Assembly: GCF_044324785.1 (NCBI RefSeq)
Contig: NZ_CP172127.1
Origin: Escherichia coli
Lineage (GTDB): Bacteria; Pseudomonadota; Gammaproteobacteria; Enterobacterales; Enterobacteriaceae
Length of the DNA: 64,000 nt
Reading direction: 5' to 3' (one strand)
Part shown: positions 1 through 64,000 of the stretch, piece after piece
How the letters are laid out: every line of letters begins with the position of its first letter
Position numbering within the stretch: the stretch's first letter is position 1
Made by a program: the position numbers and the translations under genes
Notes under the pieces: generated by a model
Told to the model about the DNA's origin: nothing
The model's database searches: none
What the model saw: only the letters and a program-made list of their open reading frames with translations

Positions 1-167
1 AAGCAGTTAAGCTAACGTGTCAGGGTAACCCTGCGTATTTGACTGAAATTCAGATCTCGATCAAAGCTGACGCCATCAACGCTCCGCTTTCTGCAAACTC
101 ATTCTTGCCACAACCACACCCAGGCAACTGTGGCAAAACCTTTGTGATTGATAAAGCAGGTTATTAA
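1..167 (+). CDS. rna: 3' end of a gene truncated by the window start, likely RNase I (frame starts at nt 3, ends ...NCGKTFVIDKAGY*)
   Basis: Stop-free frame from window start to TAA at 165-167; position upstream of rnk matches K-12 gene order. Called from synteny, not sequence recognition. Confidence 0.5.
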   Translation, partial: AVKLTCQGNPAYLTEIQISIKADAINAPLSANSFLPQPHPGNCGKTFVIDKAGY

Positions 168-316
168 TCCTCTGATTTACAAAAGACGCTAATTCGTCTT
201 CCATAAACCATGACGATTAAGATTTATACATAATGCGCTGCATTGAGGAATTCCCTGAATGTGACGCAAATCACTTCAAAGAGTGAGCAACAGTCAGTAT
301 CATCATGTGAGTTAAA

Positions 317-348
317 CCCTCGCCGCCTGACGGTGAGGGTTTTCTTTT
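317..348 (+). terminator. Intrinsic terminator-like hairpin (ccctcgccg/cggtgaggg) followed by a T-run, between rna and rnk
   Basis: Inverted repeat with 5-nt loop followed by ttttctttt, seen directly. Confidence 0.5.
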
Positions 349-396
349 GGGTATGTTTATCTGCGACACTCGCAGTACCGACGACATGGAGTAAAA

Positions 397-807
397 ATGT
401 CCAGACCAACTATCATCATTAACGACCTGGATGCCGAACGCATCGATATTCTGCTGGAGCAACCCGCCTATGCTGGTTTGCCAATCGCCGACGCGTTAAA
501 CGCAGAGTTGGATCGCGCCCAAATGTGTTCGCCAGAACAGATGCCACACGACGTGGTGACAATGAACAGCCGGGTTAAATTCCGCAATCTTAGCGATGGC
601 GAAGTGCGTGTGCGCACGCTGGTGTATCCGGCAAAAATGACCGATAGCAATACTCAGCTTTCCGTTATGGCTCCGGTAGGTGCCGCACTGCTGGGACTGC
701 GCGTTGGCGATTCCATTCACTGGGAACTTCCGGGCGGCGTTGCAACCCACCTTGAAGTGCTGGAACTCGAATACCAGCCAGAAGCTGCTGGCGACTACCT
801 GCTTTAA
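397..807 (+). CDS. rnk: Regulator of nucleoside diphosphate kinase (GreA/GreB-like), 136 aa
   Basis: Full-length ORF; protein [35 protein letters not shown]... recognised as E. coli Rnk. Confidence 0.93.
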
Positions 808-840
808 TCCCATCTGCACAAGCGATAACTCGCTTTGCCC

Positions 841-866
841 AGAGGATGCACTCGCATCCTCTTTCC
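841..866 (+). terminator. Putative rnk terminator hairpin (gaggatgc/gcatcctc)
   Basis: 8-bp inverted repeat directly after the rnk stop, followed by a short T-rich tract. Confidence 0.4.
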
Positions 867-1162
867 GCTCAAATATCAACCAGATTTATCATTTTGCTCT
901 TAAGCGCAGCATTCTAATCTGAACTGGTTATTCATCTGCGGAACCTCATATGAGCGAAGCTCTCGGTATCACTGCATTTTATATATTCATAGCCGCAATT
1001 ATTGTTGCTGCAGTGCTATACCTTGAACAACGCTGGTAGCGCCTGGTTTTATTTATTTTCCAGCTCAATAGCAAATTCAGATCAAATCAGCCTCGCAAAT
1101 CATAGATTCATAACCAATAATGTGCTGTTATGTATACATGCAAAAACAAGGAGAGAATGCTT

Positions 1163-1591
1163 ATGTACAAAACAATCATCATGCCAGTGGATGTTTTCGA
1201 AATGGAATTGAGCGACAAAGCGGTTCGCCACGCTGAATTCCTCGCCCAGGATGACGGAGTTATTCATCTACTTCACGTACTACCGGGGTCAGCCAGCCTG
1301 AGCCTGCACCGTTTTGCCGCTGATGTGCGTCGTTTTGAAGAGCATCTGCAACATGAAGCAGAAGAACGTCTGCAAACGATGGTCAGCCACTTCACCATCG
1401 ATCCTTCCCGCATTAAGCAACATGTCCGTTTTGGTAGTGTGCGGGATGAAGTTAACGAGTTAGCGAAAGAACTTGATGCAGATGTAGTAGTGATTGGTTC
1501 GCGTAACCCATCAATTTCAACTCATCTGTTGGGTTCTAACGCCTCGAGCGTAATCCGCCACGCCAATTTGCCGGTGCTGGTTGTGCGTTAA
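1163..1591 (+). CDS. uspG: Universal stress protein G (YbdQ), 142 aa
   Basis: ORF-track frame 1130..1591; start chosen at the internal ATG ([12 protein letters not shown]...) preceded by AAGGAG; sequence recognised as UspG. Confidence 0.92.
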
Positions 1592-1607
1592 TTGCCAGAA
1601 TAAGTCT

Positions 1608-1646
1608 CCCGCCCTGCCCGGAGCCATCCCGGCGGGGCTTTTTATT
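1608..1646 (+). terminator. Putative uspG terminator (GC-rich hairpin then ttttt)
   Basis: cccgccctgcccgg...cccggcggggc followed by tttttatt downstream of the uspG stop. Confidence 0.5.
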
Positions 1647-1651
1647 GCCAT

Positions 1652-1682
1652 AAAAAAGCCGCCAGGTTTGACCCCGGCGGCT
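1652..1682 (-). terminator. Putative ahpF terminator (agccgcc/ggcggct hairpin then T-run on minus strand)
   Basis: Reverse complement reads agccgccggggtcaaacctggcggctttttt, immediately downstream of the ahpF stop. Confidence 0.6.
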
Positions 1683-1711
1683 AAGCAATTGCAGGTGAAT
1701 CTTACTTCTTC

Positions 1712-3277
1712 TTATGCTGTTTTGGTGCGAATCAGGTAGTCAAAAGCACTCAGAGAGGCTTTGGCACCTTCGCCAGTGGCGATGATGATCTGCTTGTACG
1801 GAACCGTTGTACAGTCACCCGCTGCGAACACGCCTTTGACGTTGGTTTCGCATTTCGCATCAATGATAATCTCGCCCATGCGGTTACGTTCGACTGCGCC
1901 TTCGAGCCAGTTGGTGTTCGGCAGCAGACCAATCTGCACGAAAATACCGGCCAGTTCGATGTTGTGAATATCGCCGCTGACACGATCGCGATATTCCAGA
2001 CCAACGACTTTGCTGCCGTCGCCTTTCACTTCCGTAGTTTGCGCATTCAGAATAATGTCGACGTTTTTCAGGCTACGTAGTTTGTCCTGTAGAACCTGGT
2101 CGGCTTTCATTTCTGGCGCAAATTCCAGCAGAGTTACGTGCTCAACGATACCCGCCAGGTCGATTGCTGCTTCCACGCCGGAGTTACCGCCGCCGATAAC
2201 CGCTACGCGTTTGCCTTTAAACAGCGGGCCGTCGCAGTGCGGGCAGTAGGTCACGCCTTTGGTGCGATACTGATCTTCGCCCGGAACGTTCATGTTGCGC
2301 CATTTTGCACCGGTCGCCACGATAATGCTGCGTGCTTTCAGTACCGCGCCAGAAGCTGTTTCAATCTGATGCAGGCCACCTTCAACCGCTGCCGGGATCA
2401 GTTTGCTGGCGCTCTGGCTGTCGATCACATCAACGTCGTATTCATCAACGTGAACTTTCAGCGCACCTGCCAGTTTCTGGCCTTCGGTCTTCGGTACAGA
2501 AATGTAGTTTTCGATATCAACAGTATCGAGGATCTGACCACCAAAACGTTCGCCCATCAGACCGGTACGGATGCCTTTACGTGCGGAGTAAATTGCTGCC
2601 GCTGCACCCGCCGGGCCGGAACCAACGATTAATACGTCATAAGCATCACGCTTGTTCAGCTCTTCTGCCGCACGTTTTTCCGCGCCAGTATCAATTTTGG
2701 CGACGATTTCAGTCAACGTCATGCGACCCTGACCAAACTCTTTCCCGTTTACGAACACTGCCGGAACGCCCATCACGTTGCGATCGGTGATTTCGTTCTG
2801 GAAGGTGCCGCCGTCAATTGCAGTGTGCTTGATGCGCGGGTTCAGTACGCTCATCAGGTTCAGCGCCTGCACCACGTCCGGGCAGTTGTGGCAAGAGAGC
2901 GAGTAATAGGTTTCGAATTCAAAATCACCGTCAATATGGCGAATCTGCTCCAGCAGAGACTGCGCTTCTTTCGACGGATGACCACCGGTCCACAACAACG
3001 CCAGTACCAGCGAGGTAAACTCGTGGCCCAGCGGGGAACCTGCAAAACGTGGCCCCTGGTTAGAACCTGGGTTAGTGATCAGGAAAGACGGCTTACGCAC
3101 CGGCAAGCTGTTATCTTCTTTAAAGGTGACTTTGTCTGACAGTTCTGCGATTTCAGCCAACAGTTCCTTGATTTCTGCCGATTTAGCGCTGTCATCCAGC
3201 GTGGCAATTAACTCAACAGGCTTGGTCAATTTCTCAAGGTAAGCCTTGAGTTGAGTTTTCATATTTGTGTCGAGCAT
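1712..3277 (-). CDS. ahpF: Alkyl hydroperoxide reductase subunit F (NADH-dependent peroxiredoxin reductase), 521 aa
   Basis: ORF-track frame 1712..3307; start set at [17 protein letters not shown]... as in K-12 AhpF; CxxC and FAD/NAD-binding glycine motifs present. Confidence 0.95.
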
Positions 3278-3447
3278 GTTTATCTCCTGGGCTTTAAACA
3301 TCATCATGCAAGCGGCCTCTGCGGCTACCTGGATGCAGCTTGCATCATGGTGCGGGGAAGAAAATCGGGTGCCGCAGCACCCGAAGAATTAGGTGAATTT
3401 CCGAAGTATTTCGCGCCGGAGTTGGTAGCGCGAAAGACGAAGGAAAT

Positions 3448-4011
3448 TTAGATTTTACCAACCAGGTCCAGAGACGGAGCCAGAGTTGCTTCACCTTCTT
3501 TCCATTTAGCCGGGCAAACTTCACCTGGGTGAGAAGCTACGTACTGTGCTGCTTTGATTTTACGCAGCAGGTCAGACGCGTCACGGCCAATGCCTTCAGC
3601 GGTAACTTCGATTGCCTGGATGATACCCTGCGGGTCAACAACGAAGGTCGCACGGTCAGCCAGACCTTCATCTTCACGCATGTTGTCGAAGTTACGGGTC
3701 AGGGCGCCAGTCGGGTCGCCGATCATCGCATATTTGATTTTAGCGATGGTTTCAGAGCTGCTGTGCCATGCTTTGTGGGTGAAGTGAGTATCAGTAGATA
3801 CTGCGTATACGTCTACACCCAGTTTCTGCAGTTCTTCGTAGTGGTCAGCAACGTCACCCAGTTCGGTCGGGCATACGAAAGTAAAGTCAGCCGGGTAGAA
3901 GAAGAAGACGCTCCAGCGGCCTTCGGTATCTTTTTCGGTGATTTCGATGAATTCGCCGTTTTTGAATGCCTGGTTTTTAAAAGGTTTAATTTTGGTGTTA
4001 ATCAAGGACAT
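3448..4011 (-). CDS. ahpC: Alkyl hydroperoxide reductase subunit C (2-Cys peroxiredoxin), 187 aa
   Basis: [28 protein letters not shown]...FTFVCPTE... recognised as AhpC; GGAGG ribosome-binding site upstream. Confidence 0.97.
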
Positions 4012-4382
4012 CTATACTTCCTCCGTGTTTTCGATGAGATGTAAGGTAACCAATTTTTGCCGATTCGGCTAATGCGTTTCCATTATCAAATCGATAAGTT
4101 TTACCTTACAACCTTCGTAAGACAACTTTGTGAACTTTGCACCGCCAGCGGCGATAAAAAGTAAAATGGCCCCCTTTCCAGGTGACCGTGTAATCTGAAC
4201 TACCCTTTGGTATCTTCAGCGCCTGCCTGCAGGCTGAGGTGTTGCCCTTACAAAGGCAACAACGACATGGATTACAACACCCTCATAAACAAAGGGCAAT
4301 CACCTGATCTAAGCTCTTACCTATGACAGTGATAGGTTATGCCTTTTACCCGACTTTTGCACTGACTGAAAAGGACAAATTA
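4012..4382. promoter_or_regulatory. Divergent ahpC / dsbG promoter region (OxyR-controlled ahpCF promoter in E. coli)
   Basis: Intergenic region between divergent starts; OxyR control is established knowledge for ahpC; the exact site was not mapped here. Confidence 0.5.
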
Positions 4383-5129
4383 ATGTTAAAAAAGATACTT
4401 TTACTGGCTCTGCTTCCTGCAATCGCCTTCGCAGAGGAACTTCCTGCTCCAGTAAAAGCGATTGAAAAACAGGGCATTACAATCATCAAAACGTTCGATG
4501 CCCCCGGAGGAATGAAAGGTTATCTCGGAAAGTATCAGGATATGGGCGTCACCATCTACCTGACTCCAGATGGTAAGCACGCTATCTCTGGTTACATGTA
4601 CAACGAGAAAGGTGAAAACCTGAGTAACACACTTATCGAAAAAGAAATTTACGCACCAGCCGGACGCGAAATGTGGCAACGGATGGAACAATCCCACTGG
4701 CTCCTCGACGGTAAAAAAGATGCGCCGGTCATTGTCTACGTTTTCGCCGATCCGTTCTGCCCATATTGTAAACAGTTCTGGCAGCAGGCGCGCCCGTGGG
4801 TAGATTCTGGCAAAGTGCAATTAAGAACATTGTTGGTTGGCGTTATCAAGCCAGAAAGCCCGGCGACAGCAGCGGCAATTCTTGCCTCCAAAGATCCCGC
4901 AAAAACCTGGCAAGAATATGAAGCCTCTGGTGGCAAGCTTAAGCTAAACGTGCCTGCAAACGTAAGTACAGAGCAAATGAAAGTGTTAAGCGACAACGAA
5001 AAACTCATGGACGATCTGGGGGCAAATGTCACACCAGCTATCTATTACATGAGTAAGGAAAATACACTGCAACAGGCCGTGGGGTTGCCCGATCAGAAAA
5101 CGCTTAATATCATTATGGGGAATAAATAA
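4383..5129 (+). CDS. dsbG: Periplasmic disulfide isomerase/thiol-disulfide oxidase DsbG, 248 aa precursor
   Basis: ORF-track frame 4323..5129; start at [17 protein letters not shown] (signal peptide); CPYC thioredoxin-fold motif present. Confidence 0.93.
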
Positions 5130-5141
5130 AAGATAATTCAT

Positions 5142-5178
5142 GGATGGTTGAAATATATCCCTATTTTTCAACCATCCT
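5142..5178. other. Long imperfect hairpin downstream of dsbG (ggatggttgaa...ttcaaccatcc)
   Basis: 11-bp inverted repeat with a 14-nt loop; no clear U-tract, so terminator function is uncertain. Confidence 0.35.
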
Positions 5179-5336
5179 AAAAAAGCATGAATTGCTCGCT
5201 CTGCCCTAAGTGGCTGTGCTATTTTAGAAAAACTTAATTCTGAATTAAGCAAAAAAACATAATACAAATAAATACAACAGCAACATTATTGATCAAGTGA
5301 ATGATTTATAGAAGAGATAATATAACGGAGTATGTT

Positions 5337-6239
5337 ATGGCGAATCTTTATGACCTAAAAAAATTTGATCTGAATTTACTGGTCATATTTGAGTGTATTT
5401 ATCAACATCTCAGCATTAGTAAAGCGGCAGAATCATTATATATAACGCCCTCTGCTGTTAGTCAGTCGTTACAACGTTTACGTGCGCAATTTAATGACCC
5501 GTTATTCATTCGCTCAGGGAAAGGTATCGCGCCGACTACGACAGGGTTAAATCTGCATCATCATCTTGAGAAAAATCTCAGAGGCATTGAACAAACGATC
5601 AATATTGTTAATAAGTCTGAGCTAAAGAAAAATTTTATTATCTACGGTCCTCAGCTTATTTCTTGTACTAATAACAACATGCTAATCCGCTGTCTTAGAC
5701 AAGATACTTCAATCGATATAGAATGCCATGACATACTGCTTTCAGCTGAAAATGCCGAAGAACTGTTGGTTCAACGCAAAACTGACCTGGCAATTACACT
5801 ACAACCAGTAATTAGCCGCTCTGTCATCTGCATGCCGTTACATACTATTCGCAATTCTCTTATATGTAGCAACAAACATCCTCGTATTACCGATACCAGT
5901 AACTATGAACAAATTATCGCCGAAGAATTCACCTTGTTGATATCTAAATCAGCAGGGATTGACGAAATTCAAATGGACATAGATGAACGTTTTATGAACC
6001 GTAAAGTTTCATTTCGCAGTTCTTCTTTGTTGACGATAATTAATAGTATTTCTGTTACTGACTTATTGGGCATTGTGCCCACCGAACTGTACGATTTACA
6101 TCGTGATTTTTTGAAGTTACAAGAGATAAAACTGGAACGACCACTTCCTGCGGTTAAACTTTATATTTCCTATAACAAGGCTTCGTTGAACAACCTTGTC
6201 TTCTCACGATTCATAGATCGTTTAAATGATAGCTTCTGA
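5337..6239 (+). CDS. ybdO: LysR-family transcriptional regulator YbdO (CitR), 300 aa
   Basis: ORF-track frame 5301..6239; start at MANLYDLKKFDLNLLVIFECIY...; N-terminal helix-turn-helix; gene is visibly AT-rich. Confidence 0.88.
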   Translation: MANLYDLKKFDLNLLVIFECIYQHLSISKAAESLYITPSAVSQSLQRLRAQFNDPLFIRSGKGIAPTTTGLNLHHHLEKNLRGIEQTINIVNKSELKKNFIIYGPQLISCTNNNMLIRCLRQDTSIDIECHDILLSAENAEELLVQRKTDLAITLQPVISRSVICMPLHTIRNSLICSNKHPRITDTSNYEQIIAEEFTLLISKSAGIDEIQMDIDERFMNRKVSFRSSSLLTIINSISVTDLLGIVPTELYDLHRDFLKLQEIKLERPLPAVKLYISYNKASLNNLVFSRFIDRLNDSF

Positions 6240-6385
6240 TTTATTACCACGGATAAATGTTATATTACGCATCAATTGATTCATTGTGTGAATATAAAAT
6301 AATGTGCTCTATCTTGCTTCGTTTACCCTATAATTAGCGGATTCATCTCACGAGTCGCCCCGTAACGTTCAGAGAGCGTTTTCAG

Positions 6386-7606
6386 ATGTCTATTTATAAA
6401 ATCCCGCTTCCACTGAATATTCTGGAAGCTGCAAAAGAACGTATTACCTGGACACTTAACACCCTACCCCGCGTCTGCGTTTCTTTTTCGGGTGGTAAAG
6501 ATTCCGGATTAATGCTGCATCTGACCGCCGAACTTGCCCGACAAATGGGCAAAAAAATTTGTGTTTTATTTATCGACTGGGAAGCTCAGTTCTCTTGCAC
6601 CATTAACTATGTTCAGTCCCTGCGCGAGTTGTACACCGATGTCATCGAAGAGTTTTACTGGGTTGCGCTCCCGCTTACAACGCAAAATTCCCTATCACAA
6701 TACCAACCCGAATGGCAGTGCTGGGAACCTGATGTCGAATGGGTACGTCAGCCCCCGCAAGATGCGATAACCGATCCTGACTTTTTCTCCTTTTACCAGC
6801 CTGGCATGACCTTCGAACAATTTGTGCGTGAGTTTGCCGAATGGTTTTCGCAAAAACGTCCGGCGGCGATGATGATCGGCATCCGTGCGGATGAGTCCTA
6901 CAACCGTTTTGTCGCCATCGCCAGTTTAAATAAACAACGTTTTGCCGATGATAAGCCCTGGACTACTGCCGCACCAGGCGGTCATAGCTGGTACATTTAC
7001 CCCATCTACGACTGGAAAGTCGCTGATATCTGGACCTGGTATGCTAACAATCAACAGCTCTGTAACCCACTGTATAATATAATGTATCAGGCAGGCGTCC
7101 CTCTGCGCCATATGCGAATTTGCGAACCTTTTGGCCCGGAGCAACGACAAGGATTATGGCTCTATCACGTTATCGAACCGGATCGCTGGGCTGCTATGTG
7201 CGCACGAGTCAGCGGGGTAAAAAGTGGCGGCATTTACGCCGGACATGACAACCATTTTTATGGTCATCGGAAAATCCTCAAGCCCGAACATTTAGACTGG
7301 CAGGAGTATGCATTATTGCTACTCAACAGCATGCCGGAGAAAACAGCTGAGCATTATCGCAATAAAATCGCCATTTATTTGCACTGGTATCAGAAAAAAG
7401 GCATCGAGGTTCCACAAACCCAGCAAGGGGACATTGGCGCGAAAGATATCCCCTCCTGGCGGCGAATATGCAAAGTTTTACTCAATAACGATTACTGGTG
7501 TCGGGCATTATCATTTAGCCCGACCAAAGCGAAGAACTATCAGCGTTATAACGAACGAATAAAAGGAAAACGTCAGGAATGGGGGATACTATGCAACAAC
7601 GATTAA
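6386..7606 (+). CDS. ybdN: PAPS-reductase-like / PP-loop ATP pyrophosphatase family protein YbdN (IbrA-like), 406 aa
   Basis: Full ORF; PP-loop motif SFSGGKDS near the N-terminus; recognised as K-12 YbdN. Confidence 0.9.
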   Translation: MSIYKIPLPLNILEAAKERITWTLNTLPRVCVSFSGGKDSGLMLHLTAELARQMGKKICVLFIDWEAQFSCTINYVQSLRELYTDVIEEFYWVALPLTTQNSLSQYQPEWQCWEPDVEWVRQPPQDAITDPDFFSFYQPGMTFEQFVREFAEWFSQKRPAAMMIGIRADESYNRFVAIASLNKQRFADDKPWTTAAPGGHSWYIYPIYDWKVADIWTWYANNQQLCNPLYNIMYQAGVPLRHMRICEPFGPEQRQGLWLYHVIEPDRWAAMCARVSGVKSGGIYAGHDNHFYGHRKILKPEHLDWQEYALLLLNSMPEKTAEHYRNKIAIYLHWYQKKGIEVPQTQQGDIGAKDIPSWRRICKVLLNNDYWCRALSFSPTKAKNYQRYNERIKGKRQEWGILCNND

Positions 7607-8208
7607 CGCAGGATTTAACCCAATTTCTCGCCAGCTTGCCGGAAGACGATCGCATCAAAGCGATTAATGAAATCCGCATGGCGATCCATAAGGTCAGTCC
7701 TTTTCGTGAAGAGCCGGTGGATTGTGTTTTGTGGGTGAAAAATAGCCAGCTCGTGCCGAATGATTACAATCCCAATAATGTGGCACCACCAGAGAAGAAA
7801 CTGCTGCAAAAATCCATTGAAATAGATGGCTTTACGCAACCCATTGTGGTCACGCATACAGATAAAAATGCCCTGGAAATTGTTGATGGTTTTCACCGCC
7901 ATGAAATAGGTAAAGGCTTATCATCGTTAAAATTACGCTTAAAAGGTTATTTGCCAGTAACCTGTCTGGAAGGTACACGTAATCAACGCATCGCCGCGAC
8001 TATTCGTCATAACCGCGCCCGTGGTCGCCATCAAATCACTGCCATGTCCGAAATTGTTCGTGAACTCAGCCAGTTGGGATGGGACGATCATAAAATCGGC
8101 AAAGAGCTGGGAATGGACAGCGACGAGGTGCTGCGCTTGAAACAAATTAACGGCCTGCAAGAACTGTTTGCCGACCGTCAATATTCCCGCGCCTGGACGG
8201 TTAAATAA
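7579..8208 (+). CDS. ybdM: ParB/sulfiredoxin-like domain protein YbdM (IbrB-like), 209 aa
   Basis: ORF overlaps the ybdN 3' end by 28 nt; DGFHR motif typical of ParB N-terminal-like domains. Confidence 0.88.
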   Translation: MGDTMQQRLTQDLTQFLASLPEDDRIKAINEIRMAIHKVSPFREEPVDCVLWVKNSQLVPNDYNPNNVAPPEKKLLQKSIEIDGFTQPIVVTHTDKNALEIVDGFHRHEIGKGLSSLKLRLKGYLPVTCLEGTRNQRIAATIRHNRARGRHQITAMSEIVRELSQLGWDDHKIGKELGMDSDEVLRLKQINGLQELFADRQYSRAWTVK

Positions 8209-9369
8209 CTACAGCTGGCGCAGGCGTTCAGCGGCAGCCAGCAACGTCGATTCCTTCTTGGCAAAACAGAGACGAATCAGTTTATGGGGGAAGGGATCGG
8301 CGCAAAACACCGACAGCGGGATCGCCGCTACGCCGTGCTCCCGCGTCAGCCACTGGCAAAACTCAACATCATCCAGCGTAGACACGGCGCTGTAATCCAC
8401 CAGCAAAAAGTATGTACCTTCGCACGGTAAAATCTCCAGCCGGCTTTCATTTAAAGCATTCACCAGAATATCGCGCTTCTGGCGATAAAAGTCCGGTAAC
8501 GCAAGATAATGCTCAGGTTCTGCACGTAGCATATCGGCAAGTGCCAGCTGTGCCGGGGTATTCACCGAAAAGGTCAGATACTGATGTACCTTGCGAATTT
8601 CGGCACTGATGGGCGCTGGCGCAACGCAATAACCCACTTTCCAGCCGGTCATATGATAGGTCTTGCCAAATGAAGAAACTGCCACCGCCCGCTCACGCAG
8701 CTGCGGATGCGCCAGCACGCTGGCATGGCCCTGTTGTGAAAAGTTGATGTGCTCGTAGACTTCATCGCTAATGACAAAAATCTCGTGCCCGCCGATCGCC
8801 TGCCACAGAGCGGAGAAATCAGCCTGCTGCCAGACAGTTGCACTGGGGTTATGCGGGGTGTTGAGGATCACCAGTCGGGTGCGCTCGCTTAACAATGCGG
8901 CAAATTCCTGCCAGTCCACGCGAAAATGCGGTGGTTGCAGTGCCATACGTTTCACTATTCCCCCCGAAAGCGCGATGGCGGGCGCGTAACTGTCATAGCT
9001 GGGATCAAAGCAGATCACTTCATCACCATTGCGCACCAATGCGGTAATCGCTGCATATAACGCTTCCGTCGCCCCTGCCGTTACGGTGATATCGCTATCG
9101 GCATCCGGTTGATAGCCATACAGACGTTCCGTTTTCTGAGCAATCGCCTCGCGCAAGGCCTGCACGCCAGTCATAGGCGCGTATTGGTTTGCCCCTTGGT
9201 CAACATGGTACGCCAGCCGCTCCTGCAAATAGCGCGGACCATCAAAATCAGGAAAGCCTTGCGACAGGTTAATCGCCTGGTGTTGCTGCGCCAGCGCGCT
9301 CATCTGGGTGAAAATAGTGGTGCCAAGTTGTGGAAGTTTGCTTTGTGGAATCAGAGGGTTATTTGTCAT
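8209..9369 (-). CDS. ybdL: PLP-dependent methionine aminotransferase YbdL, 386 aa
   Basis: ORF-track frame 8209..9405; start at MTNNPLIPQSKLPQLGTTIF...; aminotransferase class I fold with SFGKT lysine motif. Confidence 0.92.
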   Translation of the reverse strand: MTNNPLIPQSKLPQLGTTIFTQMSALAQQHQAINLSQGFPDFDGPRYLQERLAYHVDQGANQYAPMTGVQALREAIAQKTERLYGYQPDADSDITVTAGATEALYAAITALVRNGDEVICFDPSYDSYAPAIALSGGIVKRMALQPPHFRVDWQEFAALLSERTRLVILNTPHNPSATVWQQADFSALWQAIGGHEIFVISDEVYEHINFSQQGHASVLAHPQLRERAVAVSSFGKTYHMTGWKVGYCVAPAPISAEIRKVHQYLTFSVNTPAQLALADMLRAEPEHYLALPDFYRQKRDILVNALNESRLEILPCEGTYFLLVDYSAVSTLDDVEFCQWLTREHGVAAIPLSVFCADPFPHKLIRLCFAKKESTLLAAAERLRQL

Positions 9370-9476
9370 TTTTTGTTGTGCCTGACGAAGTTGTGTTGAA
9401 GGCACTATAACACGATGCTAGTATTTGGCAATCAAGACGTTTAGATGTCTAAATAAAACAATAAGGACAACACAAC

Positions 9477-10565
9477 ATGCCTCACAATCCTATCCGCGTG
9501 GTCGTCGGCCCGGCTAACTACTTTTCACATCCAGGAAGTTTCAATCACCTGCATGATTTTTTCACTGATGAACAACTTTCTCGCGCGGTGTGGGTCTACG
9601 GCGAACGCGCCATTGCTGCGGCGCAAACCAAACTTCCGCCAGCGTTTGAACTGCCAGGGGCAAAGCATATTTTGTTTCGCGGTCATTGCAGCGAAAGCGA
9701 TGTACAGAAACTGGCGGCTGACTCCGGTGACGACCGCAGCGTGGTGATTGGCGTCGGCGGCGGCGCACTGCTCGACACCGCGAAAGCCCTCGCCCGCCGT
9801 CTCGGTCTGCCGTTTGTTGCCGTTCCGACGATCGCCGCTACCTGCGCCGCCTGGACACCGCTCTCTGTCTGGTATAACGATGCCGGACAGGCGCTGCATT
9901 ATGAGATTTTCGACGACGCCAATTTTATGGTGCTGGTGGAACCGGAGATTATCCTCAATGCGCCGCAAGAATATCTGCTGGCGGGGATCGGTGACACGCT
10001 GGCGAAATGGTATGAAGCGGTGGTGCTGGCCCCGCAACCAGAAACGTTGCCGTTAACCGTGCGCCTGGGGATTAATAACGCGCAGGCCATTCGCGACGTC
10101 TTGTTAAACAATAGCGAACAGGCGCTTGCCGATCAGCAAAATCAACAGTTAACGCAATCATTTTGCGATGTGGTGGATGCGATTATCGCCGGAGGTGGAA
10201 TGGTCGGTGGTCTGGGCGATCGTTTTACGCGTGTGGCGGCGGCCCATGCCGTGCATAACGGTCTGACCGTGCTGCCGCAAACCGAGAAGTTTCTTCACGG
10301 TACCAAAGTCGCCTACGGAATTCTGGTGCAAAGCGCCTTGCTGGGTCAGGATGATGTGCTGGCACAATTAACCGGGGCGTATCAGCGTTTTCATCTGCCG
10401 ACTACGCTGGCGGAGCTGGAAGTGGATATCAATAATCAGGCGGAGATCGACAAAGTGATTGCCCACACCTTACGTCCGGTGGAATCCATTCATTACCTGC
10501 CAGTCACGCTGACACCAGATACGTTACGTGCAGCGTTCGAAAAAGTGGAATCGTTTAAAGCCTGA
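9477..10565 (+). CDS. ybdH: Iron-containing alcohol/hydroxycarboxylate dehydrogenase YbdH (HcxA), 362 aa
   Basis: Full ORF; glycerol-dehydrogenase-like GGGxxxD region; recognised as YbdH. Confidence 0.9.
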   Translation: MPHNPIRVVVGPANYFSHPGSFNHLHDFFTDEQLSRAVWVYGERAIAAAQTKLPPAFELPGAKHILFRGHCSESDVQKLAADSGDDRSVVIGVGGGALLDTAKALARRLGLPFVAVPTIAATCAAWTPLSVWYNDAGQALHYEIFDDANFMVLVEPEIILNAPQEYLLAGIGDTLAKWYEAVVLAPQPETLPLTVRLGINNAQAIRDVLLNNSEQALADQQNQQLTQSFCDVVDAIIAGGGMVGGLGDRFTRVAAAHAVHNGLTVLPQTEKFLHGTKVAYGILVQSALLGQDDVLAQLTGAYQRFHLPTTLAELEVDINNQAEIDKVIAHTLRPVESIHYLPVTLTPDTLRAAFEKVESFKA

Positions 10566-10574
10566 CGTACATAT

Positions 10575-10772
10575 TTAGCAGCAGCGCGCGCCGCCTTTTC
10601 CACCGTAGCGCGCGTCCTGCCGCTCACGGAAAAACTCCTCGTAGGTCATCGGCGTTTGATCGGGATGGTTTACCCGCATATGTTCGACATAGTTGTCGTA
10701 ATCAGGCATACCAATCATCAGCTTCGCCGCCTGACCTAAATATTTTCCGGCTTTTGCCAGTGAATCAAACAT
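10575..10772 (-). CDS. ybdD: Small DUF466 protein YbdD, 65 aa
   Basis: [58 protein letters not shown]...; downstream of cstA as in K-12. Confidence 0.85.
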
Positions 10773-10834
10773 CAATACCTCCGGTAAACAGGTTGCTGAT
10801 AGAGTGCATTAATAGCTATCAACGCGCTCGGTCA

Positions 10835-10935
10835 GTCCCCTCGCCCCACCGGGGAGAGGGTTAGGGTGAGGGGGAACCCTCGGCACCATGCCAACTTTCG
10901 CCAACATTCGCCAACATTCCCCCCTCACTCTGACT
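10835..10935. repeat. GC-rich imperfect-palindrome element with tandem 'ttcgccaaca' direct repeat, in the cstA-ybdD spacer
   Basis: ccctcgccccaccggggagagggttagggtgaggggg contains nested inverted repeats; cgccaacattcgccaacatt direct repeat follows. Confidence 0.4.
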
Positions 10936-13041
10936 TTAGTGCGCGCCTTTCGCCTGCGCCACGATCTCCTCGACATTTTCCGGCATTGGCTCATACGGCG
11001 TTTCTTTCGCCGTTGGCTTCGGCTCTTTCAATGCCGCCAGTGCCGTCTTAATCGAGAACAGTGCCAGAACCACCACGACCACCATAAAGAAGATGGTTAA
11101 CCCGGCATCAAGACGGTTGTTGAACACCAGTTGCGCCAGTTGTGACTCAGTATACTGCGATGGAATATTGCCGCTGTCGATCATTGCCTGGAACTTGTTA
11201 GCAATCGCCAGGAAGCCGACTTTCGCATCCGGGCTAAACGCTTTCTGCCAGCCTGCGGTCAGGGTACAAATCAGCAGCCAGGCCGTTGGTACCAGCGCCA
11301 CCCAGGCGTAACGTTGACGTTTCATTTTGAACAGCACCACAGCACAGAGCATCAGCGCCATCCCTGCCAGCATCTGGTTGGCAATACCAAACAGCGGCCA
11401 CAAGGTGTTAATACCGCCCAGCGGATCGACCACACCCTGATGGAGGAAGTAGCCCCACGCCAGCACGCACAGCGCCGTTGCCAGCAGGTTAGCAGGCAGT
11501 GAATCGGTCCGCTTCAGGCCAGGAGACACCACGCCCAGCAGATCCTGCAACATAAAGCGCGCAGCACGCGTACCCGCATCTACCGCCGTCAGAATAAACA
11601 GAGCTTCAAACAGAATGGCGAAGTGATACCAGAACGCCACATCCATCATGCCGCCCAGCGCGCCGTGCAGAATGTAGGCCATCCCCACCGCCAGCGTCGG
11701 CGCACCGCCCGCACGGGAAATGATCGACTGTTCACCCACTTCGCTGGCAATCTGGTTGAGCGTATCTGGTGTAATGCTAAAGCCCCAGCTACTCACCACC
11801 TGCGCGGCAGAAGCGACTACATCCGCCGTCCCTGCAGGAGCCAGCACCGCCATCGGGCTGTTCATGGCGAAGTACACACCTGGATCGATGATACAGGCGG
11901 AAACCAGCGCCATAATCGCCACGAAGGATTCCATCAACATCCCACCGTAGCCGATAAAGCACGCCTGCCCTTCGTTCGCCAGCATCTTCGGCGTGGTGCC
12001 GGAAGAGATCAGCGCATGGAAGCCAGACACCGCGCCACAGGCGATGGTGATAAACAGGAACGGGAACAGGTTACCGGTCCATACCGGGCCAGTGCCATCG
12101 ACAAATTTAGTTAGCGCAGGCATGGTCAGCGTCGGGCGCATAATCAAAATGCCTACCGCCAGACCGACGATGGTCCCGATTTTCAGGAAGGTTGAGAGGT
12201 AGTCGCGCGGGGCCAGCAACAGCCACACCGGCAGCACCGCCGCCACAAAACCGTAACCCACCAGCATCCAGGTCAGCTGCACGCCGGTAAAGTCAAAGTA
12301 CGGTGCCCAGGTCGGACTTTCTGCCACCCAGCCGCCAGAGATAATGGCGAAAATCAGGAACACCAAACCGATGACCGACACTTCGCCAATACGCCCCGGA
12401 CGCAGATAGCGCAGGTAGATCCCCATAAACAGCGCCAGCGGAATAGTGAACGCAACGGTATACGTTCCCCACGGGCTATGAGTCAGGGCTTTCACCACGA
12501 TCATCGCCAGTACTGCAAGGATAATGACCATGATCATAAAGCAGGCCACCAGCGCTATCACCCCGGCGGTTGGCCCCATCTCTTCTTTGACCAGCTCACC
12601 CAGCGAGCGACCGTCACGGCGCGTAGAAACAAACAGCACCATGAAATCCTGCACCGCACCGGCGAGAACCACCCCGGCGAGCAGCCAGATCATCCCTGGC
12701 AGGTAACCCATTTGCGCCGCCAGTACCGGCCCCACCAGCGGGCCAGCTCCGGCAATGGCCGCAAAATGGTGACCGAACAGCACTTTCTTGTCCGTCGGCA
12801 CATAGTCCAGCCCGTCGTTATGGCGCACCGCGGGCGTCATACGCGTCGGGTCAACCGCCAGCACATTTTTGGCGATATACAGACCATAAAAACGGTAAGC
12901 GATCAGATAGATACAGACCGACGCCACCACAATCCACAGCGCATTGATCTGTTCCCCACGATTTAAAGCAATGTATCCCAGAGCAAATGCTCCCATTACA
13001 GAGAGCACTGTCCAGACGAGGTATTTCCCTGATTTGTTCAT
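10936..13041 (-). CDS. cstA: Carbon starvation protein A (pyruvate/peptide transporter), 701 aa
   Basis: Full ORF, polytopic membrane protein; MNKSGKYLVWTVLSVMGAFALGYIALNRGEQINALWIV... recognised. Confidence 0.96.
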   Translation of the reverse strand: MNKSGKYLVWTVLSVMGAFALGYIALNRGEQINALWIVVASVCIYLIAYRFYGLYIAKNVLAVDPTRMTPAVRHNDGLDYVPTDKKVLFGHHFAAIAGAGPLVGPVLAAQMGYLPGMIWLLAGVVLAGAVQDFMVLFVSTRRDGRSLGELVKEEMGPTAGVIALVACFMIMVIILAVLAMIVVKALTHSPWGTYTVAFTIPLALFMGIYLRYLRPGRIGEVSVIGLVFLIFAIISGGWVAESPTWAPYFDFTGVQLTWMLVGYGFVAAVLPVWLLLAPRDYLSTFLKIGTIVGLAVGILIMRPTLTMPALTKFVDGTGPVWTGNLFPFLFITIACGAVSGFHALISSGTTPKMLANEGQACFIGYGGMLMESFVAIMALVSACIIDPGVYFAMNSPMAVLAPAGTADVVASAAQVVSSWGFSITPDTLNQIASEVGEQSIISRAGGAPTLAVGMAYILHGALGGMMDVAFWYHFAILFEALFILTAVDAGTRAARFMLQDLLGVVSPGLKRTDSLPANLLATALCVLAWGYFLHQGVVDPLGGINTLWPLFGIANQMLAGMALMLCAVVLFKMKRQRYAWVALVPTAWLLICTLTAGWQKAFSPDAKVGFLAIANKFQAMIDSGNIPSQYTESQLAQLVFNNRLDAGLTIFFMVVVVVLALFSIKTALAALKEPKPTAKETPYEPMPENVEEIVAQAKGAH

Positions 13042-13161
13042 AGTTGTTATCCGTGTGCATGTCCATAGAGATGTTACATTTTGTTTCTATAACATCTTTG
13101 TACAATTTAACAACACAGCAACCATGTAAATCGGAGTTGAAACCAATATTTAACTTAACAA

Positions 13162-13177
13162 TGTTAACTCGATCACT
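13162..13177. promoter_or_regulatory. Candidate CRP site upstream of cstA (tgttaactcgatcact, 2 mismatches to TGTGA-N6-TCACA)
   Basis: Motif about 125 bp upstream of the cstA start; cstA is known to be cAMP-CRP dependent; site called by eye. Confidence 0.35.
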
Positions 13178-13221
13178 CCGTTAACCGAGTTTTCCTGCAA
13201 TCTCATTTAATTCTGTCGGGT

Positions 13222-14383
<1,162 letters not shown>

Positions 14384-14384
<1 letters not shown>

Positions 14385-15241
14385 TATTTCACCTCGCGGG
14401 AGAGTAGCTTCCACCAGGCGTCGATGGTCGGTTTTTTCGCCAGCATGACAAAGTCGATATCGCCATGTACTTTGCGCCAGCGCGCCGCCAGCGCCATCAT
14501 CCGCACCGAATCCAGACCGTAGTCGATCAGGTTGTCGTCATCGAACGGTTCATCGGACTCGTCCAGCAACGGCAGGATCACCTCACGCAACGCCGCTTTG
14601 CTGGCGGGGACAGGTGCTGGCAGCAATTCTTCGGTCATCACCACCCGGCCAGAACGTCCGGCCACATATTTCAGCGACATCAAATGCTCGTCACGGCTGA
14701 AATCGGCCAGCGCATCTGCCACCATAAACGGTTTAATATCGCGCATAAATGCGTCCGTTGCGGTGGTCATACAGCCAATGTGGGCATATACCCCGGTAAT
14801 AATCAGCTGGTTACGTCCACTCTCTTTCAGCATTTGCTCCAGCGGGGAACGATGAAACGCGCTGTAGCGCCACTTCACCAGCACCGTGTCGTCGGCATCT
14901 GGCGTCAGGCTATCCACCACCTTTTGCTGTTCCGGCGAACGGGTCAGGCCAGGCCCCCACATATCATTCAACAGCGCCCGATCTTCATCGCTCTGCTCTT
15001 TCGGCTGGGCAGTGTAATAAACCGGGATATTGTGCTGTTTGCAGTAGTCGCGTAGTGCCGCAATATTCGCGATCACCTGCTCCATCATCGGGCAGTTCTC
15101 GCCCCAGAAGCTGACAAAATAGTCCTGCATATCATGGATTAACAACGCGGCACGTTGCGGTTCAAAGGCCCAGTCGACTTTATTCTTAGGGATATCGTGA
15201 GACTCCGGCAGTGCGTAAGCCTGTAATTTTGGAATAGCCAT
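14384..15241 (-). CDS. entB: Isochorismatase / aryl carrier protein EntB, 285 aa
   Basis: Full ORF; isochorismatase domain plus C-terminal carrier domain with the GLDSVRMM serine motif. Confidence 0.96.
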
Positions 15242-15254
15242 CGTGTTCTCTCCT

Positions 15255-16865
15255 TCAGGCTGATGCGCGTGACGCCAGCCACTGACGTAATTGTTTTTTA
15301 TCGACTTTCCCGACCGCCGTCAGCGGAAGTGAATCCACACACTCCACGCGATCCGGTAATTTAAATTCGGCAATACCCTGTTCACGCAGGAAACGACGCA
15401 CCTGCACCGCGCGTAGAGGCTCTTTTACCACCAGATAAGCACAGCTTTTTTCGCCCATCAGCTCATCTTCCATGCTCACCAGTGCGGCGTAGATCACCGC
15501 CGGATGGCGCAGCAGCAGGTTTTCGATCTCTTCGGCAGCGATCTTCTCGCCGCCACGGTTGATCTGATCTTTCTCGCGCCCCTGCACGGTGATGTACCCC
15601 TCTGGATCAATAGAGATCAGATCGCCGGAACAGTAAAAACCGTTGGCATCAAAGGCGCTGGCATTGTGCTGCGGGCTTTTGTAATAGCCGCGGAAGGTGT
15701 ACGGACCGCGCGTCATCAGGCGTCCGACTTCCCCTTGCGGCAGTGGATTTCCTTCGGCATCGGCAACCCACACTTCATCGTCCGGACACATTGGATAGCC
15801 CTGGGTATGGATTATTTTCTCCGCGCTATCATCAAGTCGGGTGTAGTTCACCAGTCCTTCCGCCATGCCGAATACCTGCTGTAACTGGCAGCCAATCTCT
15901 GCGGGAATACGCGCCGCAAGCGTGGCAGAAAGACGTGCACCACCGACCTGTAACAGTTTCAGCGAGGCAAGCTGCGCCCGGCTTTCGCCTTCGGTCAGCG
16001 CCTGTAACCACAGGCTGACTGCGGGTGGCACCAGCGCGGTGACGTTGACCTGATGTTTTTCAATCAATGGGAAGCAGAGCGTGGCGCTGGGGTCGGCAGC
16101 CAGAACGACAGTGCCGCCAGCGAGAAATACGCCCAGCGATCCTGGCGAACTCATGGCGTAGTTATGAGCCGCCGGGATCGCGCACAGGTAGCGTGTCTGT
16201 TGTGTGAACTGACAAATATCGACGCTACGACGCACGCTGTAGTAATAGTCGTTATGAGTGCGCGGGATCAGTTTCGGTGTGCCGGTGGTGCCGCCGGAAA
16301 GCTGGAAATAGGCCACTTCATCAGCAGGTGACGGCGTGGCAGTAAAATCCTCAGCCGGATGGTTAATCGCATCCTGCAAATTATGCTCACCGCTGTCGTT
16401 GTGCAGTTGCACCACGCGAATGGAGGAATGCTCTGCAACAAATGTATTGAGGAAATCATCTCCGCTAAACAGCGCATGCTGGCGATCGGCAATCAGTAAC
16501 GCCGGTTCAATCTGGCTGGCATAGGCGTTCAGTTCACTACGCTGATGGCTGAACAGCGCCAGCACCGGTGCAACGCCCAGCTTCAGCAGCGCGAAAAAGG
16601 TAATATACAATTCAGCGACGTTACCCAGTTGTACCAGCGCGGTTTCACCAGGTTTAATGCCCTGACGGCGCAAACTACAGGCGAGGTTATCCGCCGCCTG
16701 ATTCAGCTCCCGGTAACTCAACTGCCGCTCGCCGTCGATGACCGCGATGCTGTCGCTTGCGGCATGACGGGTCAGAATGTCGGTCAGCGGCAAATCCTGC
16801 CAGTAGCCTTTTTCCCGATAGCGACGGGCAAATTCTTCCGGCCAGCGGGTGAATGGAATGCTCAT
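15255..16865 (-). CDS. entE: 2,3-dihydroxybenzoate-AMP ligase EntE, 536 aa
   Basis: ORF-track frame 15255..16871; start at [12 protein letters not shown]...; adenylation-domain motifs (SGGTTGTPK). Confidence 0.96.
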
Positions 16866-16874
16866 CCTCACTCC

Positions 16875-18050
<1,176 letters not shown>

Positions 18051-18078
18051 ATCATCCTCCACAAAATGATAAAGGCTT

Positions 18079-18097
18079 TAATAATGATTATCATTTA
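18079..18097. promoter_or_regulatory. Fur box in the divergent entC / fepB promoter region
   Basis: aataatgattatcatttat closely matches the Fur consensus GATAATGATAATCATTATC. Confidence 0.8.
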
Positions 18098-18238
18098 TAT
18101 TTTCGGTCGCTAACCTAAAAGCAAACGCGCACTATGTCAACTCTTGAGGTAACGCAATCTGCAACTCGGGGTTGCATCTGGTTGTGGTTACAATGAAAAT
18201 GAGAAGCATTAACTTCATTAATAACAGGAAGCTGATTT

Positions 18239-19195
18239 GTGAGACTCGCCCCGCTCTACCGCAACGCCCTTCTATTAACAGGACTTTTGCTTTCAGGAAT
18301 AGCCGCAGTTCAGGCCGCCGACTGGCCGCGTCAGATTACTGACAGCCGTGGCACTCATACCCTGGAAAGCCAGCCGCAGCGTATTGTTTCCACCAGCGTC
18401 ACCCTGACCGGCTCACTGCTGGCGATTGATGCTCCGGTGATCGCCAGCGGCGCGACCACGCCAAATAACCGCGTAGCGGATGACCAGGGCTTTTTACGCC
18501 AGTGGAGCAAGGTGGCGAAAGAACGCAAACTGCAACGGCTCTATATCGGCGAACCGAGTGCAGAAGCCGTTGCCGCGCAAATGCCGGATCTGATTTTAAT
18601 TAGCGCAACCGGCGGGGATTCGGCGCTGGCGCTGTACGATCAGCTTTCCACCATCGCCCCAACATTAATCATCAATTACGACGACAAAAGCTGGCAGTCG
18701 CTGTTAACGCAGCTTGGCGAAATTACCGGGCATGAGAAACAAGCGGCAGAGCGGATTGCACAGTTTGATAAGCAACTGGCAGCGGCGAAAGAGCAAATCA
18801 AATTACCGCCGCAGCCGGTCACTGCCATTGTCTATACCGCCGCTGCACACAGTGCCAATCTCTGGACGCCGGAATCAGCACAAGGGCAGATGCTGGAACA
18901 ACTCGGCTTTACGCTGGCAAAGTTGCCCGCAGGGTTAAACGCCAGCCAAAGCCAGGGCAAACGCCATGACATCATTCAGCTTGGTGGAGAAAATCTGGCT
19001 GCAGGGTTAAACGGTGAATCGCTATTCCTGTTCGCCGGTGATCAGAAAGATACCGATGCGATTTATGCTAATCCGCTGCTCGCGCACCTGCCTGCAGTAC
19101 AAAACAAGCAGGTTTATGCGCTGGGAACCGAGACGTTCCGTCTGGATTACTACAGCGCCATGCAAGTGCTGGAACGGCTTAAGGCGCTGTTTTAA
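18239..19195 (+). CDS. fepB: Ferric enterobactin periplasmic binding protein FepB, 318 aa (GTG start)
   Basis: Full ORF with signal peptide [26 protein letters not shown]; long leader upstream. Confidence 0.93.
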
Positions 19196-19198
19196 GCA

Positions 19199-20449
19199 TT
19201 AACTGTCGGACGCTGTCACCTGCGGCGGCGTCTGGCGAAAACGCCGCAACTCCACCAGCACCAGCAATAACAACACGCCGATAATCAACAAACCAAAACC
19301 GCTCGCGCTTGCGGAAGCAACCGGTGTCATCATCGCGCCCAAACCGCCCAGCAGCGCCGCGCCTATGGCATCGCCCGTCACGTTTTGTGCCGTCCACAAA
19401 CCGTTAATCCGCCCTAACATCGCTTCCGGGGTTTGCGTTTGCAGCATTGTGTATTGCAGCAACGAACTAACCGCGCTCAGCCAGCCGAACAGCGCCAGAC
19501 AAACCACGCCTAAAATCCACATCGGCATCAAGCCAAACAGCCCAATGGCGAGGAACGATCCCAGCGTGGAGAGCAGCATCAATAACCCTGGTCGCGCGCT
19601 ATGTGCCAGCTTCCCGCTGGTTAACGCGCCAATAGCCGCACCGAGCGGGATCGCCGCATAGAGAAAACCAATCTGTGCCGCCGACATCTGCCAGTTGTCA
19701 GCCAGCGCCGGATACAGTACCCGCACCGCGCTCGCCATCGTCAATAAACCACCCAACAGCGCAATCCCTCCTACCAGCGGGCTGGCGAGCAGAAAACGAA
19801 ATCCTGCCAGTAATGATTTCAACGGATGCTCACGCGGCTGCGGTGGTGGTGGTAACGCCGGAAGGCTTAACAACGGTAGCAAGGTAATAAACGTGCCCGC
19901 CGCCGCCAGTCCGTAGTTCCAGGCTACGCCTCCGGTCGCCAGCAATAAACCGCCAATCATGGGCGAAATCACCGATCCCAGACGCACGGTCAACATGGTG
20001 ATCGCCCCGGCCTGCATTAAGTTTTCACGCCCTACCAGTGCTGGTGTCGCCGCCAGTAGCGCCGTAACGCCAAGTGATGCGAAAAAACCATCCCATAAAC
20101 CGAGTAAATAGATTGCCAGCAAAGATGGCTCCGGCAGCAACGCGTTCAGGCACAGTCCAATGAAGCCAATGCCACAGGTGCCGCGCGCCAGCAAAATCAC
20201 TTTTTTGCGCTCATAGCGATCCGCCAGCACACCGCCGACCATCAGGCCAACAAACATCGCGCCGCCGGTCAGCGTCACCGAAAGCCCCACCTGCCAGGTA
20301 GAATGCGTCATCATCTGGATCTGCACCGGTACCGCGACACCGAGCAAACCCAGAGACACAATTGAGATAAAACGAGCGAGGAATACTGCGCGAAACGCCG
20401 GGTGCGTTTTCAACAGGCTGAGGTTAAGCAGCCAGGATTGTTTATTCAT
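19199..20449 (-). CDS. entS: Enterobactin exporter EntS (YbdA), MFS transporter, 416 aa
   Basis: Full ORF, 12-TM-like hydrophobic profile; recognised sequence. Confidence 0.94.
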
Positions 20450-20522
20450 TACAATGCCTTGCCATCAAATATTTTAAATACCTATTCTTAGGCTGCACAT
20501 GCTAACATATCCAAATAAGATC

Positions 20523-20547
20523 GATAACGATAATTAATTTCATTATC
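20523..20547. promoter_or_regulatory. Fur box(es) in the divergent entS / fepD promoter region
   Basis: gataacgataattaatttcattatc contains overlapping Fur-consensus hexamers. Confidence 0.75.
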
Positions 20548-20559
20548 ATGGAAGTTCGT

Positions 20560-21564
20560 ATGTCTGGTTCTGTTGCCGTGACACGCGCCATTGCCGTGCC
20601 CGGATTGCTGTTATTACTGATTATCGCGACGGCATTAAGCCTGCTCATTGGGGCAAAATCACTCCCCGCTTCCGTAGTGCTGGAGGCCCTCTCCGGCACC
20701 TGCCAGAGCGCCGACTGCACCATCGTGCTCGACGCGCGACTGCCGCGCACCCTTGCCGGTTTACTGGCAGGCGGCGCGCTTGGGCTTGCCGGGGCGCTGA
20801 TGCAAACCCTCACCCGAAACCCACTTGCCGACCCCGGCTTGCTTGGTGTGAACGCCGGAGCCAGCTTTGCCATTGTGCTGGGTGCGGCGCTGTTTGGTTA
20901 CTCATCCGCGCAGGAACAACTGGCGATGGCCTTCGCCGGGGCGCTGGTGGCCTCATTGATTGTTGCCTTTACCGGCAGTCAGGGCGGAGGGCAGTTAAGT
21001 CCGGTGCGTTTAACCCTGGCGGGCGTGGCGCTGGCGGCGGTGCTGGAAGGGCTGACCAGCGGCATCGCCCTGCTTAATCCTGACGTCTACGATCAACTGC
21101 GTTTCTGGCAAGCCGGTTCGCTGGATATTCGTAATTTACACACCTTAAAAGTAGTGCTGATCCCGGTGCTGATCGCCGGAGTAACCGCGCTATTACTGAG
21201 CCGCGCACTGAACAGTTTAAGCCTTGGCAGTGACACCGCGACGGCGCTGGGCAGTCGCGTGGCGCGCACACAGTTGATTGGTCTGCTGGCGATTACCGTG
21301 CTTTGTGGTAGTGCGACGGCGGTAGTTGGCCCGATTGCCTTTATTGGCCTGATGATGCCGCACATGGCGCGCTGGCTGGTAGGTGCCGATCATCGCTGGT
21401 CGCTGCCCGTCACGCTACTTGCCACCCCTGCCCTGCTGCTGTTTGCCGATATCATCGGGCGGGTGATTGTGCCCGGCGAACTGCGCGTTTCTGTAGTCAG
21501 TGCCTTTATTGGCGCACCGGTGCTGATCTTCCTCGTGCGACGTAAAACGCGAGGTGGCGCATGA
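20560..21564 (+). CDS. fepD: Ferric enterobactin ABC transporter permease FepD, 334 aa
   Basis: ORF-track frame 20548..21564; start at MSGSVAVTRAIAVPG... (alternative ATG 12 nt upstream). Confidence 0.93.
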   Translation: MSGSVAVTRAIAVPGLLLLLIIATALSLLIGAKSLPASVVLEALSGTCQSADCTIVLDARLPRTLAGLLAGGALGLAGALMQTLTRNPLADPGLLGVNAGASFAIVLGAALFGYSSAQEQLAMAFAGALVASLIVAFTGSQGGGQLSPVRLTLAGVALAAVLEGLTSGIALLNPDVYDQLRFWQAGSLDIRNLHTLKVVLIPVLIAGVTALLLSRALNSLSLGSDTATALGSRVARTQLIGLLAITVLCGSATAVVGPIAFIGLMMPHMARWLVGADHRWSLPVTLLATPALLLFADIIGRVIVPGELRVSVVSAFIGAPVLIFLVRRKTRGGA

Positions 21565-22553
21565 TTTACGTCTCTCGCCGATTAATTATCACCTGTTTGC
21601 TGCTAATTACCGCCTGTGTGGTTGCAGGTATCTGGGGATTACGCAGCGGTGCCGTCACGCTGGAAACCTCGCAGGTATTCGCCGCGCTGATGGGCGATGC
21701 GCCGCGCAGTATGACGATGGTGGTCACCGAATGGCGTTTACCACGCGTGCTGATGGCGCTGTTAATTGGCGCGGCACTGGGCGTCAGCGGCGCGATTTTT
21801 CAGTCGCTGATGCGTAACCCGCTCGGCAGCCCTGACGTAATGGGCTTTAACACCGGGGCGTGGAGCGGCGTGCTGGTGGCGATGGTGCTGTTTGGTCAGG
21901 ACCTGACGGCTATCGCCCTGGCAGCAATGGCGGGCGGCATTGTCACCTCGCTGCTGGTCTGGCTGCTCGCATGGCGTAACGGCATCGACACCTTTCGGTT
22001 GATTATTATTGGTATCGGCGTTCGCGCCATGCTGGTGGCCTTTAATACCTGGCTGTTGCTGAAAGCGTCTTTAGAAACGGCGCTAACAGCGGGTTTGTGG
22101 AATGCCGGATCGCTCAACGGCCTGACGTGGGCAAAAACCTCGCCTTCCGCACCCATCATTATATTGATGCTCATTGCCGCCGCCTTGCTGGTGCGGCGGA
22201 TGCGATTGCTGGAGATGGGTGATGATACCGCATGTGCGCTGGGCGTCAGCGTCGAACGTTCGCGGCTGTTAATGATGCTGGTCGCCGTAGTACTTACCGC
22301 AGCTGCCACTGCCCTGGCGGGGCCGATTTCCTTTATTGCTTTAGTCGCGCCGCACATTGCCCGACGCATTAGCGGCACCGCTCGCTGGGGGCTGGCCCAG
22401 GCGGCGCTGTGCGGAGCGTTGTTACTGCTGGCGGCCGATCTCTGTGCTCAACAACTGTTTATGCCGTATCAACTTCCGGTTGGCGTCGTTACCGTCAGCC
22501 TCGGCGGTATTTACCTTATCGTCTTGTTAATTCAGGAGTCTCGCAAAAAATGA
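21561..22553 (+). CDS. fepG: Ferric enterobactin ABC transporter permease FepG, 330 aa
   Basis: Full ORF, 4-nt ATGA overlap with fepD. Confidence 0.94.
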   Translation: MIYVSRRLIITCLLLITACVVAGIWGLRSGAVTLETSQVFAALMGDAPRSMTMVVTEWRLPRVLMALLIGAALGVSGAIFQSLMRNPLGSPDVMGFNTGAWSGVLVAMVLFGQDLTAIALAAMAGGIVTSLLVWLLAWRNGIDTFRLIIIGIGVRAMLVAFNTWLLLKASLETALTAGLWNAGSLNGLTWAKTSPSAPIIILMLIAAALLVRRMRLLEMGDDTACALGVSVERSRLLMMLVAVVLTAAATALAGPISFIALVAPHIARRISGTARWGLAQAALCGALLLLAADLCAQQLFMPYQLPVGVVTVSLGGIYLIVLLIQESRKK

Positions 22554-23365
22554 CCGAATCAGTAGCCCGTTTGCGTGGCGAACAGTTAACCCTCGGATAT
22601 GGCAAATATACCGTTGCGGAAAATCTGACTGTAGAAATACCTGATGGTCACTTCACGGCAATTATCGGGCCAAATGGCTGCGGTAAATCCACGTTACTGC
22701 GGACCTTAAGCCGCCTGATGACGCCTGCTCACGGGCATGTCTGGCTGGATGGCGAGCACATTCAACATTACGCCAGTAAAGAGGTTGCACGCCGGATTGG
22801 TCTGTTGGCGCAGAATGCTACCACGCCGGGCGATATCACCGTGCAGGAGCTGGTGGCGCGTGGGCGTTACCCGCATCAACCGCTGTTTACCCGTTGGCGC
22901 AAAGAGGATGAAGAAGCGGTAACGAAAGCGATGCAGGCCACGGGAATAACTCATCTGGCAGATCAAAGCGTGGATACCCTTTCTGGCGGGCAACGCCAGC
23001 GAGCGTGGATCGCGATGGTGCTAGCCCAGGAAACGGCAATTATGCTGCTCGATGAACCCACGACCTGGCTGGATATCAGTCATCAGATTGATCTACTGGA
23101 ACTGTTAAGCGAACTGAACCGCGAGAAAGGCTATACCCTGGCGGCGGTGCTGCACGATCTTAATCAGGCCTGTCGTTACGCCAGCCATTTGATTGCATTG
23201 CGGGAAGGGAAAATTGTTGCTCAGGGAGCGCCGAAGGAGATTGTCACTGCTGAATTGATCGAGCGCATTTATGGTCTGCGCTGCATGATTATTGACGATC
23301 CGGTAGCCGGAACTCCGCTTGTGGTGCCGCTCGGACGAACGGCACCTTCAACCGCAAATAGTTAA
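22550..23365 (+). CDS. fepC: Ferric enterobactin ABC transporter ATPase FepC, 271 aa
   Basis: ORF-track frame 22409..23365; start at MTESVARLRGEQL... overlapping the fepG stop; Walker A GPNGCGKST and LSGGQ signature. Confidence 0.95.
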   Translation: MTESVARLRGEQLTLGYGKYTVAENLTVEIPDGHFTAIIGPNGCGKSTLLRTLSRLMTPAHGHVWLDGEHIQHYASKEVARRIGLLAQNATTPGDITVQELVARGRYPHQPLFTRWRKEDEEAVTKAMQATGITHLADQSVDTLSGGQRQRAWIAMVLAQETAIMLLDEPTTWLDISHQIDLLELLSELNREKGYTLAAVLHDLNQACRYASHLIALREGKIVAQGAPKEIVTAELIERIYGLRCMIIDDPVAGTPLVVPLGRTAPSTANS

Positions 23366-24495
23366 ACTAAGTGGTCTGCTATCATGGCATCCTGTTTTCT
23401 GGATGCCATCGCATAGCGCAACAGCACGCCACCACAAGCCACCATCCCGCCGATCATCGCAGAAAGGATCACAATAATCGCCTTACCCGGACCGTCTTTT
23501 TTCACTGGCAATGACGGGCTTAACTGATATTTAAACGGCGTAAAATTCACATCGTTGATATTTGCTTTTGTTAACTGCTCAACAAGATACTGACGATTAC
23601 GTAATTCACCGTTCAGTTCCGCAACGTCAGTAACCGCTTTTTCAATTTCCAGTTTGCGTTCAATACCGTCTGCGCCGAGAGAAATAGAGAAATCGGGGTC
23701 ATCTTTAACGGCCTGACCATTACTGTATACGGGCTTTTTAATTCCTGCCGCGTTGGCAATGTCGAGTGAATAATTGAGGCGCTGAATGTTTGCATCAAGT
23801 TGATTTTTCGTTTTAATGCGATCCTGAGCCAGTTTTTCTTTTTCAAACTGGGTTTTGATCTCCAGTTTATTACGGACGTTTTCTATCGACTCTTTCACCA
23901 CCAACGCAGAGATATAATCGATATACCCGCTCAAAACGGTCTGCGCCTCTTCACTGGTTGGCGCGGTAAAACTGAGCGTCCAGGAGGTATACAGTGACGG
24001 TTCATCTTTTTTCTTACTGGCATTGTCATCAACCGCTTTCATTTTTTCGCTCAATGCGACGATAGCTCGATGCAAATCCAGTTCGTCGATTTTCGCCTCT
24101 TTTAATTGGTCCATCACATAAGGTGATGAGCGCAGGTACTCTTCTAGTAAGCTAACAGACTGAAACTTCTTGATAAACAGGTTAAATGCACCGCCACGGT
24201 CGATATTAACATCGAGATCAAGAACGCGGAGTTTGGTAAAGGTTTTCTCCAGGTCCTGCCACTGAATGGCTTCGGCGGGAGTAATGACGGCTGAGCTGGT
24301 CCATTTTTGCGGCAGGATGAAAGAGATCAGCAATCCTGTGCAGGCAAACGCAAAAATGACCGCCATGACCGTTTTTTTGGCCCGCCATAAAACTTCGATT
24401 AGATTAAGTAAATCAATTTCATTATTACTGGGCGACGCCAGAGGATACTCGGGAAAATGAGCGTCACTTCCCTGTTTAATATTCATTGATGACAT
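23362..24495 (-). CDS. fepE: Wzz-family polysaccharide co-polymerase FepE (O-antigen very-long-chain regulator), 377 aa
   Basis: Full ORF; convergent with fepC, both using the same palindromic TTAA for their stop codons. Confidence 0.92.
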   Translation of the reverse strand: MSSMNIKQGSDAHFPEYPLASPSNNEIDLLNLIEVLWRAKKTVMAVIFAFACTGLLISFILPQKWTSSAVITPAEAIQWQDLEKTFTKLRVLDLDVNIDRGGAFNLFIKKFQSVSLLEEYLRSSPYVMDQLKEAKIDELDLHRAIVALSEKMKAVDDNASKKKDEPSLYTSWTLSFTAPTSEEAQTVLSGYIDYISALVVKESIENVRNKLEIKTQFEKEKLAQDRIKTKNQLDANIQRLNYSLDIANAAGIKKPVYSNGQAVKDDPDFSISLGADGIERKLEIEKAVTDVAELNGELRNRQYLVEQLTKANINDVNFTPFKYQLSPSLPVKKDGPGKAIIVILSAMIGGMVACGGVLLRYAMASRKQDAMIADHLV

Positions 24496-24662
24496 GGGGT
24501 ATAACCTGAAAATGAGTCCAATAGGGGGAAATCTCCACGGCGCTCACTTTACCAGTTGGTGAGAATTATCCGAAGCTGAAGTTTGTAAATTACTCCCACT
24601 GAATGCAACATTCACTCTATTTCAGAGAAATACCTACCAAATTTATAAATTAAACAAATGAT

Positions 24663-24695
24663 AAACCCATAATTATTTTCTGTAATTATGGGTTT
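24663..24695 (-). terminator. Perfect 13-bp inverted repeat hairpin between entF and fepE
   Basis: aaacccataatta / taattatgggttt with 7-nt loop, 16 bp downstream of the entF stop; flanks are AT-rich. Confidence 0.45.
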
Positions 24696-24710
24696 ATAGA
24701 TAATATAAAT

Positions 24711-27700
24711 TTACTTATTTAGCGTCGCCCGAATAATCGGCCCAATTTTTTCAAACGCCACCGGAGAGATAATATCCACATGCGCACAATCCTGACGATA
24801 GATATCCAGCTCATCAATCCACGGTGCCCAGGCCTGTTCAGGACTCATACCTTCCTGAAGCGTGCGTTCGGCAACAAATAGCGTCGCTTTACCATCAAAC
24901 GGTACGCTATGAGCTGTCGTCAGCAGGCGCACAGCATCAGCGTAGTTGCCTTCAATGGTGGAAAACAATTCCGTGGAAGTACTTCCCTGCTGTGCCGCCA
25001 GGAAGGCTTCGCGCTCGCGGTTAATCTCCGCCAGCACTTCCGGGTCCAGACCATTAGCCTCTTTTTCCTGCCAGTTTTGCGTTTCTGGCGGCCAGGTATC
25101 CAGCAAGCCAAGAAATGCCACCTGTTCGCCACGGGCACGCAGTCGCGCCGCAATGCCCTGCGCCAGCGTACCGCCAAGTGAATAACCCAGCAGGTAATAA
25201 GGACCGTGCGGTTGTTGTTCAAGTAACGTTGCCAGATGCGCTTCGCAGACTTCATCCAGGTTTGCCGCCGTCTGCATGGGGCCATGAGGGCGCGGCGACT
25301 GAATGCCGATAATCGACCATTGTGGATCGAGATAACGCGAAAGCACGCTAAACTGCCAGGCAAAACCGGATGCCGGATGGAAACAAAACAGCGTCGGGCC
25401 ATTACCTTCACGCAACGTCAGAATGGTTTCGAATCCCATGCGCTGGGTGCTGTCTTCTTCACCATCAATAATCGTTGCCAGTTTGGCGACAGTTGACGCG
25501 ACCATCACCTGCCCCGGCGTCACCTGACGAGCAAACTGTCGACTTAACTGCGCTGCCAGTTTCATTGCCAGTAGCGAATGACCACCAAGCGCGAAGAAGT
25601 CAGCATCGGCATCCTGCACGTCACAACCCAGCAACGACGCGAATGCCGCAGCGATAATCGTTTCACTGCCCGCTTTCGGCGCACACCCCGGCGCTTGTGC
25701 TTTCAGTTCAGGCAACGGTAAGGCTTTGCGATCCAGCTTGCCGTTGGCGCTAAGAGGTAACTGTGGAAGTTGCAGCAGAACCACTGGCACCATATGTGGT
25801 GGCAATGTTTCGCGAAGCTGCGCCTGTAATGCGCTGGTATCCAACGGCAGGCCCGATTGCGACACCAGATAGCCCACCAACTGACGCGCATCACCACCAG
25901 TGGCTGCCGCCTGGTTAATCACACAGGCGTGGGTAACGGCTTGTTCGACATCCGGCAGCGCCTGCATCACGCGATCAATTTCGCCTAGTTCGATACGCTG
26001 CCCGCGAATTTTTAGCTGATCGTCACTGCGCCCGAGGTACTCCACTGCGCCGTTATCCAGCCAGCGGGCCACATCGCCGGTACGGTACATCCGTTCACCT
26101 GGGGCAAAAGGATCGGCAATAAAGCGGCTGGCGGTCAGATCGGGTCGTCCAAGATACCCCTGCGCCAGTTGAATACCGGTGAGATAGAGATCTCCCGCCA
26201 CACCCGGCGGCACCGGATGCATCATCGCATCAAGAATACGCAGGCCCGTATTCCACACCGGATAACCAATCGGCACACTGCTGCCGCGCACCTGTGCCAG
26301 TTCCTCGCCAAAAGCCGGATACCAGCTGACATCTACCGCCGCTTCCGTCGGGCCATATAGATTATGCAACGGCGCGCCGGTTAACTGTTGCCATTCGCGG
26401 CATAAATCAGCGGGTAAGGCCTCACCACTACAGAAAACCTGTTTCAACGTCGCGCAATTCTGGCGAGCGGTTTGCGGAGTCAGCGATGCAACAAATGCCG
26501 CCAGCATTGAGGGAACAAAGTGCGTGGTCGTTACACCATATTCGGCAAAGAATTGCTGCATAGCGAGCGGGTCGCGGTGCGCTTCCGGTTCAGCCATCAC
26601 CAGTTTAGCCCCGGCAATAAACGGCCAGAAAAACTCCCACACCGAGACATCAAAACTGCACGGCGTTTTTTGGGCAACGACATCTTCGCCTGTAAGCGGA
26701 TAATGATTTTGCATCCAAAGCAGGCGGTTAACGATAGCCGTCTGCCCGACCATTACCCCTTTCGGCCTGCCGGTGGAGCCAGAGGTAAAGATGATATAGG
26801 CCGTGTGGTGCGGTTGTGAAAGTTTCAGCGGCGCACTGCCCTGTGGGGTAAGCGGGGCGTTATAGCAAAGGCTGGTTAAATCTGGAACATCGGCAAAGCG
26901 CGGCAGTTGATCGTCGGTGGTGATTAACAGCGACGGACGCGCATCTTCCAGCATCATTTTCAGGCGATCGTCCGGATAGCCGGTATCCAGCGGTAACCAG
27001 GCCGCACCAGCCTCAACAATTGCATGTAGCGCCAGAGTCAAAAAGACCGAGCGCGGTAGCGCCACCGCCACGCTGTCGCCTGGTTTAACGCCGCGCTCAC
27101 GCAGCAGATTCGCCAGCGCCACCACCTGCTCGCGCATTTCCCGATAGCTGAACTGGTAACGCGCATCTGCCAGCGCCGGAGCATCCGGTGTTTTTGCCGC
27201 TTGTTCTGCCACCAGCGCGCTAAGCGTGGTTTCTGGAATCTCAACCTGAGTGGCGTTGATATGCGCTAACTGCGCATACTCACCTGGCAGCATAATATCG
27301 ACATCGCCGCACAACAGCGCCGGATCCGCGGCGAACTGGGCAATCAGCATTTTCAGGCGTTCAGCGTGTTGAATTAACGTTGGCTCAGCGTAACGCTGTT
27401 TATTGGCGAGGATCTCAATACTCAAATCACCGTGTTCATCCGGGAACAGGGCCAGTTCAAGGTCATTAACCGGACCGGTTGCCAGGGTATGGGTTTGCGT
27501 CTGAACACCAGGAATATCCAGTTGGTAATCAAATACCTTGATATTGAGTACCGGACCAAACAGCGGTTCATCATCTGCCGCTCGCCCGCTGTCACGGACA
27601 ATTTGTTCGGCATCGTAACGTTGATGACGACGCATTTTTTTCAGTTGTGCTGCCAGTCGGGTTGCCAGTTGCGGCAGCGTTTCTTGCACCGCAATGTGAA

Positions 27701-28592
27701 TCCCCAGCGGCAAAACGTTGAGCACGGGTCCGGTAGCCGTCAGCGCCGCCGAGCCCAGTCGACGCATAAAGATAAATCCGGCGGCGTAGTCCATGCGATT
27801 GCACAATCGCCCCAGCCACAAAGCCGTCAGCGCAAGGGCTAAATCGGTACGCTGCACTCCTGAAAGTTGCATAGCCAGCTGGCGGAATTCCCCGTCGGTA
27901 AACTCCAGTTTCAGGCGCAAAATATCTGCCGAAGCGCTGCGCCCCGGTAAAGGTGCCGGAGAAAGTGACGCGGGCGGTGGCAGTTGACGACGCTGTTCCG
28001 CCCAGAATGCCGCATCACGCTGCCAGGCTTCGCTTTCGCGGTATTGCTGGTACTCTTCCACTACATCAGCGAAAGGCGTAAACGGCGAAGCAGGCGTTGG
28101 TTCGCCACGCAGCAATGCGCAGTAAATATTGGCGATCTGGCGTGTAATGGCCGGGAAACTGAAGCCATCGACCAGCAAATGGTGATAACGCTGATACCAG
28201 TACCAGCGGTTATCCGCCACCTGTATCAGCTGATGAAAGACCAGTGGTTTACCACTATCGACGCGCAAATCTTGTTGCAAATCCGCCTGCATTAATGCCC
28301 GCGCAGTACCGTGCGGATCAATGTTGGTTCGCAGGTCGATAATTTCTGGCAATTCGAACGTCTGCGCATCATCGACCCACTGCCAGACTTCGCCGTTATC
28401 TTCCGTAAAACGCATCCGCAACGTATCTGCTTGCGCTAGTCCGGCAACCACCGCGCGGGCCAGTAATGGCGCATCAACCTCTCCGGTTAACTCAACGTAA
28501 TGCGCCACGCTCCAGGCGGAGGGTAAATCCGACAGTTTTTCTGCCATCCAGATGCCGGGCTGTGCGGCGACCAAAGGTAAATGCTGGCTCAT
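24711..28592 (-). CDS. entF: Enterobactin synthase component F (NRPS: C-A-PCP-TE, serine-activating), 1293 aa
   Basis: Full ORF; NRPS adenylation motifs and thioesterase GYSLGG motif; recognised sequence. Confidence 0.97.
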   Translation of the reverse strand: MSQHLPLVAAQPGIWMAEKLSDLPSAWSVAHYVELTGEVDAPLLARAVVAGLAQADTLRMRFTEDNGEVWQWVDDAQTFELPEIIDLRTNIDPHGTARALMQADLQQDLRVDSGKPLVFHQLIQVADNRWYWYQRYHHLLVDGFSFPAITRQIANIYCALLRGEPTPASPFTPFADVVEEYQQYRESEAWQRDAAFWAEQRRQLPPPASLSPAPLPGRSASADILRLKLEFTDGEFRQLAMQLSGVQRTDLALALTALWLGRLCNRMDYAAGFIFMRRLGSAALTATGPVLNVLPLGIHIAVQETLPQLATRLAAQLKKMRRHQRYDAEQIVRDSGRAADDEPLFGPVLNIKVFDYQLDIPGVQTQTHTLATGPVNDLELALFPDEHGDLSIEILANKQRYAEPTLIQHAERLKMLIAQFAADPALLCGDVDIMLPGEYAQLAHINATQVEIPETTLSALVAEQAAKTPDAPALADARYQFSYREMREQVVALANLLRERGVKPGDSVAVALPRSVFLTLALHAIVEAGAAWLPLDTGYPDDRLKMMLEDARPSLLITTDDQLPRFADVPDLTSLCYNAPLTPQGSAPLKLSQPHHTAYIIFTSGSTGRPKGVMVGQTAIVNRLLWMQNHYPLTGEDVVAQKTPCSFDVSVWEFFWPFIAGAKLVMAEPEAHRDPLAMQQFFAEYGVTTTHFVPSMLAAFVASLTPQTARQNCATLKQVFCSGEALPADLCREWQQLTGAPLHNLYGPTEAAVDVSWYPAFGEELAQVRGSSVPIGYPVWNTGLRILDAMMHPVPPGVAGDLYLTGIQLAQGYLGRPDLTASRFIADPFAPGERMYRTGDVARWLDNGAVEYLGRSDDQLKIRGQRIELGEIDRVMQALPDVEQAVTHACVINQAAATGGDARQLVGYLVSQSGLPLDTSALQAQLRETLPPHMVPVVLLQLPQLPLSANGKLDRKALPLPELKAQAPGCAPKAGSETIIAAAFASLLGCDVQDADADFFALGGHSLLAMKLAAQLSRQFARQVTPGQVMVASTVAKLATIIDGEEDSTQRMGFETILTLREGNGPTLFCFHPASGFAWQFSVLSRYLDPQWSIIGIQSPRPHGPMQTAANLDEVCEAHLATLLEQQPHGPYYLLGYSLGGTLAQGIAARLRARGEQVAFLGLLDTWPPETQNWQEKEANGLDPEVLAEINREREAFLAAQQGSTSTELFSTIEGNYADAVRLLTTAHSVPFDGKATLFVAERTLQEGMSPEQAWAPWIDELDIYRQDCAHVDIISPVAFEKIGPIIRATLNK

Positions 28593-28807
28593 TGTGCCTC
28601 CTGCAACTGGGTGAAATTCGCCGGTGTCAGAGTACGCCAGTGGGCTTCAAGCCACTGCTGGCAGGACGCCTGTGACTGCGGCTGACACACAACGTCCCAG
28701 CCTGCCGGTAAGGCGCATTGTTGCGGCCACAGACTGAATTGCCCCTGCGCATTGCGCAAAATGTAAAACACGCCCTGCGGATCATCGAAGGGATTACTGA
28801 ATGCCAT
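28589..28807 (-). CDS. ybdZ: MbtH-like protein YbdZ, 72 aa
   Basis: ORF-track frame 28589..28813; start at MAFSNPFDDPQG...; overlaps the entF start by 4 nt. Confidence 0.88.
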   Translation of the reverse strand: MAFSNPFDDPQGVFYILRNAQGQFSLWPQQCALPAGWDVVCQPQSQASCQQWLEAHWRTLTPANFTQLQEAQ

Positions 28808-28809
28808 AT

Positions 28810-30012
28810 TCAACTCCTGTCATGGAAAAGTGGTTGCCAGAGGTCGATTAGCCCCTGCATCAAGCCACCGCGCCAACAAAGCGCATCATGTCCGCCGTCA
28901 ACCTGACGCCAGAAAATGGATTCTTTTATGGGGTGTAATTGCGCATACAGCGCCTGATTGGCCCGCATGATCATCGGCTCGCGAATACCCGCTTCCAGCA
29001 CAATGCGCAGACCTTCGGCGCTAACTTCACCAGCTTTAAGTTGCTCAAGTAAAACACCTTCTTGCTGCCCGCCCCGATGCGGCCACCAGTACGATCCTGA
29101 CTGGCTTAATACACAGCCAAAGCGTTCAGGCCAGTGCAGTCCGGCATACAGCGCGGAAAGCCCACCAAAACTCTGCCCGGCGACCACGGTGCGATCGGCG
29201 CGATCGCTAAAAGGGGCAATAGCTTTCACCAGGGGTAATAACTCTTGCTGTACTGCCAGCCAGAAATCCGCATTACACGGCAGTTCGTGGGCGCGGTGCG
29301 TGGTGTCGATAGCGTCGATCAACACATACACGGCGGGAGGAAGTTGCCGACGATGGGTCAGCGAAGTCAGCGCAGGCCAGACGGGCATACTCTGCGCCCA
29401 AAATTCGCCATCAAGCAAAACTGCCAGCGGGCGTTCTTCTGCTGTTGCATCGCCGGTGGTAAAAATCCATACACGGCGTGAATTTTTCAGCCGCTCACTT
29501 TTCCAGATAATTTCTTTGGCAGGCGTTTCTGGCGCTTGCGGACAATCCCATCCCGGTTGCAGAGGCGCTTGCGGCATTTCGAGTGCAGAAACAGCGTGCC
29601 CTCGCCCGCCTTTCCAGCTTTGTGGATTCAGCGGATCGGCTATCGCCTGGGGTAATAGTTTTCGCCAGCCTTCGCGTAATTCGAGGCGATCGGGGGATGG
29701 TGCAGAAAAAATGTCATCGCGTTCAGTAGGAATAAAGCAGTAGCTGCCGCGCCAGTTGGCATTGAGTTGTGTCGTCCACTGCCAAACATCGGTTCCTGCA
29801 ATTCGCTGCATCGACTGGGGCTGGCTGTTCTGATGGTGATCGGTCACACCAGTGATGTAGACCCATACCCGCTTTATCGTCGAGTATTCTTCAGAACCTT
29901 GGGGATCACGCCACCAGAAAGTGACCTCAAACATTTCGTCATTCAGACGCTGCCATTCCGGGCCATGTTTCGACTGCCACCAGCTCTCACTTCCTACTTT
30001 TAACGCCGTCAC
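28810..30012 (-). CDS. fes: Enterobactin/ferric-enterobactin esterase Fes, 400 aa (GTG start; alternative ATG gives 374 aa)
   Basis: Full ORF; esterase GQSFGG serine motif; recognised sequence. Confidence 0.93.
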   Translation of the reverse strand: MTALKVGSESWWQSKHGPEWQRLNDEMFEVTFWWRDPQGSEEYSTIKRVWVYITGVTDHHQNSQPQSMQRIAGTDVWQWTTQLNANWRGSYCFIPTERDDIFSAPSPDRLELREGWRKLLPQAIADPLNPQSWKGGRGHAVSALEMPQAPLQPGWDCPQAPETPAKEIIWKSERLKNSRRVWIFTTGDATAEERPLAVLLDGEFWAQSMPVWPALTSLTHRRQLPPAVYVLIDAIDTTHRAHELPCNADFWLAVQQELLPLVKAIAPFSDRADRTVVAGQSFGGLSALYAGLHWPERFGCVLSQSGSYWWPHRGGQQEGVLLEQLKAGEVSAEGLRIVLEAGIREPMIMRANQALYAQLHPIKESIFWRQVDGGHDALCWRGGLMQGLIDLWQPLFHDRS

Positions 30013-30064
30013 ACCATAACCCCATGTTTACTGTGCAATTTTTCATTGATTGCAGAAATATATT

Positions 30065-30083
30065 GATAATATTATTGATAACT
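30065..30083. promoter_or_regulatory. Fur box in the divergent fes / fepA promoter region
   Basis: gataatattattgataact matches the Fur consensus. Confidence 0.8.
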
Positions 30084-30254
30084 ATTTGCATTTGCAATAG
30101 CGTAATGGCGCGCCGTGGGAAGCGCGGACATTAATTAACCAACTGCACTGCGTGTCTTTCAGGATCAAAGGTTTTCGCGGTAGCGGGGTGCGTCGTATTG
30201 ATGACGACCATGCCCGACAGTTGCAATTCGTGGCAAAAATGCAGGAATAAAACA

Positions 30255-32495
30255 ATGAACAAGAAGATTCATTCCCTGGCCTTGTTGGTCAATCTGGGGA
30301 TTTATGGGGTAGCGCAGGCACAAGAGCCGACCGATACTCCTGTTTCACATGACGATACTATTGTCGTTACCGCCGCCGAGCAGAACTTACAGGCGCCTGG
30401 CGTTTCGACCATCACCGCAGATGAAATCCGCAAAAACCCCGTTGCCCGCGATGTGTCGGAGATCATCCGTACCATGCCAGGCGTTAACCTGACCGGTAAC
30501 TCCACCAGTGGTCAGCGTGGTAATAACCGCCAGATTGATATTCGCGGCATGGGTCCGGAAAACACGTTGATTTTGATTGACGGCAAACCGGTCAGCAGCC
30601 GTAACTCGGTACGTCAGGGCTGGCGTGGCGAGCGCGATACCCGTGGTGATACCTCCTGGGTGCCACCTGAAATGATTGAACGTATTGAAGTTCTGCGTGG
30701 TCCGGCAGCTGCGCGTTATGGCAACGGCGCAGCGGGCGGCGTGGTTAACATCATTACCAAAAAAGGCAGCGGCGAGTGGCACGGCTCCTGGGACGCATAT
30801 TTCAATGCGCCAGAACATAAAGAGGAAGGTGCCACCAAACGCACTAACTTTAGCCTGACCGGTCCGCTGGGCGACGAATTCAGCTTCCGCTTGTATGGCA
30901 ACCTCGACAAAACTCAGGCTGACGCGTGGGATATCAACCAGGGCCATCAGTCCGCGCGTGCCGGAACGTATGCCACGACGTTACCAGCCGGGCGCGAAGG
31001 GGTGATCAATAAAGATATTAACGGCGTGGTGCGCTGGGACTTCGCACCATTGCAATCGCTGGAACTGGAAGCGGGTTACAGCCGCCAGGGTAACCTGTAT
31101 GCGGGCGATACCCAGAACACCAACTCTGACGCTTACACTCGCTCGAAATATGGCGATGAAACCAACCGCCTGTATCGCCAGAACTACTCGCTGACCTGGA
31201 ACGGTGGCTGGGATAACGGCGTGACCACCAGCAACTGGGTGCAGTACGAACACACCCGTAACTCGCGTATTCCGGAAGGTCTGGCGGGCGGTACCGAAGG
31301 GAAATTTAACGAAAAAGCGACACAGGATTTCGTCGATATCGATCTTGATGACGTGATGCTGCACAGCGAAGTTAACCTGCCGATTGATTTCCTCGTTAAC
31401 CAGACGCTGACGCTGGGTACGGAGTGGAATCAGCAGCGGATGAAGGACTTAAGTTCCAACACCCAGGCACTGACCGGAACGAATACCGGTGGCGCTATTG
31501 ATGGCGTGAGTGCCACCGACCGTAGCCCGTATTCAAAAGCAGAAATTTTCTCGCTGTTTGCCGAAAACAACATGGAGCTGACTGACAGCACCATCGTAAC
31601 GCCGGGGCTGCGTTTCGATCATCACAGTATTGTCGGCAATAACTGGAGCCCGGCGCTGAACATATCGCAAGGTTTAGGCGATGACTTCACGCTGAAAATG
31701 GGCATCGCCCGTGCTTATAAAGCGCCGAGCCTGTACCAGACTAACCCGAACTACATTCTCTACAGTAAAGGTCAGGGCTGCTATGCCAGCGCGGGCGGCT
31801 GCTATCTGCAAGGTAATGATGACCTGAAAGCAGAAACCAGCATCAACAAAGAGATTGGTCTGGAGTTCAAACGCGACGGCTGGCTGGCGGGCGTCACCTG
31901 GTTCCGTAACGATTATCGCAATAAGATTGAAGCGGGCTATGTGGCTGTAGGGCAAAACGCAGTCGGCACCGATCTCTATCAGTGGGATAACGTGCCGAAA
32001 GCGGTGGTTGAAGGTCTGGAAGGATCGTTAAACGTACCGGTTAGCGAAACGGTGATGTGGACTAATAACATCACTTATATGCTGAAGAGTGAAAACAAAA
32101 CCACGGGCGACCGTTTGTCGATCATCCCGGAGTATACGTTGAACTCAACGCTGAGCTGGCAGGCACGGGAAGATTTGTCGATGCAAACAACCTTCACCTG
32201 GTACGGCAAGCAGCAGCCGAAGAAGTACAACTATAAAGGTCAGCCAGCGGTTGGACCGGAAACCAAAGAAATCAGCCCGTACAGCATTGTTGGCCTGAGC
32301 GCGACCTGGGATGTAACGAAGAATGTCAGTCTGACCGGCGGCGTGGACAACCTGTTCGACAAACGTTTGTGGCGTGCGGGTAATGCCCAGACCACAGGCG
32401 ATCTGGCAGGAGCCAACTATATCGCCGGTGCCGGGGCATATACCTATAACGAGCCGGGACGTACGTGGTATATGAGCGTAAACACTCACTTCTGA
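30255..32495 (+). CDS. fepA: TonB-dependent ferric enterobactin outer-membrane receptor FepA, 746 aa precursor
   Basis: ORF-track frame 30198..32495; start at MNKKIHSLALLVNLGIYGVAQA (signal peptide); TonB box DTIVVTA; terminal aromatic residue. Confidence 0.96.
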   Translation: MNKKIHSLALLVNLGIYGVAQAQEPTDTPVSHDDTIVVTAAEQNLQAPGVSTITADEIRKNPVARDVSEIIRTMPGVNLTGNSTSGQRGNNRQIDIRGMGPENTLILIDGKPVSSRNSVRQGWRGERDTRGDTSWVPPEMIERIEVLRGPAAARYGNGAAGGVVNIITKKGSGEWHGSWDAYFNAPEHKEEGATKRTNFSLTGPLGDEFSFRLYGNLDKTQADAWDINQGHQSARAGTYATTLPAGREGVINKDINGVVRWDFAPLQSLELEAGYSRQGNLYAGDTQNTNSDAYTRSKYGDETNRLYRQNYSLTWNGGWDNGVTTSNWVQYEHTRNSRIPEGLAGGTEGKFNEKATQDFVDIDLDDVMLHSEVNLPIDFLVNQTLTLGTEWNQQRMKDLSSNTQALTGTNTGGAIDGVSATDRSPYSKAEIFSLFAENNMELTDSTIVTPGLRFDHHSIVGNNWSPALNISQGLGDDFTLKMGIARAYKAPSLYQTNPNYILYSKGQGCYASAGGCYLQGNDDLKAETSINKEIGLEFKRDGWLAGVTWFRNDYRNKIEAGYVAVGQNAVGTDLYQWDNVPKAVVEGLEGSLNVPVSETVMWTNNITYMLKSENKTTGDRLSIIPEYTLNSTLSWQAREDLSMQTTFTWYGKQQPKKYNYKGQPAVGPETKEISPYSIVGLSATWDVTKNVSLTGGVDNLFDKRLWRAGNAQTTGDLAGANYIAGAGAYTYNEPGRTWYMSVNTHF

Positions 32496-32505
32496 TGCTA
32501 ACGCT

Positions 32506-32532
32506 TCCTCCCCCGATATTTGGGGGAGGAAT
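32506..32532 (+). terminator. Hairpin between fepA and entD (ttcctccccc / gggggaggaa), possible attenuator
   Basis: 10-bp inverted repeat with 7-nt loop, 10 bp after the fepA stop; no strong U-tract. Confidence 0.45.
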
Positions 32533-32544
32533 AATATAGTTGAC

Positions 32545-33165
32545 ATGAAAACTACGCATACCGCCCTCCCCTTTGCCGGACATACGCTGCATTTTGTTGA
32601 GTTCGATCCGGCGAGTTTTCGCGAGCAGGATTTACTCTGGCTGCCACACTACGCACAACTGCAACACGCTGGACGTAAACGTAAAACAGAGCATTTAGCT
32701 GGACGAATCGCTGCTGTTTATGCCTTGCGGGAATATGGCTATAAATATGTGCCCGCTATCGGCGAGCTACGCCAACCTGTGTGGCCTGCGGAGGTATACG
32801 GCAGTATTAGCCACTGCGGGACTACGGCATTAGCCGTGGTATCTCGTCAACCGATTGGCATTGATATCGAAGAGATTTTCTCTGTACAAACCGCAAGAGA
32901 ATTGACAGACAACATTATTACACCAGCAGAACACGAGCGACTCGCAGAATGCGGTTTAACCTTTTCTCTGGCGCTAACACTGGCATTTTCCGCCAAAGAG
33001 AGCGCATTTAAGGCATCGGAGAGACAAACTGATGCAGGATTTCTGGATTATCAGATAATTAGCTGGAATAAACAGCAGATCATCATTCGACTAGAGGATG
33101 AGCAGTTTGCTGTGCACTGGCAGATAAAAGAAAAAATAGTCATAACGCTGTGCCAACACGATTAA
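32545..33165 (+). CDS. entD: Phosphopantetheinyl transferase EntD, 206 aa
   Basis: Full ORF; recognised EntD sequence with a few substitutions relative to my recollection of K-12. Confidence 0.92.
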   Translation: MKTTHTALPFAGHTLHFVEFDPASFREQDLLWLPHYAQLQHAGRKRKTEHLAGRIAAVYALREYGYKYVPAIGELRQPVWPAEVYGSISHCGTTALAVVSRQPIGIDIEEIFSVQTARELTDNIITPAEHERLAECGLTFSLALTLAFSAKESAFKASERQTDAGFLDYQIISWNKQQIIIRLEDEQFAVHWQIKEKIVITLCQHD

Positions 33166-33185
33166 TTGACGACATCTGGTACGAT

Positions 33186-33687
33186 TCGCCCGCAGCCATC
33201 ACCGACCACGGGCGAAAGTGTAAAGCAGGTGCCTTACCACCCTGACCTGACAACCGGATATGCGGGGATTACTCCCCGCACAACGGCTACTTCTTCGGTT
33301 CGTAAGCGAGAACAGCCTTAAACTCAATATTACGTTCCTTCACCGTAAACTCACACAGCGAGTCTCCGACCAGAAGCGTAAATCCCAGTACCGTCAAACA
33401 CAGCACTATGACTGCCACAAGGGCATATTTCGTCAGCATGTTTATATTGCCTCCATGCGAAGAAGGGACTACCATCCAAATTGTCTGGTTTGGAGTGGCA
33501 GCCCCAGGGTTGATAGAAATATCTCCTGGGGCTTCATCTTTCCAGACCTCAGAGTAAACCTGAAACCGGAAAGCTTCAGGCACCCGCCGTTATCTTACCC
33601 TTCCTTAGCAAAATATCTGTTTATTTATACAGTGAGTCCTGTTTCGGACTTCTGTCGGCAAAACTCATCATTGCTCTTAAAACGAAA
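33186..33687. repeat. hok/sok-type toxin-antitoxin locus, tandem unit 1 (about 502 bp)
   Basis: Direct repeat of the following unit at a 502-bp offset, near-identical. Confidence 0.85.
33287..33439 (-). CDS. hokE: Hok-family membrane toxin (HokE-like), 50 aa, copy 1
   Basis: [50 protein letters not shown] at the C-terminus of ORF-track frame 33287..33583. Confidence 0.85.
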
Positions 33688-34165
33688 TCGCCCGCAGCCA
33701 TTGCTGACCGCGGGCGAAAGTGTAAAACAGGTGCCTTACCACCCTAACCTGACAACCGGATATGCGGGGATTACTCCCCGCACAACGGCTACTTCTTCGG
33801 TTCGTAAGCGAGAACAGCCTTAAACTCAATATTACGTTCCTTCACCGTAAACTCACACAGCGAGTCTCCGACCAGAAGCGTAAATCCCAGCACCGTCAAA
33901 CACAGCACTATGACTGCCGCAAGGGCATATTTCGTCAGCATGTTTATATTGCCTCCATGCGAAGAAGGGACTACCATCCAAATTGTTTGGGTTTGGAGTG
34001 GCAGCCCCAGGGTTGATAGAAATATCGTCCTGGGGCTTCATCTTTCCAGACCTCAGAGTAAACCTGAAACCGGAAAGCTTCAGACACCCGCCGTTATCTT
34101 ACCCTTCCTTAGCAAAATAGCTGTTTATTTATACAGTAAGTCCTGTTTCGGACTTCTCAATCCTC
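33688..34165. repeat. hok/sok-type toxin-antitoxin locus, tandem unit 2
   Basis: Second copy of the about 500-bp unit; diverges from unit 1 after about 34163. Confidence 0.85.
33789..33941 (-). CDS. hokE: Hok-family membrane toxin, 50 aa, copy 2 (V8A relative to copy 1)
   Basis: [50 protein letters not shown] within ORF-track frame 33789..33977. Confidence 0.8.
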
Positions 34166-34375
34166 ATTTGATCAACTGAAGCTGAACCCGTTTTTTTCTG
34201 CATGCCTCAATCGTCAAAATTCTTCGCCACCAGTCCGCACTGCCATAACTTGTCATATTGCAAAATGTAGCCAATTTGCTTCAGTCACCATCACCAAAAA
34301 AAAGAAACATTCCAGAACTTCCGCATCTCGCCCAGTCGCTCCCACTTCTATACTGAATAGAAAACGCCAACATAA

Positions 34376-35503
<1,128 letters not shown>

Positions 35504-35568
35504 GCCGGGAATTGCCTTACAGAAGAATATCCCTGACAATGGTGTTTTAACTTACATTTAACAATGTT

Positions 35569-35817
35569 ATGAAACACCCTTTAGAAACCTTGACCACCGC
35601 AGCAGGCATTTTGCTGATGGCTTTCCTTTCTTGCCTGCTGCTGCCCGCCCCCGCACTGGGGCTGACGCTGGCACAAAAACTGGTGACCATGTTCCATCTG
35701 ATGGATCTTAGCCAGCTTTACACTTTATTGTTTTGTCTGTGGTTTTTAGTGCTGGGCGCTATTGAGTATTTTGTTCTGCGCTTTATCTGGCGACGCTGGT
35801 TCTCGCTGGCGGATTAA
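35569..35817 (+). CDS. ybdJ: Small inner-membrane protein YbdJ, 82 aa
   Basis: Full ORF, two hydrophobic segments; recognised. Confidence 0.85.
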
Positions 35818-35881
35818 ACGTCGATTATCGCCGTACTTCGCGGCATACTTTGCTTATTCTCCTTCGCCTAAAGGAACGTTT

Positions 35882-36250
35882 ATGGATAAGCAATCACTGC
35901 ACGAAACGGCGAAACGCCTGGCCCTTGAGTTACCCTTTGTCGAGCTTTGCTGGCCTTTTGGCCCGGAGTTCGATGTTTTTAAAATTGGCGGCAAGATTTT
36001 TATGCTGTCGTCAGAGCTGCGCGGCGTCCCCTTTATCAATCTGAAGTCCGATCCACAAAAATCCCTGTTAAATCAGCAAATATACCCGAGCATCAAGCCA
36101 GGGTATCACATGAATAAAAAGCACTGGATTTCAGTGTATCCCGGCGAGGAAATCTCCGAAGCGTTACTTAGCGATCTGATCAACGATTCGTGGAATCTGG
36201 TGGTTGATGGTCTGGCTAAACGCGATCAAAAAAGAGTGCGTCCAGGCTAA
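35882..36250 (+). CDS. ybdF: DUF419-family protein YbdF, 122 aa
   Basis: ORF-track frame 35762..36250; start at [21 protein letters not shown]... Confidence 0.85.
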
Positions 36251-36343
36251 AGCGGAAATCTATAGCGCATTTTTCTCGCTTACCATTTCTCGTTGAACCT
36301 TGTAATCTGCTGGCACGCAAAATTACTTTCACATGGAGTCTTT

Positions 36344-36997
36344 ATGGATATCATTTCTGTCGCCTTAAAGCGTCATTCCACTAAGGCATTTGATGCCAGC
36401 AAAAAACTTACCCCGGAACAGGCCGAGCAGATCAAAACTCTCCTGCAATACAGCCCATCCAGTACCAACTCCCAGCCGTGGCATTTTATTGTTGCCAGCA
36501 CGGAAGAAGGTAAAGCGCGTGTTGCCAAATCCGCTGCCGGTAATTACGTGTTCAACGAGCGTAAAATGCTTGATGCCTCGCACGTCGTGGTGTTCTGTGC
36601 AAAAACCGCGATGGACGATGCCTGGCTGAAGCTGGTTGTTGACCAGGAAGATGCCGATGGCCGCTTTGCCACGCCAGAAGCGAAAGCCGCGAACGATAAA
36701 GGTCGCAAGTTCTTCGCTGATATGCACCGTAAAGATCTGCATGATGATGCGCAGTGGATGGCAAAACAGGTTTATCTCAACGTCGGTAACTTCCTGCTCG
36801 GCGTGGCGGCTCTGGGTCTGGACGCGGTACCCATCGAAGGTTTTGACGCCGCCATCCTCGATGAAGAATTTGGTCTGAAAGAGAAAGGCTACACCAGTCT
36901 GGTGGTTGTTCCGGTAGGTCATCACAGCGTTGAAGATTTTAACGCTACGCTGCCGAAATCTCGTCTGCCGCAAAACATCACCTTAACCGAAGTGTAA
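36344..36997 (+). CDS. nfsB: Oxygen-insensitive NAD(P)H nitroreductase NfsB, 217 aa
   Basis: ORF-track frame 36293..36997; start at [17 protein letters not shown]...; recognised. Confidence 0.95.
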
Positions 36998-37006
36998 TTC
37001 TCTCTT

Positions 37007-37030
37007 GCCGGGCATCTGCCCGGCTATTTC
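37007..37030 (+). terminator. nfsB intrinsic terminator (gccgggca / tgcccggc, then T-rich)
   Basis: 8-bp GC-rich inverted repeat with 2-nt loop followed by tatttcc. Confidence 0.6.
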
Positions 37031-37056
37031 CCCTCAGATTCTCCTGATTTGCATAA

Positions 37057-38352
<1,296 letters not shown>

Positions 38353-38355
38353 TTA

Positions 38356-38397
38356 AAAAAACCGCTCTCATCGAATGGATGAGAGCGGACATCGTTT
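38356..38397. terminator. Bidirectional intrinsic terminator between the convergent ybdG and pheP
   Basis: ccgctctcatc / gatgagagcgg hairpin flanked by an A-run (5') and T-rich tract (3'); on the minus strand it reads hairpin then ttttttt. Confidence 0.8.
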
Positions 38398-38419
38398 TGT
38401 CGGATGTAGCGTGAATGCC

Positions 38420-39796
38420 TTATTTCCGACGCAGCGTTTTAAATGCTACAAACAGGAATACAATCCACACCGGCAGCAGAATCGCTGACAAGCGCATATC
38501 ATCCATCGTGCACATCAGCAGCAAAATCATGCCGAGGAAAGCGATGCAGAGATAGTTGCCGAACGGATAGAGCAGCGCCTTAAACTGTGTTTCACGTCCC
38601 TGACGTCGCATCGCCGCGCGAAAACGCAGATGCGCCAGGCAGATCATAATCCAGTTCAATAGCAGCGTTGCTACCACCAGCGCCATCAGCAGACCAAACG
38701 CTTTTTGCGGCAGCAGATAGTTGATTAACACCACCAGCGAAGTGATGGCTCCGGAAAGCATCAGCGAGTTAATCGGCACACCGCGACGGCTGACGCGAGT
38801 CAAAAACTTCGGCGCATTACCCTGCACAGAAAGGCCAAACAGCATGCGGCTGTTAGAGTAAACCCCGCTGTTATACACTGACAGCGATGCTACCAGAATG
38901 ACGAAGTTCAGCGCAGAAGCTACCACGTTGCTGTCGAGATTATGGAAAATCATCACAAACGGGCTACTGTTGGATTTCACTTCCACCCACGGATAGAGCG
39001 CCAGTAAAACCACCAGTGAACCGATGTAAAACAGCAGGATGCGATACACCACCTGATTTACCGCTTTTGGAATGCTTTTTTCCGGATCGCGCGCTTCAGC
39101 GGCAGTAATCCCAATCAGCTCCAGACCGCCGAAGGAGAACATAATTACCGCCAGCGACAAAATCAGCCCATTCCAGCCGGTGGCGAAGAAACCACCGTAG
39201 CGCCAGAGGTTGTCGATACTGGCTTTCTCGCCGCCGTGACCAGAAAACAGCAGCCACAGGCCAAAGCCGATCATACCGATGATTGCCAGCACTTTAATCA
39301 GCGCAAACCAGAACTCGGTTTCGCCATATAAGCGCACGTTCACCAGGTTAACGGCGTTGATGATAATAAAGAAGGCGGCAGCCCAAATCCACGTTGGAAC
39401 ATCCGGGAACCAGTACTGCATATAGATGCCCGCAGCGGTCAGCTCTGCCATTCCCACCAGCACGAACATTACCCAGTAGTTCCAGCCAGAGAGGAAGCCC
39501 GCAAACGGTCCCCAGTATTTATAGGCAAAGTGGGCAAATGAACCGGATACCGGCTCTTCGACCACCATCTCGCCGAGCTGGCGCATAATCAGGAAAGCGA
39601 TGATCCCGGCGACGCCGTAGCCCAGCAATACAGCCGGACCCGCCATCTGAATCGCCGGGCCAATGCCAAGAAACAGACCAGTACCAATTGCGCCACCCAG
39701 CGCAATCAGTTGAATATGACGGTTATGTAATCCGCGATGAAGCGTCGGCTCTTGATTCGACGCAGTATCTTCCGATACGGTTGACGCGTTTTTCAC
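38420..39796 (-). CDS. pheP: Phenylalanine-specific permease PheP (APC family), 458 aa, GTG start
   Basis: ORF-track frame 38420..39832; start set at the GTG giving MKNASTVSEDTASNQEPTLHRG... as in K-12 PheP. Confidence 0.93.
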   Translation of the reverse strand: MKNASTVSEDTASNQEPTLHRGLHNRHIQLIALGGAIGTGLFLGIGPAIQMAGPAVLLGYGVAGIIAFLIMRQLGEMVVEEPVSGSFAHFAYKYWGPFAGFLSGWNYWVMFVLVGMAELTAAGIYMQYWFPDVPTWIWAAAFFIIINAVNLVNVRLYGETEFWFALIKVLAIIGMIGFGLWLLFSGHGGEKASIDNLWRYGGFFATGWNGLILSLAVIMFSFGGLELIGITAAEARDPEKSIPKAVNQVVYRILLFYIGSLVVLLALYPWVEVKSNSSPFVMIFHNLDSNVVASALNFVILVASLSVYNSGVYSNSRMLFGLSVQGNAPKFLTRVSRRGVPINSLMLSGAITSLVVLINYLLPQKAFGLLMALVVATLLLNWIMICLAHLRFRAAMRRQGRETQFKALLYPFGNYLCIAFLGMILLLMCTMDDMRLSAILLPVWIVFLFVAFKTLRRK

Positions 39797-39897
39797 GCCT
39801 TTCCCCTGTGTGTCTTTTTTGTTGAGGGGCACCTTTTAACATTTAGTGCCCATCGTCGCAAGACACAATCCACACGGTTAAACCGGGTATCCTGCTT

Positions 39898-42800
39898 TTA
39901 TTTACGTACCCGATGTCGGTGCAGCCACATCAGCTTATACGCCGCCGGGATAATAAACAGCGACAGCAAAGGCGCGGTGATCATGCCGCCAATCATCGGC
40001 GCGGCAATCCGGCTCATCACCTCTGAACCTGCTCCCGTCCCCCACAGAATCGGCAGCAGACCGGCGATAATCACCGCCACCGTCATCGCTTTCGGGCGCA
40101 CGCGCAGGACCGCGCCGTGATATAACGCCTCATCCAGCTTCTGCTCACTGAATGTTTGCGGATTATTCAACGACGGCTCGGCCTCTATAGCGTGACGTAA
40201 ATACATCAGCATCACCACGCCAAATTCGGCGGCGACCCCGGCAAGGGCGATAAAGCCGGTGCCCGTTGCCACAGAAAGATGAAAGCCCATCCACCACAGC
40301 AACCAGATTCCGCCCACCAGCGCAAACGGTACGCTGCTGATAATCAGCAACGCTTCGCCCACCCGACGGAACGCCAGATACAACAGCACGAAGATGATCA
40401 TCAACGTCATCGGCACCATGAGTTTCAGCTTATGGTTGGCGCGCTCCAGTAGCTCGAACTGCCCGGAGAATGCCACGCTGGTACCCGGTTTTAACTGCAC
40501 TTTTTCAGCTATCGCTTTTTGCAGATCGTGAACCACCGACACCATGTCACGATCGCGGGCATCGATATAAATCCAGCTCGTCGGGCGCGCATTCTCGGTT
40601 TTCAGCATCGACGGTCCGGTAGAGACTTTAACGTCAGCCACGTCTGCCAGGGTGATTTGCTGCTTCATCGGCGTCAGAATCGGCAACTGGCGCAACGCCT
40701 GCGGACTATCGCGCCAGCTTTGCGGATAACGCAGATTAATTGGATAACGGGCAATCCCTTCCACCGTTTCGCCAACCATCGCCCCGCCCACCGCAGAAGT
40801 CACAAACAATTGCACATCTGCCACCGTCATACCGTAACGCGCGGCTTTTTCACGGTTAATCTCAACGTTGATATAGCGCCCACCTTCCAGACGCTCGGCA
40901 AGCGCAGAAGCTACGCCTGGCACCGTTCGCGCCACTTCTTCAATTTGCTCCGCCATCGCGTCGATATCCGCCAGCACAGTGCCGGAAACTTTAATGCCGA
41001 TGGGGCTTTTAATGCCAGTCGAGAGCATATCAATACGGTTACGAATTGGCGGCACCCACAGATTCGCCAGCCCCGGCAGCCGCACGGTGTTATCCAGTTC
41101 CTCGATGATTTTGTCCATCGTCATGCCAGGCCGCCACTGATCTTGTGGCTTAAGCTGGATAGTCGTTTCTACCATCTCCAGTGGAGCTGAATCGGTGGCG
41201 GTTTCCGCTTTCCCGGTTTTGCCAAATACCCGCGCCACTTCCGGTACGCTCATAATCAGCTTGTCGGTTTTTTGCAGCATGCTCGCCGCCTCTGCTGCGG
41301 AAATCCCCGGCAGCGTCGATGGCATATACAACAAGTCGCCTTCATTGATCTGCGGTAAAAATTCCCCGCCAACTTTATTGAGCGGCCAGAGAACCGTCAG
41401 CACCGAAAGCGCTGCCACCAACAGCGTGGTTTTCGGCCAGTGCAGTACTTTCAGCAACAGCGGATGATAAACACGAATCAAAAAGCGATTGAGCGGGTTA
41501 CTGCTTTCCGGCGGAATTTTGCCACGGATCCAGTAGCCCATCAGGATCGGGATCACTACGATCGCCAGTAGCGCCGCGCCCGCCATCGCATAGGTTTTGG
41601 TGAACGCCAGCGGGCCAAACAGACGACCTTCCTGCCCTTCCAGGGTGAAGATCGGGATAAACGACAGCGTGATAATCAGCAGACTGATAAACAGCGCCGG
41701 CCCCACTTCAACAGATGCATCGGTGATCACCTGCCAGCGCGTTTTATTATCCAGCGTGGCGTCAGGATGCTGGTGCTGCCACTCTTCCAGCCGTTTATGC
41801 GCATTCTCGATCATGACGATAGCGGCATCGACCATCGCCCCGACGGCAATCGCAATACCGCCCAGCGACATAATATTGGCGTTCAGTCCCTGAAAGTGCA
41901 TGACAATAAAAGCAATACACAACCCCAGCGGCAACGAAATAATCGCCACCAGCGCCGAGCGCACATGCCAGAGAAACAGCGCACAGACTACCGCCACCAC
42001 AATAAACTCTTCCAGCAACTTGCCGCTGAGGTTGTCGATGGCGCGGTCAATGAGCTGACTGCGATCGTATGTTGTAACTATCTCCACGCCTTCCGGCAGA
42101 CTGCTTTTCAGCGTTTCCAGTTTGTCCTTCACGGCGGCGATCACTTCACGGGCGTTTTTGCCGGAACGCAGGATCACCACCCCGCCCGCCACTTCGCCTT
42201 CGCCGTTCAGTTCGGCAATGCCCCGGCGCATCTCCGGGCCAACCTGGACCTTCGCAACATCACGCAGATAAACGGGCACGCCATTTTCACTGGCTTTTAA
42301 AACGATGTGATTAAAGTCGTCAAGCGTTTGCAGATAGCCGCTGGCGCGCACCATATATTCCGCTTCCGCCAGTTCGATCGACGAACCGCCCGCTTCCTGG
42401 TTTGAAGCATCCAGCGCGCTTTTTACTTCGGCGAGACTGATGCCATACTGCGCCAGGCGCTGAGGATCGATAACCACCTGATACTCTTTCACCACACCGC
42501 CCACCGACGCCACTTCCGCAACGTCAGGGATGGTTTTTAGCTCATATTTGAGAAACCAGTCCTGCAATGAGCGTAAATCGGCCAGATCGTGCTTACCGCT
42601 GCGATCCACCAGTGCATATTCATAGATCCAGCCAACACCCGTGGCATCTGGCCCCAGCTCGGCGCTGACTCCCGCAGGCAGCTTACCCTGTACCTGGTTG
42701 AGGTACTCCAGCACCCGCGAGCGCGCCCAGTATGGATCGGTGCCATCTTCGAAAATAACATACACATAAGAGTCGCCAAACTGCGAGAAACCACGCACAG

Positions 42801-43041
42801 TCTTCGCGCCAGGCACCGACAACATCGTGGTGGTTAGCGGATAAGTCACCTGATTTTCAACGATTTGCGGTGCCTGACCGGGATAGCTGGTTTTAATAAT
42901 CACCTGCACATCGGAGAGATCCGGCAGCGCATCCACTGGCGTGTTAATGATGGTCCAGGTGCCCCAGATACTCAGAAACAACGCGCCCATCAGCACCAGA
43001 AAACGGTTCGCCACCGAGCGACGAATAATCCATTCAATCAT
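39898..43041 (-). CDS. cusA: Cu(I)/Ag(I) RND efflux pump CusA, 1047 aa
   Basis: Full ORF; recognised sequence. Confidence 0.97.
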
Positions 43042-43052
43042 TGGTTATTCCC

Positions 43053-44276
43053 TCAATGCGCATGGGTAGCACTTTCAGAGCGCATCCGCTCCAGTGCGCC
43101 AGAAATATTGGCTTCGGAATCAATCAGGAACAGGCCGCTGGAAACCACCTTTTCACCTTCCGCCAGACCAGAGCGTAACGCGGTGACGCCTTGCGATGCC
43201 TGGAAAACGGCAACGCGTTTCGGTACAAAGCGCCCGTCGGCATCAACGGTAATCACCCGCTGTTCGTTGCCGGTATCAATCAGCGCCTGTGACGGAATGA
43301 GCAGCATCGGTTCGCTAGCGGTATTGAGTTGCAACCAGGCGTTCATTCCCGGTTTTAGCGCCTCGTCGGCGTTGTCGACTTCCAGACGCAGCTGCAGCGT
43401 GCGGGTCGCGGCATCCACGCCGGGTAGCAGGGTCCATTTGCGAATGGTGAGTGTTTTATCCGGTCGCGCCGGAACGGTGAGCGTAAACTGCGGGGCATCT
43501 TTCACCAGCCAGGCGATGGACTCCGGGATCGCTGCAGTGACCCACACCGGGTCCATACCCTGAATTTTCGCGACCACGTTATCTTTGGCGATATTCATAC
43601 CCGCACGCAGATCAAACGCGGTGATCACGCCATCAATGGGCGCTTTGAGCGTAAAGCGAGTCTGGATTTTTTGCGTGGCGATCAGGCGGCGAATATCCGC
43701 CTCCGGCATTCCCGCCAGTCTCAGCCGCTCAAGAATGCCTTCAGTCTGGGTCGCCGTACCGCCGGTTTCGCGCAGCAGTAAATACTCACTCTGCGCTTCC
43801 ACCCAGTCGGGAATGGTCAGGTCGAGAAGCGGCGCGCCCTTTTGCACTTTATCGCCCACGGTAAGCGGATACACCTTGTCGATAAACCCGGCGGCGCGGG
43901 CCTGCACAATGGCATACTGATACTCGTTGTAACTGACATTCGCCGGGAAACTCTGGGCAAAAGTCAGCGGCCCGCGCGTGACGGTAGCCGTTTTCACCCC
44001 CAGATTCTGCGTCTGAGTCGGGTCAATGCGCACACCAGACGCAGAACTCTCTTCATCGGCATATTTCGGCACCAGATCCATATCCATAAACGGCGATTTA
44101 CCTGGTTTATCGAACCGCGTATTGGGATACATCGGGTCGTACCAGAATAAGACTTTACGTTCTGCGGTCGACGTTTTTTCTGCGGGCAGTTCAGCCCGGT
44201 CAAACCAGGTAAAACCTGCCGCAGAAATAATACCGCCCGCGATCATGCTGCCGATAATAAGCGCGATTTTTTTCAT
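43053..44276 (-). CDS. cusB: Cu/Ag efflux membrane-fusion protein CusB, 407 aa
   Basis: Full ORF; recognised. Confidence 0.96.
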   Translation of the reverse strand: MKKIALIIGSMIAGGIISAAGFTWFDRAELPAEKTSTAERKVLFWYDPMYPNTRFDKPGKSPFMDMDLVPKYADEESSASGVRIDPTQTQNLGVKTATVTRGPLTFAQSFPANVSYNEYQYAIVQARAAGFIDKVYPLTVGDKVQKGAPLLDLTIPDWVEAQSEYLLLRETGGTATQTEGILERLRLAGMPEADIRRLIATQKIQTRFTLKAPIDGVITAFDLRAGMNIAKDNVVAKIQGMDPVWVTAAIPESIAWLVKDAPQFTLTVPARPDKTLTIRKWTLLPGVDAATRTLQLRLEVDNADEALKPGMNAWLQLNTASEPMLLIPSQALIDTGNEQRVITVDADGRFVPKRVAVFQASQGVTALRSGLAEGEKVVSSGLFLIDSEANISGALERMRSESATHAH

Positions 44277-44291
44277 CTCATTAAACCTGGG

Positions 44292-44624
44292 TTACTGGCT
44301 GACTTTAATATCTTGTAATAAAGAAAGGCTGCCCTGCTGGACAAAATTAAACGCCACTTTGTCGCCGGTTTTAATTTCACTCATTTTCGTCTGCGGGGTG
44401 ATAGTAAAGCGCATGGTCATCTCCGGCCAGTTCACGGCAGCAATCGGATCGTGATGGATGGTGATTTTTTTGCTTTCCAGATCAACACCTTTTACCACGC
44501 CAGTGGCGCTAATAACCTGCGGTTGTACTTCGCTCATGGTTTCATGATGATGTTCGTTAGCCTGGGCATTAAAGCCAATAACGGTAAACAGACTGAACAT
44601 TGCGACTTGCAGTGCTTTTTTCAT
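44292..44624 (-). CDS. cusF: Periplasmic Cu(I)/Ag(I) chaperone CusF, 110 aa
   Basis: Full ORF with signal peptide and His-rich N-terminus; recognised. Confidence 0.95.
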   Translation of the reverse strand: MKKALQVAMFSLFTVIGFNAQANEHHHETMSEVQPQVISATGVVKGVDLESKKITIHHDPIAAVNWPEMTMRFTITPQTKMSEIKTGDKVAFNFVQQGSLSLLQDIKVSQ

Positions 44625-44647
44625 TTATTCTCTCCTGGAGTTAAAAA

Positions 44648-46030
44648 TTATTGCTGCCAACCGCCGCCTAAGGCGGTATATAAAGAAATTTCGTTAACCT
44701 GACGGGCATAATTCAGGTCAAGTAAAGTTTGTCGGGTTGCAAATAAAGAACGCTCAGCATCCAGCACTTCCAGATAACTTACCGCGCCGTGCTGATATAA
44801 TGCCCGCGCCCGTTGCAAAGTAATTTGCAGCGACGCCAGATAACGCTGCTGGGCGCTAATTTGATCGTTCAGGCTTTGACGTAATGCCAGCGCATCTGCC
44901 ACTTCTTTAAAGGCGTTCTGGATTTTCTGTTCATAATTCACCACCGACTGCTGCTGGCGAATTTCGGCGATATCCAGATTGGCCTGGTTACGTCCGGCAT
45001 TAAAAATGGGGATCTCAATTTTGGGTATAAAATTCCACATCCCGCTGCTGGCGTTAAATAATGACGACAGATCGCTGCTGGCGGTTGATATTCCGCTGGT
45101 CAGGCTTATAGATGGGAAAAATGCCGCGCGTGCGGCCCCAATATTGGCATTAGCCGCCATTAACGCGTGTTCAGCTTCCATAATATCCGGGCGCTGCAAT
45201 AAGATTTGCGACGACAAGCCCGCCGGTAATTGAACGCTTTGCAGGCTGTCGCTGTTTACTGTCTGCGCTTGCGGCAGCTTGCCGTAGCTTCCCAATAACA
45301 GTTGCAATGCATTATTCGCCTGCGCCAGTTCCCCCTGACGTTTAGCGATGTCGCTGCGGGTACTTTCAATCACCCCGCGAGCCTGTTCCAGCGCCAGAAC
45401 ATTACTGCTACCTGTCAACAGTTGTTTTTCGACAAACGCATATGACTGCTGATAATTACGCAGCGTTTCTTCGGCTATTTGCAATTGCGCATACGCCAGC
45501 TGCTGATTGAAATAGCTTTGCGCGACATTAGAAACCAGCAGAATATGCACCGCGCGCTGGGCTTCCTCAGTGGCTAAATAATTTTGTCGTTCGGCTTCGC
45601 TCATGTTCTTTAAGCGACCGAAAAAATCGAGATCAAAGCTGGCGTTAAGGCCGGTCGAGAACTCCCGCGTCGTGGCTGAATCGCCTTTAAGATTGCCGCT
45701 CCAGCTGCCGCTGCCCTCGCCATTGAGCTGTGGGTAGCGGTCGGCATCGGTCAGACGATATTGCGCCCGCGCTTCCTGCACTTTCAGCGTCGCCATGCGC
45801 AAATCCCGGTTATTCACCAGCGCCTCGCTAATCAGCATCTTCACCTGGTTATCAACAAAAAAGGTGCGCCAGCCCGCGTTCTGGTAGTTATCTGCTGCGT
45901 TAACCAGGCCGTTCTGGTTGAGTGAGAACTGCTGCGGCACGGGCATTGCCGGGCGCTGATAATCCGGTGCCAGTGAACAACCGGTTAGCGCAAGGGCCAC
46001 ACAAAATGGCAGAAGTTTACAAGGAGACAT
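44648..46030 (-). CDS. cusC: Outer-membrane factor CusC (lipoprotein), 460 aa
   Basis: Full ORF; lipobox LTGCS; recognised. Confidence 0.95.
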   Translation of the reverse strand: MSPCKLLPFCVALALTGCSLAPDYQRPAMPVPQQFSLNQNGLVNAADNYQNAGWRTFFVDNQVKMLISEALVNNRDLRMATLKVQEARAQYRLTDADRYPQLNGEGSGSWSGNLKGDSATTREFSTGLNASFDLDFFGRLKNMSEAERQNYLATEEAQRAVHILLVSNVAQSYFNQQLAYAQLQIAEETLRNYQQSYAFVEKQLLTGSSNVLALEQARGVIESTRSDIAKRQGELAQANNALQLLLGSYGKLPQAQTVNSDSLQSVQLPAGLSSQILLQRPDIMEAEHALMAANANIGAARAAFFPSISLTSGISTASSDLSSLFNASSGMWNFIPKIEIPIFNAGRNQANLDIAEIRQQQSVVNYEQKIQNAFKEVADALALRQSLNDQISAQQRYLASLQITLQRARALYQHGAVSYLEVLDAERSLFATRQTLLDLNYARQVNEISLYTALGGGWQQ

Positions 46031-46099
46031 AGGCTCATAATTTCTGGTGATTTTATGCCGCCAACTTTACTCGCCAGGCTCTGATTTTCCGGTGACAGG

Positions 46100-46121
46100 A
46101 AAATGACAAAATTGTCATTTT
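46100..46121. promoter_or_regulatory. CusR box in the divergent cusC / cusR promoter (aaaatgacaaaattgtcatttt)
   Basis: Perfect palindrome AAAATGACAA-NN-TTGTCATTTT, matching the known CusR binding site. Confidence 0.8.
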
Positions 46122-46186
46122 GCCAATAAGCGATTGCCATCTGATCCCGCTACTCTAGAATTGCCCGGGCAACATGCGGAGGAAAT

Positions 46187-46870
46187 ATGAAACTGTTGAT
46201 TGTCGAAGATGAAAAGAAAACCGGAGAATACTTGACCAAAGGGTTAACCGAAGCCGGTTTTGTGGTCGATTTGGCCGACAATGGGCTGAATGGCTACCAT
46301 CTGGCGATGACCGGTGATTATGACCTGATAATCCTCGATATTATGCTGCCGGACGTGAACGGCTGGGATATCGTGCGCATGTTGCGCTCCGCCAATAAAG
46401 GGATGCCGATTCTGTTGCTTACCGCGCTTGGCACCATTGAACATCGCGTCAAGGGGCTGGAGTTGGGGGCCGATGACTATCTGGTGAAGCCGTTCGCTTT
46501 TGCTGAACTGCTGGCGCGGGTGCGCACTCTCCTGCGGCGCGGGGCGGCGGTGATTATCGAAAGTCAGTTTCAGGTTGCCGATCTGATGGTCGATCTCGTC
46601 AGCCGCAAAGTCACCCGCAGCGGCACGCGCATCACTCTGACCAGTAAAGAATTTACTCTGCTGGAGTTTTTCCTTCGCCATCAGGGCGAAGTGCTGCCCC
46701 GCTCGCTTATCGCCTCGCAGGTATGGGACATGAATTTCGACAGCGACACTAACGCCATTGATGTGGCGGTGAAGCGGCTACGCGGCAAAATCGACAACGA
46801 CTTTGAGCCGAAGCTGATTCAAACCGTGCGCGGCGTGGGTTACATGCTTGAGGTGCCGGATGGTCAGTAA
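46187..46870 (+). CDS. cusR: Copper-responsive response regulator CusR (OmpR family), 227 aa
   Basis: Full ORF; receiver domain plus winged-helix domain; recognised. Confidence 0.96.
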
Positions 46871-48308
46871 GCCATTTCAGCGCCCGTTTTCGCTGGCAAC
46901 CCGCCTGACCTTTTTTATCAGCCTGGCCACCATCGCGGCGTTTTTCGCCTTTGCATGGATCATGATCCACTCAGTAAAAGTGCATTTTGCCGAGCAGGAT
47001 ATTAATGATTTAAAAGAGATTAGCGCCACACTCAAGCGCGTTCTTAATCATCCCGAAGAGACACAAGCCCGACGCTTAATGACGCTGGAAGATATCGTCA
47101 GTGGTTATTCCAACGTGTTGATTTCCCTGGCAGATAGCCACGGTAAAACGGTATATCACTCCCCCGGTGCGCCCGATATCCGCGAGTTTGCACGTGATGC
47201 CATACCCGATAAAGACGCGCGGGGCGGCGAGGTGTATCTCCTTTCCGGCCCGACAATGATGATGCCGGGCCACGGTCACGGGCATATGGAACACAGCAAC
47301 TGGCGGATGATTAACTTGCCGATTGGCCCGTTGGTGGACGGCAAACCGATTTATACGCTCTACATCGCGCTTTCGATCGATTTTCATCTTCATTACATAA
47401 ATGATTTGATGAATAAACTTATTATGACCGCATCGATCATCAGCATCCTGATCGTCTTTATCGTGCTATTGGCGGTACATAAAGGTCACGCGCCGATCCG
47501 CAGCGTCAGCCGTCAAATCCAGAATATCACCTCGAAAGATCTCGACGTTCGCCTTGACCCGCAGACCGTGCCGATTGAGCTGGAACAGTTGGTACTGTCG
47601 TTCAACCATATGATCGAGCGTATTGAGGATGTCTTTACCCGCCAGTCCAATTTCTCAGCGGATATCGCCCACGAAATTCGTACACCAATTACGAATCTCA
47701 TAACGCAAACGGAAATCGCCCTCAGCCAGTCGCGCAGCCAGAAGGAGCTGGAAGATGTGCTCTACTCTAATCTCGAAGAGCTGACGCGAATGGCGAAAAT
47801 GGTCAGCGATATGTTGTTTCTCGCCCAGGCCGATAACAACCAGTTAATCCCCGAAAAGAAAATGCTCAACCTGGCGGATGAAGTCGGCAAAGTGTTCGAT
47901 TTTTTCGAGGCGTTAGCGGAAGATCGCGGCGTGGAGTTGCGGTTTGTTGGTGACGAGTGTCAGGTTGCGGGCGATCCGCTGATGTTGCGTCGGGCGTTAA
48001 GCAACCTGCTTTCGAACGCCCTGCGTTATACGCCACCCGGAGAGGCAATTGTTGTGCGCTGCCAGACGGTCGATCACCAGGTGCAAGTTACCGTCGAAAA
48101 CCCCGGTACGCCCATTGCGCCCGAGCACTTACCGCGATTGTTTGACCGTTTCTATCGCGTTGACCCCTCCCGTCAGCGAAAAGGCGAAGGTAGCGGCATT
48201 GGTCTGGCGATAGTGAAATCGATAGTTGTCGCGCATAAAGGCACGGTTGCGGTAACGTCAGATGCGCGGGGGACAAGGTTTATGATCAAACTACCGGAGA
48301 AAGGTTAA
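46860..48308 (+). CDS. cusS: Copper/silver sensor histidine kinase CusS, about 482 aa
   Basis: ORF-track frame 46848..48308; ATG at 46860 ([10 protein letters not shown]...) overlaps the cusR stop; H-box [10 protein letters not shown]. Confidence 0.94.
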
Positions 48309-49051
48309 TTAGTTAGTTCAAACTCAAAGAGTGATGTATCGCCTTCTGTTATTATTTATCAATAAAACAGGGAAGACCTTATTGGTCGTCTGAAATCGAA
48401 GGTTATTCATTTTCGGATATTTACGAGATATTTAGATATGCAATTTAATCAAATTCGTGTTTCTACCAATTGTAGAGCACAATGCTATTACTAAATTTTC
48501 ATCACTATAAAAGAATCGGCTATAATATAAAGCGCAGTCAGGCATCATTAATCTCTATATTATTCACACAATCTATTTATCAAGTGAATTTGATAAATTC
48601 CTAATTTAAAATATTCACTATTAAGCCAGCGTCTAACGACGTTAAGATGGCAATGTGCAGATCATGTTATCAGGGTGGGGCGGTAGCGTATATTCCTTAT
48701 ACAAACCATCATTCATTTCAATAATATTTATTGAGTTATTTATTATTGTGAATAAAAAGACATTACAAATATTGGTTTAACTTTGCATATCAGGTGTTTT
48801 TTTGTTACTCGATGTAATATACGAGCCTGTCCTTAATAACATCGTGAACCCGTCAGTTGAGTTTGTGATTATTTTGTTGACTCAACAGCCCCCCGTTTCT
48901 CTGAAGTAAAATCCCGGACAAAATTCTCACATAACCATGACACTTTTCTGATATTCCCCGGTAACGCCTGAAGCCGGCCCGCTTATCTCATTACCCGACA
49001 TGTTGTACATGCAATATGTGCGGATTATTATTCATTTTCACGGAGGTTGCT
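48309..49051. other. AT-rich non-coding junction between the core genome (cusS) and the Rhs/vgrG accessory element
   Basis: About 740 bp with no convincing ORF and abrupt compositional change; K-12 gene order would place nfrB here. Confidence 0.6.
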
Positions 49052-50953
49052 ATGTCAACCGGATTACGTTTCACACTGGAAGTGGACGGCCTGCCACCGG
49101 ACGCTTTTGCGGTGGTCTCCTTTCATCTCACCCAGTCACTCTCTTCACTTTTTTCCCTAGACCTTTCTCTGGTCAGTCAGCAGGTTCTCTCCCTTGAATT
49201 TGCGCAGGTGCTGGACAAAATGGCCTACCTGACGGTATGGCAGGGCGATGACGTACAGCGCCGGGTGAAAGGCGTGGTGACCTGGTTTGAACTCGGGGAG
49301 AACGACAAAAACCAGATGCTGTACAGCATGAAGGTGCGCCCGCCGCTGTGGCGGGCAGGACTGCGTCAGAACTTCCGTATCTTCCAGAACGAGGACATCA
49401 GAAGCATCCTCGGCACCATACTGCAGGAAAACGACGTCACGGAGTGGAGCCCGCTGTTCAGCGAGCCGCATCCTTCCCGTGAGTTTTGTGTCCAGTACGG
49501 TGAAACCGATTACGACTTTCTCTGCCGGATGGCAGCGGAGGAAGGCATCTTCTTCTATGAGGAGCACGCGCAGAAAAGTACCGACCAGAGTCTGGTGCTG
49601 TGCGACACGGTCCGCTATCTGCCGGAGTCCTTTGAAATCCCCTGGAACCCGAACACCCGTACCGAGGTGAGCACCCTCTGCATCAGCCAGTTCCGCTACA
49701 GCGCACAAATCCGTCCTTCCTCCGTGGTGACCAAAGACTACACCTTTAAACGCCCCGGCTGGGCCGGGCGTTTTGACCAGGAAGGCCAGCATCAGGATTA
49801 CCAGCGCACACAGTATGAAGTGTATGACTGGCCGGGGCGTTTCAAGAGCGCCCACGGGCAGAACTTTGCCCGCTGGCAGATGGACGGCTGGCGAAACAAC
49901 GCAGAAACCGCGCGGGGAATGAGCCGCTCGCCGGAGATATGGCCGGGACGGCGAATTGTGCTGACGGAGCATCCGCAGGCGAACCTGAACCGGGAATGGC
50001 AGGTGGTGGCGAGCGAACTGCACGGCGAACAGCCGCAGGCGGTGCCGGGACGGCGGGGCGCGGGGACGGCGCTGGAGAACCAGTTTGTGGTAATCCCGGC
50101 AGACCGGACGTGGCGGCCACAGCCGAAGCCAAAGCCGTCAGTGGACGGTCCACAGAGCGCCGTCGTGACGGGGCCTGCGGGAGAGGAAATCTTCTGCGAC
50201 GAGCATGGCCGGGTGCGGGTGAAATTCAACTGGGACCGCTATAACCCGGCCAACCAGGACAGCTCGTGCTGGATACGGGTGGCGCAGGCGTGGGCGGGGC
50301 CGGGATTTGGCAACCTGGCGATACCGCGCGTGGGTCAGGAGGTCATTGTGGACTTCCTCAACGGCGACCCAGACCAGCCCATCATCATGGGCCGCACCTA
50401 TCACCAGGAAAACCGCACCCCCGGCAGCCTGCCGGGAACGAAGACGCAGATGACCATCCGCTCCAAAACATATATGGGCAGCGGGTTTAACGAGCTGAAG
50501 TTTGACGATGCAACAGGGAAAGAACAGGTCTACATCCACGCGCAGAAGAACATGGATACCGAGGTGCTCAACGACCGTACCACCACCGTAAAACACGATC
50601 ACCGCGAAACCGTAAAAAATGACCAGACGGTCACGATCCAGGAAGGTAACCGCCTTCTTACGGTGGCAAAAGGCCACAAAATCACAGGCGTACTAAAAGG
50701 GTCCTTATCTGAGGATGTCTTTCAGGACAGAGGCACGATTGCCGGTTCAGTGCATGTTGACGCTGTAAACAATGGTGGCGAAGGCGACGGTATACAGGCT
50801 TATACGGCGATTAAGCAAATTATGCTGGCCGTGGAGGAAAGCAAAATTGCGCTGACGCCGGATGGCATTCAGCTACAGGTCGGGGAATCGACGGTAATCA
50901 GGCTGTCGAAGGATGGCATCACCATCGTGGGCAGTTCTGTTTTCATCAACTGA
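49052..50953 (+). CDS. vgrG: Rhs-linked VgrG (type VI secretion spike protein), 633 aa
   Basis: ORF-track frame 49016..50953; start at MSTGLRFTLEVDGLPPDAFAVVSF with GGAGG ribosome-binding site; gp27/gp5-like VgrG sequence. Confidence 0.9.
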   Translation: MSTGLRFTLEVDGLPPDAFAVVSFHLTQSLSSLFSLDLSLVSQQVLSLEFAQVLDKMAYLTVWQGDDVQRRVKGVVTWFELGENDKNQMLYSMKVRPPLWRAGLRQNFRIFQNEDIRSILGTILQENDVTEWSPLFSEPHPSREFCVQYGETDYDFLCRMAAEEGIFFYEEHAQKSTDQSLVLCDTVRYLPESFEIPWNPNTRTEVSTLCISQFRYSAQIRPSSVVTKDYTFKRPGWAGRFDQEGQHQDYQRTQYEVYDWPGRFKSAHGQNFARWQMDGWRNNAETARGMSRSPEIWPGRRIVLTEHPQANLNREWQVVASELHGEQPQAVPGRRGAGTALENQFVVIPADRTWRPQPKPKPSVDGPQSAVVTGPAGEEIFCDEHGRVRVKFNWDRYNPANQDSSCWIRVAQAWAGPGFGNLAIPRVGQEVIVDFLNGDPDQPIIMGRTYHQENRTPGSLPGTKTQMTIRSKTYMGSGFNELKFDDATGKEQVYIHAQKNMDTEVLNDRTTTVKHDHRETVKNDQTVTIQEGNRLLTVAKGHKITGVLKGSLSEDVFQDRGTIAGSVHVDAVNNGGEGDGIQAYTAIKQIMLAVEESKIALTPDGIQLQVGESTVIRLSKDGITIVGSSVFIN

Positions 50954-50980
50954 TTCACTCAGATTAACAGGGAGTATTTT

Positions 50981-51442
50981 ATGCAGTTCACTTTTAATGA
51001 AGGTCATATTCAGCTGCCATCGCAATGGCAGGATCAGTCGATGCAGGTCCTGGTGTCCACAGATAACAGTGGCATCAACCTGGTCATTACCCGCGAACCC
51101 GTTCCACAGGGAACCCTGACACCAGAACTGTACCAGGAAACGCTGGCGCTGTACCAGGGCAAACTTGATGGGTACACCGAACATGCCTGCCGGGAAATCA
51201 CTCTGGCAGAGGCCCCGGCCTGGCTGCTGGATTATTCCTGGAACGGTCCGGAAGATGAAGGGAATCAGGGGCGGATTAGCCAGATAGCCGTATTCCAGCG
51301 GCGTGGAGATACGCTGCTGACCTTCACTTTCAGCACCTCCTTATCCCTGAAGAACAGTCAAAAGACGATGCTGCTGGAGGTGATAAAGAGCTTCACCCCG
51401 TTGCCACCGGAGAATGACATCCAAAAGGACCAGCCGCGCTGA
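50981..51442 (+). CDS. DUF1795-family (Eag-type) chaperone for a prePAAR effector, 153 aa
   Basis: Full ORF directly upstream of a prePAAR-Rhs gene; family call by gene context and size. Confidence 0.65.
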   Translation: MQFTFNEGHIQLPSQWQDQSMQVLVSTDNSGINLVITREPVPQGTLTPELYQETLALYQGKLDGYTEHACREITLAEAPAWLLDYSWNGPEDEGNQGRISQIAVFQRRGDTLLTFTFSTSLSLKNSQKTMLLEVIKSFTPLPPENDIQKDQPR

Positions 51443-51461
51443 CATAAACGAGGGATAACAC

Positions 51462-54400
51462 ATGAGTGAAGGACCAGGCGGGCCACAGGGAGCGACCGCA
51501 GGCGGTACGCTGGCAATGCGAATGCTGTCACAGCAGGCGATGGTCGCCAGCCAGATGAAACGGGCAGCCAACGACAAAGCCATTGCACAGATGTTGGCAT
51601 CAAAAAAGTCTGGCCCCCCCGCCGCCAGGCTGGGCGATGAAATTCAGCACAAGAGTTTTTTGGGGGCGCTGGCAGGGGCCGTGCTGGGGGCGATAGTGAC
51701 CATCGCAGAAGGTTGCCTGATTATCGCCGCCTGTGCCACCGGCCCTTATGCGCTGGTTCTGGTGCCTGCGCTGATGTATGCCAGCTATAAGGCGAGTGAT
51801 TATGTGGAGGAGAAACAGAACCAGCTTGAATCCTGGATAAACAGCTTTTGTGACAAGGACGGGGCCATCAATACTGGTTCTAAAAATGTAAACATTAACG
51901 GAAAGCCCGCTGCCAGGGCCGCCGTCACACTTCCCCCTCCTCCCCTGACTGAAGCAATACCCTCTCCACCACAGGGGGAACCTTCATGGGGGGATATTGC
52001 CACTGACCTGCTTGAATCGGCAGCGGAAAAAGCAGTGCCACTGGCGAAGGCCTGGGGGAACGCTGTTATCACCCTGACGGACAGCAATGCCAGTTTTATG
52101 GATCGCTTATGTGCAGGCACATCGCTTCTGTTTCCCTACGGCCCGGTATTAATGGAGTTTGCCACCATGGTGGGCGGGCGTGGCGAAATCAAAAAAGACG
52201 TGGATTTCCCGGAAGCCGGTGAAGACACGGCGCTCTGCGACAAGGAGACTAAACCGCCGAGGATAGCCCAGGGCAGCAGCAACGTCTTCATCAACAATCA
52301 GCCTGCCGCGCGCAAGGGCGACAAACTGGAGTGCAGCGCGGCAATCGTGGAAGGTTCGCCGGACGTCTTTATTGGGGGTGAGCAGGTCACCTATCTGGAT
52401 ATCCAGCCGGAGTTCCCGCCGTGGCAGAGAATGATCCTGGGGGGAATAACGATAGCCAGCTATCTTCTGCCGCCAGCGGGACTGCTGGGAAAAATGAAGA
52501 ATCTGGCGAGACTCGGCAAACTGGGAAACCTGCTGGGGAAAAGCGGGAAGCTGCTGGGCGCAAAACTCGGCGCATTGCTGAGCAGAACAAAAAATGCCCT
52601 GAAAAATACGTATAACGTCCTGAAAAAGTTTATCAAAGATCCGGTTGACCCGGTAACCGGCGCGTACTGCGACGAACGTACCGACTTCACCCTGGGCCAG
52701 ACCCTCCCCCTCTCCTTCACCCGTTTCCACAGTTCTGTACTGCCACTGCATGGCCTGACGGGCGTGGGCTGGAGCGACTCCTGGAGCGAATACGCCTGGG
52801 TGCGTGAACAGGGAAACCGGGTGGATATCATCAGCCAGGGAGCCACGCTGTACTTTGCCTTCGACGGAGACAGTGATACGGCGGTTAACCCGTATCACGC
52901 CCAGTATATCCTGCGCCGCCGCGACGATTACCTGGAGCTGTTCGACCGTGATGCCCTGAGCAGCCGCTTCTTTTATGACGCCTTTCCGGGAATGCGCCTG
53001 CGCCACCAGGTGACCGGCGATACCAATGATGACCGCCTGGCACACAGCCCCGGTGACCGGATGTACATGCTGGGCGGAATGAGTGACACCGCCAGCAACC
53101 GCATCACGTTTGAGCGCGACAGTCAGTACCGGATCACGGGTGTCAGTCACACCGACGGGATCCGGCTTAAACTGACGTACCACGCCAGCGGCTACCTGAA
53201 AGCCATTCACCGCACGGATAACGGCATACAGACGCTGGCGACCTACGAACAGGACGAACGGGGACGGCTGACAGAAGCGGATGCGCGGCTGGACTACCAC
53301 CTGTTTTATGAGTACGACGATGCGGACCGGATCATCCGCTGGTCCGATAACGACCAGACGTGGAGCCGTTTCACCTACGATGCACAGGGCCGGTGCGTGA
53401 CCGTCACCGGGGCGGAAGGCTATTACAACGCCACGCTGGACTATGGTGACGGCTGCACTTCCGTGACGGACGGCAAGGGCATTCACCGTTATTACTATGA
53501 TCCTGACGGCAATATCCTGCGGGAAGACGCGCCGGACGGCAGTACCACCACGTATGAATGGGATGAATTCCATCACCTGCTGGCCCGCCACTCCCCTGCC
53601 GGACGGGTGGAGAAATTTGAATACAACGCCGTACACGGTCAGTTAAGCCGTTACACGGCGGCAGACGGCGCGGTGTGGCAGTACCGCTATGATGAGCGCG
53701 GCCTGCTCAGCAACATCACCGACCCTGCCGGGCAGACGTGGACACAGCAGTGTGATGAACGCGGCCTGCCGGTAAGTCTGGTGTCGCCACAGGGCGAAGA
53801 GACCCGGCTGGCGTACACGCCACAGGGGCTGCTGTCGGGGATATTCCGCCAGGATGAACGGCGTCTGGGCATAGAGTACGACCACCACAACCGGCCGGAA
53901 ACACTCACCGACGTGATGGGCCGTGAACACCACACCGAATACAGCGGTCACGACCTGCCGGTGAAGATGCGCGGCCCCGGCGGTCAGTCAGTGCGGTTAC
54001 AGTGGCAGCAGCACCATAAACTGAGTGGCCTTGAGCGGGCAGGAACCGGCGCGGAAGGATTCCGCTACGACCGCCACGGCAACCTGCTGGCGTACACGGA
54101 CGGTAACGGCGTTGTCTGGACAATGGAATACGGCCCGTTCGATTTGCCGGTGGCGCGAACGGACGGTGAAGGCCACCGCTGGCAGTACCGCTACGATAAA
54201 GACACGCTGCAACTGACAGAAGTCATCAATCCGCAGGGTGAGTCATACCGTTATATTCTCGACAACTGTGGCCGGGTGACGGAAGAGCGTGACTGGGGCG
54301 GCGTGGTCTGGCGTTACCGCTATGACGCCGATGGCCTGTGTACCGCCAGGGTTAACGGCCTGGAGGAAACTATCCTCTACAGCCGGGACGCCGCAGGCCG

Positions 54401-56324
54401 CCTGGCAGAAGTCATCACCCCGGAAGGCAAAACGCAGTATGCGTATGACAAATCCGGCAGGCTGACGGGTATCTTCAGCCCGGACGGCACATCACAGCGC
54501 ACCGGCTACGACGAACGCGGGCGGGTGAATGTCACCACTCAGGGCAGACGGGCCATTGAGTACCACCACCCCGATGAACACACCGTTATCCGCTGTATCC
54601 TGCCACCGGAAGATGAACGCGACAGACACCCCGGTGAATCCCTGCTGAAAACCACCTACCGCTACAACGCCGCCGGAGAACTGACGGAGGTTATCCTGCC
54701 GGGGGATGAGACGCTGACGTTCAGCCGTGATGAGGCAGGACGTGAAGTGCTCCGGCACAGTAACCGGGGTTTTGCCTGTGAACAGGGCTGGAATGCAGCC
54801 GGTCAGCTTACCAGCCAGCGCGCCGGATTTTTCCCGGCGGAAGCCACATGGGGCGGACTGCTCCCCTCACTGGTGCGGGAGTACCGTTACGACAGCGCGG
54901 GCAATGTGTCGGCTGTCACCAGCCGGGAAGACTACGGACGGGAAACACGGCGGGAGTACCGGCTGGACCGGAACGGCCAGGTCACAACGGTGACAGCCTC
55001 AGGCACCGGGCTGGGCTATGGCGAAGGCGACGAGACTTATGGCTATGACAGCTGCGGCTACCTGAAGGCGCAGTCTGCGGGCAGGCACCGGATAAGTGAA
55101 GAGACTGACCAGTATGCCGGAGGCCACCGGCTGAAACAGGCCGGAAACACGCAGTATGACTATGACGCCGCAGGCCGGATGGTCAGCCGCACCAGACACC
55201 GTGACGGCTACCGCCCGGAAACAGAGCGGTTCCGGTGGGACAGCCGGGACCAGCTGACCGGGTATTGCAGCGCACAGGGGGAGCAGTGGGAATACCGCCA
55301 CGACGCCAGCGGCAGGCGGACGGAAAAACGCTGCGACCGGAAGAAAATCCGTTTTACGTACCTGTGGGACGGCGACAATATTGCGGAAATCCGGGAATAC
55401 CGCGATGATAAACTGTACAGCGTACGGCACCTGGTGTTTAACGGCTTTGAGCTGGTAAGCCAGCAGTGCAGCCGGGTACGGCAGGCGCATCCGTCCGTGG
55501 CCCCGCAGTGGGTGACGCGAACGAATTATGCGGTGAGCGACCTGACAGGCCGCCCGCTGATGCTCTTTAACAGTGAAGGTAAAACCGTCTGGCGGCCGGG
55601 ACAGACCAGCCTGTGGGGGCTGGCACTCAGCCTGCCCGCAGACACCGGCTACCCGGACCCGCGCGGGGAACTGGACCCGGAAGCCCCCCCCGGCCTGCTG
55701 TATGCGGGACAGTGGCAGGATACGGAATCGGGGCTGTGCTATAACCGGTTCCGGTATTACGAGCCGGAAACCGGAATGTACCTGGTGAGTGATCCGCTGG
55801 GGTTGCAGGGAGGTGAGCAGACTTACCGGTATGTGCCTAATCCTTGTGGGTATGTTGATCCGCTGGGGCTGGCAAAAACCAGTATTATAAAATCTTCTAC
55901 AGGCAAAATCCCACAAGGGTTAACAAAAAGCGAATTTGAGATTTTTTCAAAAAAATTAAAGGATGTATTAGCCCGAGAGGGAATCTCGACAGAGAATGTG
56001 TTTGTACATGGCAGTAGAGCCAGAGGAGATGCTGTATCAGGTGTTTCAGATATTGATATAAAAGTGATCCTTAGTGATAAAGATTTTGGTGCCTTTGCAG
56101 CAAGACGTATTGCTGAGTCCTCAGGAAGGACTCGAAATTTAATCAGGAAGGCCGTTGCTAAAAATCAAAAAATAAATTCAAGAGGAATTTCTAAAACTTT
56201 TGAATCTACTGTATGGGATGAGGTTTTCACTACCTTACCAAAAGGTGAGTTTTCAAGCATTCAAGTTTCTGTTATGACCAAAACTTCACCATTCAACACT
56301 AATCCGAGTATTATATTACCATGA
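51462..56324 (+). CDS. prePAAR/PAAR-domain Rhs effector with C-terminal polymorphic toxin domain, 1620 aa
   Basis: N-terminal AARLGDEIQH prePAAR motif and TM helices, split PAAR region, YD/Rhs repeats, PxxxxDPxGL-type demarcation (PNPCGYVDPLGL), then an AT-rich 150-aa C-terminal extension. Confidence 0.92.
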   Translation: MSEGPGGPQGATAGGTLAMRMLSQQAMVASQMKRAANDKAIAQMLASKKSGPPAARLGDEIQHKSFLGALAGAVLGAIVTIAEGCLIIAACATGPYALVLVPALMYASYKASDYVEEKQNQLESWINSFCDKDGAINTGSKNVNINGKPAARAAVTLPPPPLTEAIPSPPQGEPSWGDIATDLLESAAEKAVPLAKAWGNAVITLTDSNASFMDRLCAGTSLLFPYGPVLMEFATMVGGRGEIKKDVDFPEAGEDTALCDKETKPPRIAQGSSNVFINNQPAARKGDKLECSAAIVEGSPDVFIGGEQVTYLDIQPEFPPWQRMILGGITIASYLLPPAGLLGKMKNLARLGKLGNLLGKSGKLLGAKLGALLSRTKNALKNTYNVLKKFIKDPVDPVTGAYCDERTDFTLGQTLPLSFTRFHSSVLPLHGLTGVGWSDSWSEYAWVREQGNRVDIISQGATLYFAFDGDSDTAVNPYHAQYILRRRDDYLELFDRDALSSRFFYDAFPGMRLRHQVTGDTNDDRLAHSPGDRMYMLGGMSDTASNRITFERDSQYRITGVSHTDGIRLKLTYHASGYLKAIHRTDNGIQTLATYEQDERGRLTEADARLDYHLFYEYDDADRIIRWSDNDQTWSRFTYDAQGRCVTVTGAEGYYNATLDYGDGCTSVTDGKGIHRYYYDPDGNILREDAPDGSTTTYEWDEFHHLLARHSPAGRVEKFEYNAVHGQLSRYTAADGAVWQYRYDERGLLSNITDPAGQTWTQQCDERGLPVSLVSPQGEETRLAYTPQGLLSGIFRQDERRLGIEYDHHNRPETLTDVMGREHHTEYSGHDLPVKMRGPGGQSVRLQWQQHHKLSGLERAGTGAEGFRYDRHGNLLAYTDGNGVVWTMEYGPFDLPVARTDGEGHRWQYRYDKDTLQLTEVINPQGESYRYILDNCGRVTEERDWGGVVWRYRYDADGLCTARVNGLEETILYSRDAAGRLAEVITPEGKTQYAYDKSGRLTGIFSPDGTSQRTGYDERGRVNVTTQGRRAIEYHHPDEHTVIRCILPPEDERDRHPGESLLKTTYRYNAAGELTEVILPGDETLTFSRDEAGREVLRHSNRGFACEQGWNAAGQLTSQRAGFFPAEATWGGLLPSLVREYRYDSAGNVSAVTSREDYGRETRREYRLDRNGQVTTVTASGTGLGYGEGDETYGYDSCGYLKAQSAGRHRISEETDQYAGGHRLKQAGNTQYDYDAAGRMVSRTRHRDGYRPETERFRWDSRDQLTGYCSAQGEQWEYRHDASGRRTEKRCDRKKIRFTYLWDGDNIAEIREYRDDKLYSVRHLVFNGFELVSQQCSRVRQAHPSVAPQWVTRTNYAVSDLTGRPLMLFNSEGKTVWRPGQTSLWGLALSLPADTGYPDPRGELDPEAPPGLLYAGQWQDTESGLCYNRFRYYEPETGMYLVSDPLGLQGGEQTYRYVPNPCGYVDPLGLAKTSIIKSSTGKIPQGLTKSEFEIFSKKLKDVLAREGISTENVFVHGSRARGDAVSGVSDIDIKVILSDKDFGAFAARRIAESSGRTRNLIRKAVAKNQKINSRGISKTFESTVWDEVFTTLPKGEFSSIQVSVMTKTSPFNTNPSIILP
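55872..56321 (+). other. Rhs C-terminal toxin domain, candidate nucleotidyltransferase fold
   Basis: HGSRARGDAVSGVSDIDIKV matches the hG[GS]-x(9-13)-DhDh nucleotidyltransferase signature by eye; sharp drop in GC at the DPLGL boundary. Confidence 0.55.
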
Positions 56325-56671
56325 AGAAAAAAGATATTAGATTTGCAATATCCATTAACTCCAACTTAAGTAAGATAGAATTAATGGAAAAAATTAAAAA
56401 TATAATCCCAGGGCTTATTGAAATAACTTCCAGTGCATTAAGAGAAGAAAAAAACATGGTAGTTATTGAAGAAAATGATCTTTATGACCCTATAAAAGCA
56501 GAGGGAGCTGATGGATGGATGTATTATAAATTCATATTATCCATATTCCCATTAAAGGGAGTGGAAACAACATTAGAATATCAACGGGAATTATCTTTTC
56601 TTTTCTTAAAGAAAATAAAAGATGCGGGCCTGTTGGGTGAACTTATATGCGAGGATGATTTTCATGACTGA
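56321..56671 (+). CDS. Putative cognate immunity protein for the Rhs toxin, 116 aa
   Basis: ATG overlaps the rhs stop (ATGA); AT-rich small ORF immediately downstream of the toxin domain. Confidence 0.7.
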   Translation: MKKKDIRFAISINSNLSKIELMEKIKNIIPGLIEITSSALREEKNMVVIEENDLYDPIKAEGADGWMYYKFILSIFPLKGVETTLEYQRELSFLFLKKIKDAGLLGELICEDDFHD

Positions 56672-56719
56672 TGACCTCTACATATATCCTCAGTTCGTGG
56701 CTGGTATTACATGATCTGA

Positions 56720-56880
56720 CAGGGAAAGATCGTGGCGAAATCAAAAAAGACGTGGATTTCCCGGAAGCCGGTGAGGACACGGCGCTCTGCGACAAGGAGA
56801 ACAAACCACCGAGGATAGCCCAGGGCAGCAGCAACGTCTTCATCAACAATCAGCCTGCCGCACGCAAAGGGGACAAACTG
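56720..56880 (+). repeat. Displaced copy of an rhs PAAR-region fragment (matches about 52180-52328), flanked by 'cagggaaagat' 11-mers
   Basis: About 150 bp near-identical to the main rhs gene; left flank carries the same 11-mer that begins the H-repeat element. Confidence 0.8.
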
Positions 56881-58171
56881 CAGGGAAAGATCACGTAACG
56901 CTGCTTTTTTGTACTAAATAATTCGCATTTTATGTTTAAAAATTGAGATATTCCTCATTACCTAAAGCTGTTTTTTATTGCTTATACATGATCAAATACT
57001 CCTTACATAATTAAGGAGAACAAAATGGAACTTAAAAAATTGATGGAACATATTTCTGTTATCCCCGATTACAGACAAGCATGGAAAGTAGAACATAAAT
57101 TGTCAGATATTCTACTGTTGACTATTTGCGCCGTCATTTGTGGTGCAGAAGGCTGGGAAGATATAGAGGATTTTGGTGAAACACATCTCGATTTTTTGAA
57201 GCAATATGGTGATTTTGAAAATGGTATTCCTGTCCACGATACCATTGCCAGAGTTGTATCCTGTATCAGTCCTGCAAAATTTCACGAGTGCTTTATTAAC
57301 TGGATGCGAGATTGCCATACTTCAGATGATAAAGACGTTATTGCAATCGATGGAAAAACACTCCGGCATTCTTATGACAAGAGTCGCCGCAGGGGAGCGA
57401 TTCATGTCATTAGTGCGTTCTCAACAATGCACAGTCTGGTCATCGGACAGATCAGGACGGATGAGAAATCTAATGAGATTACAGCTATCCCAGAACTTCT
57501 TAACATGCTGGATATTAAAGGAAAAATCATCACAACTGATGCGATGGGTTGCCAGAAAGATATTGCAGAGAAGATACAAAAACAGGGCGGTGATTATTTA
57601 TTCGCTGTAAAAGGAAATCAGGGGCGGCTTAATAAAGCCTTTGAGGAAAAATTCCCACTGAAAGAATTAAATAATCCAGAGCATGATAGTTACGCAATTA
57701 GTGAAAAGAGTCACGGCAGAGAAGAAATCCGACTTCATATTGTTTGCGATGTCCCTGATGAACTTATTGATTTCACGTTTGAATGGAAAGGGCTGAAGAA
57801 ATTATGCATAGCAGTCTCCTTTCGCTCAATAATAGCAGAGCAAAAGAAAGAGCCAGAAATGACGGTCAGATATTATATCAGTTCTGCTGATTTAAACACA
57901 GAAAAGTTCGCCACAGCAATCCGAAACCACTGGCACGTGGAGAATAAGCTGCACTGGCGTCTGGATGTGGTAATGAATGAAGACGACTGCAAAATAAGAA
58001 GAGGAAATGCAGCAGAATTATTTTCAGGGATACGGCACATCGCTATTAATATTTTGACGAATGATAAGGTATTCAAGGCAGGGTTAAGACGTAAGATACG
58101 AAAAGCAGCTATGGACAGAAACTACATGGCGTCAGTCCTTGCGGGGAGCGGGCTTTCGTAATCTTTCCCTG
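56881..58171 (+). mobile_element. H-repeat (ISAs1-family) insertion sequence, complete copy, about 1.29 kb
   Basis: Terminal inverted repeats cagggaaagatcacg (left) and cgtaatctttccctg (right); contains an intact transposase ORF. Confidence 0.85.
57025..58161 (+). CDS. ISAs1-family (H-repeat-associated) DDE transposase, 378 aa
   Basis: Full ORF with AAGGAG ribosome-binding site; [50 protein letters not shown]... typical of E. coli H-repeat ORF-H proteins. Confidence 0.88.
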
Positions 58172-58174
58172 GAC

Positions 58175-58396
58175 ATGACGATTATTGTTCGTTCAAATCC
58201 GAGTAAAGCCGCTATTCTTGAAGAATTTTTACATGGTACACAAGAGAAACTAGGAATAGCTGAAAAATTAGGACGTTATGGACTAGGGAGTGCAGAAACG
58301 CACGTTAAGGATTTCATGATAAGACACAAAAAAATGCTTGGGTTATCTGATGAGGATGTAGCAATACTCAAAATATTGAAAGACAAGGGGTTGTGA
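58175..58396 (+). CDS. Hypothetical small protein, 73 aa (possible toxin C-terminal remnant or immunity protein)
   Basis: ATG 3 nt after the IS right end; ORF-track frame 58139..58396 begins inside the IS. Confidence 0.35.
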   Translation: MTIIVRSNPSKAAILEEFLHGTQEKLGIAEKLGRYGLGSAETHVKDFMIRHKKMLGLSDEDVAILKILKDKGL

Positions 58397-58683
58397 TGAA
58401 TATAATTCTGCCGATAAAAGATATATTTATTATTGCGGGAAACATAGTTTTTAGCGTTTTATACAATGAACATATTGAGTTCCCATGCCGCTGCCAATTA
58501 CTATCTTCAAATTCTGAAGTTATGCAAGAGTTATATATTGAAAAAGAGTTATTTATTAAACGCACTACAGAAAATGATTGTCGTGCTTTAGTGTTAAGAG
58601 GAACATTGGAATACTTATTTGATGAAATTATTGCTGGCGATTGTGCATTGGCCTTATTACAAAAAGAAATAAAAAAAGATTAA
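58393..58683 (+). CDS. Hypothetical protein, 96 aa, candidate orphan immunity protein
   Basis: ATGA overlap with the preceding ORF; AT-rich; position within the Rhs orphan array. Confidence 0.45.
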   Translation: MMNIILPIKDIFIIAGNIVFSVLYNEHIEFPCRCQLLSSNSEVMQELYIEKELFIKRTTENDCRALVLRGTLEYLFDEIIAGDCALALLQKEIKKD

Positions 58684-58895
58684 TCCAATATGTAGAACTG
58701 GACAATACCCATCTTTTAACAATGAACTTCGTAATTTTTATCTTAGAAATAATGCTACATTATATGAGGTATATCATGAAGTAATTCATGCCAAGCAATT
58801 TGCGAAAATATTTCTATCGGAGGTGCTGATGCACCATCTAATATGAGACTTATGGATATAATGACACATACAACTCATCATAAATATTACAGGCC

Positions 58896-59264
58896 TTGGG
58901 AATGATAAATAAAATAGTGAAAAAAATGTTGGTTTCATATAGCCCTAAGAAACCGGAGTCTAGGGGCGGGGATTTTGTTATTCCGTTGTTTTTTAATGAG
59001 AAAGTTTCTTTTTTTAGCATAAAAAGTGGCAAGCCAGTGCGATATGGTCTTATGGTATTTACAGGGAAAGTAATTACCATAGATGATATTCTTAGTAAAG
59101 TTCGTTTTCCTGATGTTATGAATGAGCAAAATATTCAACCGTTAATTGACTTTATTAATAACATTAGCGATTTTAAAATAGGGGATGTTATTGAAATTGA
59201 TGATAATGGTAAATTGAAAGTTGTGCCAAAATCAGCAGGACACCCTGTGAGTAAATTGCCATGA
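58896..59264 (+). CDS. Hypothetical protein, about 120 aa, candidate orphan immunity protein
   Basis: AT-rich ORF (ATG at 58902); its stop lies about 20 bp before orphan rhs homology begins, in the same frame. Confidence 0.45.
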   Translation: MGMINKIVKKMLVSYSPKKPESRGGDFVIPLFFNEKVSFFSIKSGKPVRYGLMVFTGKVITIDDILSKVRFPDVMNEQNIQPLIDFINNISDFKIGDVIEIDDNGKLKVVPKSAGHPVSKLP

Positions 59265-59284
59265 TACTTAAGGGGCCTGATTTT

Positions 59285-62051
59285 CTGTTTTTGCCAGTGG
59301 GACGAATACCATCACCTGCTGGCGAGGCTGTCTCCGGCAGGACGGCTGGAAAAGTTTGACTATCATCTGACACTCGGTCAGTTAAGCCGTTACACGGCGG
59401 CAGACGGCGCGGAGTGGCAGTACCGCTATGATGAGCGCGGCCTGCTCAGCAACATCACCGACCCTGCCGGGCAGACGTGGACACAGCAGTGCGATGAACG
59501 CGGCCTGCCGGTGAGTCTGGTGTCGCCACAGGGCGAAGAGACCCGGCTGGCGTACACCGCTCAGGGGCTGCTGTCGGGGATATTCCGCCAGGATGAACGG
59601 CGTCTGGGCATAGAGTACGACCACCACAACCGGCCGGAAACACTCACCGACGTGATGGGCCGTGAACACCACACCGAATACAGCGGTCACGACCTGCCGG
59701 TGAAGATGCGCGGCCCCGGCGGTCAGTCAGTGCGCTTACAGTGGCAGCAGCACCATAAACTGAGCGGCATTGAACGTGCTGGAACCGGCGCGGAAGGATT
59801 TCGCTATGACCGCCACGGCAACCTGCTGGCCTGGACGGACGGCAACGGTGTTGACTGGACAATGGAATACGGCCCGTTTGATTTGCCGGTGGCGCGAACG
59901 GACGGTGAAGGCCACCGCTGGCAGTACCGCTACGATAAAGACACGCTGCAACTGACAGAAGTCATCAATCCGCAGGGCGAGTCATACCGTTATATTCTCG
60001 ACAACTGTGGGCGGGTGACGGAAGAGCATGACTGGGGCGGCGTGGTCTGGCGTTACCGCTATGACGCCGATGGTCTGTGTACCGCCAGGGTTAACGGCCT
60101 GGAGGAAACCATCCTCTACAGCCGGGACGCCGCAGGCCGCCTGGCAGAAGTCATCACCCCGGAAGGGAAAACGCAGTATGCGTATGACAAATCCGGCAGG
60201 CTGACGGGTATCTTCAGCCCGGACGGCACATCACAGCGCACCGGCTACGACGAACGCGGGCGGGTGAATGTCACCACTCAGGGCCGACGGGCCATTGAAT
60301 ACCACCACCCCGATGAACACACCGTCATCCGCTGTATCCTGCCACCGGAAGATGAACGCGACAGACACCCCGGTGAATCCCTGCTGAAAACCACCTACCG
60401 CTACAACGCCGCCGGAGAACTGACGGAGGTTATCCTGCCGGGGGATGAGACGCTGACGTTCAGCCGTGATGAGGCAGGACGTGAAGTGCTCCGGCACAGT
60501 AACCGGGGTTTTGCCTGTGAACAGGGCTGGAATGCAGCCGGTCAGCTTACCAGCCAGCGCGCCGGATTTTTCCCGGCGGAAGCCACATGGGGCGGACTGC
60601 TCCCCTCACTGGTGCGGGAGTACCGTTACGACAGCGCGGGCAATGTGTCGGCTGTCACCAGCCGGGAAGACTACGGACGGGAAACACGGCGGGAGTACCG
60701 GCTGGACCGGAACGGCCAGGTCACAACGGTGACAGCCTCAGGCACCGGGCTGGGCTATGGCGAAGGCGACGAGACTTATGGCTATGACAGCTGCGGCTAC
60801 CTGAAGGCGCAGTCTGCGGGCAGGCACCGGATAAGTGAAGAGACTGACCAGTATGCCGGAGGCCACCGGCTGAAACAGGCCGGAAACACGCAGTATGACT
60901 ATGACGCCGCAGGCCGGATGGTCAGCCGCACCAGACACCGTGACGGCTACCGCCCGGAAACAGAGCGGTTCCGGTGGGACAGCCGGGACCAGCTGACCGG
61001 GTATTGCAGCGCACAGGGGGAGCAGTGGGAATACCGCCACGACGCCAGCGGCAGGCGGACGGAAAAACGCTGCGACCGGAAGAAAATCCGTTTTACGTAC
61101 CTGTGGGACGGCGACAATATTGCGGAAATCCGGGAATACCGCGATGATAAACTGTACAGCGTACGGCACCTGGTGTTTAACGGCTTTGAGCTGGTAAGCC
61201 AGCAGTGCAGCCGGGTACGGCAGGCGCATCCGTCCGTGGCCCCGCAGTGGGTGACGCGAACGAATTATGCGGTGAGCGACCTGACAGGCCGCCCGCTGAT
61301 GCTCTTTAACAGTGAAGGTAAAACCGTCTGGCGGCCGGGACAGACCAGCCTGTGGGGGCTGGCACTCAGCCTGCCCGCAGACACCGACTACCCGGACCCG
61401 CGCGGGGAGCTGGACCCGGAAGCCGACCCCGGCCTGCTGTATGCAGGACAGTGGCAGGATACGGAATCAGGGCTGTGCTATAACCGGTTCCGGTACTACG
61501 AGCCGGAAACCGGAATGTACCTGGTGAGTGATCCGCTGGGGTTGCAGGGGGGTGAGCAGACTTACCGGTATGTGCCGAATCCTTTAAGATATAAAGATTT
61601 CTATGGGCTTAGTAAGAGTTCAATAATAACGAGAGGAAAGAATGCTGGTCATGGCTATGCAGCCAGCGTTACACCTGGAGGCAAAGGTACGGTGTTGGCT
61701 GGTCACGGAGGATCAAAATTTGGCGATAAAATGATTATACCAGAAGGCGTATCGATAACGATGCCGAGAGATGGTATTAAAATATCAGATATGACTGGAA
61801 AATTACTGGAATCTGGTAATGTGGATGATATAATTAAAGCTGCAAGTAATAATCCTCGTGTAGCTAGCGATCTTGAAGGTTGGGTTACTTATTTGCCCGG
61901 CACTGAAATCCCTGATTATATTTTAAAACCACCCACCAATCTTAACATACTGGAAAATTCAGTAACGGTGAACACTTCAACTTATTTATCTCAAATGGTA
62001 AATGCTGGTCAAGGTAATGTAATCTGGGCTGCATGCACCGAATTTTTTTAA
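59285..62051 (+). CDS. Orphan rhs C-terminal cassette (Rhs core repeats plus alternative toxin domain); no canonical ATG, first in-frame start is GTG at 59511
   Basis: Near-identical to the main rhs from about aa 700 onward, then diverges at a degenerate PNPLRYKDFYGL motif into a distinct roughly 147-aa AT-rich C-terminus. Confidence 0.8.
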
Positions 62052-62065
62052 CGCGGGGTAATCGT

Positions 62066-62548
62066 ATGTATTTTAAAGATGATACTGACTATACATATTT
62101 CCTTCCTAATGAATATTTTTTACACGGGGTGAAAAATGTGGGCTGGATAGACAGAGAACACCCCTTCACAAAAGGGATTAGTGACGCTGAATTTATTGAA
62201 AAGTTAAAAGCAATAATTCTAACAGAGAATGAAGCAACTTGTTTTTCAGTTAATAAAATAAGAGGATTTCACAAATGTAATTTTTGCAATAGTGAAATGA
62301 TAACAATAACCGATGGAAGAAAAAAAGGATACCTTGGCATGAGTGAAATATGGATTCCATCCATCCACCATAATGAGTATTACGCGTTTCCTTCATTAAT
62401 TTTCCATTATATAACATCTCACATGTATAGACCACCAGAGGACTTTATTGTATCTGTTTTAAACTTGAATTTAAGCGAGAGTTTTTGCGCTCAAAACATA
62501 TATGACAATAAAATTAAGGAATTAAAAATAGACTTCTGGTTTCGTTAA
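62066..62548 (+). CDS. Putative immunity protein for the orphan Rhs toxin, 160 aa
   Basis: ORF-track frame 62033..62548; ATG at 62066 just after the orphan toxin stop; AT-rich, Cys/His-containing. Confidence 0.6.
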   Translation: MYFKDDTDYTYFLPNEYFLHGVKNVGWIDREHPFTKGISDAEFIEKLKAIILTENEATCFSVNKIRGFHKCNFCNSEMITITDGRKKGYLGMSEIWIPSIHHNEYYAFPSLIFHYITSHMYRPPEDFIVSVLNLNLSESFCAQNIYDNKIKELKIDFWFR

Positions 62549-62559
62549 AGCTGGTAATT

Positions 62560-62917
62560 TAACTTATCGGGAATACCGCTATGATGGCAGTTTCAGACGG
62601 ACGGAGAAATGCTGTCAGCAAAAAGACTTCCGCTTCGCGTATCTGTGGGGCATGGGGATAATTTATCTTCATCAATTGATATATTGATTAATGGCAAGGA
62701 GGCCATTGAAATTCCGTAAGGCCAACTTGATATGACGCCTGGCACACAGCCCCGGTGACCGGATGTATATGCTGGGCGGGATGAGCGACACCGCCAGCAA
62801 CCGCATCACGTTTGAGCGCGACAGCCAGTACCGGATCACGGGTGTCAGTCACACCGACGGGATCCGGCTTAAACTGACGTACCACGCCAGCGGCTACCTG
62901 AAAGCCATTCACCGCAG
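62560..62917 (+). pseudogene. Degenerate rhs core fragments (one matching about 55270-55380, one matching 53038-53214 of the main rhs)
   Basis: Two short stretches of rhs homology, the first degenerate, the second truncated by the H-repeat insertion at 62915. Confidence 0.7.
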
Positions 62918-64000
62918 GGAAAGATCACGTAACGCTGCTTTTTTGTACTAAGCAATTCGCATTTTATGTTCAGTATTTGAGATACTCCTTATAACACAAA
63001 CCTGTTTTTCATAGCTTATATATGTAGGAAAAGATCACGTAACGCTCCTTTTTTGTACTAAATAATTCGCATTTTATGTTTAAAAATTGAGATATTCCTC
63101 ATTACCTAAAGCTGTTTTTTATTGCTTACACATGATCAAATACTCCTTACATAATTAAGGATAACAAAATGTAACTTAAAAAATTGATGGAACATATTTC
63201 TATTATCCCCGATTACAGACAAGCCTGGAAAGTGGAACATAAATTATCGGATATTCTACTGTTGACTATTTGTGCCGTTATTTCGGGTGCAGAAGGTTGG
63301 GAAGATATAGAGGATTTTGGGGAAACACATCTCGATTTTTTAAAACAATATGGTGATTTTGAAAATGGTATTCCTGTTCACGATACCATTGCCAGAGTTG
63401 TATCCTGTATCAGCCCTGCAAAATTTCACGAGTGCTTTATTAACTGGATGCGAGATTGCCATACTTCAGATGATAAAGACGTCATCGCAATTGATGGAAA
63501 AACACTCCGGCATTCTTATGGCAAGAGTCGCCGCAGGGGAGCGATTCATGTCATTAGTGCGTTCTCAACAATGCACAGTCTGGTCATCGGACAGATCAGG
63601 ACGGATGAGAAATCCAATGAAATTACAGCTATCCCTGAACTTCTTAACATGCTGGATATTAAAGGAAAAATCATCACAACTGATGCAATGGGTTGCCAGA
63701 AAGATATTGCAGAGAAGATACAAAAACAGGGCGGTGATTATTTATTCGCTGTAAAAGGAAATCAGGGGCGGCTTAATAAAGCCTTTGAGGAAAAATTTCC
63801 ACTGAAAGAATTAAATAATCCAGAGCATGACAGTTACGCCATTAGTGAAAAGAGTCACGACAGAGAAGAAATCCGTCTTCATATTGTTTGCGATGTCCCT
63901 GATGAACTTATTGATTTCACGTTTGAATGGAAAGGACTGAAGAAATTATGCGTGGCAGTCTCCTTTCGGTCAATAATAGCAGAACAAAAGAAAGAGCCAG
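62915..64000 (+). mobile_element. Second H-repeat (ISAs1-family) element, partial (runs off the window); 5' end carries a degenerate about 110-bp duplicate of the IS left end
   Basis: cagggaaagatcacgtaacgctgc... repeated at 62915 and again (ggaaaagatcacgtaacgctcc...) at 63027; the rest is near-identical to the first copy. Confidence 0.8.
63197..64000 (+). CDS. ISAs1-family transposase, second copy, partial at window end; ancestral start codon is followed by TAA (ATG TAA) so translation could only begin at the Met7-equivalent
   Basis: aaaatgtaacttaaaaaattgatggaacat versus aaaatggaacttaaaaaattgatggaacat in copy 1; downstream frame intact to the window end. Confidence 0.6.

What the first reader, a model, noticed from the sequence alone, without database searches (positions are those of the whole stretch)
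808..1162. Only about 355 bp between rnk and uspG: the K-12 ybdR gene appears to be absent
From memory of K-12 gene order, a roughly 1.2-kb gene for a Zn-dependent dehydrogenase (ybdR) lies between uspG and rnk. Here the two genes are separated by a short spacer with a terminator-like hairpin and no credible ORF, suggesting a strain-specific deletion or a lineage that never acquired it.
Basis: inference. Interest (0 to 1): 0.3.

Follow-up and report, generated by a model that had tools for sequence, protein, structure and literature searches.

The report
Common ybdR-less rnk–yldA–uspG haplotype

Summary
K-12 does have rnk–yldA–ybdR–uspG, with a 1689-bp interval.

- **"No credible ORF" is wrong.** The spacer holds yldA (950–1039, 29 aa). 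It passes the NCBIfam YldA equivalog cut-off and shows purifying selection across Escherichia.
- **"Strain-specific deletion" is wrong.** 1820 of 5426 complete E. coli genomes share this arrangement, and 3605 carry ybdR, so the two sets are complementary. CFT073, 042, IAI39 and SMS-3-5 match the window. So do E. albertii and two divergent Escherichia lineages.

No ybdR remnant is detectable here. The same test finds a 56-nt scar in a ybdR-less Enterobacter asburiae.

The K-12 form is not this form plus a clean insert. 276 bp here correspond to 1611 bp in K-12, including a very divergent yldA allele (54% nt identity). The break falls just after the rnk terminator hairpins, and homology resumes 18 nt before the uspG start codon.

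Most likely this is the ancestral Escherichia haplotype, and the K-12-type block entered the A/B1/E lineage later. This is ordinary and already annotated in RefSeq, so interest is low.

The parts
397..807 (+). rnk (nucleoside diphosphate kinase regulator), 136 aa
   Evidence: ORF. RefSeq annotation of matching genomes. The homologous flank 397-868 is 99.4% identical to K-12; the rnk CDS itself is 99.5% identical.
816..862 (+). rnk terminator region: two adjacent hairpins (816-838 and 841-862) followed by UUUCC. It lies inside the part shared with K-12.
   Evidence: Fold (-24.2 kcal/mol, z = -6.05, 0 of 200 shuffles as stable). Not called by the terminator scan because the T-tail is weak.
869..1144 (.). 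Haplotype-specific segment of 276 bp, corresponding to 1611 bp in K-12 (L001 4070-5680). blastn detects no similarity between the two.
   Evidence: homology 397-868 at 99.4%, resuming at 1145; identity to the K-12 counterpart is 63%, the level of shuffled sequence.
950..1039 (+). yldA, 29-aa small membrane protein (MSEALGITAFYIFIAAIIVAAVLYLEQRW), the same protein as WP_001287361.1
   Evidence: Annotated at this position in AR_0013, CFT073, IAI39, SMS-3-5 and 042. NCBIfam NF041476 gives 59 bits against a cut-off of 45. Across three other Escherichia lineages, 14 codon changes are synonymous and 1 is not. 29-aa homologues sit at the same site in more than 30 enterobacterial species.
1116..1121 (+). 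Inferred uspG -10 hexamer AATAAT. It aligns with TATAAT of K-12, 42 nt upstream of the ATG.
   Evidence: Alignment A1: T at 1118 and 1121 is invariant and A at 1117 nearly invariant in 13 loci of both haplotypes. This is inference only. The promoter scan found no site at its 9-of-12 threshold.
1148..1153 (+). uspG ribosome-binding site AAGGAG, 9 nt before the ATG
   Evidence: Sequence. The GGAG core is invariant in alignment A1.
1163..1591 (+). uspG (universal stress protein G), 142 aa. Its nucleotide sequence is a mosaic of old alleles.
   Evidence: It is 93.0% nt identical to K-12 and 94.4% to AR_0013. Divergence is concentrated at the 5' end and at nt 280-426 of the gene.

Best explanation
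The 355-bp rnk-uspG interval is an intact, functional intergenic region, not the site of a recent deletion.

It carries, in order:
- the rnk terminator hairpins (816-862);
- the 29-codon small membrane-protein gene yldA (950-1039);
- an unstructured stretch with no terminator;
- the uspG promoter and ribosome-binding site (about 1116-1153).

It is one of two deeply diverged haplotypes that split E. coli:
- The ybdR-less form seen here is found in roughly a third of complete genomes. That set includes reference strains CFT073 (B2), 042 (D), and IAI39 and SMS-3-5 (F).
- The K-12 form is found in about two thirds, including A, B1 and E strains. It has a very different yldA allele, convergent ybdR, and a different uspG upstream region.

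E. albertii and two other non-coli Escherichia lineages carry the window form at species-level divergence. It is therefore most likely the ancestral Escherichia state. The K-12-type block would then have replaced it, by homologous recombination through rnk and uspG, in the ancestor of the A/B1/E group.

Shown here: gene content, haplotype frequencies, homology boundaries, absence of scars, and selection on yldA. Inferred: the polarity of the change, the promoter position, and possible yldA-uspG co-transcription.
For: - Gene map and 355-bp interval.
- K-12 order rnk-yldA-ybdR-uspG.
- 1820 of 5426 genomes cover at least 80% of window 300-1700, and 1816 cover the whole spacer.
- ybdR is present in 3605 of 5426 genomes. 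The two sets are complementary (1820 + 3605 = 5425).
- CFT073, IAI39, SMS-3-5 and 042 have rnk-yldA-uspG with the identical YldA protein.
- K-12, E24377A, O157:H7 and O104:H4 have the break or ybdR.
- E. albertii, Escherichia sp. MOD1-EC7003 and the roughly 94%-identical SCPM-O-B-8794 have 353-355-bp spacers with the same YldA. Their identity to the window in the haplotype-specific segment is 90-94%.
- Homology to K-12 breaks at 868 and resumes at 1145.
- yldA of the window and of K-12 are 54% identical in nucleotides, less than either is to Citrobacter alleles.
- No ybdR remnant was found in any Escherichia spacer. The same profile finds a 56-nt scar in E. asburiae TN152 at E = 9e-7.
- yldA is a family member and under purifying selection.
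- YldA was shown to be expressed in K-12 by chromosomal tagging (PMC6001520).
- The yldA-uspG stretch has no terminator and is less structured than shuffles, z = +2.0.
- A -10-like hexamer and the RBS are conserved in both haplotypes.
Against: - ybdR sits at the same site in Salmonella, Citrobacter sedlakii, Enterobacter and others. K-12 ybdR is about as diverged from them (79.5% nt) as the flanking genes are (77-83%). That pattern would also fit vertical inheritance of ybdR with an old loss in the window-type lineage.
- No donor for the K-12 block was identified.
- E. fergusonii, E. marmotae, E. ruysiae and Shigella were not recovered by the one genome scan.
- Phylogroup labels of the reference strains come from my own knowledge. 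Only eight strains were checked individually.
- The promoter and co-transcription statements rest on sequence alone.
Confidence: 0.68

Rival explanations
1. Ancient deletion. ybdR was present in the common ancestor of Escherichia, Salmonella and Citrobacter. The window-type haplotype descends from an old loss of ybdR whose scars have eroded. The K-12 lineage simply retained the ancestral gene.
For: - ybdR occupies the identical slot, convergent to yldA and divergent from uspG, in 23 of the loci from other genera.
- K-12 ybdR is 79-80% nt identical to the Salmonella and C. sedlakii copies, similar to rnk (82%) and uspG (77-79%).
- Clean ybdR indels on an otherwise homologous background exist within Enterobacter, Lelliottia and Citrobacter.
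- One ybdR-less Enterobacter keeps a deletion remnant, so deletions at this site do happen.
Against: - It requires either independent losses in E. albertii, two further Escherichia lineages and the basal E. coli phylogroups, or a polymorphism kept through several speciations.
- It does not explain why yldA and the uspG upstream region of K-12 are unalignable with the window type, while rnk next door is 99.5% identical.
- No remnant was found in any Escherichia spacer.
Confidence: 0.2
2. Recent strain-specific deletion of ybdR from a K-12-like locus.
For: Only the size difference supports it: 355 bp against 1689 bp.
Against: - The spacer is 100% identical to AR_0013 and at least 98.9% identical in the listed full-length hits among the about 1816 genomes that cover it.
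- It is present in other Escherichia species.
- The window's yldA is a different allele from K-12's, so no deletion of the K-12 sequence can produce it.
- No ybdR remnant is present.
Confidence: 0.01
3. Balanced or trans-species polymorphism. Both haplotypes, and independently the presence of ybdR and of yldA, are kept or repeatedly exchanged among enterobacterial genera, because alternative wiring of uspG, yldA and ybdR is favoured in different niches.
For: - Four states occur across genera: short spacer, yldA only, yldA plus ybdR, and ybdR only.
- YldA and the uspG-upstream sequences fall into two types, each spanning Escherichia and Citrobacter.
- uspG itself is a mosaic of old, mostly synonymous alleles.
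Against: - Within E. coli the split, as far as checked, follows the phylogroup backbone rather than being mixed within lineages. That pattern needs no selection.
- No functional data were examined.
- The short, fast-evolving sequences make the two 'types' weakly resolved.
Confidence: 0.1

Closest known systems
rnk-yldA-uspG locus of E. coli CFT073 (NC_004431.1 683364-684559), and likewise of 042, IAI39, SMS-3-5 and AR_0013
   Same: Same gene order and same YldA protein (WP_001287361.1). The interval is the same 355 bp (measured for AR_0013 and CFT073), and the spacer sequence is 100% identical to AR_0013.
   Different: The window's uspG 3' third and its ahpF-ahpC spacer carry other alleles. 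No complete genome matches the first 25 kb at 99% or better.
rnk-yldA-ybdR-uspG locus of E. coli K-12 MG1655
   Same: rnk, its terminator hairpins, a 29-codon yldA at about the same distance from rnk, the uspG RBS and the uspG coding frame.
   Different: - K-12 has ybdR (412 aa, Zn-dependent alcohol dehydrogenase) convergent to yldA. The pair is listed as a convergent 'excludon' in PMC12288877.
- Its yldA allele is 54% nt identical to the window's.
- Its uspG upstream region is of the other type.
ybdR-less locus of Enterobacter asburiae TN152 (L053)
   Same: rnk-yldA-uspG without ybdR, with a spacer of 399 bp.
   Different: It keeps a 56-nt remnant of the ybdR 3' end right after yldA. That makes it a real deletion derivative of a ybdR-bearing locus. 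The window has no such remnant.

Membership tests
YldA small membrane protein (NCBIfam NF041476, equivalog) | Full-length match to the 29-position profile above the curated cut-off | tested here: met
   59 bits, E = 3.2e-16, residues 1-29 on profile positions 1-29, cut-off 45. The K-12 YldA scores 57.9.
YldA small membrane protein (NCBIfam NF041476, equivalog) | Conserved genomic position downstream of rnk, on the same strand | tested here: met
   The window ORF starts 143 nt after the rnk stop, against 138 nt in K-12. Homologous 29-aa ORFs lie at the same place in more than 30 species.
YldA small membrane protein (NCBIfam NF041476, equivalog) | Evidence that the ORF is a coding gene (selection, expression) | tested here: met
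   Selection: 14 synonymous against 1 non-synonymous codon changes versus three Escherichia lineages. Expression was shown only for the K-12 allele (PMC6001520) and was not tested for this allele.
YbdR (Zn-dependent alcohol dehydrogenase) gene or pseudogene | Any detectable coding or nucleotide similarity to ybdR between rnk and uspG | tested here: not met
   - blastn with word size 7: nothing significant.
- tblastn over the whole window: best E = 0.15, elsewhere in the window.
- nhmmer --max with a 23-species ybdR profile: no hit in the window spacer at E <= 10. The positive control L053 gave E = 9e-7.
Recent deletion allele of the K-12-type locus | Flanks collinear and near-identical to K-12 up to a single junction | tested here: not met
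   276 bp between the homology breakpoints (869-1144) have no K-12 counterpart detectable by blastn, and they include a different yldA allele.
Rho-independent terminator (of rnk) | Stable GC-rich hairpin followed by a U-tract | tested here: inconclusive
   The hairpins are stable (z = -6.05). The tail is only UUUCC, and the consensus scan did not call it.
Sigma-70 promoter for uspG | -35 and -10 hexamers with 16-18 nt spacing, and a mapped transcription start | tested here: inconclusive
   No site reached the scan's 9-of-12 threshold. A -10-like AATAAT at 1116-1121 is positionally conserved with K-12 TATAAT. No transcription-start data were examined.

The most novel reading that the evidence does not exclude
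The rnk-uspG interval is a long-lived recombination and replacement hotspot of Enterobacteriaceae. In it, a ybdR cassette and the tiny yldA gene are gained or lost independently at fixed junctions.

E. coli would then be split along its deepest phylogroup division by an introgressed block from an unsampled, non-coli donor. That block carries a divergent yldA, ybdR and a new uspG upstream region, and was fixed in the ancestor of A/B1/C/E.

As a consequence, uspG and yldA would be wired differently in B2/D/F strains (possible yldA-uspG co-transcription) than in K-12-like strains (a yldA/ybdR convergent excludon).
Probability: 0.3. Interest if true: 0.3.

Novelty: already known. Interest (0 to 1): 0.1.

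Why it matters
It matters little. It is a reminder that K-12 gene order is not the species default. Here K-12 probably carries the derived state, and the 'missing' gene is an accessory gene absent from a third of E. coli genomes.

Two practical points follow:
- Annotation by eye misses 29-codon genes such as yldA.
- Results on yldA, ybdR and uspG expression from K-12, such as the ybdR-yldA excludon, cannot be carried over unchanged to B2/D/F strains such as CFT073. Those strains lack the convergent partner and have a different uspG upstream sequence.

Tried and rejected
- **Rfam on 700-1300, both strands, E <= 1.** The only hit was a sub-threshold chance match to a eukaryotic snoRNA model (27 bits against a gathering score of 45). 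Rejected.
- **Sigma-70 promoter scan of 780-1720.** No sites. The promoter statements are therefore only alignment-based inference.
- **Terminator between yldA and uspG.** None found. The stretch is less structured than shuffles.
- **ybdR remnants.** Searched by blastn, tblastn and a DNA profile. None in the window.
- **Recent horizontal donor for the K-12 ybdR block among 80 enterobacterial loci.** None. The best nucleotide identity is about 80%, the same as the flanking genes.
- **Literature on ybdR presence/absence or phylogroup association.** No paper combines 'ybdR' and 'phylogroup', and the 18 papers mentioning ybdR do not address it.
- **UMN026 (NC_011751.1).** Not in the collection. 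Strain 042 was used instead for phylogroup D.
- **One script timed out** and was redone with a faster aligner.
- **K-12 ahpF columns are invalid**, because the locus is cut inside ahpF. They were ignored.

Full report
**What is in the sequence.** The window starts in the 3' end of rna. It then carries rnk (397-807, +), a 355-bp interval (808-1162), uspG (1163-1591, +), ahpF (1712-3277, -) and ahpC (3448-4011, -). The longer ORF that starts at 1130 is not the uspG start. RefSeq annotates the 142-aa form. Conservation across 13 loci begins at the AAGGAG ribosome-binding site (1148-1153) and the ATG at 1163. The measured spacer of 355 bp is therefore correct.

In MG1655 the order is rnk, yldA, ybdR (opposite strand), uspG, with 1689 bp between rnk and uspG. 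ybdR is absent here:
- There is no YbdR-like coding potential anywhere in the 64 kb (best tblastn E = 0.15).
- A DNA profile built from ybdR of 23 species finds nothing in the window's spacer, even with all filters off and E <= 10.
- The same search finds a 56-nt remnant of the ybdR 3' end in a ybdR-less Enterobacter asburiae (L053, E = 9e-7). That remnant is visible by eye right after its yldA stop codon. The negative result for the window is therefore meaningful.

**The spacer is not empty.**
- Right after rnk come two stable hairpins (816-838 and 841-862; -24.2 kcal/mol, z = -6.05). The U-tail is weak (UUUCC) and the consensus scan does not call it.
- At 950-1039 there is a 29-codon ORF, MSEALGITAFYIFIAAIIVAAVLYLEQRW. 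RefSeq annotates exactly this ORF as 'small membrane protein YldA' (WP_001287361.1) in AR_0013, CFT073, IAI39, SMS-3-5 and 042.
- It scores 59 bits on the NCBIfam equivalog NF041476, whose cut-off is 45.
- Against E. albertii and two other divergent Escherichia lineages it shows 15 nucleotide differences in 15 codons, 14 of them synonymous.
- The flanking non-coding DNA is 82-83% identical to E. albertii, while yldA is 92% identical. This is a gene under purifying selection.
- YldA of K-12 was shown to be made by chromosomal epitope tagging (VanOrsdel et al. 2018, PMC6001520).
- Between yldA and uspG there is no terminator, and the RNA is less structured than shuffled controls (z = +2.0).
- A -10-like hexamer AATAAT (1116-1121) aligns with TATAAT of K-12 and has invariant key positions in all 13 aligned loci. 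I take it as the uspG promoter, by inference only.

**How the window differs from K-12.** It is not a simple indel.
- Homology at 99.4% runs from rnk to position 868, six bases past the second hairpin. It resumes only at 1145, 18 nt before the uspG ATG.
- In between, 276 bp here stand against 1611 bp in K-12, with no similarity that blastn can find.
- Both segments nevertheless contain a yldA. The K-12 allele (MAEAFYILIGFLIMAAIIVMAVLYLENHS) is 54% identical in nucleotides to the window allele. That is less than either is to Citrobacter alleles (68% and 74%).
- The uspG upstream region also comes in two types. The window type is shared with E. albertii, other Escherichia lineages and some Citrobacter. 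The K-12 type is shared with Salmonella, the C. amalonaticus/sedlakii group and Enterobacter.
- No deletion of the K-12 sequence can generate the window sequence.

**Frequency and distribution.**
- Of 5426 complete E. coli genomes, 1820 match window 300-1700 over at least 80% of its length. The rest break at query position 569, which is window 868.
- 1816 genomes hold the whole spacer, at 98.9-100% identity in the full-length hits listed.
- ybdR is found in 3605 genomes. The two classes add up to 5425 of 5426.
- Window type: CFT073, 042, IAI39, SMS-3-5.
- ybdR type: K-12, E24377A, O104:H4, O157:H7.
- By my knowledge of these strains' phylogroups, that is B2, D and F against A, B1 and E, the deepest split of the species.
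- Outside E. coli, three lineages all have a 353-355-bp spacer with the same YldA: E. albertii, Escherichia sp. MOD1-EC7003, and a record labelled E. coli that is only about 94% identical.
- Their haplotype-specific segment is 90-94% identical to the window, in line with the flanking genes.

**Polarity.** The simplest reading is that the window form is the ancestral Escherichia form. The K-12-type block (divergent yldA, ybdR, other uspG upstream type) would then have replaced it once, by recombination through the conserved flanks, on the branch leading to A/B1/E.

The main rival is an old loss of an ancestral ybdR:
- ybdR sits in the same slot in Salmonella, C. sedlakii, Enterobacter, Leclercia and others.
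- K-12 ybdR is as far from those copies (about 79.5% nt) as the flanking genes are. No recent donor is visible.
- Clean ybdR indels, including one with a scar, occur within Enterobacter, Lelliottia and Citrobacter.

Against the rival stand the number of independent losses, or the long-kept polymorphism, that it needs within Escherichia. It also fails to explain the unalignable yldA region sitting next to a 99.5%-identical rnk. I put about 0.65 on 'K-12 block acquired' and about 0.2 on 'ancient loss'. A recent strain-specific deletion is excluded.

**Wider picture.** Across 80 enterobacterial loci, four states exist:
- a 146-205-bp spacer with neither gene (Kluyvera, Kosakonia, the C. freundii group);
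- about 355 bp with yldA only;
- yldA plus ybdR;
- ybdR without a recognisable yldA (Salmonella, some Enterobacter).

The interval is thus a variable spot in the family. What is seen here needs nothing beyond ordinary homologous exchange and occasional deletion.

**Comparison with what is known.** The locus is the same as the annotated rnk-yldA-uspG locus of CFT073 and more than 1800 other RefSeq genomes. In K-12, ybdR and yldA are listed as a convergent excludon (PMC12288877). That relationship cannot exist here, and yldA could instead be read through into uspG (inference). I found no paper that discusses the ybdR polymorphism. However, the arrangement itself is in public annotation, so I rate it as already known.

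**Limits.**
- The single genome-collection scan did not return E. fergusonii, E. marmotae, E. ruysiae or the usual E. coli representative.
- Only eight E. coli strains were checked individually.
- Phylogroup labels are from memory.
- No transcript data were examined.

**Verdict.** The feature is ordinary. Interest 0.1.

Noticed in passing
window 1445-1591 (uspG 3' third): uspG is a mosaic of old alleles, independent of the ybdR haplotype. In gene nt 280-390 and 390-426 the window is 89% and 78% identical to AR_0013, and 84% and 97% identical to K-12. The proteins differ by only 3 residues. The synonymous divergence within the species is unusually high.
   Followed up: partly
window 3278-3447 (ahpF-ahpC intergenic region): The length is polymorphic: 170 bp here and in CFT073, 128 bp in AR_0013 and IAI39, 244 bp in 042. 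The difference is a replaced stretch at the ahpC-proximal end.
   Followed up: partly
window 1-25000: None of 5426 complete E. coli genomes is 99% or more identical to the first 25 kb. The best is 98.3% (strain N3) and most top hits are 97.8%. Against CFT073, 500-bp bins between 5 and 17 kb run at mostly 95-98%, with the lowest ordinary bin at 92% and outlier bins at 5001-5500 (91%) and 10501-11000 (82%). The source lineage or its recombination history is unusual.
   Followed up: partly
L053 1057-1125 (Enterobacter asburiae TN152): This ybdR-less locus keeps a 56-nt remnant of the ybdR 3' end directly after yldA (nhmmer E = 9e-7). It is a genuine deletion scar, unlike the window.
   Followed up: yes
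window 950-1039 (YldA protein): YldA also scores on the NCBIfam model for the small membrane protein YoaI (NF041475; 30 bits, below the cut-off of 45). This suggests the two small proteins are related.
   Followed up: no
loci L003-L082 (rnk-uspG interval in other genera): yldA and ybdR vary independently across Enterobacteriaceae, giving four states. Spacers are 146-205 bp where both are absent. C. amalonaticus loci L012 and L017 have unexplained longer spacers of 481 and 513 bp without ybdR.
   Followed up: partly
NZ_LR890350.1 98573-99141 (hit H30): A 300-kb record in the E. coli collection carries an rnk only 81.5% identical to the window, and a few rnk matches are counted on plasmids. These may be non-coli or misassigned replicons.
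   Followed up: no

Follow-up and report, generated by a model that had tools for sequence, protein, structure and literature searches.

The silenced ybdN-ybdM pair of Escherichia coli belongs to a widespread IbrA/IbrB-family cassette and may modify nucleic acids

We propose, tentatively and with somewhat less than even confidence, that ybdN and ybdM of Escherichia coli encode a DNA-targeted, ATP-dependent nucleic-acid modification module that does not use sulfur and is silenced by CitR and H-NS. The two genes follow ybdO (citR) in an E. coli locus that is already known and annotated (RefSeq gene names citR, ybdN and ybdM) and is flanked by dsbG and ybdL within the window, a 64,000-nucleotide stretch of contig NZ_CP172127.1 (assembly GCF_044324785.1). 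The three open reading frames given in a first-pass annotation of this DNA matched exactly, all on the + strand, as did the 28-nt overlap of ybdN and ybdM (Table 1), which suggests that translation of the two genes may be coupled. The same annotation held that the biochemical function is not established, and indeed no published function for either gene was found in the literature searched; YbdM has been termed “completely uncharacterized” (PMC8764527).

Table 1. Features of the citR-ybdN-ybdM locus, with positions in the window.
Feature	Position	Strand	Description
dsbG-ybdO intergenic region	5130-5336	+	AT-rich, G+C ~0.35; holds ybdO promoter/regulatory region
ybdO/citR	5337-6239	+	LysR-type regulator, 300 aa starting MANLYDL
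ybdO-ybdN intergenic region	6240-6385	+	Presumed ybdNM control region; 69% identity to K-12, with conserved islands
Inverted repeat ATTCA-N5-TGAAT (T-N11-A type)	6279-6293	.	Candidate LysR/CitR box, inferred
TATAAT hexamer	6329-6334	+	Candidate -10 of ybdN promoter, inferred; conserved in both haplotypes
ybdN	6386-7606	+	406 aa; PP-loop ATP pyrophosphatase (PAPS-reductase-like domain + DUF3440), IbrA family
PAPS_reduct (PP-loop) domain	6473-7087	+	YbdN residues 30-234; Pfam PF01507, 2.8e-13
PP-loop motif SFSGGKDS	6482-6505	+	YbdN residues 33-40
DUF3440 domain	7094-7534	+	YbdN residues 237-383; Pfam PF11922, 5e-23 and 2e-6
ybdN/ybdM overlap	7579-7606	+	28 nt
ybdM	7579-8208	+	209 aa; ParB/sulfiredoxin-fold domain + HTH, IbrB family
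DGFHR motif	7885-7899	+	YbdM residues 103-107; at ParB box II (GERR) position
RHNRARG motif	8005-8025	+	YbdM residues 143-149; family signature
C-terminal helix-turn-helix-like region of YbdM	8035-8166	+	Residues ~153-196

The resemblance of the pair to IbrA/IbrB, noted earlier from the sequence, is borne out. The RefSeq name of YbdM is ‘IbrB-like domain-containing protein’, and the IbrA-type proteins of islands and plasmids are ~58% identical to YbdN. An ibrA-like gene is followed by an overlapping ibrB-like gene on one strand, the first product combining PAPS_reduct with DUF3440 and the second having an IbrB-like ParB domain. Accessory IbrAB-type copies occur in 2147 of 5426 E. coli genomes (~40%), at up to four places per genome. 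They sit without citR in islands, lambdoid prophages and virulence plasmids, and the island and plasmid copies adjoin adhesin, autotransporter and siderophore genes and a PerC-family regulator; copies on virulence plasmids of Klebsiella adjoin iro/fec.

The cassette also extends far beyond the enteric bacteria. YbdN and YbdM match the phage families phrog_2302 (7.9e-77) and phrog_2159 (4.3e-68), and ybdM homologues were detected in 71 of 80 viral contigs. Among 64 non-enteric genomic loci, drawn from Bacteroidota, Firmicutes, Alphaproteobacteria, Verrucomicrobia and others, ~50 carry the ybdN and then the ybdM homologue on one strand, adjacent or overlapping. The 28-nt overlap is common to all enteric orthologues (the same -28 in 11 enterobacterial loci), and more distant cassettes overlap by -16/-19 or -4. 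Sequence comparison thus identifies the pair as a conserved two-gene cassette of bacterial phyla, phages and plasmids.

In phages its surroundings are those of DNA metabolism, which we count in favor of the modification reading. Directly upstream of the cassette, 14 genomic and 13 viral loci encode an SNF2-like helicase, as do Streptococcus phage CHPC1148 and Flavobacterium phage 2A; elsewhere the cassette is accompanied by SF2 or DnaB helicases, by a replication O-like protein or by the nin region of a lambdoid prophage, and in an Arthrobacter phage by terminase and an acetyltransferase. The other frequent phage partner is an uncharacterized protein of ~135 aa. Phage arrangements include ParB-X1-PP-loop (in which X1 and the ParB protein are in some cases one fused polypeptide) and SNF2 helicase-PP-loop-ParB, so that a third protein (X1, the SNF2-like helicase or a GNAT-like protein) is usual there. 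The E. coli pair has no such protein, so that the enteric version may lack a component or serve another function. Nor does a partner nuclease accompany the cassette, which is therefore not a system of the restriction-modification type. Both points weigh against the modification reading.

The first-pass annotation described the locus as an AT-rich, horizontally acquired islet. Its low G+C was confirmed and varies along the locus: strong AT-richness is confined to the ybdO part (0.34-0.38 across positions 5000-6500, ybdO and its flanks), with values of 0.474 for ybdN, 0.465 for ybdM and 0.52 for the whole window. As to timing, the description is misleading. The ybdNM locus is present in 5422 of 5426 complete E. 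coli genomes, the order dsbG-ybdO-ybdN-ybdM-ybdL is syntenic in Citrobacter and Pseudocitrobacter, and the ybdO-ybdN-ybdM-ybdL core also occurs in Enterobacter, Kluyvera and Superficieibacter. If the locus was acquired, this must have happened before the Enterobacteriaceae radiated, and on this distribution ybdNM is an old, syntenic core locus rather than a recent islet. Within E. coli, dN/dS is ~0.03 for both ybdN and ybdM.

The placement of YbdN in the PP-loop/PAPS-reductase superfamily is supported by its Pfam match and by invariant residues. In 74 homologues, the PP-loop residues G37, K38 and S40 never vary and S35, G36 and D39 reach at least 90% conservation, while the motifs GIRxDESxxR (G165, R167, E170, S171, R174) and PIYDW (P206, D209, W210, D214) are nearly invariant. 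Judged by these residues, YbdN is an intact PP-loop ATP pyrophosphatase, and with SGGKDS and the family motifs in place it has the look of a working, ATP-consuming enzyme. Among solved structures, those nearest to it are FMN adenylyltransferase, CysD and the APS/PAPS reductases. The DUF3440 domain is all-helical in the structure model, and no solved counterpart was found for it (Foldseek TM-score on query length at most 0.35). The family has no conserved cysteine (at most 52% among 79 aligned representatives), and none falls in its invariant or 90%-conserved columns.

YbdM consists of a ParB/sulfiredoxin domain followed by a KorB/ParB-type helix-turn-helix (HTH). The earlier description of the protein as ParB/sulfiredoxin-like, with a DGFHR motif, is upheld by Pfam (ParB_N, 3e-4), by the family profile against Noc/ParB structures (9e-6) and by invariant residues; the sole NCBIfam match is the Noc model at 21 bits. 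Across 63 homologues, D103, G104 and R107 of DGFHR do not vary and H106 is conserved to at least 90%, and all seven residues of RHNRARG together with H151 are invariant in several phyla. No catalytic cysteine is conserved in the same set. Mean column identity is 46% across phyla, with the HTH region and RHNRARG nearly invariant. This conservation is enzyme-like and unusual for a sequence-specific regulator with lineage-specific targets. The ParB CTP-binding boxes are replaced (NPN for QPR, and DGFHR for GERR, in alignment with Noc AGERR), and the 209-aa model showed no recognisable C-terminal dimerisation domain. DNA methyltransferases occur as fusions with related ParB N-domains (phrog_498, 2.4e-10; PADLOC type II methyltransferase model, 4e-4), and the domain is therefore a recurrent partner of DNA-modifying enzymes. 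Identity as a partition ParB (CTPase clamp) was rejected on the substituted GERR and QPR boxes and the lack of a ParA gene near ybdM, the ParA/parS context of such proteins being absent.

The claim that the module carries a LysR regulator and is probably silenced was likewise borne out. YbdO scores 452.1 bits over residues 1-294 against the CitR equivalog model NF047710 (cut-off 400), in agreement with the RefSeq citR annotation. Silencing is documented in print: H-NS binds and represses the ybdO promoter (PMC4720273; PMC9141747), and CitR/YbdO is a repressor of ybdNM, its deletion raising ybdN by 5.5 log2 and ybdM by 2.5 log2 (PMC9068703). E. coli ybdO exists as two strongly divergent alleles. 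The present gene is 79.6% identical to that of K-12 in DNA and 88.4% in protein (dS ~2.2, dN/dS 0.03), yet the first 83 residues, including the HTH, are identical. The dsbG-ybdO intergenic region is 84% identical to K-12, and the adjoining dsbG 98%. Between ybdO and ybdN, the inverted repeat is a putative CitR box, retained as ATTC-N7-GAAT in the otherwise diverged K-12 allele. The candidate TATAAT hexamer has no good -35 element, and a promoter scan gave no more sites than shuffled sequence.

On this reading, ybdN-ybdM is the normally silent chromosomal copy of a mobile IbrA/IbrB-family cassette, and its two products would act as one unit on nucleic acid. We infer that YbdM, through its ParB/sulfiredoxin-type nucleotide-binding domain and HTH, binds DNA and positions or regulates YbdN in a complex of the two. 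YbdN would split ATP into AMP and PPi and pass the adenylyl group to an oxygen of its substrate. Within DNA this oxygen would belong to a base carbonyl or to a phosphate; alternatively, the substrate might be a nucleotide that is later built into DNA. Either way a covalent modification would result, without Dnd-type iron-sulfur/persulfide chemistry. For a phage or plasmid, a mark of this kind would protect or re-programme the element’s DNA. In E. coli, the visible effect would be changed expression of silenced, horizontally acquired genes, comparable to that of IbrAB on eib, and the Enterobacteriaceae copy is held off by the adjacent CitR/YbdO, itself silenced by H-NS. A wider reading, possible but in our judgment rather doubtful, is that the IbrAB/YbdNM cassette and its phage versions amount to a widespread system, not recognised before, that modifies nucleic acids at the expense of ATP by a chemistry other than methylation, phosphorothioation or 7-deazaguanine insertion, that phages and plasmids use it to mark their own DNA, and that the silenced core copy of enteric bacteria can awaken silenced foreign genes.

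The strongest alternative, which we nevertheless hold to be unlikely, is a transcriptional anti-silencer without DNA chemistry. YbdM/IbrB would be a ParB-type nucleotide-switch protein that, in the manner of VirB or KorB, loads and spreads on DNA and drives H-NS off AT-rich foreign genes, with YbdN/IbrA as an accessory ATPase that loads or recycles YbdM. Sandt et al. (2002, J Bacteriol 184:3640) reportedly found that silent prophage eib genes are switched on by ibrA and ibrB jointly. This transcriptional activation is the one published phenotype known for the family, and pure DNA binding could explain it too. The virulence-related neighbors of the IbrAB-type copies and the position of ybdNM itself in H-NS territory also fit an anti-silencer. 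However, the replaced CTP boxes and the lack of an identified dimerisation domain speak against a spreading protein, and an HTH near-invariant across phyla is a poor fit to lineage-specific targets. The cassette is moreover frequent in phages of Firmicutes, Bacteroidota and Actinobacteria, some described as virulent, where it lies beside helicases; these hosts are not known to have H-NS. Finally, a mere loader would not need the ATP-pyrophosphatase catalytic motifs, every one of which YbdN retains.

Less likely still, in our estimate, is a nucleotide or small-molecule pathway in which YbdN adenylylates, and YbdM phosphorylates or hydrolyses, a free nucleotide or metabolite. Parallels would be CysD followed by CysC, the conversion of FMN to FAD, and the free serine kinases, and the product could be a non-canonical (d)NTP, a signalling nucleotide or an activated metabolite. 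The substrates of YbdN’s closest solved relatives point this way (sulfate for CysD, FMN for FAD synthase, and APS/PAPS), as does the cysteine regulon (cysDNC, cysJI, cysUWA), which rises by 2-2.8 log2 when citR is deleted and ybdNM is de-repressed (PMC9068703). That rise, however, is indirect, was seen under one condition only and went together with a large lrhA/flagellar effect (PMC9068703). The conserved DNA-binding-type HTH of YbdM and the recurrent SNF2-like helicase partner also argue for DNA as the target.

Phosphorothioation of the Dnd, Ssp or BrxP kind, or another form of sulfur insertion, is highly improbable, and the kinship with Dnd that the first-pass annotation suggested fails on profile models, cysteines and operon partners alike. 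The same cys induction would suit sulfur chemistry, as would weak, partial PADLOC matches of YbdN to DndC (1.5e-5) and BrxP (1.2e-4). In the profile comparison that the annotation had named as a check, however, YbdN reached 22.5 bits (4.6e-5, residues 145-223 only) against the DndC model TIGR03183, with a cut-off of 290.4, and no DndB or DGQHR-domain model matched YbdM (NCBIfam; PADLOC, E up to 0.1). DndB carries a DGQHR motif, and by sequence the likeness of DGFHR to it is at the motif level only. DndC has three cysteines that bind a 4Fe-4S cluster and a DndC-specific cysteine dyad (PMC10853773). Since the YbdN family conserves no cysteine, it has neither the triad nor the dyad. Next to the cassette, none of dndA/D/E, a cysteine desulfurase, SspA or SspB/C was recurrent in 79 genomic and 80 viral loci.

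A role in anti-phage defence or abortive infection, with the ParB/Srx protein as an NTP-depleting or nicking effector, seems to us very improbable as well. ParB/Srx proteins of conflict systems have been suggested to act as effectors that nick or that degrade nucleotides (PMC10853773; PMC12839542), the pair is tightly repressed, and over-expressed YbdM lowers the growth rate by 10% (PMC8764527). Against this, the PADLOC-DB v2 system models gave no significant match (the marginal, partial ones being to DndC, BrxP and the ParB domain of a type II methyltransferase), the core locus is conserved between housekeeping genes rather than in a defence island, and phages themselves carry the cassette in their replication modules.

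An ordinary sulfate-assimilation PAPS reductase paralogous to CysH, as the RefSeq product name of YbdN (‘phosphoadenosine phosphosulfate reductase’) and the CysH-like fold would have it, was rejected with near certainty: the NCBIfam CysH/PAPS-reductase models give 32.9-33.1 bits against cut-offs of 154-254, the family conserves no cysteine that could be catalytic, the PP-loop is of the intact ATP type whereas true PAPS reductases have a degenerate one and bind PAPS rather than ATP, and both the additional DUF3440 domain and the obligatory ParB-like partner set YbdN apart.

These results remove two misleading labels, ‘PAPS reductase’ and ‘Dnd-like’, from conserved E. coli K-12 genes that are still without a biochemical function. 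They also unite enterobacterial chromosomes, virulence plasmids, pathogenicity islands and many phages through one self-contained cassette, and identify the SNF2-like helicase and the ~135-aa protein as its recurrent phage partners. If the pair does modify DNA, this would be a new kind of epigenetic or anti-restriction chemistry and would explain how IbrAB wakes silent prophage genes. K-12 lends itself to a direct test, since loss of citR de-represses the operon there and YbdN offers clear catalytic residues for point mutants.

Compared with known systems, ybdNM shares its two-gene arrangement with overlapping frames with IbrA/IbrB, the immunoglobulin-binding regulators of E. coli ECOR-9, but differs in being a core-genome paralogue, fixed and syntenic, under a LysR repressor of its own. 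DndB/DndC, and also SspD and BREX type-4 BrxP, similarly combine a PP-loop enzyme with a ParB-superfamily protein bearing a DGxHR-type motif, and both the Dnd pair and ybdNM are thought to act on DNA; unlike DndC, YbdN lacks the Fe-S cysteines and the dyad, and its DUF3440 domain is unmatched there. CysD and the PAPS domain of FMN adenylyltransferase/FAD synthase, which among solved proteins come nearest to the catalytic domain of YbdN, are only 17-21% identical to it in sequence. They likewise have an intact ATP-type PP-loop and move AMP from ATP onto an oxyanion of sulfate or FMN, but have neither a DUF3440 domain nor a ParB-like partner. KorB, VirB, Noc and ParB share with YbdM a ParB/Srx N-domain followed by an HTH, and the RHNRARGxH motif is an addition not seen in ParB/Noc alignments. 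The ParB/Srx-fold kinases sulfiredoxin, SerK and SbnI, unlike YbdM, have no conserved partner PP-loop enzyme. The ParB-N::DNA-methyltransferase fusions of phages and plasmids likewise couple a ParB domain to a DNA-modifying enzyme.

Three genes in this part of the window, ybdO (citR, encoding a LysR-type regulator), ybdN (encoding a PP-loop enzyme, N) and ybdM (encoding a ParB-like protein, M), were correctly placed by the first-pass annotation: the ORF listing returns the same plus-strand genes and 28-nt overlap, and the two protein motifs that it had read are present (see the table). The locus is already known and annotated, with published regulation, and RefSeq names its products citR, "phosphoadenosine phosphosulfate reductase" (ybdN) and "IbrB-like domain-containing protein" (ybdM). 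This last name, together with IbrA-type plasmid pairs that are ~58% identical, supports the suggested resemblance to IbrA/IbrB, a related pair from E. coli ECOR-9. The idea of a recently acquired islet did not hold, as the locus is syntenic in Enterobacteriaceae and megablast finds it in 5422 of 5426 complete E. coli genomes. The low G+C on which that idea drew is strong for ybdO and its flanks (0.34-0.38 across 5000-6500) and much milder for ybdN and ybdM (0.474 and 0.465 vs 0.52 for the window). No Rfam match was found within ybdO-ybdN-ybdM. At the 3' side, the convergent ybdM/ybdL pair has been listed as a transcriptional-overlap "excludon" (PMC12288877). The ybdL ORF is intact in the window (398 aa, starting at an upstream GTG) and is annotated as frameshifted in E. 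coli strain N3 (L004), the genome closest to the window.

Features of the ybdO-ybdN-ybdM locus, its flanks and compared loci (L-numbers), with divergence from K-12
Feature	Position	Strand	DNA identity to K-12	dS	Remarks
STnc70 (enterobacterial sRNA)	4156-4249	-			Rfam match in ahpC-dsbG spacer; 44.1 bits vs gathering score 40
dsbG	end at 5129		98.4%	0.07	5' flank of ybdO-ybdN-ybdM
Inverted repeat	5142-5177				16 nt, 94% complementary, 4-nt loop, directly after dsbG stop; conserved in K-12; probably the dsbG terminator hairpin
ybdO/citR	5337-6239	+	79.6%	about 2.2	300 aa (ORF listing)
ybdO-ybdN spacer			69%		
Inverted repeat ATTCA-N5-TGAAT	6279-6293				T-N11-A type; kept in both haplotypes
TATAAT hexamer	6329-6334				kept in both haplotypes
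ybdN	6386-7606	+	94.6%	0.27	406 aa (ORF listing)
SFSGGKDS	YbdN residues 33-40				PP-loop
ybdN/ybdM overlap	7579-7606	+			28 nt
ybdM	7579-8208	+	91.9%	0.43	209 aa (ORF listing)
DGFHR	YbdM residues 103-107				
ybdL	stop codons adjacent, 8208/8209	-			3' flank; convergent to ybdM, zero spacer
Terminator-like hairpins	8311-8331	-			inside ybdL
SNF2-like helicase gene	L006:5758-6996				directly upstream of ibrA-like gene
SNF2-like helicase gene	L007:4203-5426				directly upstream of ibrA-like gene
Locus given with the GNAT-like small protein/Kovu acetyltransferase	L087:5694-6116				

Silencing, which had also been proposed, is borne out by published work. H-NS binds and represses the ybdO promoter (PMC4720273), a repression that is relieved at acid pH in E. 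coli K1 (PMC9141747), and CitR (the renamed YbdO) binds upstream of citR-ybdNM, with citR deletion raising ybdN by 5.5 log2 and ybdM by 2.5 log2, lowering lrhA by 4.3 log2 and turning flagellar genes up (PMC9068703). The enterobacterial core copy is doubly locked, with ybdNM repressed by CitR and citR in turn repressed by H-NS, which also covers the AT-rich region. Within the ybdO-ybdN spacer, which is 69% identical between two E. coli haplotypes, we propose the inverted repeat ATTCA-N5-TGAAT as a candidate CitR box; a generic promoter scan of the locus returned sites no more frequently than in shuffled sequence. YbdM, termed completely uncharacterised, was 29-fold more abundant in carriers of a CTX-M-15 plasmid, and its over-expression cost 10% in growth rate (PMC8764527). 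In the literature searched, we found no report of a biochemical activity for YbdN, YbdM, IbrA, IbrB or DUF3440.

The two haplotypes are deeply divergent across 5130-6450 (ybdO and both spacers), the class not found in the window being of K-12 type. Over 5200-6400 the 5426 genomes split into two classes: 1759 match the window at 95% identity or more and 3557 at 60-80%, and only 40 are intermediate. Relative to K-12, ybdO has a dN of 0.067 and a dN/dS of 0.03, and the proteins are 88% identical, including an identical first 83 residues. Recent import of a foreign ybdO allele is not supported: each allele is closest to the other, at 88% protein identity vs 49-60% to those of other genera. Comparisons between genera give 49-60% for YbdO and 73-85% for YbdN, so that ybdO is fast-evolving everywhere. 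The pattern agrees with in-situ diversification of H-NS-bound DNA, for which the ybdO promoter and coding region served as a worked example (SE11 and K-12 vs SE15), and it extends, and does not contradict, the report of Higashi et al. (PMC4720273).

YbdN consists of a PAPS_reduct domain (Pfam, residues 30-234, 2.8e-13) followed by DUF3440 (residues 237-383, 5e-23). In an alignment with 74 relatives (25-84% identity), G37, K38 and S40 of the PP-loop are invariant and S35, G36 and D39 are conserved in at least 90%, and the residues D64 and E66, the GIRxDESxxR segment (G165, R167, E170, S171, R174) and the PIYDW...D segment (P206, D209, W210, D214) are invariant or nearly so. No cysteine is conserved in the YbdN family (maximum 52%). 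The AlphaFold model (pLDDT 92.9, pTM 0.90) has an N-terminal domain whose structure matches are the PAPS domain of FAD synthase (15.4), APS reductase (15.3), CysD (14.2), yeast Fad1 (13.3), TilS (11.7) and TtuA (11.1). Searches of solved structures with the single YbdN and YbdM sequences gave marginal matches only, and the YbdN family profile matched CysD (2.7e-10), FAD synthase (1.7e-9) and CysH (2.4e-6). No solved structure corresponds to the helical DUF3440 half, for which Foldseek TM-scores on query length were at most 0.35. Against curated models, YbdN scored 33 bits for PAPS reductases (cut-offs 154-254) and 22.5 bits for DndC, the PP-loop enzyme of the Dnd DNA phosphorothioation system (cut-off 290.4). 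We conclude that YbdN is a predicted ATP-cleaving PP-loop enzyme of the CysD/FMNAT/CysH clade, to be classed neither as a PAPS reductase nor as a DndC-type iron-sulfur sulfurtransferase. Its nearest relatives suggest that it would most likely pass AMP to an oxygen on the substrate.

For YbdM, the Pfam ParB_N match of the single sequence is weak (3e-4). The family evidence is stronger, with profile matches to Noc and ParB structures (9e-6 to 4e-5) and a match to the "ParB-like" family phrog_2159 (4.3e-68), and therefore indicates a ParB/Srx domain plus HTH architecture; in enteric YbdM two further helices extend the N-terminus (residues 1-39). DGFHR aligns at the position of ParB box II (GERR) and NPN at that of QPR, and the canonical CTP-binding residues are therefore altered. 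Mean column identity across phyla is 46%, N61, N64-P65-N66, D103-G104, R107, R143-H-N-R-A-R-G149 and H151 are invariant, and the HTH segment GMDxDExLRLKQIxGL is nearly so. Such conservation looks like that of an enzyme or an obligate complex subunit and not that of a regulator with lineage-specific operators. Elsewhere, the YbdM-type ParB domain is fused to DNA methyltransferases (phrog_498, 2.4e-10; PADLOC type II MTase ParB domain).

To place the pair in its genomic context, we called ORFs and ran HMM searches on 79 loci from a scan of one genome per species. The 11 enteric orthologous loci that hold both genes all have the order ybdO-ybdN-ybdM, the same 28-nt overlap and ybdL as the next gene. 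In Citrobacter and Pseudocitrobacter dsbG lies before ybdO; the genera represented also include Enterobacter, Kluyvera and Superficieibacter. This marks the locus as an old, syntenic component of the chromosome in the family. The LysR gene was found with enterobacterial orthologues only. At non-orthologous loci, from Bacteroidota, Firmicutes, Alphaproteobacteria, Verrucomicrobia, Lentisphaeria and others, about 50 of 64 have M directly after N in the same orientation, and in five more M is probably masked by an antisense ORF. IbrAB-type loci (54-62% identity) in Hafnia, Cedecea, Erwinia, Edwardsiella and Citrobacter are flanked by unrelated genes, and the pair is therefore self-contained. Natural YbdN::YbdM fusions, sought among the longer family representatives, were not found and the use of such a fusion as proof of interaction was rejected; the extensions of these representatives are other sequences, that of P0123 being a small protein family encoded, at other loci, directly before N.

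Mobile copies are common. IbrA-type pairs occur on 855 plasmids in the collection searched, including Klebsiella virulence plasmids, where the pair lies between fecIA and iroBCDN, and an E. coli IncF plasmid, where it adjoins a YadA-like adhesin and an S6 autotransporter. Of 5426 E. coli genomes, 2147 carry an IbrAB-type copy, in up to four places per genome; in ST131 one lies in an island adjoining a TonB-dependent receptor, in O55:H7 one stands beside a PerC-family regulator and aerobactin genes (iucABCD), and in a lambdoid prophage one occupies the nin region, between replication genes and RusA/Q. L001, L002, L088, L089 and L090 are examples of these mobile copies.

YbdN relatives were detected by tblastn in 224 phage records (Flavobacterium, Mycobacterium, Streptococcus, Arthrobacter, Bacillus and other phages). 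A ~410-aa SNF2-like helicase precedes the pair in Streptococcus phage CHPC1148 and Flavobacterium phage 2A (34% mutual identity, 8e-55; both match part of phrog_62), and the same helicase lies directly upstream of N at 14 genomic loci (e.g., L030, L032, L064); the helicase, ibrA-like and ibrB-like genes form a three-gene module. In Arthrobacter phage Kovu, ParB-like, PAPS-reductase-like, ParB-like and acetyltransferase genes lie just before the terminase. Among 80 IMG/VR contigs with YbdN relatives (31-58% identity), the architectures are N then M, M-X1-N, N preceded by an M::X1 fusion in which X1 forms the C-terminal part (22 contigs), and helicase-N-M, with the SNF2-like helicase on 13; SF2 and DnaB helicases and replication proteins also occur as neighbours. 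X1, about 135 aa long and marked by a conserved NRIAWLGQA motif, is encoded immediately 5' of the YbdN homologue on 49 of these 80 contigs, matches nothing in Pfam or PHROGs and is missing from the E. coli cassette (examples are L027, L094, L099, L115, L128-L144 and other IMG/VR loci). A different ~135-aa protein precedes N in Bacteroides and some viral contigs (e.g., L045, L046, L053, L095, L158); no significant Pfam or PHROGs match was found for the small proteins upstream of N, the best being a marginal GNAT likeness (E 0.096). With helicase, replication and terminase genes as neighbours, the phage context is therefore one of DNA metabolism, not sulfur metabolism.

An intact, putatively adenylyl-transferring PP-loop enzyme, a ParB/Srx-HTH partner whose domain is elsewhere fused to DNA methyltransferases, and the apparently obligatory linkage, helicase partners and phage replication-module contexts of the pair lead us to favour, tentatively and at somewhat less than even odds, a two-subunit, ATP-using machine that would act on DNA or on nucleotides destined for DNA. 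Strong purifying selection on ybdN and ybdM within E. coli (dN/dS about 0.03) implies that there are conditions in which they are used. To phages and plasmids, an orphan DNA mark would be useful for protection or re-programming. Sandt, Hopper and Hill reportedly found in 2002 that the overlapping genes ibrA and ibrB jointly activate silent prophage eib genes, for which a DNA mark could account. The same activation might come from a chemistry-free anti-silencer of the VirB/KorB kind, which we regard as unlikely, though the best placed of the alternatives. Less probable again is a pathway acting on a soluble nucleotide or metabolite, for which the sulfur-starvation-like induction of the cysteine/sulfate-assimilation regulon (cysDNC, cysJI, cysUWA; +2-2.8 log2) in the citR deletion is a lead (PMC9068703).

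Compared with known systems, the kinship to Dnd that had been suggested failed every test applied. HMM scores, the lack of conserved cysteines and the lack of partner genes rule out membership of Dnd or of the related Ssp and BrxP systems, and a more general Dnd-like sulfur chemistry is very improbable, because the missing conserved cysteines and desulfurase partners argue against sulfur insertion. A defence or abortive-infection module is equally improbable, as PADLOC returned no match to a known defence system. A true PAPS reductase can practically be dismissed, canonical CysH being ruled out by the curated-model scores and the absence of a conserved cysteine. The cassette is widespread in phages, plasmids and gut bacteria, and its chemistry is readily testable.

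Follow-up and report, generated by a model that had tools for sequence, protein, structure and literature searches.

The spacer between cstA and ybdD in the Escherichia coli DNA under study contains a GC-rich palindrome followed by short direct repeats, and the question raised by this locus is whether these sequences represent a member of an intergenic repeat family, an RNA structure which affects the expression of ybdD, or a protein binding site, all of which had been put forward in the original prediction. The two flanking genes encode partners in pyruvate uptake, in which CstA and YbdD act together, the ybdD product being needed for CstA-dependent uptake (PMC5847655), and a CstA-YbdD complex is predicted. 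Within the window, by which is meant the entire 64-kb stretch of DNA that was analysed, cstA (positions 10936-13041, minus strand) is located upstream of ybdD (positions 10575-10772, minus strand), and the same gene calls are present in the RefSeq annotation of the identical locus of strain 19KM1831. The spacer and its principal landmarks are as follows:

10773-10935, minus strand: cstA-ybdD intercistronic spacer of 163 nt, bounded by the cstA stop codon and the ybdD ATG
10936-10938, minus strand: cstA stop codon TAA
10778-10782, minus strand: ybdD Shine-Dalgarno sequence GGAGG, separated by 5 nt from the ATG (10770-10772)
10796-10835, no strand assigned: AT-centred palindrome CTGATAGAGTGCATTAATAGCTATCAACGCGCTCGGTCAG, a 22-nt palindrome found by repeat search and folding, which forms stem-loop III

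As both genes are encoded on the minus strand, their mRNA carries the C-rich strand of the repeat element described below, the G-rich strand of which represents the template strand of cstA and ybdD. A literature search for transcript mapping of cstA-ybdD returned nothing relevant, Hwang 2018 being silent on operon structure.

The BoxC copy and its repeat family

The palindromic string ccctcgccccaccggggagagggttagggtgaggggg, at positions 10838-10874, can be decomposed into the blocks CCCTCGCCC-CACCG-GGGAGAGGG-TTA-GGGTGAGGG-GG, from which the following features were derived:

10838-10872, plus strand: strict TMECO/BoxC core CCCTCGCCC-CACCG-GGGAGAGGG-TTA-GGGTGAGGG, located with a regular expression for the consensus
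10824-10886, plus strand: extended BoxC unit with weakly conserved tails (left, GCGCTCGGTCAGTC; right, GGGGAACCCTCGGCAC), delimited by paralog alignment
10838-10860, no strand assigned: internal BoxC palindrome, in the mRNA CCCUCUCCCC-GGU-GGGGCGAGGG, which forms stem-loop II

The core is an exact fit to the expression CCCTCNCCCN3-6GGGNGAGGGN3GGGNGAGGG, of which it is the sole strict match in the window, the TMECO consensus of Holder et al. (2015) being 5'-CCCTCNCCC N3-6 GGGNGAGGG N3 GGGNGAGGG-3' (PMC4666352). With its second loop TTA and a single mismatched position between CCCTCGCCC and GGGAGAGGG, the copy belongs to type A mm, the commonest TMECO subtype (PMC4666352). The core also includes, at positions 10852-10872, the HPG1 21-mer GGGAGAGGGTTAGGGTGAGGG, which is preceded by a C-rich block at 10838-10846, in keeping with the C-rich region approximately 3 nt upstream by which the HPG1 group is recognized. 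The window copy thus resembles the BoxC/PIT/TMECO/HPG1 family in its consensus, TTA loop, 21-mer, tails and intergenic, multicopy nature, and differs from it in its first loop, CACCG, where CTTTG or CTCTG is usual.

That the palindromic feature is non-random follows from two results. An exact 23-mer, GGGGAGAGGGTTAGGGTGAGGGG, at positions 10851-10873, is unique in the window, with zero matches expected from window shuffles, and the mRNA-sense spacer, when folded, yields three stem-loops with a free energy of -75.9 kcal/mol (z = -4.68; none of 200 shuffles as stable). The nested inverted repeats named in the original prediction are indeed present, three in number; they include the pairs 10837-10846/10864-10873 (10 nt, 90%) and 10860-10874/10920-10934 (15 nt, 87%).

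Alignment of 10 type-A paralogs revealed a core of approximately 36 nt which is near-perfectly common to all, flanked by more weakly conserved tails (left, G.GC.CGg.C.GTC; right, GGGGaAC...gca); the resulting extended unit of approximately 60 bp is in line with the published 50-56 bp. An nhmmer profile built from BoxC copies matched the window only at positions 10793-10917 (E = 3e-27), and strict and fuzzy regular expressions, together with this profile, identified no further BoxC copies in the 64-kb window. A GC-rich hairpin at positions 317-339, CCCTCGCCGCCTGACGGTGAGGG, resembles the first two BoxC blocks, with two mismatches to the half-motif. A search of Rfam 15 at a permissive E-value produced chance-level matches only (25 bits for mir-423, the threshold of which is 71, and 21 for Antizyme_FSE, the threshold of which is 40).

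The repeat has been described four times under different names: the BoxC of the 1990s was followed by the PIT elements of 2000-2002, by TMECO in 2015 and by HPG1 in 2016. Holder et al. equate their TMECO motif both with BoxC and with the PIT ("potential intrastrand triplex") element that Hoyne and Maher described (PMC4666352). BoxC figures in Cozzuto et al. among the known stem-loop families of E. coli, with a length of 50-56 bp and 22-32 copies (PMC2267715), and Table 1 of Kaplan et al. (2016) includes the K-12 cstA>>>ybdD copy as HPGQ no. 19 (PMC5100583). Neither the repeat family nor the K-12 copy at this locus is, therefore, new to the literature. The last block of the K-12 copy, GGGTGAGAGGG, carries a G-to-A change which is not shared by the intact window copy, and it is because of this change that the K-12 copy is absent from the 23 strict TMECOs of Holder et al.; in the supplements to that 2015 study the cstA-ybdD locus is not named by gene.

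A blastn search with the spacer as query detected BoxC-like places in 5388 of 5426 complete E. coli genomes, with a median of 12-13 (approximately 13 copies) and a maximum of 23 per genome. The intergenic copies retrieved included those of zntA-tusA, gntP-fimH, tauD-hemB, adk-hemH, fabI, aaeR-tldD, frlR-yhfS, pstB-pstA, yjdP-phnP and fepB-entC. On the basis of these sequence comparisons, the spacer is shown to harbor one copy of the dispersed enterobacterial repeat BoxC/PIT/TMECO/HPG1, and the first of the proposed identities, that of an intergenic repeat family member, is thus borne out by consensus match, copy number and precedent. The element is real but ordinary, and as a discovery it matters little.

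REP/BIME elements are likewise dispersed, GC-rich, palindromic intergenic repeats, and the cstA-ybdD spacer of K-12, of an ST38 strain and of outgroup Escherichia contains a REP; the BoxC sequence is, however, unrelated to REP. No match to the REP consensus (a GCCGGATGCGGCG...CGCCTTATCCGGC-like palindrome) was found within four substitutions in the window spacer, and we know of no RayT/TnpAREP-type mobilization for BoxC.

An older hairpin and the alleles of E. coli

The BoxC copy was shown to be fused to an older, Escherichia-wide stem-loop which directly follows the cstA stop codon. This stem-loop I is composed of the following elements:

10920-10934, no strand assigned: one arm of stem-loop I, CCCCCTCACTCTGAC, which begins 2 nt past the cstA stop codon
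10890-10919, no strand assigned: tandem 10-bp repeat with units GCCAACTTTC, GCCAACATTC and GCCAACATTC, located in the loop of stem-loop I
10860-10874, no strand assigned: second arm of stem-loop I, provided by the third BoxC block, GTTAGGGTGAGGGGG, at the position of the ancestral arm GCTGAGAGTAAGGGG

The arm at 10920-10934 is conserved across all Escherichia alleles examined. In alleles which carry BoxC, the older hairpin retains its 5' arm and its loop, while its 3' arm now comes from the last block of BoxC (CCCCCUCACCC in the mRNA), so that in the window copy, as distinct from other members of the family, this block doubles as the arm of a locus-specific hairpin. The spacers of E. albertii, E. 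whittamii, Escherichia sp. MOD1-EC7003 and E. coli SCPM-O-B-8794 contain no BoxC; in these four, a stem-loop 2 nt past the stop codon (AGUCAGAGUGAGGGGG ... CCCCUYACUCUCAGC) is followed by a REP, a layout shared by the ST38 strain.

The direct repeat had originally been described as two copies of cgccaacatt. Two such units are present at positions 10899-10918, and the array comprises three 10-bp units in all. Its position in the loop of the older hairpin is occupied by a single GUUGGC in both E. whittamii and ST38. The 10-mer was also considered as a part of BoxC, a possibility which was rejected given that a single unit occurs in BoxC-free ST38 and that the repeat is absent from BoxC paralogs; the array is a product of local slippage within the loop of that hairpin.

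Comparison of the spacer between E. coli strains revealed lengths of 163 nt (window), 153, 143 and 141 nt, 182 nt (K-12), 127 nt (ST38 strain) and 112 nt (Nissle and another strain), these alleles varying in the presence of BoxC, the presence of a REP and the number of 10-mers. Among otherwise alignable alleles, there are three 10-mer units in the window, two in K-12 and 980-2, one in ST38 and none in Nissle. A junction-spanning query (positions 10814-10896) was compared with the 5426 complete E. coli genomes, among which 4239 (78%) carry BoxC with both unique flanks in this spacer; at least 80% of the exact window allele was recovered by blastn from only 290 of the 5426. BoxC is missing from the spacer in B2 strains (Nissle, for example), in strain 2020N21-110 and in a strain of ST38. 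Where the spacers of K-12, ST38 and outgroup Escherichia carry a REP, the window has the AT-centred palindrome of stem-loop III instead, and the K-12 allele differs from that of the window by a 29-nt REP insertion which the latter lacks, which suggests that loss of the REP left another hairpin in its place.

The Nissle allele, compared with positions 10814-10836 of the window, possesses a BoxC-type left tail, GCTATCAACACGCTCGG, without the core, and this tail is joined directly to the ancestral hairpin arm GCTGAGAGTAAGGGG; this implies that secondary loss, recombination or both have occurred. The altered last block of K-12 has TGAGAG in common with the same ancestral arm. The haplotypes on either side are mosaic as well. 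On sequence comparison, the alleles have the appearance of recombinant mosaics. Given the absence of BoxC at this position from outgroup Escherichia and from approximately 22% of E. coli, the most parsimonious account of the eight alleles would be that BoxC was gained within E. coli, recombination or loss subsequently producing the allelic mosaic. The E. coli BoxC appears to have been copied in beside a pre-existing arm which already resembled its own last block (CCCCTCAC); this likeness might, on a reading which we regard as doubtful, mean that BoxC spreads through homology-guided copying and not by transposition. Microhomology-guided insertion as a general rule finds no support at the second polymorphic site, fepB-entC, where the empty site is without BoxC-like sequence.

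The latter locus lies within the window: the entC-fepB spacer (positions 18063-18238) measures 176 nt, compared to 374 nt in K-12, and is without the K-12 insert of approximately 190 bp which carries an inverted BoxC pair (type A and type B). This insert is present in 2721 of the 5426 complete E. coli genomes, and other paired BoxC loci match approximately 130-140 nt of it at 83-87%, from which it would seem that the BoxC pair behaves as a composite repeat unit.

The existence of at least seven structural alleles in E. coli (112, 127, 141, 143, 153, 163 and 182 nt) could alternatively be ascribed to BoxC acting as an instability hotspot which, without any role in expression, promotes indels, slippage and recombination. 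Such a property would be in agreement with the finding of Holder et al. that TMECO loci are more variable than control loci (PMC4666352) and with the presence or absence of the neighboring fepB-entC BoxC pair between strains. The 10-mer, however, varies in the loop of the older hairpin also where BoxC is lacking (one unit in ST38 and none in Nissle), such that BoxC is not needed for this variation, while REP gain and loss is common at any REP site. Instability is, moreover, compatible with the explanation favored here, in which BoxC is an occupant superimposed on an older hairpin, and as an explanation in its own right it is considered unlikely.

Whatever its origin, the locus constitutes a natural allelic series ahead of ybdD, in which BoxC and REP are each either present or absent and the number of 10-mers ranges from zero to three. 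It would, therefore, be convenient for testing the effects of BoxC on expression or genome stability, a question which is now 30 years old.

The hairpin position in other genera

A scan for YbdD with one genome per species returned 80 loci, in 77 of which cstA is directly upstream of ybdD, the other three being too short to show cstA. Statistics on the spacer were compiled for the 76 with a full-length match to the CstA C terminus. In 73 of these 76 enterobacterial species the spacer is 47-195 nt in length, which is long enough for a predicted GC-rich structure, whereas in three species it is reduced to 14-20 nt and has no hairpin. Sixty-four of the 76 spacers fold with z < -2, the median being -0.43 kcal/mol per nt.

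The nature of the structure differs between genera, and the following counts include some spacers which fall into two classes. Simple CCCTCNCC-loop-GGNGAGGG hairpins were found in 20 of the 76 spacers (Citrobacter, Salmonella and Kosakonia), REP-like sequences in 19 (Enterobacter, Leclercia, Lelliottia and Escherichia), BoxC-like sequences, either single or as inverted pairs, in 15 (among them E. asburiae, E. hormaechei, Leclercia, Lelliottia, Pseudocitrobacter, Cedecea, Pluralibacter and Phytobacter), and a hairpin with a U-tract in nine. In K-12, the paralogous btsT-yjiX spacer, of 49 nt, carries the GC hairpin AGCCCCGC-UUCG-GCGGGGCU followed by UUUGUUCUU, which, from its sequence, looks like an intrinsic terminator or attenuator.

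Most BoxC copies in the spacers of other genera place the G-rich strand in the mRNA, which is the opposite of the situation in E. coli. In six spacers of Enterobacter, Lelliottia, Leclercia and Pluralibacter, the BoxC, with its G-rich strand in the mRNA, ends approximately 20 nt before the ybdD start codon, such that, unlike in E. coli, an RNA G-quadruplex beside the ribosome-binding site is possible in these genera.

The recurrence of structure at this position invites a broader proposal, which is advanced tentatively and which we regard as doubtful: that the junction between genes for CstA-family transporters and their small DUF466 partners, in cstA-ybdD as in the paralogous btsT-yjiX, is a conserved hairpin slot whose occupant has been replaced repeatedly, BoxC having been recruited to it under selection for structure. 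If so, its occupants would comprise simple CCCTCNCC hairpins, REPs, single or paired BoxCs and true terminators, and selection would act on an RNA 3'-end or attenuator structure which sets the ratio of transporter to small subunit. A slot with changing occupants would represent a modest new observation, namely that repeats settle where structure is already tolerated or needed.

RNA structure and the proposed role of the spacer

The suggestion that an RNA structure might affect ybdD expression is sustained in part. The spacer is predicted to fold very stably, its counterparts across Enterobacteriaceae are mostly long enough for a predicted GC-rich structure, and a generic effect is plausible, but a contribution specific to BoxC is not apparent. 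The predicted probability that the ybdD Shine-Dalgarno sequence is unpaired is 0.32 with BoxC (window) and 0.33 without (ST38) on the same UTR haplotype, and 0.64 in K-12 compared to 0.62 in Nissle; occlusion of the ybdD ribosome-binding site by BoxC was, therefore, rejected in silico. In the one functional study, that of Hoyne and Maher (2002) as cited by Holder et al., PIT elements acted neither as promoters nor as terminators and left RNA polymerase unaffected (PMC4666352). This reported inactivity, together with the lack of a U-tract or promoter pattern and the approximately 22% of strains in which the spacer lacks BoxC, argues against a BoxC-specific role.

The same considerations bear on the possibility that the spacer contains an intrinsic terminator of cstA and a separate promoter for ybdD. 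In its favor, cstA and ybdD, the co-transcription of which was taken as given in the original prediction, are each listed as a single-gene unit in Table 1 of Kaplan et al., which draws on RegulonDB data (PMC5100583), a very stable hairpin begins 2 nt past the cstA stop codon, and in some genera a hairpin with a U-tract occupies the position. The stable stem-loop directly after the upstream gene is a feature which the spacer has in common with intercistronic hairpins and terminators of operons in general; the U-tract of btsT-yjiX and of several genera is, however, lacking from the window spacer. A scan of both strands between positions 10400 and 11200, the spacer and the last 265 nt of cstA included, detected neither a terminator-like site (hairpin plus T-run) nor a sigma-70-like promoter. 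Strict synteny and the short spacers (47-63 nt) of most genera fit an operon, and the cited account of PIT elements denies them terminator activity. Termination coupled to a dedicated ybdD promoter is consequently viewed as highly improbable.

A further alternative is that the G-rich template strand folds into a triplex or G-quadruplex and thereby modulates read-through from cstA into ybdD, in the manner of the G-quadruplex-hairpin-duplex switch of Kaplan et al. As the mRNA carries the C-rich strand, an RNA G-quadruplex is impossible here, and any such triplex or G-quadruplex would be formed by DNA on the template strand. All four G tracts on that strand are intact in the window copy, and near-identical oligonucleotides, which differ only in loop 1, form triplexes as determined by NMR and CD (Tm 70-82 C; PMC4666352), while ion-dependent CD changes of near-identical oligonucleotides have been read as a G-quadruplex/hairpin switch (PMC5100583). 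In vivo DMS footprinting was, on the other hand, not supportive of a stable triplex, and addition of the complementary strand resulted in a duplex (PMC4666352). The copies show no orientation bias relative to genes (PMC4666352), the orientation in the same spacer of other genera is reversed, the last tract of K-12 is interrupted by the G-to-A change, and neither the strains without BoxC nor the cited lack of effect of PIT elements on RNA polymerase, promoters and terminators is readily reconciled with a switch, which we consider very unlikely.

Binding of a regulatory or nucleoid protein, the remaining identity offered by the original prediction, found no support. The core of approximately 36 nt is highly conserved among copies, as might be expected of a binding site, and REP/BIME elements bind gyrase and IHF. 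Kaplan et al., however, matched no known transcription factor motif to the family (PMC5100583), the genes which flank BoxC copies have no common function (PMC4666352), and no binding partner is reported in the BoxC/TMECO/HPG1 literature examined. A protein site is accordingly judged to be exceedingly improbable.

The reading that we prefer, and hold to be probable, is that of a BoxC copy seated on an older hairpin with a slippage repeat in its loop, the hairpin having a generic function and BoxC being a neutral occupant. What would count at this position is that the gene for the transporter and that for its small partner are separated by some stable, GC-rich RNA hairpin, which may protect the 3' end of cstA or partly attenuate read-through into ybdD, much as a REP would. 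REPs reportedly stabilize upstream mRNA (a finding attributed to Newbury et al., 1987) and are said to attenuate transcription (attributed to Espeli et al., 2001). We infer that the generic intercistronic hairpin is the relevant feature, with a putative stabilizer or attenuator role, and that the BoxC in the spacer is itself most likely a neutral or selfish occupant, interchangeable with others at the hairpin position.

Elsewhere in the window, a direct duplication of approximately 2.2 kb was observed between positions 53600-55800 and 59340-61540 (offset, 5739 nt), with 86-97% identity in 100-nt windows. As the reading frame of the duplication contains YD/Rhs-type repeats (YRYNAAGELTEV and YRYDSAGNVSAV), the duplicated segments are probably parts of an Rhs core.

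Follow-up and report, generated by a model that had tools for sequence, protein, structure and literature searches.

The entF-fepE junction

The window considered here is a stretch of 64 kb of DNA from Escherichia coli that carries, on its minus strand, the gene entF and downstream of it fepE, also called wzz(fepE). The identity of entF is given by E. coli N3 and a K-12-like strain, in which the gene layout is identical and the gene bears this annotation. In the spacer between these genes there is an inverted repeat that can form a hairpin, and at this site the RefSeq annotation shows no feature. The elements of the region, in the direction of transcription, are the following:

24711-28592, minus strand: coding sequence of entF, taken from the list of open reading frames, with its TAA stop codon at 24713-24711
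24496-24710: spacer between entF and fepE, 215 nt, untranslated
24683-24697, minus strand: 5' arm of the hairpin, AUAAACCCAUAAUUA, whose pairing is kept with compensatory changes
24676-24682, minus strand: loop of the hairpin, CAGAAAA, 7 nt
24661-24675, minus strand: 3' arm of the hairpin, UAAUUAUGGGUUUAU
24652-24665, minus strand: U-rich tract after the GGG clamp, UUUAUCAUUUGUUU, terminator-like in the scan
24629-24641, minus strand: counterpart of an H-NS footprint, TTTGGTAGGTATT, outside the hairpin
24560-24573, minus strand: RcsB box of the fepE promoter, TCGGATAATTCTCA, by homology to the Salmonella box
24546-24551, minus strand: -10-like hexamer TAAAGT, which is TAGAAT in Salmonella and in CFT073
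23362-24495, minus strand: fepE, or wzz(fepE), the O-antigen chain-length regulator, downstream of the hairpin

The initial annotation described a perfect inverted repeat with arms of 13 bp, AAACCCATAATTA and TAATTATGGGTTT, at 24663-24675 and 24683-24695. These coordinates were borne out, and the perfect complementarity runs on to 15 bp (24661-24675 with 24683-24697) around the 7-nt loop. The distance from the entF stop codon is 15 bases to the 13-bp arm and 13 bases to the 15-bp arm; on the minus strand the 3' arm is followed by CAUUUGUUUAAUUU, and the end of the hairpin is 165 nt away from the ATG of fepE. The upper part of the stem is AU-rich; below it come a CCC/GGG clamp and then a base in which A residues upstream of the clamp pair with the first U residues of the tract. 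The clamp contributes the only G-C pairs (3 out of 15), so that 80% of the stem is A-U. The first five bases of the U-rich tract double as the outer stem pairs with the upstream A-tract; the CCC/GGG pairs abut the U tract only if this A:U extension is not counted as stem, and in the full 15-bp stem they are set back from its 3' end.

Stability of the hairpin and composition of its tail

The repeat between entF and fepE is the hairpin with the longest perfect stem in the window. First-order Markov simulations of the window (n = 100) gave perfect stems of at most 12 bp, and another 100 simulations, of 64 kb at the AT-rich composition of the spacer, gave at most 13 bp; given that no simulation reached 15 bp, chance is not a reasonable explanation for the repeat. 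The sense RNA folds in its context with -18.2 kcal/mol (z = -4.3), a value that none of 200 shuffled sequences attained, and the hairpin alone has a dG of -14.2 kcal/mol. The perfect stem had been regarded as unusual for a simple terminator; nevertheless, it is not odd, since with three G-C pairs such a length is needed to obtain the typical energy of approx. -14 kcal/mol. In a consensus scan the hairpin was the sole terminator-like site within the surrounding 600 bases. The window contains two other hairpins with perfect stems of 10 bp or more, i.e., CCGCTCTCATC-GAATG-GATGAGAGCGG at 38362-38388, and TTCCTCCCCC-GATATTT-GGGGGAGGAA at 32505-32531.

It had also been stated that the repeat has no strong U-tract. 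This was a mis-parse, because the tract starts within the annotated stem, the last three pairs of which are formed between the A-tract and the U-tract. After the GGG clamp, U residues account for 5 of the first 8 bases, and for 10 of 14. The tract following the clamp in K-12 is UUUUUUAUUUGUUU, and strains of the K-12 type read GGGUUUUUUAUUUGUUU, a textbook U tract; a run of six or seven U residues is present in K-12, Salmonella and CFT073. The tract of the window is weaker than these, as it is broken after three U residues (UUUAUC versus UUUUUU in K-12), and its tail score is -3.23 versus -4.82 for the K-12 allele. The tract varies among strains: at least 1,576 complete E. coli genomes have exactly the K-12-type tail UUUUUUAU and at least 688 have exactly that of the window type, UUUAUCAU, and further variants of the tail exist, including the U7 tract of the divergent CFT073-type allele that is described below. 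Among the 20 orthologues scored, all have from 4 to 7 U residues in the first 8 nt past the stem. From the interruption of the U tract it follows that termination in the strain of the window may be leakier than in K-12.

An open reading frame of six codons (AUG GGU UUA UCA UUU GUU UAA, MGLSFV) is present at 24650-24670 of the minus strand and starts within the 3' arm. It was rejected as a gene since a Shine-Dalgarno sequence is lacking and the stem encloses its AUG. A stop codon (TAA, TGA or TAG) is kept at its end in E. coli variants, E. albertii and two Citrobacter species, and the differences within E. coli are simple A-to-G transitions; this frame is probably a by-product of the U-rich sequence.

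Conservation of the hairpin within E. coli

The 215-nt spacer is a single-copy sequence, found in 4,889 of 5,426 complete genomes. Full identity (100%) to the spacer of the window occurs in just one of the 5,426, strain N3, isolated from a human rectal swab; in the rest the identity is 90-96%, and K-12 stands at approx. 93%. In an alignment of eight strains the hairpin is the best-conserved piece of the promoter-distal half of the spacer. Two strains show changes within the stem that maintain the pairing: isolate 07-4299, whose fepE is annotated as frameshifted, has a compensatory exchange of A-U to U-A, and in O157:H7 an A-to-G substitution turns one pair of the sense RNA into G·U.

A second, deeply divergent allele that comprises the 3' end of entF, the spacer and fepE is present in strain CFT073 (locus L094, 20250-20520) and in a further locus (L093, 1235-1510). 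In this allele the spacer has 246 nt and FepE is approx. 87% identical; its hairpin is formed by AAAACCAUAAUC...GAUUAUGGUUUU and then continues with UUUAUUC, giving a seven-U run in all. Around 537 of the 5,426 genomes showed no megablast match to the window-type spacer, and these may carry the CFT073-type allele. In E. coli PSJ-32-1 (L003, 2567-3515) a copy of IS1 is inserted approx. 70 nt after the entF stop codon, just beyond the tail of the hairpin; the insertion has eliminated most of fepE together with its promoter, and the remnant of this gene is annotated as a pseudogene fragment.

Conservation across genera and strand under selection

Beyond E. coli, one genome per species was scanned with the C-terminus of EntF, and additional loci were recovered through FepE homologues. 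The hairpin, with the core CCAUAAU...AUUAUGG, is present in all the other lineages of Escherichia that were examined, the divergent allele of the CFT073 type among them, and the same core was found in Salmonella enterica and in most of the Citrobacter species that have fepE downstream. It is located from 13 to 45 nt past the entF stop codon in these orthologues, with a core (CCATAAT/ATTATGG in the DNA) that is nearly invariant over the three genera and a loop that varies freely.

The pairing has been maintained in spite of sequence change. In the sense strand of 22 sequences, 93.9% of the cells of the alignment are paired, in contrast with 37-53% when the partners are slid by 1 to 3 columns. 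Compensatory double changes affect 6 of the 15 pairs (34 cells), and none of 500 shuffles matched the observed covariation score; the same helix was predicted independently by RNAalifold. In the reverse complement only 83.3% of the cells are paired, and an earlier set of 20 sequences gave similar values, 94.3% for the sense strand versus 84.0% for the reverse complement. The gap is due to G·U pairs in the sense RNA that become A·C mismatches in the opposite strand, and nearly all the one-sided changes are of this kind. These changes have several independent origins, i.e., O157:H7, Salmonella (twice), the C. freundii group, C. youngae, C. gillenii and C. werkmanii. Wobble pairs that are tolerated only in the sense strand indicate that what is under selection is the entF transcript, rather than an antisense RNA or a palindrome of the DNA.

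The Citrobacter amalonaticus group has kept fepE, but its hairpin at this place is GC-rich and unrelated in sequence, CCCCCGUAA...UUACGGGGG; in three of its four loci a clear U run comes after it. In the sequences compared, what is constant is a hairpin after entF, usually with a U-rich tail, and not the sequence of this hairpin. In Citrobacter sp. MGH106 (L030, 3401-3748) a GC-rich palindromic element of approx. 125 nt (…ACCCCAGTCACTTATCAGGTAAGTGACTGGGGT…) lies between the entF stop codon and the ancestral hairpin, which has lost its G-C clamp; this case is only suggestive. In the genera without fepE (Enterobacter, Kosakonia and Raoultella), and also in C. sedlakii, entF converges directly on fepC, and GC-rich palindromes are found between the two genes.

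The region from 23362 to 24710 of the window is a block of low GC content, with 43-47% for fepE and 33-36% for the spacer, versus 52-63% for entF and the fepC/fepG flanks. This block is absent from Enterobacter, Kosakonia, Raoultella and C. sedlakii, and it has the appearance of an ancient horizontal insertion, which agrees with the repression of fepE by H-NS.

The promoter of fepE

In Salmonella SL1344 transcription of fepE starts 43 nt ahead of the ATG, and positions -36 to -22 are occupied by an RcsB box, TCGGATAATTCTGA (PMC7913699); inspection of a Salmonella locus confirmed this geometry. By alignment to the SalCom start site quoted in that report, the fepE start in the window is predicted near 24537, i.e., approx. 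120-124 nt past the hairpin. In EHEC a fusion of the fepE promoter to gfp is active, and an H-NS footprint, TTTGCTGGTTATT, was mapped in the promoter region (PMC8669466), with its counterpart in the window at 24641-24629; a fepE fusion in E. coli is repressed by SdiA (PMC11619404).

Two other candidate roles for the repeat were rejected. It could have been an attenuator in the 5' untranslated region of a fepE-specific mRNA; however, the Salmonella start site and the homologous -10 and RcsB box of the window are approx. 120 nt downstream of the hairpin. A sigma-70-like promoter within the hairpin itself (ATTACA-17-TATCAT, 24658-24686, minus strand, 9 of 12 matches) was also discarded, because its -10 is not conserved, being TTTTAT in K-12; the number of matches in the sigma-70 scan was near the shuffled expectation.

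Expression of entF and fepE

E. coli databases give fes-ybdZ-entF-fepE as one operon, as quoted in three studies (PMC4145685, PMC6049941 and PMC7157518). Published expression data show that fepE is uncoupled from the genes that precede it. In CFT073, the ratio of expression in a fur mutant to that of the wild type is 388 for fes, 158 for ybdZ and 294 for entF, and 4.9 for fepE (PMC7157518 Table S1); this strain carries the orthologous hairpin with a U7 tail. In ExPEC exposed to serum, iron limitation induces fes, ybdZ and entF, but not fepE, which responds to complement (PMC4145685), and in MG1655 under mild pressure fes, ybdZ and entF increased 5.8-, 3.5- and 13.7-fold, respectively, with fepE unlisted (PMC6049941). 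The 4.9-fold effect of Fur on fepE implies that the insulation is incomplete. Unequal decay of the mRNA, or termination by Rho within the spacer, could also account for the difference between entF and fepE.

In the tables consulted from published 3'-end and RNA-interaction mapping there is no mapped RNA 3' end at the hairpin, and neither entF nor fepE is included, probably because the operon was repressed by Fur in the media used. A search of the literature for a described entF terminator retrieved nothing relevant.

The repeat as a probable intrinsic terminator

We consider it likely that the repeat is an intrinsic, i.e., factor-independent, terminator: the Fur-regulated fes-ybdZ-entF transcript would end at it, and fepE would be insulated except for a small read-through. 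The stem-loop is found on the sense strand, after the stop codon in the orientation of the gene and with a U-rich tract 3' of the stem, and its sense-strand pairing has been kept in evolution. Termination at this site is inferred from structure, conservation, strand of selection and U-rich tail, all of which come from the present analysis, together with the fepE promoter and the uncoupled expression, which are taken from the literature. Of the two options offered by the initial annotation, termination or attenuation of the transcript is the one favoured by its position, by covariation, by the G·U wobble of the sense strand, by the U-rich tail and by the published uncoupling of entF and fepE; the other, a protein-binding site, is disfavoured since the DNA palindrome has not been kept.

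According to this interpretation, once RNA polymerase has moved beyond the stop codon of entF, the emerging transcript would fold into the CCC/GGG clamp and the AU-rich upper stem, the base of the hairpin would be lengthened by pairs between the A-tract and the U-tract just upstream of the U-rich stretch, and most transcripts would be released there. As a consequence of this release, fepE would be expressed mainly from its own promoter, controlled by H-NS, RcsB and SdiA and located approx. 120 nt further on, and the iron-dependent read-through into fepE would be only small.

The main rival of the terminator is that the hairpin is chiefly a stability element of the 3' end: transcription would stop elsewhere, for instance by the action of Rho in the spacer, 3'-to-5' exonucleases would trim the RNA back, and the hairpin would protect the entF mRNA. 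Selection on the sense-strand RNA fits this proposal as well as it fits termination, and the weakened U tract of the window strain and the 215-nt untranslated stretch of the spacer are also compatible with it. Nevertheless, a hairpin devoted purely to stability would not need a U-rich tail, and such a tail is present in every one of the orthologues scored, as a run of U6-U7 in K-12, Salmonella and CFT073, and even after most of the replacement hairpins of the C. amalonaticus group. This explanation accounts for selection at the RNA level but leaves the conserved U tract unexplained, and we regard it as unlikely.

Another proposal is that the palindrome works as DNA, either as the site of a dimeric regulator or as a nucleation point for H-NS, and that it controls fepE or blocks transcription coming from entF. 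A perfect 15-bp palindrome in an AT-rich spacer bound by H-NS, with a core nearly invariant in three genera, speaks in its favour; however, the one-sided substitutions preserve the sense G·U pairs and break the symmetry of the DNA, and some Citrobacter have an unrelated GC-rich hairpin in its place. In addition, the hairpin is approx. 124 nt upstream of the predicted start of fepE, and the mapped footprint of H-NS and the box of RcsB occupy other parts of the spacer. As for Fur, no part of the hairpin matches the 19-bp consensus GATAATGATAATCATTATC at more than 12 of 19 positions, a score met 117 times in the window, where the best-scoring Fur-box-like sites elsewhere reach 14-16, and a Fur box was therefore rejected. 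A role as a DNA site is thus very improbable.

Many enterobacterial sRNAs derive from the 3' ends of mRNAs and share their terminator. This is the general ground for a further alternative, in which the hairpin would be the terminator of an sRNA cut from the 3' end of entF, or else a part of a regulated attenuator, and the alleles of the K-12 type have the long U tail of the sort that Hfq prefers. Against it, no Rfam family was found at the curated threshold; with Rfam 15 at a permissive E-value, the best matches had 13-22 bits versus gathering thresholds of 47-195, and represent sub-threshold noise. With only 13 nt between the stop codon and the hairpin, the body of any such sRNA would be coding sequence; regarding an attenuator, no alternative conserved pairing was found, and the literature search revealed no published evidence for either. 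There is very little chance that this alternative is correct.

Finally, short inverted repeats are common in AT-rich sequence such as this spacer, but the covariation, with compensatory changes over three genera, and the copy number already refute an origin by chance or as what is left of a repeated or mobile element, and no simulation reached this stem length. REP/BIME sequences and other repeated or mobile elements were discarded, since the spacer and the 33-mer tail occur in a median of one place per genome and the core pattern occurs once in the window. The hairpin resembles the REP/BIME extragenic palindromes in that it is a palindrome in an intergenic spacer, and GC-rich palindromes of that kind exist at the convergent entF/fepC junction of the genera without fepE; in contrast with them, the entF hairpin is single-copy and AT-rich, is followed by a U tract, and is devoid of the REP consensus.

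Comparison with known terminators

The hairpin has much in common with the canonical intrinsic terminators that have an extension between the A-tract and the U-tract (L-shaped or bidirectional): a stem-loop is followed by a U-rich tract right after a stop codon, the A-tract upstream forms pairs with the beginning of the U tract, the energy of approx. -14 kcal/mol is in the usual range, and the pairing is kept by compensatory and wobble changes. This putative terminator differs from them in that its stem is unusually AU-rich, and so long and perfect, and in that the U tract of the window strain is interrupted. As a terminator, the entF hairpin belongs to the class most often met in bacteria; its sole peculiarity is the AU-rich stem, and it is new only as an instance.

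It can also be compared with the partial terminators found within operons, given that it is placed between two genes that are described as belonging to one operon, and that fepE responds approx. 60-fold less than the upstream genes to their derepression, yet it does respond (PMC7157518). The difference in this case is that fepE has its own, separately regulated promoter, and the hairpin would be more an insulator than a device that sets the ratio between genes.

Implications for fepE regulation

The U tract is polymorphic in E. coli, and for this reason lineages could differ in the iron-dependent feed-through into fepE. That the terminator is a tunable leak, through which lineages feed iron starvation into fepE to differing degrees, is a speculative proposal that we hold as doubtful; if it were true, the production of very long O-antigen, and hence the resistance to serum and complement, would be coupled to iron limitation to a different extent in each lineage.

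A conserved terminator together with a separate promoter argues against fepE being the simple fourth gene of the fes operon, and would explain the different behaviour of fepE and entF in transcriptome studies. The finding amounts to a small correction of the operon map, in which fepE, the regulator of O-antigen chain length that is relevant for virulence, would be a largely independent unit with a weak iron-dependent read-through. For the question of how iron limitation affects the length of the O-antigen, the hairpin provides a defined element to mutate.

Follow-up and report, generated by a model that had tools for sequence, protein, structure and literature searches.

A tandem pair of hokE/sokE units between entD and ybdK: a probably old, copy-number-polymorphic type I toxin-antitoxin array in Escherichia

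Background

Among the closest described systems to the locus presented here is hok/sok (parB) of plasmid R1, which combines a toxin of the Hok/Gef type, a reading frame mok that overlaps hok, and an antisense RNA, Sok, made up of a tail and a hairpin. The R1 hok mRNA is kept silent by a fold-back known as the tac-fbi pairing, and stop codons in mok upstream of the hok start abolish the translation of Hok. In R1 the start codons of mok and hok are about 60 nt apart.

The chromosomal relative in Escherichia coli K-12, hokE/sokE (b4415/b4835), lies between entD and ybdK and consists of a single unit, in which IS186B begins 19 nt after the hokE stop codon and thereby cuts off the 3' fold-back element. 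The curated K-12 record thus agrees with the original prediction for the DNA studied here, which had given that strain one hokE with an adjoining IS186. The mok frame of K-12 is fused in frame to hok and comprises 83 codons, an arrangement referred to below as type B.

Tandem copies of such loci have been described before. According to a 2025-26 preprint (10.1101/2025.08.07.668861), 10% of Hok genes are found in 'islets' of two to six homologs less than 2 kb apart that stem from local duplication, and in Escherichia 13.5% of the chromosomal hok genes are in islets; the passage that cites Fozo et al. 2010 refers to tandem type I toxin-antitoxin loci. The preprint analysed Hok coding sequences only, and the frame of mok and the differences among Sok RNAs lie outside its scope. 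The same source describes A-to-I editing of hokE mRNA that leads to Cys46, and lists HokE among control peptides that were earlier found toxic on overexpression. As cited there, Pedersen and Gerdes 1999 found no post-segregational killing by the chromosomal hokA, hokB and hokC, and suggested that these loci are inactive.

Here I describe the hokE region of an E. coli chromosome within a window of 64 kb, this being the whole stretch of DNA that was analysed, and compare its two units with each other, with the systems above and with the same locus in other complete genomes.

Results and Discussion

Layout of the array

The gap between entD (32545-33165, plus strand) and ybdK (34385-35503, plus strand) holds two head-to-tail hokE/sokE units of about 470 bp each on the minus strand, of which the entD-proximal unit 1 has a repeat core of 468 nt (33186-33653) and the ybdK-proximal unit 2 one of 470 nt (33688-34157). 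Between them is a junction of 34 bp (33654-33687) that lies outside the repeat cores and is missing from single-copy loci. The two units are 97.0% identical over 470 nt by blastn, and the direct repeats that make them up run from 33186-33485 to 33688-33987 (300 nt, 97%), from 33487-33523 to 33990-34026 (100%) and from 33524-33653 to 34028-34157 (98%), a similarity far above chance. In a pairwise alignment they differ at 14 positions, comprising substitutions and two 1-bp indels. Tandem Repeats Finder reported no repeat in the region, because the period of the array, 502-504 bp, exceeds the 500-nt maximum of that program.

These results confirm the near-identical units of about 500 bp that the original prediction had placed head-to-tail between entD and ybdK, with coordinates that are correct to about 8 nt. 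Its statement that the window is free of IS186 holds as well, as no copy was found by blastn in the whole 64 kb with K-12 IS186B as the query. The synteny of entD and ybdK is the same in K-12, in strain N3 and in 20 further strains, and is also seen in other Escherichia species wherever the flanks are available.

The Hok proteins

As had been predicted, both units encode a Hok protein of 50 aa on the minus strand, and the two proteins differ by V8A. The hok gene of unit 1 (33287-33439) carries V8 and its product equals WP_000956465.1 as annotated in N3, while that of unit 2 (33789-33941) carries A8 and equals both WP_000956455.1, found in unit 2 of N3, and the HokE of K-12. Apart from this codon, the two genes differ at one synonymous site. 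The Pfam model PF01848 (HOK_GEF) is matched over its entire length (model positions 1-42 of 42, E 2.5e-8); the NCBIfam models for HokA and for the Hok family give E-values from 1e-10 to 1e-13, with scores under the curated cut-offs (49 vs 89 bits and 40 vs 73 bits, respectively). Both genes have kept C29 and Y46, the latter as the codon UAC in a UACG context. When 50 units were compared, hok was intact in every one of them, with a pN/pS of about 0.12.

With hok genes 502 bp apart and proteins that differ at one of 50 residues, the pair falls under the definition of a Hok islet given in the preprint, which asks for at least two hok homologs within 2 kb that belong to the same sequence cluster, and nothing essential sets it apart from the islets and tandem type I loci already reported.

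The hok mRNAs

For unit 1, the full-length hok mRNA is predicted to measure 403 nt (33186-33588, minus strand), and its 5' end, GGCGGGUGCC at 33588, was placed by homology to position 1 of the Rfam model RF01794. The corresponding transcript of unit 2 is predicted at 405 nt (33688-34092, minus strand). In the minimum free energy folds of these transcripts, whose ends are inferred, nucleotides 1-11 pair with 355-365 in unit 1, and 2-11 with 357-366 in unit 2, so that a tac-fbi fold-back like that of R1 is predicted for both.

One base of this element is peculiar to the window: in the tac element of unit 2, nucleotide 9 of the mRNA shows a C-to-U change (34084, minus strand), which in the first alignment was unique to this unit among 22, N3 having a C there despite being 99.9% identical. 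The change turns a C-G pair of the fold-back into a U-G pair, and in the predicted fold the position is still paired.

At the 3' end, the unit 1 mRNA closes with a terminal hairpin (33186-33215) with no U-tract behind it, and the unit 2 mRNA with a terminator-like hairpin (33688-33717) that, read on the minus strand from 33717 to 33688, is followed by a T-run, TTTCGTTTTA, supplied by the 34-bp junction. Because such a run stands behind the hairpin of unit 2 and none behind that of unit 1, the two hok mRNAs may differ in the efficiency of their termination. In unit 1 and in the single-copy loci aligned with it, the hairpin is followed by ATCGTACCAG, again with no U-tract.

The Sok antisense RNAs

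Both units exceed the gathering threshold of the Rfam family RF01794, named 'sok' (83.7 and 77.9 bits vs 59). The matches, at 33431-33585 and 33933-34089, have a length of 155-157 nt and extend on the hok-sense strand from the 5' end of the mRNA to the hok start, whereas the curated sokE of K-12 is an RNA of 60 nt on the opposite strand; for this reason the model (157 nt), as built, appears to describe the hok leader and not Sok.

A scan of the region with the sigma-70 consensus gave no promoter at a threshold of at least 9 of 12 matches, and the Sok RNAs were therefore placed through their homology to K-12 sokE, by a fuzzy match to this RNA, which is encoded opposite hokE and starts 44 nt ahead of the hokE ATG. 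On this basis Sok-1 is a putative RNA of about 59 nt (33483-33541, plus strand) and Sok-2 one of about 61 nt (33985-34045, plus strand). Their putative promoters, both on the plus strand, would consist of TTGCCT (33447-33452) and TACCAT (33470-33475) for Sok-1, and of TTGCCT (33949-33954) and TACCAT (33972-33977) for Sok-2, with a spacer of 17 nt in either case. Each hexamer has 4 of 6 matches, and both promoters overlap the Shine-Dalgarno sequence of hok. Across 50 units, this segment of Sok promoter and hok Shine-Dalgarno sequence is the most conserved part, with 7% variable columns, and the mok leader covered by Sok is the most diverse (pi 0.087).

The predicted folds of both Sok RNAs show a single-stranded 5' tail (10 nt in Sok-1, 11 nt in Sok-2) and a hairpin. 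The tails differ between the two units, and the tail duplexes predicted across units (-15.9 and -17.7 kcal/mol) are weaker than the cognate ones (-25.6 and -24.7 kcal/mol); over the full length, however, the duplexes predicted across units are still highly stable (-112 to -115 kcal/mol).

The strand of Sok also contains an open reading frame of 89 codons (33910-34179) antisense to mok and Sok, which PGAP calls a 'hypothetical protein', and 'frameshifted' in units that bear the indels. I considered it as a gene and rejected it as probably a spurious call; NCBIfam gave no match for this 89-aa product, nor for the Mok peptide.

The mok leader frames

A further difference within the pair concerns mok, and is one on which the original prediction is silent. 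In unit 2, mok has 62 codons (type A; 33853-34041, minus strand) and overlaps hok out of frame, with its stop codon 86 nt after the hok ATG, which is the classical arrangement also found in R1. In unit 1, mok is truncated to 22 codons (type C; 33469-33537, minus strand, ATG at 33537-33535) and ends at a TAG that precedes the hok ATG by 32 nt and also lies upstream of the hok Shine-Dalgarno sequence, so that the read-through of R1 is missing there. The truncation results from the loss of two single bases as compared with unit 2, both inside the Sok/hok duplex. In the window the ATG codons of mok and hok are 98-100 nt apart, a longer distance than in R1. The window thus combines types C and A in two intact units, unlike the lone type B unit of K-12, with which it otherwise shares the position of the locus, the HokE sequence of unit 2 and a homologous Sok region.

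Such variation is widespread. At least four states of mok occur among the 50 units, namely the classical frame of 62 codons, the hok-fused frame of 83 codons, and truncated frames of 22 and of 17 codons. These states stem from indels of 1 bp and from substitutions within the Sok/hok duplex, and the frame of mok is free to vary over the 50 units, with hok intact throughout. The canonical truncated allele, type C, was found in 1,119 genomes. The presence of an intact hok beside a truncated mok that is this common could mean that hokE does not depend on read-through from mok. By analogy with R1, in which a mok that stops ahead of the hok start allows no Hok to be translated but in which the distance from mok to hok is shorter, unit 1 would probably yield little if any Hok and still produce Sok, a reading to which I would give an even chance.

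I also considered a rule by which every array would contain exactly one unit with a truncated mok, as a donor of Sok only. It holds for all eight arrays among the matches most similar to the window, and was rejected as a result of sampling bias, as ten evenly spread two-copy genomes do not follow it (seven combine types B and A, one A and C, and two C' and C), and as the 1,119 genomes with the canonical truncated allele compare with some 2,500 that have arrays. Pairs in other Escherichia species are of types B+B and C+C.

Prevalence and copy number

The locus is present in 5,415 of 5,426 complete E. coli genomes, and the inter-unit junction in 2,506 of them (46%), as judged from a probe of 101 nt (33620-33720) at a coverage of at least 80%, where a single-copy locus reaches about 66% at most. 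A second probe, of 44 nt and conserved in all units, was found at 7,966 places in 5,368 genomes, with one to four places per genome. Taken together, the two probes point to some 2,400 pairs and to around 90 arrays with at least three units. Records with two or three places for the junction were considered as longer arrays as well, a notion that was dropped since most are ordinary pairs with secondary partial matches. The annotation of RefSeq, by PGAP, reads 'hokE (x2)' at this locus, and strain 2020CK-00188 (L011, 2600-3757) has three annotated hokE units in tandem. In a scan with one genome per species, E. whittamii and Escherichia sp. MOD1-EC7003 proved to have a pair as well, and E. albertii and Escherichia sp. 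E1V33 one unit. Strain 98232 (L005, 2168-4171) carries IS186 between the units of its pair, with a break in the 3' UTR of unit 2 at the same position as in K-12.

The original prediction had implied that the duplication is unusual and had itself named reference genomes with the same tandem pair as their common state as the observation that would speak against it; I looked for such genomes and found them in the numbers given above, within E. coli as well as in other species, so that the duplication can hardly be called exceptional.

The surroundings of the locus show some variation of their own. In strain EcPF18 (L009, 1-3000), the entD side of the pair is occupied by genes for a sugar ABC transporter and an SDR oxidoreductase in place of entD and fepA, and several records, one of them labelled O25b:H4-ST131, match only from position 286 of the query onward; judging from these two observations, the left flank appears to be rearranged or to carry an insertion in some lineages. 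As for the region as a whole (32900-34500), an identity of 99% or more to the window is reached by only three of the 5,422 records that match, the best being N3 with 99.9%, and full-length matches are about 95-96% identical among the matches listed. From these sequences, either the intergenic region between entD and ybdK would show more polymorphism than is usual in E. coli, or the source strain would come from a lineage that has been sparsely sampled.

Origin and function of the pair

In a core alignment of 472 columns with 42 units, the units cluster according to allele, whatever genome they come from, and not according to genome. Unit 1 of the window shares 98.7% identity with the second unit of strains JMK, GMF065 and DA33137 as compared to 97.0% with its own neighbour, unit 2 of the window and that of N3 share 99.8%, and pairs within one genome share 93.9-97.5% (leaving out strain 98232, in which unit 2 is interrupted by IS186). 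One allele sits at position 1 in some strains and at position 2 in others. Because units group by allele, and the same allele is seen at either position, the alignment indicates that the duplication is old and that unequal crossing-over or gene conversion later rearranged the array, as opposed to its having arisen by recurrent recent duplications. A recent tandem duplication of one ancestral hokE in this strain alone, which would create a new dosage situation, might be suspected from the one unit in K-12 and many other strains and from the 97% identity of the units in the window. I consider it very improbable, as the junction recurs in so many complete genomes and in other Escherichia species, as unit 1 is nearer to units of other strains than to its own neighbour, and as the two copies differ at 14 positions including two indels. 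The same 14 differences make the copies distinguishable alleles and speak against an artefact of assembly, such as a mis-expanded repeat, against which the original prediction had cautioned; with the identical arrangement in the complete genome of N3 (99.9%), and the same arrangement in thousands of complete assemblies, this suspicion can be dismissed for all practical purposes.

The region is thus best explained, with a probability that I put at about 0.9, as an old two-unit hokE/sokE type I toxin-antitoxin array that is polymorphic in copy number, from one to four, in the entD-ybdK gap of Escherichia. Each unit would be self-contained, the minus strand giving a hok mRNA about 400 nt long and the plus strand a Sok RNA about 60 nt long. 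The 5' end of the mRNA, which carries the mok leader frame and the 50-aa Hok membrane toxin, would fold back on its 3' end and so be translationally silent, and Sok, expressed from a promoter overlapping the hok Shine-Dalgarno sequence, would pair with the region of the mok start. Unit 2 would then be the canonical one, with a mok that reads through the hok start, and unit 1 the one in which mok ends before it, the two going back to an ancient local duplication that was later reshuffled. The original prediction raised the question of dosage balance between toxin mRNA and antisense RNA; since each unit brings along its own Sok gene and promoter, the ratio of toxin to antitoxin genes stays 1:1, and the matter is largely moot.

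As the chromosomal hok loci in the cited work gave no post-segregational killing, both units may be functionally quiet. It is possible, though doubtful, that they are mere relics devoid of present toxin-antitoxin activity, in which copy number and the variation of mok are neutral. The result for hokA, hokB and hokC, as reported from Pedersen and Gerdes 1999 by the preprint, would fit this, as would the free variation of the mok frame, with both units truncated in two of the sampled E. coli strains and in Escherichia sp. MOD1-EC7003, and the fact that K-12 tolerates IS186 in the 3' UTR. Relics would not be expected to show an intact hok in 50 of 50 units with a pN/pS of 0.12, however, nor to have the Sok promoter and hok Shine-Dalgarno sequence as their most conserved segment; the tac-fbi pairing is likewise kept, the one private change in the tac element of window unit 2 being compatible with a wobble pair, and HokE is listed by the preprint as toxic on overexpression (10.1101/2025.08.07.668861). 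The opposite possibility, that the units have become specialised, appears unlikely to me. Under this model, the polymorphism of the mok frame and the divergent Sok tails would tune which units translate Hok and which serve as dedicated donors of Sok, and would make the pairs partly orthogonal. The mok stop ahead of the hok Shine-Dalgarno sequence in unit 1, the weaker tail duplexes predicted across units and the diversity of the leader covered by Sok all point in this direction, but the ten unbiased two-copy genomes reveal no rule in their combinations of mok types, and the full-length duplexes across units are still predicted to be highly stable, with the energies given above.

Conclusion

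The tandem hokE pair is of an already known kind and already catalogued in annotation. As a discovery it carries little weight, for annotation shows it in about 46% of the complete E. coli genomes, and it agrees with the Hok islets already published; the only material that is mildly new is the polymorphism of mok frames and Sok tails between units. The consequences are practical ones. Copies that are 94-97% identical may be collapsed in short-read assemblies, and K-12 serves poorly as a reference for the hokE locus, as its only unit is disrupted by IS186. Work on the function of hokE, on the dosage of Sok and on persistence in natural isolates must allow for one to four units with differing mok frames.

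Follow-up and report, generated by a model that had tools for sequence, protein, structure and literature searches.

The rhs loci of E. coli were mapped by Jackson et al. (2009, BMC Genomics 10:584; PMC2935791, Table 3 and Fig. 5), who described a locus between cusS and nfrB occupied by a clade IV rhs gene and carrying dissociated tips downstream; this locus, named position 4, is the only clade IV rhs locus of E. coli. In EHEC O157:H7 it contains vgrG1 (z0707/ECs0607), eagR (z0706/ECs0606) and rhsF (ECs0605). A description of z0707/z0706/rhsF has been published, together with the finding that the three T6SS-2-like VgrGs of EDL933 are at least 90% identical (PMC7216683). For an orthologous E. 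coli arrangement, Ma et al. (2017b), as summarised in PMC6730261, reported that Eag binds and stabilises the transmembrane domain (TMD) of the effector and is needed for export. Class I prePAAR effectors and their dependence on Eag chaperones were defined by Ahmad et al. (2020, eLife 9:e62816; PMC7773334).

We analyzed the domain content, synteny, population frequency, repeats and sequence constraint of the region downstream from cusS in a 64-kb stretch of E. coli DNA, referred to here as the window. The region is very probably the E. coli Rhs locus position 4 (nfrB/cusS, clade IV), orthologous to vgrG1-eagR-rhsF of EHEC O157:H7, and would represent an auxiliary T6SS cargo cassette fired by a T6SS-2 encoded elsewhere. 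The arrangement of the cassette is ordinary and already published; a rare toxin tip is its only unusual feature. The coordinates of all features are listed in Table 1.

Table 1. Features of the cusS-proximal island in the window (nucleotide positions, unless residues are given).
Feature	Position	Strand	Description
cusS	46860..48308	+	Left island flank; stop at 48308; called gene 482 aa
AT-rich spacer	48309..49051	+	743 bp, between cusS and vgrG
vgrG	49052..50953	+	T6SS spike, 633 aa; ORF open from 49016
eag	50981..51442	+	EagR-type chaperone, DcrB/DUF1795 family, 153 aa
rhs	51462..56324	+	Class I prePAAR-PAAR-Rhs effector, 1620 aa
prePAAR	51621-51650	+	AARLGDEIQH, residues 54-63; PF25799, E 7.6e-5
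TMD region	Residues 63-106 of Rhs	+	Predicted from hydropathy
PAAR, two pieces	Residues 130-153 and 261-310 of Rhs	+	PF05488
DPLGL cleavage motif (predicted)	55857-55871	+	PCGYVDPLGL, residues 1461-1470
Toxin tip	55872..56321	+	Predicted MNT-like (DNA polymerase beta superfamily) nucleotidyltransferase fold
Putative cognate immunity gene	56321..56671	+	116 aa; start overlaps rhs stop (ATGA)
rhs PAAR-region scrap	56731..56880	+	Copy of 52179-52328, 95.3% over 150 nt; abuts left end of ISAs1 copy 1
ISAs1-family element (H-repeat), copy 1	56879..58171	+	Transposase 57025-58161, NF033564, E 5e-125
Small AT-rich ORFs (85, 96, 122 aa)	58139..59264	+	Annotated in N3 as containing part of a zincin-like metallopeptidase toxin
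Orphan (dissociated) rhs 3' fragment	59298..62051	+	YD repeats, Rhs core, different tip with Stv-like domain
Partner ORF of orphan tip, putative immunity gene	62033..62548	+	171 aa; overlaps end of orphan rhs ORF
Second rhs scrap	62732..62920	+	Copy of 53029-53218, 96.8% over 190 nt; left of ISAs1 copy 2
ISAs1/ISEc1 copy 2	63023..64000	+	Cut by window end

Position and limits of the island

The GC content falls from 0.52-0.55 in cusS to approximately 0.33-0.36 over positions 48250-48999, the abrupt change in composition that the first-pass annotation of this DNA had noticed past cusS. The cusS gene, as found in contigs that carry an identical Rhs, matched the CusS, HAMP, HisKA and HATPase Pfam families. 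Island-less E. coli and the window share sequence up to position 48295, still 13 nt short of the end of cusS at its stop codon; this limit is defined by the alignments of island-less genomes, which reach query position 596 at most. In MG1655 cusS and nfrB are separated by an empty gap of 149 bp, so that the K-12 gene order invoked in the first-pass annotation was correct and the island is absent from this strain. The rest of the window (48 kb) is the core uspG-ahp-ent-fep-cus region.

The AT-rich spacer, which presumably serves vgrG as a promoter or regulatory region, is common to O157 Sakai, save for approximately 150 additional bases located in the window at roughly 48338-48490. A sigma-70 scan of the spacer yielded 6 promoter-like sites against 3.2 +/- 1.7 expected, which is not above chance. 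No terminator was found in the spacer by a terminator scan, and an Rfam scan of positions 46000-64000 gave no match.

The order cusS, vgrG, DUF1795 gene, rhs, immunity gene, orphan rhs, ISEc1 and nfrB is the same in O157 Sakai and in strain N3, the complete genome closest to the window (99.0% identity over 24 kb of core sequence). According to an exact-protein look-up, 8 draft assemblies at NCBI encode the identical Rhs protein, and two of these match the window at 100%; where the contigs were long enough, cusS was found upstream in six and nfrB or nfrA downstream in four. In N3 and in three of these contigs (L010-L012) nfrB follows the last ISAs1 copy, and in N3, L011 and L012 the order is ISEc1 and then nfrB, approximately 200 bp on. 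The locus resembles position 4 of Jackson et al. in its cusS flank (in the window), its nfrB flank (in N3 and the contigs with the identical Rhs) and its dissociated downstream tips, and also in having an rhs core conserved across strains with a variable tip. When compared with the EHEC island, it is orthologous gene for gene, with the same flanks and ISEc1 before nfrB, whereas the toxin tip and the immunity gene are different and the window has an additional ISAs1 copy, a further orphan module and the spacer bases mentioned above.

Comparison of the junction across E. coli genomes, as the first-pass annotation had proposed, showed that cusS-vgrG occurs in 2432 of the 5426 complete genomes and is absent from K-12. 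The island is therefore accessory, as was claimed; insertion, however, is only one of its possible histories, because relics of the locus in other strains are evidence that it is lost as well. Neither direct repeats nor an integrase were found at the island boundary. The cusS locus looks like an old, recombining and sometimes decaying chromosomal site, and less like a recent mobile insertion.

The three genes that the first-pass annotation had recognized after the spacer (vgrG, a DUF1795 chaperone gene and a prePAAR-Rhs gene) were all placed correctly, in agreement with our profile searches. The module was, however, considered complete at 48309-56324, a right limit that cuts off the immunity gene and at least 7.7 kb more of the island. 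Beyond the immunity gene the island runs on past position 64000, and this part contains copies of ISAs1, scraps of rhs and an orphan rhs tip together with a partner gene.

The vgrG, eag and rhs genes

Translation of vgrG most likely begins at the ATG at 49052; a GGAGG sequence lies 7 nt upstream of it, and the resulting protein has 633 aa, as in the orthologues. VgrG matched TIGR03361 (E 1e-188; 628 bits against a cut-off of 186), TIGR01646 (443 bits against a cut-off of 122) and the PDB structure of VgrG1, 4mtk (E 9e-95). Residues 1-539 correspond to the conserved gp27/gp5 core and residues 540-633 to a cargo-specific C-terminal region; within the latter, residues 561-633 matched PDB 3WIT ('Putative Vgr protein', 82 aa; E 7e-37). 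The Eag protein matched PF08786 over residues 7-137 (E 7.3e-28). The end of its gene is separated from the start of rhs by 19 nt, and the partner Rhs has a prePAAR motif and a TMD region.

The Rhs protein matched the PAAR family PF05488 in its two pieces (E 2.9e-10 for residues 261-310 and E 0.013 for residues 130-153). The NCBIfam PAAR model gave 42 bits, under its cut-off of 124, and the PAAR domain is therefore regarded as split and divergent. Kyte-Doolittle windows above 1.5 were strong at residues 63-106, marginal at residues 324-342, past the PAAR domain, and found nowhere else; a single predicted TMD region lies N-terminal to PAAR. The protein also has DUF6531 (PF20148), a YD-repeat shell (TIGR01643 in 9 stretches) and a match to PF03527, and the Rhs-associated core was recognized by TIGR03696 (67.7 bits against a cut-off of 32.5). 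The annotated ATG of rhs is preceded by a GAGGG Shine-Dalgarno sequence and its leader differs from that of Sakai at four nucleotide positions only; for these reasons an alternative start at M44, which would place prePAAR closer to the N-terminus, was not adopted.

None of the three genes has internal stops, and their lengths are equal or nearly equal to those of O157 Sakai. The amino acid identity to Sakai is 96-97% for VgrG (dN/dS 0.06-0.11), 99.3% for Eag (compared with ECs0606; dN/dS 0.07) and 94% for the Rhs core (dN/dS 0.20), whereas the tips are unrelated (14%).

The protein shares with the class I prePAAR Rhs effectors that use EagR or SciW, P. protegens RhsA-EagR1 and Salmonella Rhs1-SciW, the AARxxDxxxH motif, the single TMD region before PAAR, the Rhs cage and a DUF1795 chaperone gene located directly upstream. 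Unlike these effectors, it has its prePAAR motif behind a 53-residue leader, a PAAR domain split by approximately 100 residues and the weak hydrophobic stretch at 324-342.

In the mechanism that we infer for loading, firing, autoproteolysis and toxin chemistry, EagR would shield the N-terminal transmembrane helices of Rhs in the cytoplasm of the producer, prePAAR and PAAR would cap the trimeric VgrG encoded just upstream, and the divergent C-terminal region of VgrG would confer specificity for the Rhs cargo. The loaded spike would be launched through a T6SS-2 (i2) apparatus whose genes lie at another chromosomal site, which in the closest relative is aspV. The toxin tip would then be freed from the Rhs shell by autoproteolysis at DPLGL and act in the cytoplasm of the target cell, while the overlapping 116-aa gene would protect the producer and its kin.

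Probable servicing of the cassette by a T6SS

No tss or hcp gene was identified in the 64-kb window, the 48 kb outside the island having been judged by the agreement of ORF lengths and order with the annotated N3 region; this confirms that T6SS structural genes are missing from it, as had been stated in the first-pass annotation. The alternative left there, a cassette either serviced from elsewhere or orphaned, was rightly framed, since the window by itself cannot decide.

In N3 a T6SS-2 cluster is located at aspV, approximately 365 kb away, and comprises hcp, vgrG, rhs, tssB, C, E, F, G, tagH, tssJ, K, L, H, vasI, tssA, tssM and vasL. The tssA and vasL genes of N3 are annotated as frameshifted; this is probably due to an assembly error, because other loci with the exact TssF allele of N3 encode an intact TssA of 471 aa. 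The TssF and TssB alleles of N3 are widespread, and exact look-ups, made on the longest contigs, matched assemblies other than those with the identical Rhs.

Residues 1-539 of VgrG are 91% identical to the VgrG of the N3 T6SS cluster and the two proteins are divergent beyond residue 539. Because of this identity, the full T6SS-2 of N3 and the dN/dS values of 0.06-0.20 for vgrG, eag and the rhs core against O157 Sakai, which measure past constraint and not present function, we favour the interpretation that the cassette would be serviced by the T6SS-2 at aspV rather than orphaned.

It is unlikely that the compatible T6SS core was lost, or was never there, and that the genes persist by drift, for immunity or in a T6SS-independent role of Rhs. 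Deletions of the T6SS-2 core are documented in E. coli lineages (PMC10711316) and one example was found here; K-12-type strains keep rhs/vgrG fragments without a T6SS (one match being a VgrG/Pvc8-family fragment of an engineered laboratory strain), one of the assemblies with the identical Rhs (L015) has vgrG called as two ORFs, and the window is without a core gene. Against these observations, the three delivery genes are intact, full length and low in dN/dS, the nearest complete genome has a T6SS core cluster, and in the one strain with a deleted T6SS-2 core, a single example, a mere relic is found at cusS and not an intact cassette. The cusS-vgrG junction occurs in 2432 and T6SS-2 tssA-tssM in 2538 of the 5426 complete genomes, totals which alone do not prove overlap.

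Servicing by a T6SS other than the T6SS-2 at aspV, such as T6SS-1 or a plasmid-borne system, appears very improbable. Three types of T6SS occur in E. coli, and some T6SS-2 regions are carried on plasmids (PMC10711316), but the gp27/gp5 core of VgrG is closely related to that of the aspV cluster (see above), the EDL933 orthologue has been described as T6SS-2-like (PMC7216683), and Rhs effectors of E. coli go with T6SS-2 only (PMC10711316).

The toxin tip, its putative immunity gene and probable tip displacement

The tip of the Rhs protein matched NTP_transf_2 (E 1e-5) and carries the hG[GS]-x(9-13)-Dh[DE]h active-site signature: VHGSRARGDAVSGVSDIDI. Residues G47, S48, R49, D60 and D62 are invariant among 26 family members. 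At the candidate position for a third catalytic carboxylate, on a later strand, family members have either Q or D (IQVSV, IDFSI), and the third acidic position is therefore not conserved. Structure modelling predicts, with high confidence, an MNT-like nucleotidyltransferase fold. The PADLOC matches to CD-NTase and PDC-S09 were weak (best E 3e-6), came via the shared nucleotidyltransferase core and were discarded as evidence of a role in a defence system.

At position 4 an attached tip of this type is rare and sets the locus apart from its usual form: of the 5426 complete genomes of E. coli, N3 alone has it joined to an rhs gene, and the tip of N3 is 100% identical. The domain family comprises 42 clusters among 1.84 billion representatives, and polymorphic toxins of the Rhs, CdiA-like and HINT types have the domain at their C-termini. 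It differs from the MNT/MntA antitoxins of HEPN-MNT pairs and from the aminoglycoside ANT enzymes in being a putative delivered polymorphic-toxin tip with its own putative immunity protein, in possessing approximately 50 more residues, among them a conserved PF.xGP C-terminus, that have no counterpart in them, and in its variable third acidic residue. A literature search found no characterised nucleotidyltransferase-type T6SS, Rhs or CdiA toxin, which is weak evidence as many subscription papers lie outside that search; the nucleotidyltransferase toxins named by Zhang et al. (2012) are of the RelA/SpoT type only.

Searches against Pfam, NCBIfam and PADLOC gave no family for the putative immunity protein. 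A Pectobacterium ORF that overlaps the end of an orphan nucleotidyltransferase tip encodes a protein 43% identical to it, and in Pectobacterium the toxin and immunity genes are inherited together. In 138 of the 5426 complete E. coli genomes the immunity gene is kept as an orphan. Our best guess for the chemistry of the toxin is nucleotidyl transfer to an essential target. We propose tentatively, as a possibility that falls somewhat short of even chances, that the payload represents an undescribed class of interbacterial toxin, in which an MNT-like domain of approximately 150 residues, paired with an immunity partner of approximately 116 aa, would kill by attaching a nucleotidyl group (AMP, for example) to an essential protein, RNA or metabolite.

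Downstream from the immunity gene, positions 59298-61584 repeat rhs positions 53559-55845 (2.29 kb) at 97.4% identity. The Stv-like domain in the tip of this orphan rhs matched PF21527 (E 1.7e-12), and its 171-aa partner belongs to DUF7919 (PF25535) according to the precomputed Pfam annotation of the gene at the identical position in L011 and L012. The first rhs scrap has a counterpart annotated as a partial PAAR protein in N3, and the two ISAs1 copies are 96% identical. A profile search with the 96- and 122-aa ORFs gave no family match; the small ORFs of this segment are probably leftover immunity genes or tip remnants of past displacements. The 2.29-kb repeat and the two rhs scraps support the view that past swaps of the tip by homologous recombination (C-terminal displacement) most likely left behind the orphan fragment of rhs, the spare immunity genes and both ISAs1 copies.

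The Rhs-immunity pair could also be chiefly a toxin-antitoxin-like module acting inside the producer cell, as proposed for Salmonella RHS elements, for which type II toxin-antitoxin-like behaviour is reported (PMC7043789); in favour of this, the orphan tip with its immunity-like partner gene has no delivery domain. This explanation is compatible with delivery through T6SS-2, but as the chief role of the pair it is scarcely probable: prePAAR, the TMD region and PAAR are all retained in the full-length rhs, together with a dedicated VgrG and Eag, all under constraint, and these delivery features have no role in an intracellular toxin-antitoxin module.

The cassette itself, auxiliary to T6SS-2 in the interpretation that we favour, adds little to what is known: its map position dates from 2009, close to half of the complete E. 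coli genomes have it, and studies in EHEC and STEC have dealt with its orthologue. The island is of practical use in genotyping for strain competition, where it offers a clean and intact example, because the tip and orphan immunity genes that a strain carries predict who can kill whom. The payload is the one lead worth following. It is a tractable candidate for a new toxic activity because of the high-confidence MNT-like model, the conserved GSR...DxD site, the co-inherited immunity gene and the widespread orphan immunity genes. If the proposed activity is true, the toxin would have a mechanism distinct from that of the RelA/SpoT-type (p)ppApp synthetase toxins.

Gene content of the island beyond cusS

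The window covers a chromosome segment of the E. coli type, in the orientation opposite to that of K-12. The order and lengths of its ORFs, compared with those of the annotated genome N3 (the closest complete E. coli genome), identified uspG/ahpCF, the ent-fep cluster, pheP, cusCFBA and cusRS, in this order. The cusS gene ends at 48308. The first-pass annotation had described an abrupt AT-rich spacer at this point, and the GC content was indeed found to fall from about 0.53 to 0.33-0.36 over approximately 700 bp past cusS, and then to reach 0.55-0.66. About 150 bases of this spacer (at about 48338-48490) are missing from the otherwise homologous spacer of the O157:H7 reference Sakai; no Rfam match was obtained for them.

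Profile matches confirmed the vgrG, DUF1795 chaperone and prePAAR-Rhs genes that had been proposed to follow cusS, and all three ORFs are intact. VgrG scored 628 bits against TIGR03361, for which the cut-off is 186. No tss or hcp gene was found anywhere else in the 64-kb window, as had also been noted. The end of the unit had been misplaced at 56324: a 116-aa ORF and further island sequence lie beyond it.

Features of the island, in positions of the window or residues of the encoded Rhs protein
Feature	Position	Description
vgrG	ORF from 49016; likely true start 49052	633 aa; GGAGG 7 nt upstream of 49052
eag chaperone gene		153-aa ORF; DcrB/DUF1795 (PF08786, E 7e-28)
prePAAR-PAAR-Rhs gene		1620-aa ORF; profile matches
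Rhs prePAAR motif AARLGDEIQH	residues 54-63	PF25799
Rhs hydrophobic region	residues 63-106	single strong one
Rhs PAAR	after hydrophobic region, before DUF6531	split
Rhs shell	downstream of PAAR	DUF6531, nine YD-repeat stretches, Rhs-associated core
Rhs cleavage motif PCGYVDPLGL	between Rhs-associated core and tip	
Rhs C-terminal tip	residues 1471-1620; nt 55872-56321	150 residues
Putative immunity gene	56321-56671	116-aa ORF overlapping rhs stop codon
rhs PAAR-region scrap	56731-56880	150 nt; directly abuts left end of ISAs1 copy 1
ISAs1 (H-repeat) copy 1	3' of PAAR-region scrap	
Small AT-rich ORFs	between ISAs1 copy 1 and orphan rhs	several
Orphan rhs fragment and DUF7919 partner	59298-62548	2.29 kb repeat, then different Stv-like tip
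DUF7919 ORF	3' of orphan tip	171 aa; partner of orphan tip
Second rhs scrap	62732-62920	early-core; ends about 100 nt before ISAs1 copy 2
ISAs1 copy 2	reaches window end	incomplete there

The 116-aa ORF is a candidate immunity gene, since overlap with the rhs stop codon is the usual position of such genes. The orphan rhs fragment is 97.4% identical to positions 53559-55845 of the main rhs gene. Its tip matches PF21527 (Stv-like), with a GHG...AAC pattern, and is annotated in N3 as a 'putative adhesin'. Because rhs scraps are located near the left ends of both ISAs1 copies, the arrangement suggests that these elements came along with the rhs rearrangements, or caused them. In N3 and in contigs encoding an identical Rhs, nfrB is found approximately 200 bp past the last ISAs1 copy.

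The locus in other E. coli genomes

In K-12 MG1655 the island is absent and cusS and nfrB are separated by 149 bp, in agreement with the K-12 gene order given in the first-pass annotation. Homology with island-less genomes stops at 48295, in the last codons of cusS. The comparison of this junction across E. coli genomes that had been proposed showed the cusS-spacer-vgrG arrangement, counted as a match in one place with coverage of at least 80%, in 2432 of the 5426 complete genomes.

Sakai carries the same gene order as the window: cusS (ECs0608), vgrG (ECs0607), DUF1795 (ECs0606) and rhs (ECs0605), followed by a small ORF, an orphan rhs, ISEc1 and nfrB. Jackson et al. (2009) described the locus as Rhs position 4 (nfrB/cusS), the sole E. 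coli locus with a clade IV rhs and the one at which displaced C-terminal tips are found downstream (PMC2935791). The EDL933 version is vgrG1 (z0707)-eagR (z0706)-rhsF, and the three VgrGs of that strain share at least 90% identity and resemble those of T6SS-2 (PMC7216683); the work of Ma et al. is summarised in PMC6730261. VgrG residues 561-633 are matched by the 82-aa PDB entry 3WIT, titled 'Putative Vgr protein' (E 7e-37). By inference, this entry would correspond to the C-terminal domain of the O157 VgrG in Uchida et al. 2013, a paper that PMC7216683 cites. The orthologous order in Sakai, the population frequency and the published descriptions identify the island as known, common and orthologous.

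Over a 24 kb core, N3 is 99.0% identical to the window and no other of the 5426 complete genomes exceeds about 97.5%, so the window stems from an E. coli lineage that has been sampled sparsely. Over the island, it is matched at 100% identity by two NCBI assemblies, both of them fragmented (GCA_044153325.1 and GCA_043159325.1).

Several N3 genes are annotated as frameshifted: rhs (23663-28072 of its cus region, L001), tssA and vasL (in its T6SS region), ybdL and dkgB. These frameshifts are probably assembly errors and not real pseudogenes, because the 1620-aa Rhs is intact in the window and in the draft assemblies, as is a 471-aa TssA at other loci that carry the exact TssF allele of N3. In GCA_005386025.1, which encodes an identical Rhs, vgrG was called as two ORFs of 300 and 270 aa (7638-9492 of locus L015); the sequence between them differs from window positions 49950-50139, a GC-rich mid-gene stretch. 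The gene may really be disrupted there, or the split may have arisen during assembly.

Probable link to a distant T6SS-2

The first-pass annotation had interpreted the cassette as either serviced by a T6SS elsewhere or orphaned, and this framing was supported overall. The window alone gives no direct answer; the cassette is nevertheless very probably fired by a distant T6SS-2. No complete genome other than N3 has this toxin tip (100% identity). Approximately 365 kb from cusS, between yafV and aspV, N3 contains a complete cluster of the T6SS-2 type (hcp, vgrG, rhs, tssB, C, E, F, G, tagH, tssJ, K, L, H, vasI, tssA, tssM, vasL and hcp). The VgrG of this cluster and that of the window are 91% identical over residues 1-539 and diverge only past residue 539, as would be expected from the sequences of paralogous spikes that share a baseplate and carry other cargo. 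Relative to the Sakai orthologues, the rhs core had a dN/dS of 0.20, and the values were lower for eag (0.07) and vgrG (0.06-0.11); the tips are unrelated.

Two points would speak for an orphaned cassette: loss of T6SS-2 is on record in E. coli lineages (PMC10711316), and vgrG was called as two ORFs in one assembly with an identical Rhs. Against this stand the N3 cluster, the VgrG identity, the dN/dS values and a single relic. In E. coli Ec-042-T5-MAC the T6SS-2 core at aspV has been deleted, leaving a rhs-tssM junction, and the cusS locus is reduced to the 5' stub of vgrG, an orphan tip of the metallopeptidase type and ISEc1, apparently through joint decay of the core and the auxiliary island in this one strain. 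These four lines favour servicing by T6SS-2. The genome totals (2432 with the junction and 2538 with T6SS-2), counted separately over the complete E. coli genomes, are compatible with coupling.

By homology with class I prePAAR effectors (PMC7773334), EagR would likely shield the Rhs transmembrane helices, prePAAR-PAAR would cap the cognate VgrG trimer and the T6SS-2 sheath would fire the loaded complex. The tip, freed at DPLGL, would enter the target cytoplasm, and the 116-aa protein would neutralise the toxin in kin cells. Tips may be swapped by homologous recombination, as in the C-terminal displacement model, with the repeat shared by the main gene and the orphan as substrate.

The Rhs tip and its putative immunity gene

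Only generic NTP_transf_2/Polbeta profiles matched the tip, over approximately 45 residues. An exhaustive HMMER search found the domain in 42 clusters among 1.84 billion representatives, C-terminal in full-length matches and carried by Rhs, CdiA-like, HINT-containing and other scaffolds. Residues G47, S48, R49, D60 and D62, in toxin-domain numbering, are invariant in 26 family members. The AlphaFold (AF2) model was confident (pLDDT 93.7), and Foldseek returned no close PDB neighbour for it (best E 0.027). The tip is a rare MNT-like nucleotidyltransferase domain. The NTase toxins in Zhang et al. 2012 are of the RelA/SpoT type only, and no characterised relative or description of this toxin class was found in the literature covered, the incompleteness of which makes this weak evidence.

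In Pectobacterium, an orphan tip with 66% identity to that of the window overlaps in the same way with a downstream 118-aa ORF, and this ORF shares 43% identity with the 116-aa ORF. This co-inheritance with the toxin supports the assignment of the 116-aa ORF as the putative cognate immunity gene.

Among complete E. coli genomes, N3 alone has the tip attached to rhs, whereas 138 others, including O121:H19 and several clinical lineages, keep a 3' toxin remnant together with its immunity gene, which is intact (jointly window 56107-56700). O121 RM8352 was examined as a single example, and there the two lie at the cusS-nfrB locus behind another Rhs tip (9001-9594 of locus L035). This distribution suggests that many strains keep orphan immunity to a toxin that has become rare.

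As the island is known and common, the cassette is in itself of low interest; experimental work might be worthwhile only on its nucleotidyltransferase tip.
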